A DNA stretch of 32,723 bases from IMG/VR virus record IMGVR_UViG_2061766007_002127. One strand, 5' to 3'. The notes under the pieces are model-generated. The model saw nothing but the letters and a program-made list of their open reading frames with translations. It did no database searches and had not been told where the DNA came from. The position numbers were made by a program, and so were the translations under genes. Positions 1 through 32,723 of the stretch are shown here, in pieces. Each line of letters starts with the position of its first letter. Positions within the stretch are counted from its first letter, which is position 1. Source of the stretch: an uncultured virus (IMG/VR IMGVR_UViG_2061766007_002127). Its lineage: Duplodnaviria; Heunggongvirae; Uroviricota; Caudoviricetes.

Positions 1-2878
1 TGCCTGCTCCTCCTGTCGTTCTCGTGCCTGACGGGGGCGTCGGAGCGGGGGAAGAAGTCGGACTGGAGGAGGGAGGGGGAGGATTCGGCGTTGACGTGGT
101 GGAGGATGGAGGAAGAGGTCTTCTCCTTGAACTCGCGCTCGTCTGCGATGGGGGCGTANNNNNNNNNNAGGGGTACTCGTAGGGGGCGTAGTTGCCCGTC
201 GCCTCGTCCTTCTGGAGCTCGGGGTACGATTCCACGGGGGAGAAGGGATAGGGGGTCTGGTTCCTGCGAGGCATGTCGCCGTCGAGCCTGAGGCGCTGGC
301 GCTCCTCGTCGGAGAGGGGCGTCCAGACCGTGGCGAATTCGGGGAACGAGAGGTAGGTCTGGGTGGTGACGAGGGGGGATTCGCCCATCGAAGACGCGCC
401 GCAGGTATTGTAGGAGACCGTGAGGACTGGAGGGGGGAGGGGTAGGAGCTGGCTTCCGTACTGGTACATGCCGCCCCCNNNNNNNNNNNNNNNNNNNNNN
501 NNNNNNNNNNNTGGTGGAGCATGATGTCCCTGTCCTCGCAGACGGAGAAGTAGGCGTGACCGAGGGTGGAGAGCCAGTCGTCGAAGATGGAGGATTCGGT
601 CTCGATGTCGGAGGGGTAGCCGTGCTGGTCGGCGTACTCCTCGAAGAGGGTCTCGATGTCGGCTGGAGCCTCGGTCTGGAGCAGGGACTGGTCGTATGGG
701 GGGGTGGCGTATGAGCCGTTTGAAATCGTGACGGCGACGGAGCCGACGCCGTCGTAGATGAAGATGCGCCTCCTGAGGGTGGACTCGTCCTGGGGAGGGT
801 TTTTCGGTCTTGTCCTGACGAGGTTGAAGTACAGGGCGTACTCCCAGTGGAGGAGATGGATTCGGTTGGACTCGTCGTCCTTGTAGGGGGTGGACATGCA
901 CCAGTGGGTGGATTTGGACTGGTACGTGGGGAGCTGGGAGGGATTGCCGTCGGAGACGGGGGAGGTGGAGTATCGTGGGGAGCCGTCTGGGGAGTCGCAG
1001 AGCCACGGGGAGGGGTTGGGGAACGCCATTCTCTTCTGCGCCGTCCAGTAAGGCTGGTCGCCAGAGTACCTCGCGNNNNNNNNNNNNNNNNNNNCGCCTG
1101 TACCATTTCATGTCGCGTGCGCATTTCACGAGCTCGCTGTATTCGTACCATCCCGTCCAGCCGTCGGGTTCCCAGTGGAGCTGGGGGATTTCCCTCTCGA
1201 CGGTGGATTCGGTGGATGTGTCGATGATGATGTCCTCGTCGGTGTAGGTGGCGTGGCGGGGGGNNNNNNNNNNNNNNNNNNNNNNNNNGTCGTGGAGGAC
1301 GGTGTCGTTGACGGAGACCATGCCGAGACCGTCCACGTTGAGCGACCTGTCGTCCTTGAGCCTCTTGGCGTTCATGCCAAGGAAGTAGTACGGGACGGAA
1401 CCGTCCGAGGACGAGTTGATGTCTGGCATCCTGTGTGTGCCGTTGTACCACCTGTCGTTCTTGCTGGAGTCTGCCTCGTAGTCCTCGTACAGGGCAGACG
1501 ATTCGCCGAAGGAGTCGTACACCCAGACGAACCTCGTCCTGTCGCCAGCGAACGTCCACGTCTGACCCCCCGTGGTCTGCTCGTACCCCTCCCGTGGGGA
1601 CTTGATGAAGTACTGGCGGGTCTTNNNNNNNNNNNNNNNNNNNNNNNNNNNNNNNNNNNNNNNNNTTGAAGAAGTAGAACTCGCCGCCCTCCCTGAACGG
1701 ACCGAGGCTGTGGCACGGCTTGCTGGCGTCGAAGCGTATGCCGACGTGCCCCACGGTCTGGTCGTCTGGGACGAGNNNNNNNNNNNNNNNNNNNNNNNNN
1801 NNNNGGACATGAACGCCTGCACGGTTGCGAGCGTGTCGGCGTAGCCACCGTACCTCGATGCGTTGAGCCTGTAGAACTGGTCGAATTCGCCGATGAGGTT
1901 CGTGCCGAGGGCGTGCCCCTCGGAGTCGGTGCCGTATATGAATGCGATGGCGACTGCGTCTGGAACCGAGTTCGCGACCGTGACGACCTTCGACGTGGCG
2001 TTCGGGTCGAGGCTGATGACGGTCGAGAGGGCGTATCCTGCGATGTACGAATCCGATATAATCTGCCTGACGGAGTTGTAGCTGTTCGCCATGAGCGACC
2101 CGTCGGACGCGACATACGCCTCCCCGTTCGGGAAGAACAGGGATATGAGCCACTGGAGGAACAGGCTCCTCGTGCCGTCCTGCTGGAGGTAGAGGAGCCT
2201 CGCCCTGCGCCTCCTCATGATGGTCAGGTAGTCGTCGTAGCCGATGTCGTTGCTGGTCGGGTCTATCCCGTATATCACGGAGCCGTCGTCGTTCCGACCG
2301 TCGCACTCGTGGGGGGTGAGGCTTTCTTTCCTCGTCCCGTTGACGGAGATGCTGGACTTGTGCCAGTCCCACTTGTACTTGCTCCCCTGCGAATCCGTCC
2401 TCTCGCCGTTCGACAGCACCTCATGGCTGTAGTCCTCGATGCTTCTCCTCGTGTACGTGACCTCCTGGTTGAGCGGCAGGTCGCAGGACTCGTCGACGAT
2501 GTCCCATGGCTGGGCGTAGAACCTGCGCCAGTACTCCTCGACGTACACGTACCAGACTGGCTTGCCTATCAGCTTGACGGAACGGTTCTGGTTGGGGTCG
2601 TCGGAGTTAGGCCCCCATTCGTCGACGACGCTGAAACGGTATGTCTGCTCGCCAGAGTACGCCAGCGACGAGCCGTCTGGGTTGAAAGGGACGGTCGGGA
2701 GGAACAGGTGGACGTGACCCCTCTGGTGGCAGGTCGATGTCTTCGTGGTAGCCTTCATGGGCTGTTCGCCGTCGGTTTCGGTAGGCTTCGAGTCGTCTGG
2801 CTCCAGCACGGTCGTGGACTGGGAGAAGCTCCATCCGTCGTGGTATATCCATGCCAATGGCGCGAATTCGAGTGTCAT
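1..2878 (-). CDS. Large hypothetical protein (>950 aa, runs off the left edge), possibly virion/structural
   Basis: Translated by hand because the ORF track misses it. ATG at 2878 has an AAGGAG RBS. Protein begins MTLEFAPLAWIYHDGWSFSQSTTVLEPDD... and is rich in Y/W/D/S/T/G; the segments translated between gaps stay open. No recognisable catalytic motif. Confidence 0.75.
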   Translation of the reverse strand, partial: MTLEFAPLAWIYHDGWSFSQSTTVLEPDDSKPTETDGEQPMKATTKTSTCHQRGHVHLFLPTVPFNPDGSSLAYSGEQTYRFSVVDEWGPNSDDPNQNRSVKLIGKPVWYVYVEEYWRRFYAQPWDIVDESCDLPLNQEVTYTRRSIEDYSHEVLSNGERTDSQGSKYKWDWHKSSISVNGTRKESLTPHECDGRNDDGSVIYGIDPTSNDIGYDDYLTIMRRRRARLLYLQQDGTRSLFLQWLISLFFPNGEAYVASDGSLMANSYNSVRQIISDSYIAGYALSTVISLDPNATSKVVTVANSVPDAVAIAFIYGTDSEGHALGTNLIGEFDQFYRLNASRYGGYADTLATVQAFMSXXXXXXXXXXSSQTTRPWGTSAYASTPASRATASVRSGRAASSTSSXXXXXXXXXXXXXXKTRQYFIKSPREGYEQTTGGQTWTFAGDRTRFVWVYDSFGESSALYEDYEADSSKNDRWYNGTHRMPDINSSSDGSVPYYFLGMNAKRLKDDRSLNVDGLGMVSVNDTVLHDXXXXXXXXXPRHATYTDEDIIIDTSTESTVEREIPQLHWEPDGWTGWYEYSELVKCARDMKWYRXXXXXXXREVLWRPALLDGAEENGVPQPLPVALRLPRRLPTILHLPRLRRQSLPAPHVPVQIHPLVHVHPLQGRRVQPNPSPPLGVRPVLQPRQDKTEKPSPGRVHPQEAHLHLRRRRLRRRHDFKRLIRHPPIRPVPAPDRGSSRHRDPLRGVRRPARLPLRHRDRILHLRRLALHPRSRLLLRLRGQGHHAPPXXXXXXXXXXXGGGMYQYGSQLLPLPPPVLTVSYNTCGASSMGESPLVTTQTYLSFPEFATVWTPLSDEERQRLRLDGDMPRRNQTPYPFSPVESYPELQKDEATGNYAPYEYPXXXXTPPSQTSASSRRRPLPPSSTTSTPNPPPPSSSPTSSPAPTPPSGTRTTGGAG

Positions 2879-2922
2879 TGCGATTGTACTCCTTTTTTAT
2901 GCCATATTTTCAAGATTTCTTC

Positions 2923-2950
2923 TTGACTTTCCAAGGATATGGCGTATATT
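2923..2950 (+). promoter_or_regulatory. Phage sigma70-like promoter TTGACT-N16-TATATT
   Basis: One of seven intergenic copies of the same consensus with identical 16-nt spacing. Confidence 0.75.
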
Positions 2951-2993
2951 ATTGTACAATCGTGGTTTTGTAATGGACAAAGGAGATTTTCAA

Positions 2994-3419
2994 ATGGACG
3001 AATACGACGATGGAATGATGGAGAGCCTGAGCAGGAAGGCATATGCCGAGCTTGCCGAGTTCGACAGGGAGATGGTTGTGGCGCCTTGGAAGGAGGCTCT
3101 GGAAATGTGTGGCATGGCGAGCGACATCGTCACGACGGTGAGGATGCAGGTGGCGTGCGGGGGCGTTTCCGTGGAGGAGTTCATCGGGAGATGCGACGAT
3201 GGCGCGTCGCTGGTGGACATGGCGCCGCTGTCGGAGTTCACATGGAGAGGAATCGACGTGGTGGAGGCTGCTGCATGGGCGTACAGGATTTCAATCCTGC
3301 TGGACGAGATTGCTGGCGTGTTCAGGGAGATGATGCCGATTACGTTCCTGATTCTTGTCAACATGATTGCAAGGAGAAGGAATTACGTGAAGGCAGTGAC
3401 GGACGCATGGAAGAAATAG
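2994..3419 (+). CDS. Hypothetical protein
   Basis: AGGAG RBS at 2981, then MDEYDDGMMESL...AWKK*. Codon usage matches neighbouring genes. Confidence 0.75.
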   Translation: MDEYDDGMMESLSRKAYAELAEFDREMVVAPWKEALEMCGMASDIVTTVRMQVACGGVSVEEFIGRCDDGASLVDMAPLSEFTWRGIDVVEAAAWAYRISILLDEIAGVFREMMPITFLILVNMIARRRNYVKAVTDAWKK

Positions 3420-3435
3420 CAAAGGAGAACAAGGA

Positions 3436-3669
3436 ATGATTGGAGACGGAATTGACGGGGTTGGCGTGAGGTTCGGTGTGTTCGCGCTGGACGATTCGGA
3501 CGCGCTGGACAATGTTGTGCTGAAGGTGCTCGGCGAGGACGGGTACCAGAGGATGAAGAGGGAGACGGCGTCGATGCCGAAGGGCGTCGCGAACGACAAG
3601 ATTGTGGACGAGGTGTTCAGGAGGCTGAACCATCCGTTCGTCAGGCTGGCGCTGTGGCTGGCGAGGTAG
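3436..3669 (+). CDS. Hypothetical protein
   Basis: 77-aa ORF with RBS, tightly packed in the operon. Confidence 0.7.
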   Translation: MIGDGIDGVGVRFGVFALDDSDALDNVVLKVLGEDGYQRMKRETASMPKGVANDKIVDEVFRRLNHPFVRLALWLAR

Positions 3670-3672
3670 GCG

Positions 3673-4055
3673 ATGTACGTTGCAGAGGTCAGAGAAGGAA
3701 GGCTTCTCTACGGATTGGACAAGGATGGAAGGATGAAGTATTCGCACAGGCAACCGAAGTGCAGTCCACACGTGTGCGAGGCAGTGTGCCCGTATGCGAA
3801 ACTGCCATGGAGCGTGGACGTGGTCTCCATGCAGGACGGCAGGGACGCCGTGGTGCTGCTCAAGGACAGGGGGAGGGGCGACCTATGTGGATGCGTCGTC
3901 ATGTACCTGAACAGGAAGATTGGGCTTGGCGAGGCAGAGGCGCTGAGTGGCAGGGAGCGCCAGTTCANNNNNNNNNNNNNNNNNNNNNNNNNNNNNNNNN
4001 NNNNNNNNNNNNNNNGATGGAGCACGAGCTTGCAGACTGGAACCGAGGCAGGTAG
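3673..4055 (+). CDS. Cys-rich hypothetical protein, probable CxxC...CPYxxE family member (spans gap)
   Basis: Contains CSPHVCEAVCPY. After the gap it ends MEHELADWNRGR*, resembling the family C-terminus. Confidence 0.6.
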
Positions 4056-4171
4056 AATACAAGATATTTTTAATACTAGACCTTTGTTCGTTTATTTGCA
4101 GATATTATATAAGTATGAAATAGAATTTTCGATAAGTATAATAAATCATTGGTCTTAATGGGAAATCAAGG

Positions 4172-4324
4172 ATGATAGCAATTAAATTGAAGAGAATCGA
4201 TGAAGAGGATGTTTCTGAACTGCAACGACAATTTGGAAACGCTGTTCGTTTCGCATTTAATCGCTATGCTGATTCAAAAGGAATGTTGACAGATGCACAA
4301 GTAAGAGGACTTGTGCATCGGATG
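4172..4324 (+). mobile_element. N-terminal fragment of a TnpB/Cas12f-like (IS200/IS605 OrfB-type) protein, cut by a gap
   Basis: MIAIKLKRIDEEDVSELQRQFGNAVRFAFNRY resembles the 'IKL...QF...VR(F/Y)A(F/Y)NR' start of TnpB-like proteins. AT-rich island begins about 4056. RuvC domain not visible. Confidence 0.5.
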
Positions 4325-4336
4325 NNNNNNNNNNAC

Positions 4337-5014
4337 ATGGACGCAGTTTCAACCGACATGGAGCCAAGGATGAAGGAATATCTCATAGACAACGTCGTGA
4401 AGTCGTTCTGCAGGGACGGCGTGGTCAGGACGGGATGCACTGCCGAGGAGACATTGGGCATGGTGTACCNNNNNNNNNNNNNNNNNNNNNNNNNNNNNNN
4501 NNNNNNNNNNNNNNNNNNNNNNNTTTCAACGCCATCACGGAGGTCAGGCACACGGTGCTGGTGCATTCGTGGTACGTGGGCATACTCGCTGCCGACATGG
4601 CTCCAGAGGAACTGGTGGACATGGCGAGGCTCGCAGGGATGATGCACGACTTCGGGGAGACAATCATNNNNNNNNNNNNNNNNNNNNNNNNNNNNNNNNN
4701 NNNNNNNNNNNNNNNNNNNNNNNNNNNNNNNNNNNNNNNNNNNNNNNNNNNNNNNNNNNNNNGGGATAAAGGACTTCGACGGGAAATACGCATCGGTCGA
4801 GCAGTACGTGTCGAAGGCAGATTCGGTCGTGGGCGAGATGGAGTTCTACGGGGACGCATTCGGCATGGACAGGAATGCCGCCGACGCCGTGCAGGCTCTG
4901 TTCGGCGAGATGGAGGAGTCCGTGACGGTCGAAAAGTTCGACGAGACGCTAAGATGGATTGTCGGGAAGGTGAATTCCAAGGAAGGAACCGAAAAAAACG
5001 GATTTCAAGGTTGA
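4337..5014 (+). CDS. HD-domain phosphohydrolase (YfbR/YfdR-like deoxynucleotidase), spans gaps
   Basis: FNAITEVRHTVLVHSWYV...LAGMMHDFGETI...VSKADSVV carries the H...HD..E...D motif set. Start approximate. Confidence 0.75.
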
Positions 5015-5038
5015 CAAGCCAGAAAAACGGCGTATATT
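5011..5038 (+). promoter_or_regulatory. Promoter TTGACA-N16-TATATT
   Basis: Consensus match upstream of ORF 5093. Confidence 0.75.
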
Positions 5039-5092
5039 ATATGCGTCGAAGAAAAAGACGACTGAAAATCAACCAACAGCAAGGAGAAGAAT

Positions 5093-5761
5093 ATGATTCT
5101 GAAGCAAATCGAAAAAGTGTCGATGAACGAGCATGGAATCCATACTGATGACGACGCAACCGTTGAGAACAAGAACCTGAAGGACATCGATGTCGACAAC
5201 CGCGACCAGTGGATGTACGTTGGGCTGTCGGACAAGGGGTTCGAGCTCAAGAGGAAGCGTGTTGCCAAGCGCAAGGAGAACTTGCTGAAAGAAGATGAGG
5301 AGGAATACTCCGAGGACATGGAATTGCCGTTCAATACGAACAAGCACTTGTTCATGTTCGGCATGTACGAGAACGAGAAGTCGGAGAAGCCGTTCGCGTA
5401 CCTCGCCATGTTCGTGGACAGCATGTACACGCACAAGAACTACGATGAAATCGGCGATGCCGTGCTGGCGAGGTCGATTGCGCTCGCGTCCGAGGTCGAT
5501 GGATGGGAGATGGGGCGCATACAGGCAATGCTTGTGAACAGGATGCTTGACATGGCATACAAGGGACGCGAACAATTCGAACTCAGGATGAAATCACACA
5601 ACAGGATAGAAGCCGAATACGAAGACAATGTCCCGTTCGACGGCAATCCTGCTGTTGCGAAAATCGCCTCGGAGGAGAACGGGTTCAGGATGTTCAAGGC
5701 GACAATGCTCAATGACGTGTCGGACATCGAGAAGGATGCGTTGCTGGAGACAACGTGGTAA
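5093..5761 (+). CDS. Hypothetical acidic protein (222 aa)
   Basis: AAGGAG RBS, intact ORF with its own promoter. Confidence 0.8.
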   Translation: MILKQIEKVSMNEHGIHTDDDATVENKNLKDIDVDNRDQWMYVGLSDKGFELKRKRVAKRKENLLKEDEEEYSEDMELPFNTNKHLFMFGMYENEKSEKPFAYLAMFVDSMYTHKNYDEIGDAVLARSIALASEVDGWEMGRIQAMLVNRMLDMAYKGREQFELRMKSHNRIEAEYEDNVPFDGNPAVAKIASEENGFRMFKATMLNDVSDIEKDALLETTW

Positions 5762-5825
5762 AATCGCGCATCCGTGCATTGGAATTGCAACAGATAGGGC
5801 GTCTGGCTTGGCATAGCCGTGACAA

Positions 5826-7971
5826 TCAATTGATGCCAAGACTCGCTCTATCTCTTTGCCTTTGCGACAGGGAGCCGAATTGTATTGGAATCTCAAGGTC
5901 TCCAGATTGGACGAGTGCCCATACCGTTGTGCCTCTAATAACTGTAGTGATATTCGTTGTCTTGTCGGTCTTTGTATAGTCAATCTTATTTTTGGTGTTT
6001 CTTTCTTCTTTTTTCAATATGTCGTTGAGTTTTTGTTGATTGTCCGTGTCGTCGTAGAATGGCACAAGCGAGAAAGTGGTGTTTTGAAAATTGCCTGTAA
6101 TGTATTTCATGGCATCTGTCCAGATTCTCTTTTTCACGAATTCCTCATCCAGTTGTTCCGATGACTTTTTCATGCTCTCGTTAAGCGAATCGTTGAATTT
6201 TTTAGTTATGGTTCTCGGGTAGCTTGAGAACCAGTATGGCTTTCCTTTCATTCCAGCGTTGTCCCATGCGCCGCAGTCCGATATGGCAATCGCCCTCTTT
6301 TTCAGCGATTCTGGTATTCTCCATTGCGAATGATTTGCGCCGAAAATGAATTTACCCGTGGTTTCGTCGAACCCAATGACGNNNNNNNNNNNNNNNNNNN
6401 NNNNNNNNNNNNNTTCGACTGTCATGGCAGTCAGTTTCGGCTTGAAAGGTCCTCCCTCTTCCAGTTGGTATGGTTTATTTTCGAATATGACTTTCACGCC
6501 AGTCGAATAAATGCCTTCTATCCTTTGCACATTGTTTGGATTTTTTTCCTTGTTTACGGTAAACTGATTCATTAGCATGATTATAAGCTTTCCGAATCTT
6601 CTTGTTTCATCTGGGCATTGCATGGCGTCATCCGTCAGGCAGTTGTTTATGAAATCATACCTGCTCTTATGCTGTGAATATTTCGTCCTCTTGCTTGGGT
6701 CTGGATTTGTTTCACTGCCTAATTCGATTTCAAATTCCCACAGGCGTGGCGATTTCCCTGATTTATGGAACTTCCCGTCTGCATCAGTCCCAGAAATCCA
6801 GTTTTTGTCGTTTGTCTCCCAGAATCCGAACACCCATTGACCACCGTCGTNNNNNNNNNNNNNNNNNNNNNNNNNNNNNNNNNNNNNNNNNNNNNNNNNN
6901 NNNNNNNNNNNNNNNNNNNNGCGTTTTCGCAGTCGAACGTGTCTTTTCCGACGCAGGCGCCTTTTTCGGTAAGGCTTGAAACGACTGCCTTTTTGCAATC
7001 CTTCGCGTATATGTGGGAGATTTTCCCGTTCTCGAACCTCACGCTTCCGTTTCTGATTCTGCAACTGTCGGTCAGCGCTATTTCTCCAGTGAACGATTCG
7101 TTGCTTTCACATCCGTAGTCGCCATTGTATTTAATTTGTGTTCCTGTCCTGATGCCACCCGATTTCCAATGGACTTTTACTGCTCCATTGACATTGCTGA
7201 TTGAAAATGCAGATTCCTGTGAATTCGTCGTGAATTCATGCTGTTCATCTGTTATTGCGAAAGTCGTTGAAACAATGCCTTTGTATTCGCCAGGGAATGG
7301 AACTTTGCCTTTTATCTTTCCAGATGTCCACTTCAAATAGCATATTTTATTTATCTTTGTGCTGGTGAATTCGAATGTCGCATTCTCCACGGATATGAAA
7401 TCATCTTTTCCTGCGTCTCCCTTTGGCTTCGTCATGATTCTTCCAGTGAATCCACTTAGGGAAATCTGTTCGTCTGGATATACGGCGAACGCTGCATCGT
7501 TTCCGAACCGTCCATTTTTGAACACTCCTTTCGAGCNNNNNNNNNNNNNNNNNNNNNNNNNNNNNNNNNNNCTATGAATGTGCAGTTGTCAAGGTTGCCT
7601 GTGAAGCTTGTCCCGTTTGGGAATCCATCTTCGTCAATCATGACATTATATTCGGACAACACTCCTTCAGGAGGCTCAATGTGAGCATTTCCATATATCA
7701 CTATGGTTTTTTCTTTTTCATCAGCATCAATGCCTGAACCATTTCCAACGATTTTGACATTTCCGAATTGCCTGGAAAAATTATTGCCGTTTTGCTGATT
7801 GATGCTCTGCTCGACGGCATTGTCCTGTTCGACGACGGTTTTCGGTTCGACAGCCTTGTCCTGCTTGTCCTTCTGCTTGTCCTTCTTGCCCTTCGCCGCG
7901 AATCTGAAGTCCATCACGGAGTCGAACAACCTGCTTGCTATGCGTATGAGTTTTGCCGAAATGCTGTCCAT
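5826..7971 (-). CDS. Large hypothetical protein (~700 aa, gapped) with N-terminal RIAxxL leader
   Basis: Starts MDSISAKLIRIASRLF at 7971. Joins track ORFs 7456-8379, 6719-7525 and 5826-7064 across N-gaps. GC content is lower than neighbours. Confidence 0.7.
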
Positions 7972-7987
7972 GGCTTGCTTTCCCTGC

Positions 7988-8015
7988 TTGAAAAATGAAA
8001 TTGACATTCCATATT
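7988..8015 (+). promoter_or_regulatory. Promoter TTGAAA-N16-CATATT
   Basis: Consensus match upstream of the helicase. Confidence 0.7.
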
Positions 8016-8061
8016 GTATTGTACGGCAATAAGCAAAAAGTTTTTTCAGGAAGCAAAGACA

Positions 8062-9337
8062 ATGGAATCGAACAAGGCGAATGACTTCGGCTACATCGAC
8101 GGCGTGGCGCAGGAGGAGAGGGTAACGGAGCTGTCGGACGAGCAGGGCATGGCGATTGAGTCCGTGAAGGGGTTCATGGACGGAGACGGCTTCGGTCACT
8201 ACGTGATTGGGGGCGTGGCAGGCTCTGGCAAGAGCACCGTCATACCGTACATCGTCGACGAGTGCGGCACGCCGTACAGCGCAGGGACTGGTCAGGGGAG
8301 CGTCGCAGTCTGCGCGTACACTGGCAAGGCTGTGATGAACCTCAAGAGGAAGGGCATCCCGAACGCGATGACGCTCCATTCGTTCCTGTACGACACGAGG
8401 GTGTCGACGGATTCAATGACTGGGGAGAAGATTGTCGTCCATTCGAGGAAGGACGACTGGTGCTTCCGTGGCATAAGGCTGCTCATCGTGGACGAGGCGT
8501 CGATGGTCAGCAGGGAGATGTTCGACATCATCGAGAGTCTCCCGTTCAAGACCGTGTACATCGGCGACCACTTCCAGTTGCCTCCCGTGAACGACAGGTT
8601 CAACATCATGGAGAAGCCAGACTTCAGGATGGAGAGGATACACCGTCAGGAGCTCGACAACCCGATTGTGGCGCTCGCAGACATGGCTAGGAACGGNNNN
8701 NNNNNNNNNNNNNNNNNNNNNNNNNNACGAGGTCGCTCGACAGGTCGGCTTTGCCATCGTACTCGGAGATTGTGACGTGGACGAATGCGACGAAGGACGC
8801 CGTGAACGAGTGCATACGGGAGTCGAGGGGCTTCCAGAAGGATGTCCCCCAGGTGGACGACAAGATGATTGTCAGGGTGAACAACAGGTCGAAGAACGTG
8901 TACAACGGTCAGATTGTGTATCTCGTGTCGAATCCAGTCCTGATGAAGACGGGCGCGTGGAAGGTCGAGTTCGTCGACGAGCTCGCATACGACGACCCGT
9001 TCATGATGGCTCTGACGGACGGCGCGACCACCGCGCTCGCGTCGGTGCATCTCCCNNNNNNNNNNNNNNNNNNNNNNNNNNNNNNNNNNNNNNATTCACG
9101 AATCTGAAGCAGTGGAGGACGGCGAAGAGGAGGAACCCGTATGAGGTGCATCTCGACTGGGGGTACGCCATCACATGCCATTCTGCGCAGGGCACGTCGT
9201 GGAGGAACGTGGCAGTCATCACCGACGGGAGGATGAGGCGCGTCATGGACAAGGAGGAGTATTCGAGATGGCTGTACACTGCCATAACGAGGGCAGAGGA
9301 GTCCGTGACGATATACTCTGGTGGATTCAATGGCTGA
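8062..9337 (+). CDS. Dda/RecD2-like superfamily 1B DNA helicase (gapped)
   Basis: Walker A GVAGSGKST, AYTGKA, IVDEASM, IGDHFQLPPV, IHRQ, YAITCHSAQG, WLYTAITRA. Confidence 0.92.
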
Positions 9338-9353
9338 TTTCGTGGATGCCAGC

Positions 9354-9381
9354 TTGAAATGGCGAATGCGCGAGCCATATT
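9354..9381 (+). promoter_or_regulatory. Promoter TTGAAA-N16-CATATT
   Basis: Consensus match at the head of the 9.4-19 kb gene array. Confidence 0.7.
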
Positions 9382-9411
9382 GTCTTATGTGCGATTTCAA
9401 GGAGATTTGGC

Positions 9412-9966
9412 ATGAGGGACATAGGCATATGCAGGAAATGCAGGTACTACGTCGAGGACATCGGCACTTTGCTGAAGGATTCGACTGCGAAGCCAGACGA
9501 GGTTTCGTCGACGATACGGCAGACGCACTGGTGCATGCTGAAGCACGACAGGTTCCACGAGGATGTCTTCAGCCACTACCTCGACGTGGAGTTCGGTCAT
9601 GTGAAGGTTCTTGAGTTCTACAGAATGGAGAACGACAGGGACTGCCCGTACTACGCCGAGCACATGATTTACGAGATGAACACGGAGGAGAGGGAGGTCG
9701 ACTACGGCGTGATGTCCGTGTTCAGGAGAACGAGGACGTGCCAGCACTGTGGTCGGGAGATTCCGAACAGGAAGAAATGCCCCCATTGTGGCTACAGCTG
9801 GTTCAAATGCAAGAGGAATCCAGTGGCAATGTTCGCTAGGAGCGATGAGGAGATTCTGAGAGAGGAGAGGAAGAGGAACATCGTGATTGGCATAGAGATG
9901 GCGATTATATTCGGGATGTTTTTCTACTGGCTGGCATTCGAGATTGCGAAGATGTTCATGGATTGA
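9412..9966 (+). CDS. CxxC...CPYYAEH family protein with zinc ribbon and C-terminal TM helix
   Basis: ICRKC...DCPYYAEHMIYEMN, CQHC...CPHC, hydrophobic tail. Paralog of 12519. Confidence 0.8.
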   Translation: MRDIGICRKCRYYVEDIGTLLKDSTAKPDEVSSTIRQTHWCMLKHDRFHEDVFSHYLDVEFGHVKVLEFYRMENDRDCPYYAEHMIYEMNTEEREVDYGVMSVFRRTRTCQHCGREIPNRKKCPHCGYSWFKCKRNPVAMFARSDEEILREERKRNIVIGIEMAIIFGMFFYWLAFEIAKMFMD

Positions 9967-9978
9967 CGGAGTTTTGAA

Positions 9979-10707
9979 ATGAAGGCAAGGTACTACTGCG
10001 ACCATTGTGGAATGTGTTTCGACGATGCAGACGAGTGCGTCAGGCACGAGGCGTTGCATGCAGACATCGAGAGGATTATGGAGGAGCGACCGTCGAAGTA
10101 CGAGGTCGGCGACAGGATTCGGTCGAGGTCGTCAAGCCAGCTCAGGAGGATAGAGTCCAAGTCATACGACCTCTGCGACGGATGGGTCTACAACATCGGA
10201 TACGATGCATACGACAAGCCGATTCAATTGAGGGAGTCGGCGATAGAGAGGAAGATGTCGAACGACGACATCCACGCCACGGAGGTGGCTCTGACGAGGC
10301 GTCTGCACGCGAGCGTGTCGGAGGAATTGTACGCCAGGTGCGACTCCGAGTACACGGACGAGCTTTCGTTCATCATTCGATGCGACAGGAACATGCCTCA
10401 TGCGCTGAGGTTGCTCAGGGCGCATCTTGAGGAGGAGTCTGGAGACGAGGAGACGACGAGGGCGATGTTCTTCCTGAACAGGAGCGACGTGAGGATGGTC
10501 GAGGTGTCGACGTCCGTGCCGACGACTGGAGAGTGCATGTTCTGCTCGTATCCACCGAGCATGAGGTATCCCGTGACGGTGGGCTTCGCGATTGTGTCGG
10601 AGGAGGACTACGCGAGGATGCTGGACGGGACAATCAGTCTGCCAGACGGTCTGGACATGAGGGATGCGATAGACCTGATGGAATTCGTGAAGGAGGAAGG
10701 CAAATGA
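9979..10707 (+). CDS. Hypothetical protein with N-terminal C2H2-like zinc finger
   Basis: YYCDHCGMCFDDADECVRHEALH. Confidence 0.75.
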   Translation: MKARYYCDHCGMCFDDADECVRHEALHADIERIMEERPSKYEVGDRIRSRSSSQLRRIESKSYDLCDGWVYNIGYDAYDKPIQLRESAIERKMSNDDIHATEVALTRRLHASVSEELYARCDSEYTDELSFIIRCDRNMPHALRLLRAHLEEESGDEETTRAMFFLNRSDVRMVEVSTSVPTTGECMFCSYPPSMRYPVTVGFAIVSEEDYARMLDGTISLPDGLDMRDAIDLMEFVKEEGK

Positions 10708-10979
10708 AGGCGACGTACAAGTGCGACCATTGTGGGGCTGAATTCGGCGACAGGGATGAATGCGACAGGCACGAGAAGTCGTGCGACAGGACGGAGGCTC
10801 TTTTGAACAGGGTTGACGAGCTTATGGCTCGGCTGTACATTCTTGAGGAGAAGGTCGAGGCTATGAGGACTGGCAATTCCGAGAGGATGAAGGACGCGAT
10901 TGAGCTGATGCATTCGCACTATCCGAACGTGGTCTACACGGAGTCGAGGACGGAGTGGATTCCGAAGGACGGCGAATGA
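10704..10979 (+). CDS. Small C2H2/C2HC zinc-finger protein
   Basis: MKATYKCDHCGAEFGDRDECDRHEKSC. ATGA overlap with the previous gene; N-terminus paralogous to 9979. Confidence 0.75.
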   Translation: MKATYKCDHCGAEFGDRDECDRHEKSCDRTEALLNRVDELMARLYILEEKVEAMRTGNSERMKDAIELMHSHYPNVVYTESRTEWIPKDGE

Positions 10980-11299
10980 GAAGGAGAAGGCTCGGCGAGA
11001 CGGAGAGGCTGACGGTCTACTCGAAGACCGACGGACACTGCGCGTACTGTGGATGCGAAATCGCATTCAATGAAATGCAGATAGACCACGCCGTCTCGTT
11101 GCACAACCACGGCGCAGACGAAATCTCGAACATGTTGCCGTCTTGCAGTGCATGCAACTACTACAAGAAGGGAAGCAACGTGGACGGGTTCAGGAGGAAG
11201 CTGAAGAGGGCTTTCAGGAAGGGCGACAAGTGCGAATTCGTGAAGGCGCTTGAGCAGAAGTACGATGGATGGGACGGAAGATTCTACTTCGAGAGGTGA
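10976..11299 (+). CDS. HNH endonuclease
   Basis: GHCAYCG...IDHAVSLHNHGADEISNMLPSCSACNYYK. Confidence 0.9.
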   Translation: MRRRRLGETERLTVYSKTDGHCAYCGCEIAFNEMQIDHAVSLHNHGADEISNMLPSCSACNYYKKGSNVDGFRRKLKRAFRKGDKCEFVKALEQKYDGWDGRFYFER

Positions 11300-11302
11300 A
11301 CG

Positions 11303-11851
11303 ATGAAAAACAGGACTGGATATGTGAGCAACTCGAGCTCGAGCTCGTTCGTGGTGGTGCCAGACGAGGTTGCCGAGGAGTACGAGAGGAGCCGAGAGGT
11401 CAGGTCTCTCGAATCGTATGCATCGATACGGCTGGCGTTCGAGCTCCTTGAGGNNNNNNNNNNNNNNNNNNNNNNNNNNNNNNNNNNNNNNNNNNNNNNN
11501 GGATGGCAGAACGTGAACTACCACGGGCTGAAGGACAAGTGGAACTGGATTGTCCTGCAGGCGTTCTACGCGAAGGGGACGTACATCGAGGAAATCGACA
11601 GGTACGCCAAGTCGATAGGCGTGTGCAGGGGAATCGACTGGGGAGCAATCGACAAGGCTGTATCCGACGGGTACGCCTACATCGACCACCAGAGCATCAG
11701 CGCAGAGGACACGTTCAGGGAGGTCTCCCGTGTCGGAATCGACGAGTTCCTTACGAACGATAAGTGCCACGTGCATAACGGGAACGACCAGGAGGAGTAC
11801 GAGGAAGGCGAGGAAATCGACGAGGACAGGGAGGAGAGGTACGACCCATGA
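11303..11851 (+). CDS. SNSSSSSF-motif family protein 1
   Basis: MKNRTGYVSNSSSSSFVV...YIDHQS. Confidence 0.8.
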   Translation: MKNRTGYVSNSSSSSFVVVPDEVAEEYERSREVRSLESYASIRLAFELLEXXXXXXXXXXXXXXXXGWQNVNYHGLKDKWNWIVLQAFYAKGTYIEEIDRYAKSIGVCRGIDWGAIDKAVSDGYAYIDHQSISAEDTFREVSRVGIDEFLTNDKCHVHNGNDQEEYEEGEEIDEDREERYDP

Positions 11852-12519
11852 GAATCAGGAACGGATATGTCAGCAACTCGAGCTCCAGCTCGTTCATCGT
11901 GATGTTCAACAACGTCGGCGACTTCAATGCCTTGAAGAAGCACGGGAAGCACTACGGGCAGTTCTCCACGGACATCTCGAACGGGAGGAATGCGACGAGG
12001 GCGAAGGCTATGGAGTTCTTCCAGATTGAGTACGAGAGCATCATGAGGGATGTCGAGGAGGAGGTGGCGCATCCAGACTGCGTGGGTTTCTGGGGCAGGA
12101 CTCCAGAGCAACGGTACAAGGACGTATGCGATTCGATAGGCGTGTGGAACGACGAGCTCAAGGGGCTTTACAGGAACGGGAAAAGGGCTGCAGAGAAGGC
12201 TGTGAAGGAGAGGAGGCTGTTCGGAGCCGACCAGAGCAGGAGGGCGAAGAAATTCGCGAGGATTATGGTCGAGGAGGCGAAGAAGAAGTGGAGCCGTGCG
12301 TCGGTTGTGTCGTATTCGGACGAATGCGGCGATTTCGGTGGCGAGATGGAGCACGAGTTCATGTGGCTCGTCGGTCAGGANNNNNNNNNNGTGGTCGAGG
12401 AGGCGAAGAAGAAGTGGAGCCGTGCGTCGGTCGTGTCGTATTCGGACGAATGCGGTGATTTCGGTGGCGAGATGGAGCACGAGTTCATGTGGCTCGTCGG
12501 TCAGGANNNNNNNNNNTGA
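11848..12519 (+). CDS. SNSSSSSF-motif family protein 2 (3' end duplicated across a gap)
   Basis: MRIRNGYVSNSSSSSFIVMF...SYSDECGDFGGEMEH. End approximate. Confidence 0.75.
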   Translation: MRIRNGYVSNSSSSSFIVMFNNVGDFNALKKHGKHYGQFSTDISNGRNATRAKAMEFFQIEYESIMRDVEEEVAHPDCVGFWGRTPEQRYKDVCDSIGVWNDELKGLYRNGKRAAEKAVKERRLFGADQSRRAKKFARIMVEEAKKKWSRASVVSYSDECGDFGGEMEHEFMWLVGQXXXXVVEEAKKKWSRASVVSYSDECGDFGGEMEHEFMWLVGQXXXX

Positions 12520-13004
12520 TGAGGGACATGCTGGTCTGCAGGGACTGCCCGAAATTCATCAGGGGGCACATAATGCCGTTCTCGGCGAAGCACGATGGAA
12601 GATGGTTCGTGCTTTCGGACACGTTTCTGCATGAGATGGACAAGTACTTCCACAGGCAGAACTGTTGCGAGCTGGACGACTTCCTGTCGAGAGACAGGAG
12701 CATCAAGCCAGATACGGAGTACTACAGGCTGGGAATTCCGTCGGACTGCCCGTATCGTGTCGAGCACGAGATGTACACGTTTAATGCCGATTCCAACAAG
12801 GTCGACTACGGCATTCTCAGGCATTTCAGGAGAAAACGGGTCTGCCAGCACTGTGGACGTGAGATACCGAACAGGAAGAAGTGCCCCGTGTGTGGGTTCG
12901 ACAGGTTCGACGTGTACAGCCCCGTCGGCGACAGGGCGTGGGTCGCGCTGTTTATAGCGTGCTTCCTTGTCTCAGTGGCGATGGTGGTCGCGTTCGTATT
13001 ATGA
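12519..13004 (+). CDS. CxxC...CPYxxEH family protein with zinc ribbon and TM helix
   Basis: MRDMLVCRDC...DCPYRVEHEMY...CQHCGREIPNRKKCPVCG; the zinc-ribbon block is nearly identical to that in 9412. Confidence 0.8.
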   Translation: MRDMLVCRDCPKFIRGHIMPFSAKHDGRWFVLSDTFLHEMDKYFHRQNCCELDDFLSRDRSIKPDTEYYRLGIPSDCPYRVEHEMYTFNADSNKVDYGILRHFRRKRVCQHCGREIPNRKKCPVCGFDRFDVYSPVGDRAWVALFIACFLVSVAMVVAFVL

Positions 13005-13621
13005 GCTTTGGATGGAAGATAGACTGCAGGAGCGGGTCGAAGTACGACCTGTTCCTTTCCGACTGCGACGGCGAGATGTTCATCCAGCATCGCTCTTGGA
13101 ACGATGGCATGGACTTCCTTCTGGTCGAGATTGGCAGGAACGTGTACACGGGTCTGGAGGCTTTCGAGGTTTTGTCGCGTGAGCTTGGAACCATGACGGA
13201 GAGCCTCGGTTGCCTTCGGACTGGCGTGGACAGCCTCGCAGGTGGGTTCCTCGTCCCCGATTCGACTTCCTATGACGGGAGGGGGGTCGAGCTTCCGTTG
13301 CAGTACGGGTTCATGACATGTGGCAACAGGAGGAACCTGAGCGAGTTCGAGATTGCGTATGGAAGCACGGCTTTGCATTTCGACCTTGACTGCAATGCGA
13401 CGATATGCTGCGCGATGAAGTCGAGACTGCCAGACAGGGGCTGGAACGAGGTGGACATCCGTCTCGGCTCTGGGAAGGGGTTCGACGAGGCGCATGCGAA
13501 TGCCGTGAAAAGGATTGAATCGCTCGTGTCGGACTGCAGGGAAATCGAGGAGTGGGCATATGACAGGCTCTGCCTTGCTGGAGACCGATATTTCACATAT
13601 TCAAGCCATATTAGGTCATGA
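13001..13621 (+). CDS. Hypothetical protein
   Basis: MSFGWKIDCRSG... with ATGA overlaps at both ends. Confidence 0.7.
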   Translation: MSFGWKIDCRSGSKYDLFLSDCDGEMFIQHRSWNDGMDFLLVEIGRNVYTGLEAFEVLSRELGTMTESLGCLRTGVDSLAGGFLVPDSTSYDGRGVELPLQYGFMTCGNRRNLSEFEIAYGSTALHFDLDCNATICCAMKSRLPDRGWNEVDIRLGSGKGFDEAHANAVKRIESLVSDCREIEEWAYDRLCLAGDRYFTYSSHIRS

Positions 13622-13890
13622 GCAAGCTGGACAACATATTCGAAATCGGCGACGTGTTCAAGCCGATGCGCGTGCTGATGATAGGGGTCGTGGACGGCGA
13701 GACTGCCACCACGGACATATCGGACGGCTTCGCAATTGTGAGGAGGTCGTTCATACCAGAGGTCTGCCACGAAAGGTGCCAGGTGATTGAATGCAACAGC
13801 CACGATTTCTCCGACATGGACGGCGAGTGCCTTGTCGTATCGGACAGGTGCCCGTACTACACGGAGGCTTTCATGATGGATGTGAGGAAG
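13618..13890 (+). CDS. Cys-rich CPYYxE family protein (end in gap)
   Basis: DISDGFAIVRRSFIPEVCHERC...RCPYYTEAFMMDVRK. Paralog of 16272. Confidence 0.7.
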
Positions 13891-14462
13891 NNNNNNNNNN
13901 NNNNNNNNNNNNNNNNNNNNNNNNNNNNNNNNNNNNNNNNNNNNNNNNNNNNNNNNNNNNNNNNNNNNNNNNNNNNNNNNNNNNNNNNNNNNNNNNNNNN
14001 NNNNNNNNNNNNNNNNNNNNNNNNNNNNNNNNNNNNNNNNNNNNNNNNNNNNNNNNNNNNNNNNNNNNNNNNNNNNNNNNNNNNNNNNNNNNNNNNNNNN
14101 NNNNNNNNNNNNNNNNNNNNNNNNNNNNNNNNNNNNNNNNNNNNNNNNNNNNNNNNNNNNNNNNNNNNNNNNNNNNNNNNNNNNNNNNNNNNNNNNNNNN
14201 NNNNNNNNNNNNNNNNNNNNNNNNNNNNNNNNNNNNNNNNNNNNNNNNNNNNNNNNNNNNNNNNNNNNNNNNNNNNNNNNNNNNNNNNNNNNNNNNNNNN
14301 NNNNNNNNNNNNNNNNNNNNNNNNNNNNNNNNNNNNNNNNNNNNNNNNNNNNNNNNNNNNNNNNNNNNNNNNNNNNNNNNNNNNNNNNNNNNNNNNNNNN
14401 NNNNNNNNNNNNNNNNNNNNNNNNNNNNNNNNNNNNNNNNNNNNNNNNNNNNNNNNNNNNNN

Positions 14463-14805
14463 CTGTCTTGAGATATGCAGAAAATGTGACAGGCATCTTG
14501 TTGTGAAATGCCAGCCAAGTTGGACTGGCGACAACGATGTCCATCTGCTGAATTGCTTCACCGAAAACCAATATGGGCAATGGAGAGGATTGCATTTGAA
14601 CAATCCTTCATTTGACGCCTGGACTCTTGACGAGAACGGAGAGTTTGTCAAGATAGGAAAGCCAAAGGAGAAAATCGAGCTTTCCAGCGACGACATTCAT
14701 CGGATATTGTTTGAAGACAAGCATAAGTTCGAGCATCTTCTTGATTTTGATGGCACGACGTGTAAACTCGGTCTTGAACTTCAAATGACGGAGTGGAGCA
14801 AATGA
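14463..14805 (+). CDS. CxxC...E-x-QMxEW family protein (start in gap)
   Basis: CLEICRKC...CKLGLELQMTEWSK*. Confidence 0.7.
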
Positions 14806-15155
14806 AAAATGAATTTCTAAAAACATTTTGTGCAAATTGTGGCAGAAAGCCTGTCTTTAGACGCCTGAAAAACGGTGATTTCATGTTCGAGGCGTGTGTC
14901 AAAAACAATGCCTACAAGGATTATGCAAAATGCTATGACGCCAGTAAAAGGAATGCAATTGTTACGTTTAATTCAGAAAAAAGAAGGCTTGTCAGTCTAG
15001 GTGAAGAGTTTGGAGAAAAGATTGCAGGCAACTTGAACTCATCGCTCGATGCCGATGAAATCAGTGACAAGAGATTCTTTGAATTGATGTTTAGTTGGAA
15101 TCAACATTGTCCTTTCTTTTTCGAGTTGCAGATGATGGAGTGGAGCAATGATTGA
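14802..15155 (+). CDS. CxxC...CPFFFE family protein
   Basis: FCANC...HCPFFFELQMMEWSND*. Confidence 0.7.
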   Translation: MKNEFLKTFCANCGRKPVFRRLKNGDFMFEACVKNNAYKDYAKCYDASKRNAIVTFNSEKRRLVSLGEEFGEKIAGNLNSSLDADEISDKRFFELMFSWNQHCPFFFELQMMEWSND

Positions 15156-15647
15156 ATCAATGCAACCTGATTCCGTGGACATCGTGGTGTCTGCCGTGTC
15201 CAGTGGNNNNNNNNNNNNNNNNNNNNNNNNNNNNNNNNNNNNNNNNGTCGCCGTGATTCGCTTCCACGAAGTCGGCATGGGGCAGTTCTTCAGGACGGTC
15301 GTGGATGCCTGCGAGGGGACTGCGTTCGGAGTCGCCGACCTGCTGTTCTGCAGGATGGGCGAGAGGTTCGCAGAGCCAGTGGTCGTGTTCTGCAGGAAGG
15401 ACGAGATTATGACGTTCGTCGCGAACAAGAAGCAGTCGTCCGAGTTCGGGACTGGTCAGAAGCTGTACTCCCCGTTCTACAACGTGCTGGACGCATTCGG
15501 CGGCGACACGCTCGCCAGNNNNNNNNNNNNNNNNNNNNNNNNNNNNNNNNNNNNNACATCTTCTGCTCGGACTGCCAGACGACGGTTTCTGCGAGGTCGC
15601 ACGGGATGAAGCACATCGGGATTCAATTCAGCAAGGAGGTCGAATGA
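15148..15647 (+). CDS. Degenerate N4/N6 DNA-methyltransferase-like protein (gapped)
   Basis: MQPDSVDIVVS..., VLDAFGG, HGMKHIGIQ resemble beta-class MTase motifs, but SPPY/DPPY is replaced by SAVS. Confidence 0.45.
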
Positions 15648-16261
15648 GGGTGCGCCTAGGTCATGTCAGCAATTCGAGCACAAGCTCGTTCCTCGTGGCA
15701 TTCAACGACGTGGACGACTTCAGGTGCGTCAGCGACAGGTTCGGATACGACTTCTTCATGAACACGCTGAAGGCGAGTGCGAGGAAGCCACCAGTCGGCG
15801 AGGAGGACATCATCGACATCGTGGCGCGATGCCTGGGCAAGTGGCTCGTGTCATACGGGATGTTCCACTACAGGAAAATCCACAACATGCACGACTACGG
15901 CGGCGACAGGGACGTTTTCCTGAACGTGGTGTCGTCGCTCGGCGGCGACGGGTTCGACATGTCGCTCGAACGTGACATCGAGGCGATGGTCGAGGCAGGC
16001 GTTTCGGAGATTGAGGGCGAAATCGACAACCTGTACGAAATGAAGTGCAGGGTGTCCGACGTGGTTTCGAGATACGGGACGGAGGCGATGATGCTAGCCA
16101 TGCAGGTGGTCGGCTCGATGCTTTCGAGATACGGGAAGTTCGTGCTGTTCGACGTGAGGGTCGACAACGAGCTCGCAGACGAGTTCGTGTCGAATTTCAT
16201 GCCGAATGCGAGGATGCTGAACGAAGGTCGCTACGTGATAGCAGATGCGTTCAGCGAATGA
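15644..16261 (+). CDS. SNSSSSSF-motif family protein 3
   Basis: MRVRLGHVSNSSTSSFLVAFNDV...FMP. Confidence 0.8.
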   Translation: MRVRLGHVSNSSTSSFLVAFNDVDDFRCVSDRFGYDFFMNTLKASARKPPVGEEDIIDIVARCLGKWLVSYGMFHYRKIHNMHDYGGDRDVFLNVVSSLGGDGFDMSLERDIEAMVEAGVSEIEGEIDNLYEMKCRVSDVVSRYGTEAMMLAMQVVGSMLSRYGKFVLFDVRVDNELADEFVSNFMPNARMLNEGRYVIADAFSE

Positions 16262-16271
16262 GTGGTATTGC

Positions 16272-16610
16272 ATGACGAGAGGAAATTCTGGAAGCCGAGC
16301 GTCGCGTCGCAGCATATGGTGTGACCCCGAAATCGCAACGCAGATGCTCAAACCACGGATGTTCTGCCTGACGTTCTTCAAGCAGACAAAGGACGGCGTT
16401 TCCATCGTCAATCCGTGCATTGAAGACATTTCCGACGAGTTTGCAATTGTGAAGAAGGAGTTTCTCAAGGAAATATGCCTTGAGAGATGCGAGATATTCG
16501 AGTGCGATTTTCAGAAATTCGAGGATTCGGACGAGAGAATGCTCATAGTTTGCAAGGACTGCCCATATTATGCAGAGGCAGTCGTCAACGATGTGAGGAA
16601 CGGAAGATGA
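16272..16610 (+). CDS. Cys-rich CPYYAE family protein
   Basis: EDISDEFAIVKKEFLKEICLERC...DCPYYAEAVVNDVRNGR. Start uncertain. Confidence 0.7.
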   Translation: MTRGNSGSRASRRSIWCDPEIATQMLKPRMFCLTFFKQTKDGVSIVNPCIEDISDEFAIVKKEFLKEICLERCEIFECDFQKFEDSDERMLIVCKDCPYYAEAVVNDVRNGR

Positions 16611-17222
16611 AGACAAGGAACGGATATGTAAGCAATTCCAGCAGCACGTCTTTCCTGATTGTGTACAATGACATGGGCGCGTTTGACAGATTCAGGGAGG
16701 CAAGAGGATATGAATATCTTGAGAGCCACTTGAATTGCGACAGGAAGTACAAGGAGATTGCTGGCGACGAGGACAGGAACATAGAGGCGTTCTTCAATGA
16801 ACTTGTCGAGGGGTTCGCAGGAGAGTACGGGGAATATCTCTATGCGAAGAGCCATTGCGTGTACACAGACGGCATGTGGAGCCTTGAGGACGAGTTGAAA
16901 AAATACATGCTCGACGACACGGTGTATTCTGGGGCGAGAGGTCTTGCATCGTCCGTCGAGGCGATTGTCGGGCAATGGGATGATTCCGAGGAAATGCGCG
17001 ACTGGAAGGTTGNNNNNNNNNNNNNNNNNNNNNNNNNNNNNAGACCTTCTTGTTCTGCAGGTTCTGGAGTCCGTAAGGTCGAAATGGAAGAACATATGCT
17101 TGTTCGAGGTGGGCGATGATTCCGAATACGGGGACTACATCGAGCACACGTTCATGCCGAGGGTCATATCACATGGCACGGGCGCAAGTGGATTCGCAGG
17201 CTCGGACATAAGCCATCATTGA
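16607..17222 (+). CDS. SNSSSSSF-motif family protein 4 (gapped)
   Basis: MKTRNGYVSNSSSTSFLIVYND...EVGDDSEYGDYIEHTFMP...ISHH*. Confidence 0.8.
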
Positions 17223-17230
17223 GGAATAGC

Positions 17231-18304
17231 ATGATTAAGAGGAAATTCTGGAAGCCGAGCGTCACGTCGCAGTACAAAGTCTGCCCCGTGCCGTATCACA
17301 TGGACACGTACCGTGGTTGCACATACGGTTGCCTTTTCTGCTTCGCGAGGGACTTCTTCCAGTTCGCGAGGCGCAACACCGACCATCCAGTCCAGACGTA
17401 CATAGAGGGCAACGACCCGAAGGCGTTCGGAAGATGGGTCGAGAGGACGATGGCTAGGGAAGAGAACGACTACGCCCATGCGGAGGAGGTCGCGTTCAGG
17501 GAGAGGATGCCCGTGAAGATAGGGGCGTCGTCAGACCCGTTCCCGTTCTGCGAGAGGGATGAGCGCATCACGCACGACGTGCTTTCGATACTCGCCGAGT
17601 ACGACTACCCCGTCCAGATTAGCACGAAGAACCCAGAGGTGTTCCTCGGGTACGCAGAGGAGTTCGTGGACTCGAACATCGCGCTGTCGGTGTCGTGCTC
17701 GTTCTGCGACGACGGCATCGCACGGCAGATTGAATGCGGGGCGATATCCGTGACGCGCAGGATGGACGCCGTGAGGAATCTGACGGACATGGGGTACAGG
17801 GTCATAGCGAGGCTCCACCCGTTCATACTCCCATATGCGCTTGACAACGCAGAGAGGTACGTCCAGATGTACAGGGACGCTGGGTTCTACGGGTTCGTGG
17901 CAGAGGGTCTCAAGCTCCGAGTCGTGATGCCAGAGAACGAGAGGAAGGTCTACGCGAGGATAGGCGACGTGTTCGGGTTCGACATCCTGAAGGATTTCAG
18001 GGAGAACGGCGTCATAGAGGGGAGCGACAGGGAGTACTCCGACGAGAGGAAGCGCGAGGTGCTTCTGAGGTACACCCAGCTTGCAGACCAGTACGGGCTT
18101 GTGTTCCTGAACGGCGACAACACGGTTTCGCCAGAGTACGGTCACTCGTGCGAGTGCTGTGGCACTGGCATATTGAGGGAACACTCCATCTGGGGTGGAT
18201 GCGACAGGGCGAAGTGCTTCAAGCCTGACGGGAACACGAGGCTGTCCACCGAGTTCGGCAAGTGCCTCGTGAATTTCACGAGGGGGAGGGGGTCGAGTGG
18301 CAGG
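17231..18304 (+). CDS. Radical SAM protein, SplB/photolyase-like phage family (end in gap)
   Basis: DTYRGCTYGCLFCFA (CxxxCxxC), GASSDPFP, ISTKNP, ARLHPF and C-terminal CECCG. Confidence 0.88.
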
Positions 18305-18363
18305 NNNNNNNNNNAGGAAGAAGGACGACGACAAGAGGATTCCACTTTTCTGAGGAGGATTCT

Positions 18364-18902
18364 ATGACCGACTACAAGGACATGTTCGACACGGTTTTCA
18401 ACAGCGCGTCCCCAGAGGAGCTCGGATGCTTCCTGAGGAACGAGTGCGTGCCGTTCGAGTACTGCGAGCGTGCGCTCGGCAGGAAGGGGATAGGCTGGGA
18501 GAACAAGCTCATCATCGCAGAGAGGAAGGACTGCCCAGTGGAGACCGTCGAGAGGATTTGCAAAAACGGAGGCGAGAGGTTCGCGAGGAGGTTCCTGACG
18601 GAGATGCGCCATGTCCCAGACAGCGTGCTGAGGACGCTTGCGAGGAACAATGGAGCGAAGTTCTACGTGTCCGAGTACTGGAGGATACCAGACGACCTGA
18701 AGAGGATGTTCGTGAACGAGATGGTCTGCATGCTGGACGGAGACGCAGTCGTGGACAACGTGACCATGTTCGAGGATTTCGTCATGTCCCAGCCGTCGCT
18801 TCCAGACGACTGCATGGAGACCGTCGAGAAGGCGATTCAATGGATAGGAAGGAAGCCGAACACGTCGGCTTGGACGAGGTACGACGAAATCGCAGCGAGG
18901 CT
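18364..18902 (+). CDS. Hypothetical helical protein (continues into gap)
   Basis: GAGGAG RBS, then MTDYKDMFDTVFNS... Confidence 0.7.
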
Positions 18903-19212
18903 NNNNNNNNNNNNNNNNNNNNNNNNNNNNNNNNNNNNNNNNNNNNNNNNNNNNNNNNNNNNNNNNNNNNNNNNNNNNNNNNNNNNNNNNNNNNNNNNNN
19001 NNNNNNNNNNNNNNNNNNNNNNNNNNNNNNNNNNNNNNNNNNNNNNNNNNNNNNNNNNNNNNNNNNNNNNNNNNNNNNNNNNNNNNNNNNNNNNNNNNNN
19101 NNNNNNNNNNNNNNNNNNNNNNNNNNNNNNNNNNNNNNNNNNNNNNNNNNNNNNNNNGGATGGTCGAGGAGCTTCTTGAGGAGAACAAGAGCAGAAAATG
19201 AACGATTGTGGC

Positions 19213-19240
19213 TTGACTTTTCGGGAATTCGGCGTATATT
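19213..19240 (+). promoter_or_regulatory. Promoter TTGACT-N16-TATATT
   Basis: Consensus match; the block GGCGTATATT is shared with the promoters at 2923 and 5011. Confidence 0.75.
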
Positions 19241-19271
19241 GTATGGAACCGAAACCGAAAAGGAGGCTTTT

Positions 19272-19380
19272 ATGAACAACTTCGAGAAGGCAGTGATGTG
19301 GGCGGCGCTGGTCATGCTGATGATTTCATACCCGTGGCTGGCGTTCGTTCCGATTGCAATCTGGCTGTGCCAGTACGGGG
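19272..19380 (+). CDS. Small membrane protein (end in gap)
   Basis: AGGAGG RBS, then MNNFEKAVMWAALVMLMISYPWLAFVPIAIWLC. Confidence 0.65.
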
Positions 19381-19418
19381 NNNNNNNNNNNNNNNNNNNN
19401 NNNNNNNNNNNNNNNNNN

Positions 19419-20247
19419 CGGGCTTGTCGGGAAGGCAGGAAGTGGAAAGGACACGCTCGCAGACGAAATCGCAGTGGACGGATGGGAGAAGGTGGCGTTC
19501 GCAGACTCCCTGAAGCATCTGTGCATGGACTACCTCGGTCTGTCGCACGACGACGTGTACACGCAGGAGGGCAAGATGAGGGAGAACCCCGTCTGGGGCA
19601 TGACGAACAGAGCCATCCTGCAGAAGGTCGGAACCGAGGCGATGCGCAACGGCTTCGACAAGGATGTCTGGGTGAAGATACTCGGAATCAGAATCAGGAA
19701 GATGCTGGCTGAAGGGAGAAAGGTCATCGTGACCGACTGCCGCTTCGACAACGAGTGCCAGCTTGTCGAGGACATGGGTGGAATCGTCGTCGAGGTCGTC
19801 AGGGACGCCGCGAGCAACCTGTCTGGCGACGAGCAGAGGCATGCATCCGAACAGCCCGTGAGCAGGGGATACGTGTCGTTCACCATCGAGAACAACAGGG
19901 ACAGGTCGAGGCTCAGGGGGCTGTTCGACGCGAGCATGAGGACGTTCCTGTCGAAGTGGACGGAGGAGTCCGACCTGATGAGAAGGGGCGNNNNNNNNNN
20001 NNNNNNNNNNNNNNNNNNNNNNNNNNNNNNNNNNNNNNNNNNNNNNNNNNNNNNNNNNNNNNNNNNNNNNNNNNNNNNNNNNNNNNNNNNNNNNNNNNNN
20101 NNNNNNNNNNNNNNNNNNNNNAACGGTATAATAGCCCACGGGCGAACACTGGCTGGAGGCGAGGACTACGGCAGGTCGTTCCAGTTCGGCGACGCAGACG
20201 GATGGGATGCCGTGAACAGGTTCGTCGCAGAATGCAGGAAGCAGTAA
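19419..20247 (+). CDS. Deoxynucleoside monophosphate kinase (T4 gp1-like), start in gap
   Basis: GLVGKAGSGKDT, AFADSLK, RAILQKVGTE, VTDCRFDNE, HASE. Confidence 0.9.
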
Positions 20248-20262
20248 AAAAGGAGTACGAAC

Positions 20263-20976
20263 GTGAAGAAGAATCTTGTGAAAATGAGGGTCTGCCTTGG
20301 ATTCGACTGCAACCCTCGGCTCGACATCATACGCTACGACGATGATGTGGCAGAATCTGGGAAGGCGTACCAGTCCACACGTGGAATCAGGAACGGGAAG
20401 ACCGAGGTGGACTTCGGTCAGGTGTGGATGAGGATGGATTCAACGACGAATTCGCCGTACTGGGACGCATATGCGATTCTGGACGGTTCGGTTGCGACGG
20501 AGAAGGACATTGCCGAGAAGGCTATGGAGCTTCATGTGGAAGCAATCAATGCGATGGATGAAGGATTGAAGGAAGTGGCGAAGAGGTTCAAGGATTTGAT
20601 GGCTCCTTCCCTCACCGATGTCGAGAAGATTGTCCATGTCAAGCTCAACCCGAGCGCAGAAGGCAATGGCAAGGTTTTCGTGCAAGTCGAGGACTTCAAG
20701 AGGAAGATTTCCGAGGCAGTGAAGGCGTCTGGGGCGCAACTCGCCACGTCGAACAACTATTCTGCCGACGAGTGGAATGCGTTCTTCGACAGGACGCTGA
20801 CGCCCGACATCCTGACCGTCCTGATGAAGGGTCTTCCAGTCCTGAAGTTCTCTGGGAACGGAATCGAGTTCCAGACGAGCGACATGTACGAGCAGGCTCT
20901 TCTCGCCGTCGCAGGAAAGGTGACGAGCGACGTGTTCGCGAGGTTCGTGGAGACGAAGAGCAACAAGGCGAAGTAG
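20263..20976 (+). CDS. Hypothetical protein
   Basis: AGGAG RBS, GTG start, 237 aa, followed by a terminator. Confidence 0.8.
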   Translation: MKKNLVKMRVCLGFDCNPRLDIIRYDDDVAESGKAYQSTRGIRNGKTEVDFGQVWMRMDSTTNSPYWDAYAILDGSVATEKDIAEKAMELHVEAINAMDEGLKEVAKRFKDLMAPSLTDVEKIVHVKLNPSAEGNGKVFVQVEDFKRKISEAVKASGAQLATSNNYSADEWNAFFDRTLTPDILTVLMKGLPVLKFSGNGIEFQTSDMYEQALLAVAGKVTSDVFARFVETKSNKAK

Positions 20977-21003
20977 TCCATGAAATCCTGAAACGCGAAT
21001 CGG

Positions 21004-21037
21004 AAAGGCAGGATGGAGAACTGTTCCTGCCTTTTTT
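21004..21037 (+). terminator. Intrinsic terminator
   Basis: AAAGGCAGGA...TCCTGCCTTTTTT. Confidence 0.75.
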
Positions 21038-21147
21038 CATGCATTCAATTGAGATTGCTTTCGGAAAGGCGACAGACCGTTGACGGAAAGGCGTCTTCTG
21101 CATGCCATATTATGGAAAGCGAAAAGGCATTTACAAAGGAGCGTATC

Positions 21148-24013
21148 ATGGCTTACAATCAGTCCGACGAGATTTTCATAGCGATGCACAAGGACGACCC
21201 AGAGGCGTTCTACGCGAAGATACCATACGACAAGCTTCCGAACATCCACCGAATCGGAGGGAAGTGGATGCAGGCTGGCAAGGAGTGGAGGTTCCCTCTC
21301 GACGACGAGATATGGGCGAAGTTCCAGAAGGAGTTCGCCCCAGAGTTCGCTGCTGGCAAGGTGCATAAGGACTTCGCGTTCCTGCTCGCCTTCGACAGGA
21401 GGCACAAGGACTTGCAGAACTTCCTGTCGTTCAAGGAAGTGGCGCTGAAGGACGAGCCGACGGACTTCGGGGTGGAGGGGGTCGGTCTGGACGGCAAGAA
21501 CTGCCTGTTCAACTACCAGAGATGGGGAATCAAGTGCGGGCTGAGCGTCGGCGACGGGTTCCTGATTGGGGATTCAATGGGATTGGGGAAAGCCGAGGTT
21601 GTTGACAACAGGTTGTTTACTCCGAAAGGAAGAAAACGGATTGGCGACATTGCAGTCGGCGATGAAGTCATTGGAAGCAATGGGCAGGCTTGCAATGTGA
21701 CTGGAGTGTTTCCACAAGGAATGAAGCCTGTCTATAAAATGACGTTTTCCGACGGGTATTCCATNNNNNNNNNNNNNNNNNNNNNNCTGGACGGTGTTTA
21801 CGACTTTAGGGGAAAATCCTGTAACGTTGACCGTTAAGGACATGCTTGACGAGAACAAGACGATAGAGCATTATGGAACAGGTCATAATTCCGTGAAGAA
21901 GTACGAGTACAGGACATACTACAAATGCCCGAACGGAGACGGTCATTGGCAGATACCAGTTGTGCAACCGATGCGATTTGACAGGAACGAGCAGTTGCCG
22001 ATAGAGCCTTATCTATTTGGGGCATTGATTGGCGACGGGCATTTCATGAAGCATCAGGTCGATGTCACTGAAAACGCAGGTGATTTCGATGAAATGTTCG
22101 CAGGATACATTCAAAATGGATACTTGAATGCGCATGAAAAGAAAACGAACAACTCGAATTCGAGGGTTGCCGTGTTTCAGGCAGGCGACATCATGGATGC
22201 ACTTGGTCTTGGATGCAAAAAGTCATGGGAGAAATTCATTCCAGACTGCTACAAGTATTCGTCCGTTGAAGACAGGCTTGAACTGTTGCATGGTCTGATG
22301 GACACGGACGGTCATTGCCAGAAGCGAAACAAGAACAGGCATAATGACAGCATGTTTGTCGCCACCGAATATTGCTCCACGTCAGAGCGACTTGTCGATG
22401 ATGTGGCAGAAATCGTCCAGACGCTTGGTGGAATCGCAAGGAAGCATTCGAAGAGAACGCATTATACCGAAAACGGAGTTCGCCATGAATGCAGAACTGC
22501 ATATCGCCTGAACATCAAGTTGCCGAGTGGGATGAATCCGTTTAAATTGAGGAGAAAGGCAGATGCCTGCAATACGCCGTTGAAATACCATGTGGCGCGT
22601 GTCATAAGGAACATAGAATACGTTGGAGAAAAGGAGTGCGTGTGCATCATGGTCGATGCCCCAGACCATTTGTATGTGACGGAACATTGCATTGTCACGC
22701 ACAACACTATACAAGGACTCGGAATTGCAAAGGAACGGATGAACCGTGGAGATGTCCATAATTGTCTTATTGTGTGTCCTGCATCGCTAAAGTACAACTG
22801 GCGCGACGAGATAGCCAAATTCTTGAATATGGATGCTCTTGTCATAGGTCACAAGTGCAAAAACGCGCAGGACAGGGAGAAGCAGTGGATAGCCACTGGA
22901 TATCCGTTCAAGATTGTCAACTACGAGACTGTTGCAAGGGACTTGTACTGCGAGCCCAAGAAGAAGGACAACAGGATTTCATGCTATAAGGCTGTGCTGA
23001 ATTCATTTGACATAGTGATTTTCGATGAAATACACATGCTCAAGCATCATTCATCACAGCGTACTCTTGCCTGCCGTCAGTTCAACGCGAAGTACCGTAT
23101 TGGTTTGACTGGCACTCCACTTGACGGGCGCCTTGAGGAAATCCACTCCATCTTCCAGATACTCAAGCCTGGTCTGTTCGTGTCCAAGCAGAAGTTCATG
23201 GAGAGGTATGCCGAGTACGACTACTTCGGTGCCGTCAAGGGATACCACCACATCAAGGAAGTGTCAGACAAGATATCTCCATACTACTTGCGCAGGCTCA
23301 AGGAAGAGGTGCTGAAGGACCTGCCACCGAAACTGCACAAGGACATGATGGTTGAGCTGTCGCCGAAGAACATGAAGGCATACAAGGAACTGGTCAAGAA
23401 GAAGAACGAAATCACCGAGAATGCCTCTGCGATGGAGCTTGTCATGAGGGCGAGGCAGTTCCTCGACTTCCCTGAAATACTGGGGATGCACAACAGTTCC
23501 GACAAGTACGCAGTGTTCAAGGAGCTTCTGGACGAGCTTGTGAAGGACAACAACCACAAGGTAATCGTTTTCTCGCAGTACACGAACACGTTGCACTGGC
23601 TGATGAAGAACCTTGAGACCGAGTACAAGGACATTCTTGTCATAGACGGCTCCGTCGACCCAGAGGAGCGTCAGGAGATATGCAAAAGATTCAATTCAGA
23701 CCCGAAGTACAGGATTCTGCTTGGGAGCAACGCGATGAGCACGGGGCTTAATCTTCAAGCTGCCGACGATGTAATCAACTATACTGCAGACTTTTCCCCT
23801 GCAGTGATGAAGCAGAGGGAGGACAGGGCTTACAGATGCGGCGTCACCCACATGGTAACTGTCTATGATTTCGTCTGCATGGACACTGTCGATGAAAGAG
23901 TGAGGAACATCCTTACGAGAAAGCAGACTGTCAACAATGCCCTTCTTGGAGAGAATGTGGATTCATTCGAGATAGGGGAGATGAGCGCGATGGAGATATT
24001 GAGTTGTCTGTGA
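21148..24013 (+). CDS. SNF2-family (DEAD/DEAH SF2) helicase containing an intein
   Basis: LFNYQ, GDSMGLGK|TIQ, IVCPASLKYNW, DEIH, LTGTP, RRLKEEVLKDLPPK, VFSQY, TGLNLQ, QREDRAYR. Confidence 0.93.
21592..22705 (+). mobile_element. Class-3-type intein with LAGLIDADG homing endonuclease, inserted in Walker A
   Basis: Begins at Ala (AEVVDNRLFTPKG) and ends CVCIMVDAPDHLYVTEHCIVTHN/T. LAGLIDADG motifs are PYLFGALIGDG and LLHGLMDTDG. GC content is lower than the flanks. Confidence 0.9.
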
Positions 24014-24102
24014 TTGTTTCATTTATATTCGTCATATATGTATAATTGTTGTTTTATGGGTCAGATGAAACAATGATTGAACATTTAAGTCCACAAGGAC
24101 TG

Positions 24103-24150
24103 AAAGCCTGGAATATAGTTGCTGACCCCAACTGTGTTTCAGGCTTTTTT
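24103..24150 (+). terminator. Leader terminator-like hairpin upstream of the endonuclease
   Basis: 19-bp stem AAAGCCTGGAATATAGTTG/CAACTGTGTTTCAGGCTTT with a T-tract, downstream of TTCATT-N17-TATAAT (24018-24046). Confidence 0.7.
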
Positions 24151-24166
24151 ATTGGAGAATAAAACG

Positions 24167-25920
24167 ATGAATCAGGAATCAATCGACTGGTTGAAGAAGC
24201 GTTTTGGAGATGGAAGAAAAATCACAAAGAATCTGATGAAAAGCATTCCAGATGCAATAATGGATGATATTGAAAATGAATTTATGTTGTATCCAGAATA
24301 TGGGACAATAAAGCATGTAATATATTGTGTGTCAAACAACCTTTTTCTTGGTAGATGTTTGACTTGTGGAAAAACATTGACATATTATCAGACTTTTTTT
24401 GGTCATAATCAATATTGTTCAAATGACTGTATTGATAAAGAGCACAAGGGGTTAATGATAAAAAAAGCATTTATGGAAAAATATGGTGTAGAGCATATTT
24501 CTCAATTGGAGCGAATCAAAGAGCAGAAAAAACAAAAAAGCATTTCAAGATATGGAACAGAAAATGTGTTTCAGAATAGTGAAGTGCAACAAAAATATAA
24601 AGAAACAATGATGCAAAGGTATGGGACGGAAGTACCATTGCGAGCTGATGAAATAAAAGAAAAAATAAGAAAAACAAACATTGAAAGATATGGATGTGAA
24701 TATGCTTCACAAAGTGAAGATGTAAAGAAAAAAATAGTCAATACCAATATTGAAAGATATGGTGCTTCAAATCCTGTACAAAATCAAAAGATTCTTGAAA
24801 AANNNNNNNNNNNNNNNCGTTGATAATGTTTTTAAAAGCAGTGAAATCATTCGAGCTAATCTTGACAGAACATATGAAGAATTGAAAGAACGTTTCAAAG
24901 ATTATGTGGTGCCAATGTTCACAAAGGAAGAATATACTGGTCATTATCATGATGAAATATATCGCTGGAAATGTGTAAAGTGTGGTAATGAATTTGAATC
25001 AAGGATATATAATACAAATCATCTAAAGGAAGTCGCGGAAGCAATTCCACGTTGCTTGGAATGTTATCCATTTGTATCTGGATATTCCAATGAAGAAAAG
25101 GAAGTTGTTGAATTTATCAAATCAATTTACAATGGAGAAATAATTGAAAATGACACATCAATTATTTTTCCATATGAAATTGACATCTTGATACCAGATA
25201 AAAATGTTGGCTTTGAATATAATGGAGTTTATTGGCATTCTGAAGAGTATATGAAAAATAATGATTATCATTTGGAAAAGACAAATAAATGCAAGAAAAA
25301 AGGTATTTGCTTAATTCATTTGTTTAATACTGAATGGAATGACAAGAAGGATATAGTAAAGGACAGGATTTGCTCGATTCTTGGATTGAACAGGAATAAA
25401 ATATATGCGAGGAATTGCATTGTCAAGAATGTTAAATCGAATGTCGCAAATGAGTTCCTTGAAAAGAATCATTTACAAGGTGGTGACCATTCTTCTATTC
25501 GGGAAGGACTTTTTTTCAATGATGAATTGGTTGCTGTAATGACTTTTGGCAAACCACGTTTTGATAGAAAACACGATTGGGAGATGATACGATTCGCTTC
25601 GAAGCTTGGAATGAATGTGGCAGGNNNNNNNNNNNNNNNNNNNNNNNNNNNNNNNNNNNNNTGTTTCATATGCCGACAGAAGGTATTCGGAAGGAAACTT
25701 ATATGGAAGGCTTGGATTTAAATTGGAATCCGTTTCAAGTCCTAACTATGTATGGGTAAAGAATAGCACTGTTCTCACAAGGTATCAATGCCAGAAGCAT
25801 CGGTTGGCAAAGGTGCTAGGCAATGGATATGACAAGGACAAGACTGAAATAGAAAATATGCATGATAATGGATGGCATCGTGTGTTCGATTGTGGAAATC
25901 TTGTATATGTGCTTGAATGA
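24167..25920 (+). CDS. Free-standing Hef-like/Vsr-type (PD-(D/E)XK) putative homing endonuclease (gapped)
   Basis: AT-rich island with repeats of (K/R)YGxE/SN, CxxC pairs, SNEEKEV...EIDILIP...GFEYNGVYWHS, then an IYARNC...NHLQG...SYADRR...DCGN tail. Confidence 0.8.
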
Positions 25921-25999
25921 TTCAAGCCATANNNNNNNNNNAGATAGGGGAGATGAGCGCGATGGAGATACTCAGTTGCCTGTGATTTTTCCTTAAATA

Positions 26000-26182
26000 A
26001 AATCTCATGAAATCTGTCAAACATATTGAAATATTTTCAAGCGACTTGAAATTCTATTTTCATGCCTCATATTGATTATGAATGGAAATCGGCTTTCTGA
26101 CTTTATTTCCATTCATCTTAATTGAGATTGTCATCCATGAAATGTCAGATTTTGCCAGATTTCATGGATGTGAGTTGAAACC
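26000..26182 (+). repeat. Direct repeat copy 1: promoter (26046-26073) plus structured element
   Basis: Aligns with ~27822-28007; the 3' block GATTTTGCCAGATTTCATGGATGTGAGTTGAAACC is identical. Confidence 0.85.
26078..26182 (+). ncRNA. Putative structured RNA (three hairpins, kissing loops), copy 1
   Basis: Two perfect 12-bp stems with 15-nt loops containing complementary TCTGAC and GTCAGA. Begins 5 nt after the -10 box. Confidence 0.55.
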
Positions 26183-26244
26183 AGACCGTATAATGCATAT
26201 GCGTTTGCTTTAAGACCAGTCGCATTCGGAAAAGGAGGAAAACC

Positions 26245-26563
26245 ATGGACATGAACGTGAGAATCGCGAGGGAGCTCGTGAAGGTTGCCAAGGAGCTTGT
26301 CGCTGGGAATGCCAAGCCGATGGAGAGGCTGNNNNNNNNNNGTCATGAGCCCTAGTTCGAACATGGATTCCCACAGGAAGCTCATCGACAGCAACGACAG
26401 GTTCGCTGCCATCCAGATGCCACCGAAGTTCTATCTCCAGACCAAGTGGAAAACGGACGTGCTGTTCGACGCGATGTTCGTCGGGATGTACACCGAGGAG
26501 AAGCTTAAGAAGACGGTGGATTTGCTGAAGGAGATACTTGGCGAGGAGCCTGTCAAGGGATGA
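26245..26563 (+). CDS. Hypothetical protein with RIARELVKVAKELVA leader (gapped; alternative allele at 26600-26816)
   Basis: AGGAGG RBS, then MDMNVRIARELVKVAKELVAG...GEEPVKG*. Confidence 0.7.
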
Positions 26564-26819
26564 CGGATGAAAGGCGAGCTGGACAAGGTNNNNNNNNNNC
26601 AAGGGAATCGTCTATAAGACGATAAACAGGGTGCGTGGAAAGCACTACTGGACGCGCTCGGAGCAGAAGAACATGGACAACGTGTCCGAGGACGAGTGCA
26701 TCATCATCGTAAACCACAGCAACAACATGGTTTCCCACAGGAAGCTCATCGACAGCAACGACAGGTTCGCTGCCATCCAGANNNNNNNNNNCGGCGAGGA
26801 GCCTGTCAAGGGATGACGG

Positions 26820-27317
26820 ATGAAAGGCGAGCTGGACAAGGTTGTTGAAATCCATGCGATGCTGTCGAAATTCGCGTTCGGGGCGTATCTTGGAAACGGA
26901 TGCTACGGGCATGGGGATGACGAGGAGCTTGTCTCCGACTATTCGATGCAGTCGCCACGGCAGGTGCTGGAATCGAGGCAGGGCACGTGCATTGACATCG
27001 CAGGATGCGTGAAGTATCTTCTGGACAGGGAGGGGATACGGAACTTCGCCGTGTATGGAATTTCCGACGACGGCTCCGAATTTCCTCCGAACCACTGCTT
27101 CAATGTGGCGTTTGTGGATGGAAGGATGTACCTTGTCGATGCGTCGGATGGAGTGGATGTCTCCGAATACGGCTCTCTGGATGACGTGAAGAGATTCTAT
27201 TCGGGAAGGCATCCAGAGCTGAAAGGAGCCGTTTTCCACAGGCTTGACTCGTTTCCACCTGCTGGAAGCTCGTTCTGGAATTTCGTGGAGTATGCAGATG
27301 GATGCCGTGAGATTTAG
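26820..27317 (+). CDS. Transglutaminase-like (papain-fold Cys-His-Asp) protein
   Basis: SPRQVLESRQGTCIDIA...NHCFNVAFVDGRMYLVDAS. Confidence 0.75.
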   Translation: MKGELDKVVEIHAMLSKFAFGAYLGNGCYGHGDDEELVSDYSMQSPRQVLESRQGTCIDIAGCVKYLLDREGIRNFAVYGISDDGSEFPPNHCFNVAFVDGRMYLVDASDGVDVSEYGSLDDVKRFYSGRHPELKGAVFHRLDSFPPAGSSFWNFVEYADGCREI

Positions 27318-27376
27318 CAGGATGCAACAAGAAGCCACAGGAACGGAAGACCACGCTTTAAACCAGGAGAAGCACA

Positions 27377-27820
27377 ATGGACAGGATTGAAAGGATTGCG
27401 ATGGACATCGTGGCAGGGGCGAAGGTCGTTTACTCTGCCGTTCTGATAGATGAAACGGACAGGAAGAGTATTGTCGAGAATGCCAGGCACAAAAATCTGT
27501 ACGGAGACCATGTGACGCTGTGGTACTACGGTGGCGCAGAGATGGACACGCCGTATGCAGGCGAGCGCGTCGAATTGAATCTGACTAGGCACTTCGCCGA
27601 CGACAGGGGGGAGGCTTGGCTCGTGTCGTGTGGAAACGAGCATGTGCGTGAAATAAAGGAGCCTTCGCAGGTTCTCCATGTCACGGTGAGTTGCGCCGAC
27701 GGGACGAAGCCAGTCTACAGCAACGAGCTCGTGAGGCACTCGTTCGCAGATGAGACGGAGGGGTTTCCCGTCCATGGTCGCATAGCGTACTACATGACCG
27801 ACGGGACGTGGTTCCATTAG
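27377..27820 (+). CDS. 2H phosphoesterase
   Basis: Two HxT motifs, DHVTL and LHVTVSCADGTKPVYSNEL. N-terminus is MDRIERIAMDIVAG. Confidence 0.8.
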   Translation: MDRIERIAMDIVAGAKVVYSAVLIDETDRKSIVENARHKNLYGDHVTLWYYGGAEMDTPYAGERVELNLTRHFADDRGEAWLVSCGNEHVREIKEPSQVLHVTVSCADGTKPVYSNELVRHSFADETEGFPVHGRIAYYMTDGTWFH

Positions 27821-27821
27821 A

Positions 27822-28007
27822 TAAAATCCACCAAAATCCATAAAAACATGTTGGAATATGTTTGAATGACTTGAATTTTGGTTTTGGTGCCCCATATTGA
27901 CTATGCTTGGAAATCAGCTTTCTGGCTTGGCTTTCAAGTTCTCAATACGAGATTGTCATCCACTGAATGTCGGATTTTGCCAGATTTCATGGATGTGAGT
28001 TGAAACC
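27822..28007 (+). repeat. Direct repeat copy 2: promoter (27871-27898) plus structured element
   Basis: Diverged copy of 26000-26182, not adjacent to any gap. Confidence 0.85.
27903..28007 (+). ncRNA. Putative structured RNA, copy 2
   Basis: Stems are retained with substitutions (GCTTGGAA/TTTCAAGT; TCTC/GAGA; CATCCA-TGAA/TTCA-TGGATG). Loop TCTGGC can pair with GTCGGA or GCCAGA. Confidence 0.5.
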
Positions 28008-28314
28008 TAGGATGAACTTCGAGCACTGCAACAACTGCAACAACTTCAGGGGCGAGATAAGCCTGTCGTTCACGTCGTTCGACGGGAGGCTCGCCTTCTA
28101 TCTCAACGGGAGGAGGAGGGGGTACTCGTGCCTGTTCGTGACCGACCTGAAGGGTATTTGCGACATCGTGAAGCCACAGGAGAGGGCGAGGTGGTTCATG
28201 ATGAACGGGCACAGGCAGTTCGACGAGCTGAAGAGCCACGTGGTGGACATCATCGAGCCTGACGGCGACTGCCCGTTGAGGACGGAGATACTGATAGAGT
28301 CTTGGAATCAATAG
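27967..28314 (+). CDS. CxxC...CPxxxE family protein (start may be the later Met, MNFEHC)
   Basis: HCNNC...DCPLRTEILIESWNQ*. Confidence 0.7.
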   Translation: MSDFARFHGCELKPRMNFEHCNNCNNFRGEISLSFTSFDGRLAFYLNGRRRGYSCLFVTDLKGICDIVKPQERARWFMMNGHRQFDELKSHVVDIIEPDGDCPLRTEILIESWNQ

Positions 28315-28328
28315 CATGGAGTAGGATT

Positions 28329-28547
28329 ATGGGAAAGAAGGGAAAGCCTTTCTGGCTGGTCGCGCTGGTGTCGATTTTGATTATAGTGCTGTGTTTCGGA
28401 TTTTTCTGGCTGGAGATAGTGGCGTTCCAGTGGCTTCTGGCTCAGTTCGGTCTGGAGGTCGGGTTCTGGAAGGCGTTCCTGATGCTACTCGTCATCGATG
28501 TCCTGTTGCAGAACATCACGGCTAGGTCTGCTGGAAACAGGCGCTGA
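28329..28547 (+). CDS. Small two-TM membrane protein
   Basis: MGKKGKPFWLVALVSILIIVLCFGFFW...FWKAFLMLLVIDVLL. Confidence 0.75.
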   Translation: MGKKGKPFWLVALVSILIIVLCFGFFWLEIVAFQWLLAQFGLEVGFWKAFLMLLVIDVLLQNITARSAGNRR

Positions 28548-28612
28548 AGTCATTTTCCGCTTATTTCCAGCCGAATTGTCATGACAGTGAAAATCGACGG
28601 AGGACGCATTTA

Positions 28613-29738
28613 ATGGACAGGAACATAAAAATCGCCAGGCGACTTGTCAGAATCGCGAGGATGCTCGTCTCGGAGAGGGTTCTCGACGAGGCTGTCCAGA
28701 AGGGGGAGTCGCTTCCAGAGGAAAAGAAGAAGGAGGCTCTGGACATCGTCACAGAAATCGTTGACGAATCTGGAAATCCCGAGGCGAAGAGGCTCCTTGA
28801 GCAGATTGTGAACAGCTCCTCCTGCAACGGGAGGAGGATGGTCGCCTTCGACTTCATCGAGAAGATAATGAAGTTCAGTGGGGACAGCCAGCTCGTGAGG
28901 GCGTTGCTGGTCGCAGCGGCGATGATGGGGGCGATTTCGACTGCAGAGGCGAAGAACATATACTTCAAGTCTGGCGACGAGATAAAGGCACTGCAGGTCG
29001 AGGATGGCAAGTACAATGAGACAGAGCAGGAGAGGATGGACTTCGAGCAGGCTGCGAAGCACGCAGATGAGCTGTCAAGGCAACACGCTGGCGCATCGCT
29101 GGATACCAGTGGCGTCGAGATAGCCGACGAGGGGAATGCCGTCTACATCACCGTCACGTTCAGGAAGGACCAGTTCAGGGATGCAGTGGCGAACGCGAGG
29201 AGCGAATTCGACAGGCAGTATCCGAGCNNNNNNNNNNNNNNNNNNNNNNNNNNNNNNNNNNNNNNNNNNNNNNNNNNNNNNNNNNNNNNNNNNNNNNNNN
29301 NNNNNNNNNNNNNNNGCTTCGTCGCATTCGCAGGCTCAGAATCCAGAGAAGAAGCAGACCGTGAAGAAGAAAAATTCGCAGAAGCCGTCGAAGTCCAGCG
29401 AAAGGAGTCAGGATGACGAGACCGTCAGGCAGTTCAGGGGCATAAGGAACCCAGACGGCAAGTTCGCGATGGAGCTTGCAGAGAAGGTCTCGTCTGGAAA
29501 CGCTGGCGACGTAATCGTCGAGGAGAAGGACGGCGTGAGCTACATTGCAGTGCGTGGAAAGGACGGAATGGGGAGAATGGATGCGCTGGAATATCTTGAA
29601 TCTAAAGCACAGGATGCAATGCTGAGTAAGTACGGCAATAATCTGACGATACGTGGATGGAACAAGTCTGGATACGCATTCGGTCAGAACCGTGAACTGA
29701 AGGCTTTGACATACACGTTCAACACACCAGGCGAATAG
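28613..29738 (+). CDS. Hypothetical protein with IARRLVRIARMLV leader (gapped; could be two genes)
   Basis: MDRNIKIARRLVRIARMLVSE...; after the gap the frame ends ...TFNTPGE*. Confidence 0.7.
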
Positions 29739-29767
29739 CATTTAACCATAATGGAAGGAGGATTGAA

Positions 29768-30283
29768 ATGAACAAAAACATCAGGATTGCAAGGCAACTC
29801 GTTAGAATCGCGAGGATGCTCGTCGCGCTGGATGCAGGCGACGGGTACACCGTGAAGGGTCTGATGGCGAAGATGTCCGACAGGATTCTGGGCTACGTGA
29901 AGGAACATTTACCGAAGACTGGAATGGTTTCCATCAGAGGGACGCAGAAGAACTTCGGGTTCACGTTCACCGTCGATGACAGTGGGGACGAGCCGTCGAT
30001 AAGCATCAAGGCGAAGGACCTTGACCCGACTGCAGAGCCTGCCGTCAGGAATTCGGACTACGCCGACATCAAGGAGCAGGTCGTCGGGATGGTGTACAAG
30101 TGCGCAGATGAAGCAGTGTCGTCGCTCGTGGTCGACGACGAATTCACGGACTATGCCCAGATAACGGTTCAGGAAGACCAATGCAAGTGCAACGACGAGG
30201 ACGTGTTGCTCGATATCGTGTCGCAGTCTGCCGTGAAGAAGCTGTTCGGCAACGATGGAATCGATGTGACGCTTGAAAAGTGA
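29768..30283 (+). CDS. Hypothetical protein with IARQLVRIARMLVA leader
   Basis: GGAGG RBS, then MNKNIRIARQLVRIARMLVALD... Confidence 0.8.
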   Translation: MNKNIRIARQLVRIARMLVALDAGDGYTVKGLMAKMSDRILGYVKEHLPKTGMVSIRGTQKNFGFTFTVDDSGDEPSISIKAKDLDPTAEPAVRNSDYADIKEQVVGMVYKCADEAVSSLVVDDEFTDYAQITVQEDQCKCNDEDVLLDIVSQSAVKKLFGNDGIDVTLEK

Positions 30284-30306
30284 GTCGGATTGATTGAATC
30301 CGTATC

Positions 30307-30342
30307 AAAAGCCAGAGTGGAATGACGCGCTCTGGCTTTTTT
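30307..30342 (+). terminator. Intrinsic terminator
   Basis: AAAAGCCAGAG...CTCTGGCTTTTTT. Confidence 0.8.
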
Positions 30343-30361
30343 CATGCCATATTCTGGTCAT

Positions 30362-30892
30362 ATGGAGACAATATCGGAAATATCGTATGGAGACGCAGTG
30401 GACTTCCTTCTTCCAAGGCACTACTCTGGTCGCAAGCCGTGCGTGAGCAGGGCGTTCGGATGGGTCGTCGACGGGGAGCTGAAGGCTGTCATAACCTACG
30501 GGAAGCCCGTGAACAGGTGCCTCTGCACGGGAATCTGCGGCGAGGAGTACGCATCGCACGTCTACGAGCTGAACAGGATGTGCCGTATCGACGACTTCCA
30601 CAAGCCGTTGTCGCATTTCGTGTCGAGGACGCTGAGCCTGCTGAAGCCGTTGGACTGGATTNNNNNNNNNNNNNNNNNNNNNNCCACCACGGATACGTGT
30701 ACCAGGCGTGCAATTTCATGTACACGGGCGTGTCATGCACGTCGTTCAAGGACAAGTATAATAGCGGCGCGAACACCCACAACAGGCACAACGGCTCGTT
30801 CTCGGTGGAGACGGACGACTGCTACGTGGAGCGTTCCCCGAAGCACAGGTACGTGTACTTCTGCACTGGGTCGAAGTCCATGAGGAAGAGGT
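30362..30892 (+). CDS. mom: Mom-like (GNAT-fold) adenine modification enzyme (end in gap)
   Basis: RHYSGR, ITYGKP, YELNRM, HHGYVYQACNFMYTG and PKHRYVYF match the Mu Mom family motif order. Confidence 0.8.
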
Positions 30893-30964
30893 NNNNNNNN
30901 NNNNNNNNNNNNNNNNNNNNNNNNNNNNNNNNNNNNNNNNNNNNNNNNNNNNNNNNNNNNNNNN

Positions 30965-32198
30965 GGGCAACGTCCATCCAGATGAGATAAAGGTCGAGGT
31001 GCCGCAGGAGAAGAAGGAGTCTGCATACGGCGACATCAAGGCTGTTCCAGTCATCGAGGCAGTCGACGGCATACGCTACGACTTCAACTCTGGTCTGAGG
31101 GTGTACTTCCCCCAGAACGACAAAAAGTACCATCTGAAGTTCTCGGACGCAGACTCTGGTCTCGTCATGTACGACGCAGACGCCAACCCTGGCACGGTCG
31201 TTACATCTGTGAAGAAGTACTACATACGCTACCGTTTCGAGGTCACGTTGCAGGGGACTGGCGAAAAGGTGTTCGAGCACACGATGGACATGAGGGGCAG
31301 GGATGTCGTCGTGCAGTTCCCAGTGAACACGATAGGCGACTCTGTCGGCTGGTTCAGCTACGTCGAGCGCTTCCAGCAGAAGTTCGGATGCCACGTGAAG
31401 CTCGTCATATCGGACTTCCTGAAGAACCTCGTCGAGAAGCAGTACCCACAGTTCGAGTACATCAGGAAGGAGGACACGCCCGACTGCAACTCGTATGCGA
31501 TGTTCTACCTCGGTCTGTTCTTCAAGGGCGACACCAACTTCCAGCCGATTGACTTCAGGCTGGTCGGTCTGCACAGGACGGCTGGGTACATCCTCGGTCT
31601 GCGCACGAAGGAGGAGCTGGAGGACATTCCTCCACGTTTCGACCTGTCTGCTCCACGCCAGATTAAGGAGAAGTACGTCGTGATTTCGTGCAAGGCTTCT
31701 GCCCAGTGCAAGTTCTGGAACAACCCGTTCGGATGGGACACGGTCATCCGTTTCCTGAAGGACAACGGGTACAAGGTCGTCTGCATCGACAAGAACAGGG
31801 TGTACGGGGCTGGGACGACGTACAACCAGTTGCCATGGGGCGTCGAGGACTACACTGGCGACATCCCGTTGCAGGAGCGAATCAACGTCATCAAGGACGC
31901 AGACTTCTTCATCGGGCTTTCGTCTGGTCTGACGTGGCTTGCATGGGGATGCAAGGTGCCAGTCATCCTGATTTCTGGCTTCTCGCTTCCGAACACGGAG
32001 TTCTACACGCCGTGGAGAATCATCAACTACCAGGCGTGCATCGGGTGCTGGGACGACGTCAGGGAGGATTTCGACCATAAGGACTACTTCTGGTGCCCAA
32101 GGNNNNNNNNNNNNNNNNNGTGCTCAAGGCTGATTCCACCAGAGCAGGTGCTCAACGCGATAAAGTCCGTCCCGACGTTCAGACCGAAGGAAGGCTGA
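30965..32198 (+). CDS. Autotransporter-type protein O-heptosyltransferase (Aah/TibC, BAHT family); start probably in gap
   Basis: GIRYDFN, KKYYIRYR, FPVNTIGDSVGWF, QPIDFRLVGLHRTAGYILG, KFWNNPFGW, PLQER, FFIGLSSGLTWLAW, ISGFS..TEF.TPWR and the C..CWDD...WCPR...CSR iron-finger cysteines. Confidence 0.9.
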
Positions 32199-32220
32199 GC
32201 TATTCAATTTGACTGCATTG

Positions 32221-32249
32221 ATGCCAGACCGTCTTGGTCTGGCATTTTT
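32221..32249 (+). terminator. Intrinsic terminator
   Basis: ATGCCAGACC-GTCTT-GGTCTGGCAT followed by TTTT. Confidence 0.8.
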
Positions 32250-32320
32250 CGTTTATTCCAGGCAGTAGAATATATCGTGCATTCCCGTTTATCAACAAGA
32301 ATAACAAGGAGCATCAGAGC

Positions 32321-32723
32321 ATGTCATTCAAGCATTTCAAGCACAGGCTTGCGTCTGCAGACACGGACGTGAGCCTCTACACGGTGCCTTCGGGCAGGGA
32401 ATTCGTCCTCATGAAGATGAGGGTCAGGAACGTGGACGGCGCGTCGTCGACGAACACGATGACGTTCAAGACCGTCGAGGGTGGTCAGACGAACACAATA
32501 GGCGAGATAAGCATCCAGTCGGACGAGATTTCCAAGCAGGGGGCTTCAATCAAGAGGCTGATGGATGCTGGCTCCGTCATCATGGCTAGGGCGAGCATCN
32601 NNNNNNNNNATGGGAGTCGAGTTCAACGCTGGCGTATGGAGCACGATACACGAGTGGGGAGGCTCATCGTCGTCATCGGAGCAATCCAGCTCATCCTCCT
32701 CCGAGCAATCCAGCAGCAGTTAC
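32321..32723 (+). CDS. Putative virion protein with Ser-rich repeats (runs off the right edge)
   Basis: Translated by hand. AAGGAG RBS, then MSFKHFKHRLASADTDVSLYTVPSGREF...; after the gap ...HEWGGSSSSSEQSSSSSSEQSSSY. Confidence 0.75.
   Translation, partial: MSFKHFKHRLASADTDVSLYTVPSGREFVLMKMRVRNVDGASSTNTMTFKTVEGGQTNTIGEISIQSDEISKQGASIKRLMDAGSVIMARASIXXXXGSRVQRWRMEHDTRVGRLIVVIGAIQLILLRAIQQQL

Follow-up and report, generated by a model that had tools for sequence, protein, structure and literature searches.

Two collinear copies of an intergenic unit of about 190 nt lie on the plus strand of the window, the whole 32,723-nt stretch of viral DNA analysed here (Table 1). Read 5′ to 3′, each unit consists of stop codons in three frames, an AT-rich stretch whose two RAAATCY motifs are phased one helical turn apart, a promoter-like site, a leader of three hairpins and a 3′ block that does not differ between the copies. 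The opening stop of copy 2 is a TAG at 27818-20, and all three frames are stopped within 16 nt in copy 1 and within 25 nt in copy 2. The two leaders keep a constant offset of 1825 and are 88% identical over 112 columns, the final 35 shared columns being identical. A covariance model built from both copies scored them at 138.7 and 126 bits (copies 1 and 2, respectively), the runner-up being the opposite strand of stem 3 itself (15.2 bits). The right boundary of copy 1 is marked by a third context, a loose end from run X3, which loses similarity at 26180/26181. The duplication had been recognised in the preliminary description, but the extent given there was too short, since the unit measures about 190 nt and includes the promoter and the region upstream of it.

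Table 1. Coordinates of the two cassette copies, their parts and neighbouring features in the window
Feature	Position	Strand	Remarks
Cassette copy 1, entire unit, 190 nt	25993..26182	+	Collinear with copy 2; a run X4 contig skips exactly this unit
5′ end of unit, copy 1	25993..26015	+	Stop of the upstream frame, TAA 25994-25996; two forward RAAATCY (25999, 26009)
Promoter-like site, copy 1	26046..26073	+	TTGAAA, 16-nt spacer, CATATT; 9/12 matches in consensus scan
Hairpin 1, copy 1	26078..26116	+	12-bp stem; four extra pairs possible within the loop
Mini-hairpin, copy 1	26116..26127	+	TCTT-AATT-GAGA; both copies are predicted to form it, copy 2 one register off
Hairpin 3, copy 1	26132..26170	+	12-bp stem, 15-nt loop; loop and 3′ arm carry inverted RAAATCY
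3′ block, identical in both copies	26166..26182	+	Contains GGATGTGAG (26166-26174), Shine-Dalgarno-like
Start of gene downstream of copy 1	26245..26331	+	Own strong Shine-Dalgarno site
Cassette copy 2, entire unit, 191 nt	27817..28007	+	Skipping contigs in runs X4 and X5; inverted copy in run X3
Promoter-like site, copy 2	27871..27898	+	TTGAAT, 16-nt spacer, CATATT; hexamers conserved; unlisted by consensus scan
Hairpin 1, copy 2	27905..27939	+	8 pairs, 2 of them G-U, plus inner helix
Mini-hairpin, copy 2	27940..27952	+	TCTC-AATAC-GAGA
Hairpin 3, copy 2	27957..27995	+	With bulged C
Gene behind copy 2, 100 aa	28012..28314	+	True start ATG 28012, from cassette-less contig
Terminator-like hairpin (30307-30340), then TTTTTTCATGCCATATT	30307..30357	+	TTTTTTCATGCCATATT resembles the cassette -10 region

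The -35 and -10 hexamers of the promoter-like site are conserved between the copies, and the spacer is fixed at 16 nt while its sequence varies; a third variant, on a loose end of run X4, has the same TTGAAA and the same spacer. A 38-nt degenerate pattern covering promoter and start matched the two copies only, and none of 100 shuffles gave any match. The shorter pattern TTGAA-N17/18-CATATT occurs four times on the plus strand of the window and not at all on the minus strand, and its two further sites, at 7988 and 9354, stand before genes. These features support a predicted sigma-70-like promoter in the cassette, in agreement with the earlier proposal that the element is promoter-driven. Judged from its sequence, the region at 30307-30357 may be a partial third copy of the cassette without the leader.

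The leader comprises about 105 nt downstream of the promoter, with two 12-bp stems carrying 15-nt loops and a mini-hairpin. In copy 1, stem 1 (ATGAATGGAAAT/ATTTCCATTCAT, 26078-26089/26105-26116) and stem 3 (CATCCATGAAAT/ATTTCATGGATG, 26132-26143/26159-26170) are each complementary at 12 of 12 positions with 15 nt between the arms; of the 25 inverted-repeat pairs listed for the window, no others are perfect over 12 nt with arms that do not overlap. Stems, loops and mini-hairpin are all present as earlier described. The accompanying claim that pairing in copy 2 is largely kept also stands, except that stem 3 is kept not by substitutions but through a bulge (one base inserted, one deleted). Two pairs of copy 2 are altered on both sides and still paired (A-U to C-G and A-U to U-A), five one-sided changes leave standard pairs (G-U or A-U) and five pairs are broken; the pair-retention values were reached by 126 of 500 shuffles, and the pair changes carry no statistical weight because just two sequences are compared. 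Hairpin 3 is the most conserved of the leader hairpins, its loop and flanks being invariant between the copies.

Folding of the 93-nt core gave minimum-free-energy z-scores of -2.84 for copy 1 and -2.17 for copy 2. The corresponding energies were -27.2 and -27.3 kcal/mol on the plus strand, and -27.1 and -19.3 kcal/mol on the minus strand; the divergence of copy 2 from copy 1 has kept the folding of the plus strand only, and the three-hairpin fold first proposed for that strand is retained in both copies. In both copies hairpin 1 keeps its pairing from position 26080 (predicted +1) onward, and the two pairs lost at the foot of the hairpin in copy 2 lie upstream of this position. Both observations, a fold retained on the plus strand only and pairing that is maintained from the predicted +1, speak for a transcribed 5′ leader rather than for a symmetric DNA operator. 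A scan of 26074-26244 and 27899-28011 found no terminator-like site after the leader, and copy 2 abuts the next start codon, both of which indicate a 5′ leader. Of the two possibilities raised in the preliminary description, a leader or a discrete ncRNA of about 105 nt, the former is therefore favoured and the latter is not supported: the element is best read as a leader and not as a stand-alone RNA gene.

The gene at 26245 belongs to a family of three paralogues, with the others at 28613 and 29768, and the product of 28012..28314 matched no family in Pfam or PHROGs. At the leader end, the Shine-Dalgarno-like GGAUGUGAG is half buried in hairpin 3. For pairing of the GGATGTGAG block to a generic anti-Shine-Dalgarno sequence the energy is -8.6 kcal/mol, compared with -7.4 to -15.5 kcal/mol for seven annotated starts; the block ends 12 nt before ATG 28012, and after the end of copy 1 come 62 further nt that include the gene's own site.

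Both cassettes sit in an ORFan segment of about 5 kb without counterpart in two close relatives (329 and 255 kb). Positions 25807-30975 of the window have no counterpart in L013 and L014, two relatives with 94-95% protein identity in the SNF2 helicase, and the cassette was not found by BLAST or by the covariance model in the entire records of these two phages. In other cattle-gut metagenomes, contigs bearing the cassette have loose ends with differing flanks, and up to eight contigs per run lie over one cassette position, compared with one over most of the flanking-gene positions listed. Contigs lacking either copy were also recovered: run X4 contig 10 (2154 nt) corresponds to 27376-27814 and then to 28010-29011 with three other letters between, an X5 contig likewise lacks copy 2 and joins 27813 to 28010, and another X4 contig joins 25992 to 26181 without copy 1. 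In the cassette-less X4 contig 10, the stop codon of the upstream gene overlaps ATG 28012 as ATGA. In an X3 contig, 27818-28007 is found as an inverted copy adjoining 28330. The cassette is a discrete multi-copy unit, present in some genomes and absent from others. The 329-kb relative carries 20 promoter cassettes with a common -10 and leader, 11 of which have AAAATC at most 75 nt upstream. On a loose end of run X4, terminator, -10 and leader are combined in a way similar to the arrangement around 30307. The preliminary description had missed both the discreteness of the cassette and its presence or absence.

We interpret the unit, at somewhat better than even odds, as a portable intergenic expression cassette of about 190 bp, one of a family that occurs in multiple copies within a single lineage of very large phages of the cattle gut. 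This interpretation builds on direct observations, namely the anatomy, the two copies, the many contexts, both orientations, the presence or absence between collinear genes and the retention of the fold on the plus strand only; the function of the leader we infer. The cassette would fire rightward and give the downstream ORFan genes a transcript of their own, with the three-frame stops ending translation of whichever gene lies upstream. The leader would begin directly with hairpin 1, followed by the mini-hairpin and hairpin 3. 5′-terminal stem-loops can stabilise transcripts, and on these grounds hairpin 1, at the extreme 5′ end, may shield the transcript from 5′-end-dependent decay. Hairpin 3 with its invariant loop may act in recognition or occlusion and so adjust translation or processing, and the family probably spreads and is lost via recombination during phage replication, as do the PeSL cassettes of T4-type phages. 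Several points weigh against this explanation. Where the transcript starts, which way it runs and whether there is an RNA at all are matters of prediction, and the promoter of copy 2 escapes the consensus scan; two full sequences give covariation no statistical power, and among the differences listed, some population variants, judged against copy 1, would break predicted pairs unless compensated, for instance 26082 A>T (hairpin 1) and 26092 G>A (inner helix). The 12 nt between the Shine-Dalgarno-like block and ATG 28012 is longer than usual, and the block is unused in copy 1. Moreover, loss of the cassette alone with both flanks kept is unlike recombination between two PeSL-type cassettes and points to insertion or deletion of the unit itself.

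Other readings of the same features were weighed against the expression cassette. That the 3′ block is conserved as coding sequence, either for a micro-protein (MSDFARFHGCELKP...) or for the N-terminus of the downstream protein, is hardly credible: the MSDFARFHGCELKP frame is open in both copies and its sole difference is synonymous (TCA to TCG), but it stops after 23 codons in copy 1 and fuses to an unrelated gene in copy 2, two gaps fall within its 40 nt in one X6 contig, and the cassette-less contigs show the downstream gene starting at 28012. The micro-ORFs complement the anti-Shine-Dalgarno sequence at -4.0 and -4.3 kcal/mol, against -7.4 kcal/mol or lower for the seven annotated starts, and no protein in a 5.8-billion-cluster database, searched at near and longer lengths, shared three words with the 43-aa leader ORF. 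On the ATG 28012 start, the all but absent Shine-Dalgarno complementarity and the lack of a related protein, the objection to the RNA reading anticipated in the preliminary description, that this overlapping frame explains the conservation, fails. The same description had envisaged a stand-alone structured ncRNA of about 105 nt, with loops 1 and 3 kissing within one molecule (switch-like) or between molecules (like phi29 pRNA), which we regard as very improbable. Loop 1 of copy 1, TCTGAC (26096-26101), is indeed the exact complement of loop 3, GTCAGA (26144-26149), so that six Watson-Crick loop-loop pairs are possible, a result given by 0.9% of loop shuffles, and copy 2 keeps six loop pairs including two G-U, or a perfect TCTGGC/GCCAGA using one stem base. 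However, the Watson-Crick run in copy 2 is reduced to 5 nt (3.8% of shuffles) and the 6-nt run with G-U is matched by 36% of shuffles; both loops can pair internally in the minimum-energy folds, and the loop 3 motif also matches the upstream RAAATCY, which offers an alternative reason for its sequence. The complement is real, its significance in copy 1 is weak and copy 2 has partly lost it; with two sequences lending no statistical power, a kissing function is not supported. Nor does a terminator or other 3′ end signal follow the leader, copy 2 running into the start codon. Rfam gave no match at the gathering score over the window, and over 25950-28100 at E up to 10 it gave six weak matches, none of them a pRNA or riboswitch and the best at 19.2 bits against a threshold of 40, consistent with the earlier statement that the element was not recognised as a named family.

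The RAAATCY motifs raise the alternative that the unit carries DNA operators, in which a regulator from phage or host would bind the RAAATCY pairs to either side of the promoter and/or the GAAAT-N15-ATTTC inverted repeats beyond the start and shut the promoter, for example by looping or as a roadblock, with the RNA hairpins a by-product. The two cassettes, 381 nt together, account for 8 of the window's 34 RAAATCY, and their layout is the same in both: two forward motifs 10 nt apart upstream and two inverted motifs 10 nt apart about 148 nt downstream (AGATTTT at 26147 and AGATTTC at 26157, in the loop and 3′ arm of hairpin 3, in copy 1; GGATTTT at 27972 and AGATTTC at 27982 in copy 2). The motif, repeated on both sides of the promoter, had been absent from the preliminary description. 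Operators are also favoured by the single RAAATCY in the AT-rich homing-endonuclease island (1914 nt), by the copy-specific match of forward and inverted motifs (AAAATCT/AGATTTT in copy 1, AAAATCC/GGATTTT in copy 2), by the AAAATC repeats before 11 of the 20 promoter cassettes of the 329-kb relative, by the identical geometry of both inverted repeats and by GAAAT-N15-ATTTC, which is found twice, both times in copy 1, with 0.24 expected. Even so, the first inverted repeat of copy 2 is symmetric as DNA at 6 of 12 positions but paired at 9 of 12 when G-U is allowed, the minus strand of copy 2 loses 8 kcal/mol while the plus strand loses none, as would not be expected of symmetric protein sites, and no DNA-binding protein was recognised among the neighbouring genes. 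We consider this account unlikely as a replacement for the expression cassette, with which it can coexist as far as the RAAATCY motifs are concerned. A non-autonomous mobile DNA element modelled on IS200/IS605-derived elements or REP sequences, whose plus-strand hairpins would be recognised as single-stranded DNA by a transposase acting in trans and whose promoter would be cargo or a by-product, seems to us equally unlikely. Elements of these families have subterminal hairpins without terminal inverted repeats or target duplication, and they insert by a short conserved target and are excised precisely by a Y1 enzyme supplied in trans. Consistent with this model, the boundaries are sharp and reproducible in three contexts and both orientations are seen, presence or absence affects the cassette only and leaves the neighbouring genes intact, and neither terminal inverted repeats nor a target duplication were seen at the junctions; hairpin 3 stops 12 nt short of the unit's right end, the four RAAATCY, two in each orientation, are placed close to its two ends, TTCC stands within two bases of the left end in all three contexts (the two window copies and the inverted one of X3 next to 28330), and the fold asymmetry equally fits hairpins of top-strand DNA. 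Against it, the empty sites are imprecise (ATTTATT, seven letters, at site 1; ATC or TCTC at site 2), hairpin 1 lies 85 nt from the left end, and the conserved hexamers with a variable spacer imply a promoter under selection in its own right. No Y1 (HUH) transposase (PF01797) was found in three related phage records, in a search whose control gave matches in 6 of 14 genomes, or among the 37 window ORFs scanned with Pfam. By analogy with the put sites of phage HK022, the leader could also be an RNA that alters RNA polymerase in cis, bringing about processive antitermination or anti-pausing, and that is installed after every promoter copy. The cited accounts describe putL and putR as about 70 nt long and similar to each other in sequence, each with two long stem-loops immediately after an early promoter, so that a genome has more than one copy, and put RNA as a cis-acting antiterminator whose target in E. 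coli RNA polymerase is the zinc-binding domain of beta-prime (PMC9378689; PMC11658703). The anatomy is similar (PMC9378689), and the invariant loop and flanks of hairpin 3 fit a sequence-specific contact, yet the length differs (about 105 against 70 nt), and the sole strong terminator-like hairpin downstream (30307-30340) has the appearance of a natural operon end, leaving nothing obvious to read through; we judge this reading quite improbable.

A bolder version of the last two ideas, which we put forward as rather unlikely, is that the 190-bp unit is a self-contained mobile promoter of giant phages, of a new kind, or its leader a put-like RNA that reprograms the host polymerase. As a mobile promoter, the non-autonomous unit may insert beside TTCC between tightly coupled genes and deliver stops in three frames, a promoter and a structured leader, and its plus-strand hairpins and inverted RAAATCY may be mobilisation signals for an unknown phage enzyme. 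If either form were true, the phage could rewire how its accessory genes are transcribed insertion by insertion, and the finding would be considerably more important if the hairpins were mobilisation signals or a polymerase-modifying RNA. Giant gut and rumen phages carry hundreds of unknown accessory genes, and their transcriptional wiring is largely obscure. A module of stop, promoter and leader that separates two genes in one genome, and is missing from close relatives in which the same genes are translationally coupled, offers a concrete way into the question of how ORFan genes are acquired, lost and re-regulated in such phages, and the family is abundant in public cattle-gut data.

The cassette can be compared with several known systems. 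REP/BIME, IS200/IS605-derived, Correia and ultra-small mycobacteriophage MPME elements carry promoters or hairpins and can alter the expression of neighbouring genes; like them, the cassette is short, multi-copy and intergenic, occurs in both orientations, is present or absent and has internal hairpins, but it differs in having no terminal inverted repeats or target duplication, imprecise empty sites and no transposase found in the relatives or the window. With phi29 pRNA or a riboswitch leader it shares the character of a structured phage RNA with complementary loops, or of a structured 5′ leader. phi29 pRNA, however, is a single-copy, terminated RNA of small podoviruses, and the cassette has no Rfam match to such a family at E up to 10 and no recognisable ligand-binding core. 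The likeness to put lies in the anatomy, two long stem-loops behind a promoter in two copies that share sequence and fold, and in the logic of a leader acting in cis; the leader here is longer, has an extra mini-hairpin and is part of a mobile cassette. The closest known kind, by analogy, is the PeSL (promoter-early stem-loop) cassette of T4-type phages (Arbiol et al. 2010, PMC2839356; Comeau et al. 2014, PMC4122927). As described there, PeSLs are intergenic and run from an upstream stop codon in an AT-rich stretch to the start of the next gene; they contain sigma-70-like promoter boxes together with a stem-loop, placed at the promoter or inside it, which works as a terminator or attenuator and often has G and C tracts (PMC2839356). 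The present cassette likewise starts at an upstream stop codon, is AT-rich, carries sigma-70-like boxes and occurs in many copies in variable regions of small ORFan genes, where close relatives differ by indels at the modules. In contrast to the PeSLs of these accounts, it measures about 190 bp with a predicted transcribed leader of about 105 nt, has three AT-rich hairpins without a U-run downstream of the predicted start in place of a G/C-rich terminator, is flanked about its promoter by inverted RAAATCY and is alone gained or lost between intact genes. The PeSL 3′ end supplies both Shine-Dalgarno and start codon; in the cassette, the Shine-Dalgarno-like GGATGTGAG ends 12 nt before ATG 28012 in copy 2, and the gene after copy 1 has a site of its own. 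Found in a much larger, cattle-gut phage, the cassette extends the PeSL idea beyond the T4-type phages.

Re-reading of the sequence located both copies where the preliminary description had placed them, with the stems as it had read them. In copy 1 these are two 12-bp inverted repeats lying 15 nt apart, each with 15 nt between its arms; of the 25 inverted repeats listed for the window, no others pair perfectly over 12 nt with arms that do not overlap. Throughout the leader the copies can be aligned gap-free, always 1825 positions apart; farther upstream there is one single-base gap. Since the similarity runs from the upstream frame's stop codon to GAGTTGAAACC, the repeated unit is about 190 nt long and not 105 nt; the leader of ~105 nt described earlier does exist, but as a part of this larger cassette. 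A covariance model built from the two leaders matched these two alone in the window (138.7 and 126 bits), the next match, at 15.2 bits, being the reverse strand of hairpin 3.

Coordinates and parts of the two cassette copies
Feature	Position	Strand	Description
Repeated unit, copy 1	25993-26182	+	
Repeated unit, copy 2	27817-28007	+	
Upstream stop		+	TAA in copy 1, TAG in copy 2; ends the upstream reading frame and opens the unit
RAAATCY pairs, 10 nt apart	25999 and 26009; 27823 and 27833	+	Two forward motifs in each copy, upstream of the promoter
Promoter, copy 1	26046-26073	+	TTGAAA, 16-nt spacer, CATATT
Promoter, copy 2	27871-27898	+	TTGAAT, 16-nt spacer, CATATT
Leader		+	Hairpin 1, mini-hairpin and hairpin 3, downstream of the promoter
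Inverted RAAATCY pair, 10 nt apart			Hairpin 3 loop and 3' arm, both copies

Stop codons occur in all three frames within the first 16 nt of copy 1 and 25 nt of copy 2. The promoter hexamers and their immediate flanks are identical between the copies when read as -35 TTGAA(A/T) and -10 CATATT, and the spacer is identical at 9 of 16 positions; a third variant, found at a loose end in the cattle-gut metagenome run X4, again carries TTGAAA, with a different 16-nt spacer reaching the -10. A consensus promoter scan listed copy 1 at 9/12 and did not list copy 2. Counted on both strands of the window, all four occurrences of the pattern TTGAA-N17/18-CATATT are on the + strand; two belong to the cassettes, and the others precede the genes at 8014 and 9412.

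The 93-nt core of the leader in copy 1 folds equally well on either strand (-27.2 kcal/mol for + and -27.1 kcal/mol for -) because its stems are perfect palindromes. In the diverged copy 2 the + strand keeps its stability at -27.3 kcal/mol, and the - strand drops to -19.3 kcal/mol. The claim that compensatory or G-U changes preserve the pairing in copy 2 stands for the seven changed pairs that are still paired, two of them changed on both sides and five on one side with a standard G-U or A-U pair kept, but not for five others, which no longer pair. Of these five, two form the outer end of the hairpin 1 stem and lie upstream of 26080 and 27905, the expected transcription starts by virtue of being the seventh base after the -10 hexamer, which suggests that pairing is kept from the first transcribed base onward. 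The stem of hairpin 3 in copy 2 is kept by means of a bulge, its 5' arm having one base inserted and one deleted. Only two complete sequences of the element were obtained, so that the covariation test proposed earlier has no power (126 of 500 shuffles reach the observed values), and covariation statistics were rejected as support. Judged from the folds and pair changes, the divergence favours, short of being statistically established, selection acting on a single + strand, with RNA the simplest case.

The 3' block of the leader comprises 35 nt that are identical in both copies. Within it, GGATGTGAG has a pairing energy of -8.6 kcal/mol with a generic anti-Shine-Dalgarno sequence, compared with -7.4 to -15.5 kcal/mol for seven annotated gene starts. 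A stand-alone ncRNA, as first suggested, is not borne out, since the terminator scan found no terminator-like site after the leader and ATG 28012 begins five bases past the end of copy 2. Three other readings were discarded: hammerhead and other small ribozymes, for which there was neither an Rfam match at E up to 10 nor a conserved core by eye; intrinsic terminator or attenuator hairpins, as the U-run is absent and the terminator scan returned nothing; and leaderless translation from ATG 26078 or 26082, whose frames are unconserved between the copies and end at different stops.

The failure to recognise a named RNA family agrees with Rfam, which gave no match to the whole window at gathering thresholds and, for 25950-28100 at E up to 10, six weak matches (best 19.2 bits against a threshold of 40). 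Three exact-pattern scans of viral contigs yielded 1, 0 and 1 matches, both by chance, one being dismissed by reading and the other by the model, in which only the 17-nt seed scored. A scan of metagenome contigs gave eight loci, all one unrelated sequence, and a scan of genome contigs six loci, with no covariance-model match at E up to 1. No match to 25940-28320 was found by blastn in its distant mode against 50,697 phage records, and look-ups through neighbouring proteins led either to loci of only 29-39% identity or to no locus. BLAST and the covariance model found no credible match in the whole records of three related phages, where the best match (77% over 50 nt) lies within a coding region; the covariance search suggested in the preliminary description thus returned the two known copies only.

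Contigs of four independent metagenome runs were aligned to 25943-29200 at 80% likeness. At this relaxed likeness depth is not copy number and single joints need care, and with that proviso up to eight different contigs of one run lie over a single cassette position (26140 in X4, 27925 and 27930 in X5), against a single contig over most positions listed for the flanking genes. Among the loose ends are other upstream genes, a terminator hairpin directly before the -10, and other downstream sequences starting exactly past GAGTTGAA. A 2154-nt contig of X4 runs through 27376-27814 and 28010-29011 with just ATC between them, lacking cassette 2; a contig of X5 makes the same skip with TCTC between. 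Another X4 contig joins 25992 to 26181 through ATTTATT and so lacks cassette 1, a loose end of run X3 shows the same empty site, and a contig of X5 joins 25986 to 27377, with cassette 1 and its three genes gone. An X3 contig carries 27818-28007 inverted, adjoining 28330. The skips, the varied flanks and the inversion indicate a unit with sharp ends that occurs in many places and in both orientations, and the skip contigs show it present or absent between otherwise collinear genes. One further X4 contig (side 37) has a joint from 27882 to 26146, which goes back 1737 at 80% likeness and might mark the junction of a circle or of a duplication, or belong to a shorter family member.

A very large phage is the source of the window, which covers part of its genome. 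Genes in the window, by Pfam and PHROGs, include a split UvrD-like helicase, a radical-SAM protein, a dNMP kinase, an SNF2 helicase with a LAGLIDADG intein, a homing-endonuclease island, a Mom-like protein and a heptosyltransferase; no tRNA genes were found in it, and its best-matching sequencing runs carry the label bovine gut metagenome. Direct terminal repeats mark two IMG/VR phage records (329 kb and 255 kb) that share the SNF2 helicase at 94-95% protein identity and the common genes at 76-81% DNA identity. Both records lack 25807-30975, a stretch made up of the endonuclease island's end, a duplicate of the final 58 nt of the SNF2 gene, the two cassettes, about 10 ORFan genes, a terminator and the Mom-like gene; in these relatives the heptosyltransferase region comes no more than ~200 nt after the endonuclease gene. 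The cassette was not found by BLAST or the covariance model in either complete record. A separate family of 20 promoter cassettes lies on the minus strand of the 329-kb relative, in a small-gene block at 270-312 kb; all share the extended -10 GTGTATAGTATG, and most a short CA-rich leader; AAAATC lies within 75 nt upstream in 11 of the 20, as a tandem pair in 8. Repeated cassettes of promoter and leader are thus a general feature of the phage group, and the hairpin leader is one of the alternatives in this scheme.

Several other repeats were seen along the way. A second promoter-like class, GGCG followed by TTGAC(T/A)-N16-TATATT, precedes genes at 2923-2955, 5011-5043 and 19213-19245 of the window and resembles the GTGTATAGTATG -10. 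The 329-kb relative also carries a four-copy repeat of ~70-90 nt (L033-L049; 22111-22179, 71040-71109, 230296-230364 (-) and 249359-249450 (-)), consisting of two small GC hairpins and then TTTCATTGAAATTTGCAACTAT; its ATAGTTGC part recurs at the edge of the window's endonuclease island (hairpin 24103-24147), and the repeat may be tied to a homing endonuclease or intron. That island (24028-25941, 31-33% GC) carries a homing-endonuclease gene split into two or three parts (PHROGs homing/HNH endonuclease; DUF7487) and is bracketed by a 58-nt repeat of the SNF2 gene 3' end (23970-24027 and 25942-25999, 86% identity); it seems to have arrived with its own copy of that gene end; the close relatives L013 and L014 have the island and not the second repeat. 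The N-terminal third of the SNF2-family helicase itself (21794-24013) contains a LAGLIDADG/Hint, intein-like insert (Pfam LAGLIDADG_3, Hom_end); the DNA match of L014 is broken over 21591-22696. Within 26340-26842, 26360-26417 recurs as 26724-26781 (98%) and 26540-26589 as 26793-26842 (100%); contigs of X3 and X6 skip 253 nt from 26539 to 26793, X4 is arranged differently, several 10-N masks lie inside, and the duplication is either strain-specific or an assembly artefact. Three paralogous ORFan genes at 26245, 28613 and 29768, with no Pfam or PHROGs match, share the N-terminus M-D/N-x-N-I/V-K/R-I-A-R-x-L-V-R/K-I/V-A-R/K-x-L-V, and contigs of other runs have in-frame indels near 28670-28675, just past this region. 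Small-gene paralogue families with conserved starts or zinc-ribbon-like CxxC (D1, D6, D7, D19) occupy 11298-16680 and 9721-12908, with a near-perfect 126-nt tandem duplication at 12266-12516. The Mom-like DNA-modification gene (30322-30990), with long N masks inside, is absent at this place in the relatives; the adjoining TibC-like heptosyltransferase (30999-32198) is common to them.

We propose that the cassette would give the genes on its right their own host-polymerase transcript, which hairpin 1, at the extreme 5' end, would protect from 5'-end-dependent decay; among Gram-negative and Gram-positive bacteria alike, 5'-terminal stem-loops guard against such decay. Hairpin 3, whose loop is invariant and whose Shine-Dalgarno-like block is half buried, could tune translation or processing, or bind a factor, and the RAAATCY pairs may be regulator sites, which is compatible with the rest. 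We hold this mechanism as a whole with moderate confidence.

Among five rival explanations the weightiest is that the cassette is a hairpin-ended, non-autonomous mobile element. Hints in its favour are TTCC at the left flank in all three contexts and the absence of terminal repeats and of a target duplication; against it, the cassette-free sites lack precision, and neither three related records nor the 37 window ORFs scanned gave a Y1 transposase. Next in weight, the conserved features could be pure DNA operators. The two cassettes' 381 nt hold 8 of the 34 RAAATCY occurrences in the window, compared with one in the 1914 nt of the AT-rich endonuclease island, and the upstream and downstream motifs match copy by copy (AAAATCT-AGATTTT in copy 1, AAAATCC-GGATTTT in copy 2); the strand-specific stability of copy 2 speaks instead for RNA. 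A polymerase-modifying RNA like put, the HK022 antiterminator RNA, ranks third, the features of put being those described in PMC9378689.

The kissing-loop ncRNA of the preliminary description comes fourth. The loops of copy 1 do contain a 6-nt Watson-Crick complement, reached by 0.9% of loop shuffles, but the best run in copy 2 is 5 nt (3.8% of shuffles), or 6 nt with G-U allowed, which 36% of shuffles reach. In predicted folds loops 1 and 3 can each pair internally, and loop 3 is equally describable as two inverted copies of the upstream RAAATCY motif; by sequence, a kissing-loop interaction is conceivable but not supported beyond a weak coincidence. Least weight goes to a micro-protein encoded by the 3' block. 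Both copies keep the frame MSDFARFHGCELKP open and differ in it by one synonymous change; it spans 23 codons in copy 1 and continues into an unrelated gene in copy 2. Against it, Shine-Dalgarno complementarity at its start is just -4.0 and -4.3 kcal/mol, and the 43-aa leader ORF gave no candidate in a large protein database, where no entry of near or longer length shares three words with it. Most tellingly, in cassette-free contigs the stop of the upstream gene overlaps ATG 28012 as ATGA, indicating that the downstream protein starts at 28012, so that an overlapping MSDFARFHGCELKP frame does not account for the conservation.

The preferred reading, a mobile-looking promoter cassette with a structured leader, has its closest known counterpart in the promoter-early stem-loop (PeSL) cassettes of T4-type phages. 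According to PMC2839356, PeSL modules open with an upstream stop codon in an AT-rich region, contain a sigma-70-like promoter and a stem-loop, and close with a Shine-Dalgarno site and start codon; they are concentrated in hyperplastic regions, and indels between close relatives coincide with them. The cassette shares these points save the defining function of the stem-loop and, less clearly, the 3' end: its Shine-Dalgarno-like block stops 12 nt short of ATG 28012 in copy 2, and copy 1 is followed by another 62 nt that include the next gene's own site. The stem-loop of a PeSL is a G/C-rich terminator located at the promoter or inside it, whereas the cassette has three AT-rich hairpins in its predicted transcript, none of them terminator-like, and the loss of a cassette alone is unlike the outcome expected of recombination between two flanking PeSLs. 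Because it differs in both hairpin function and cassette-only loss, we regard the cassette as a variant of the PeSL kind rather than as a PeSL member.
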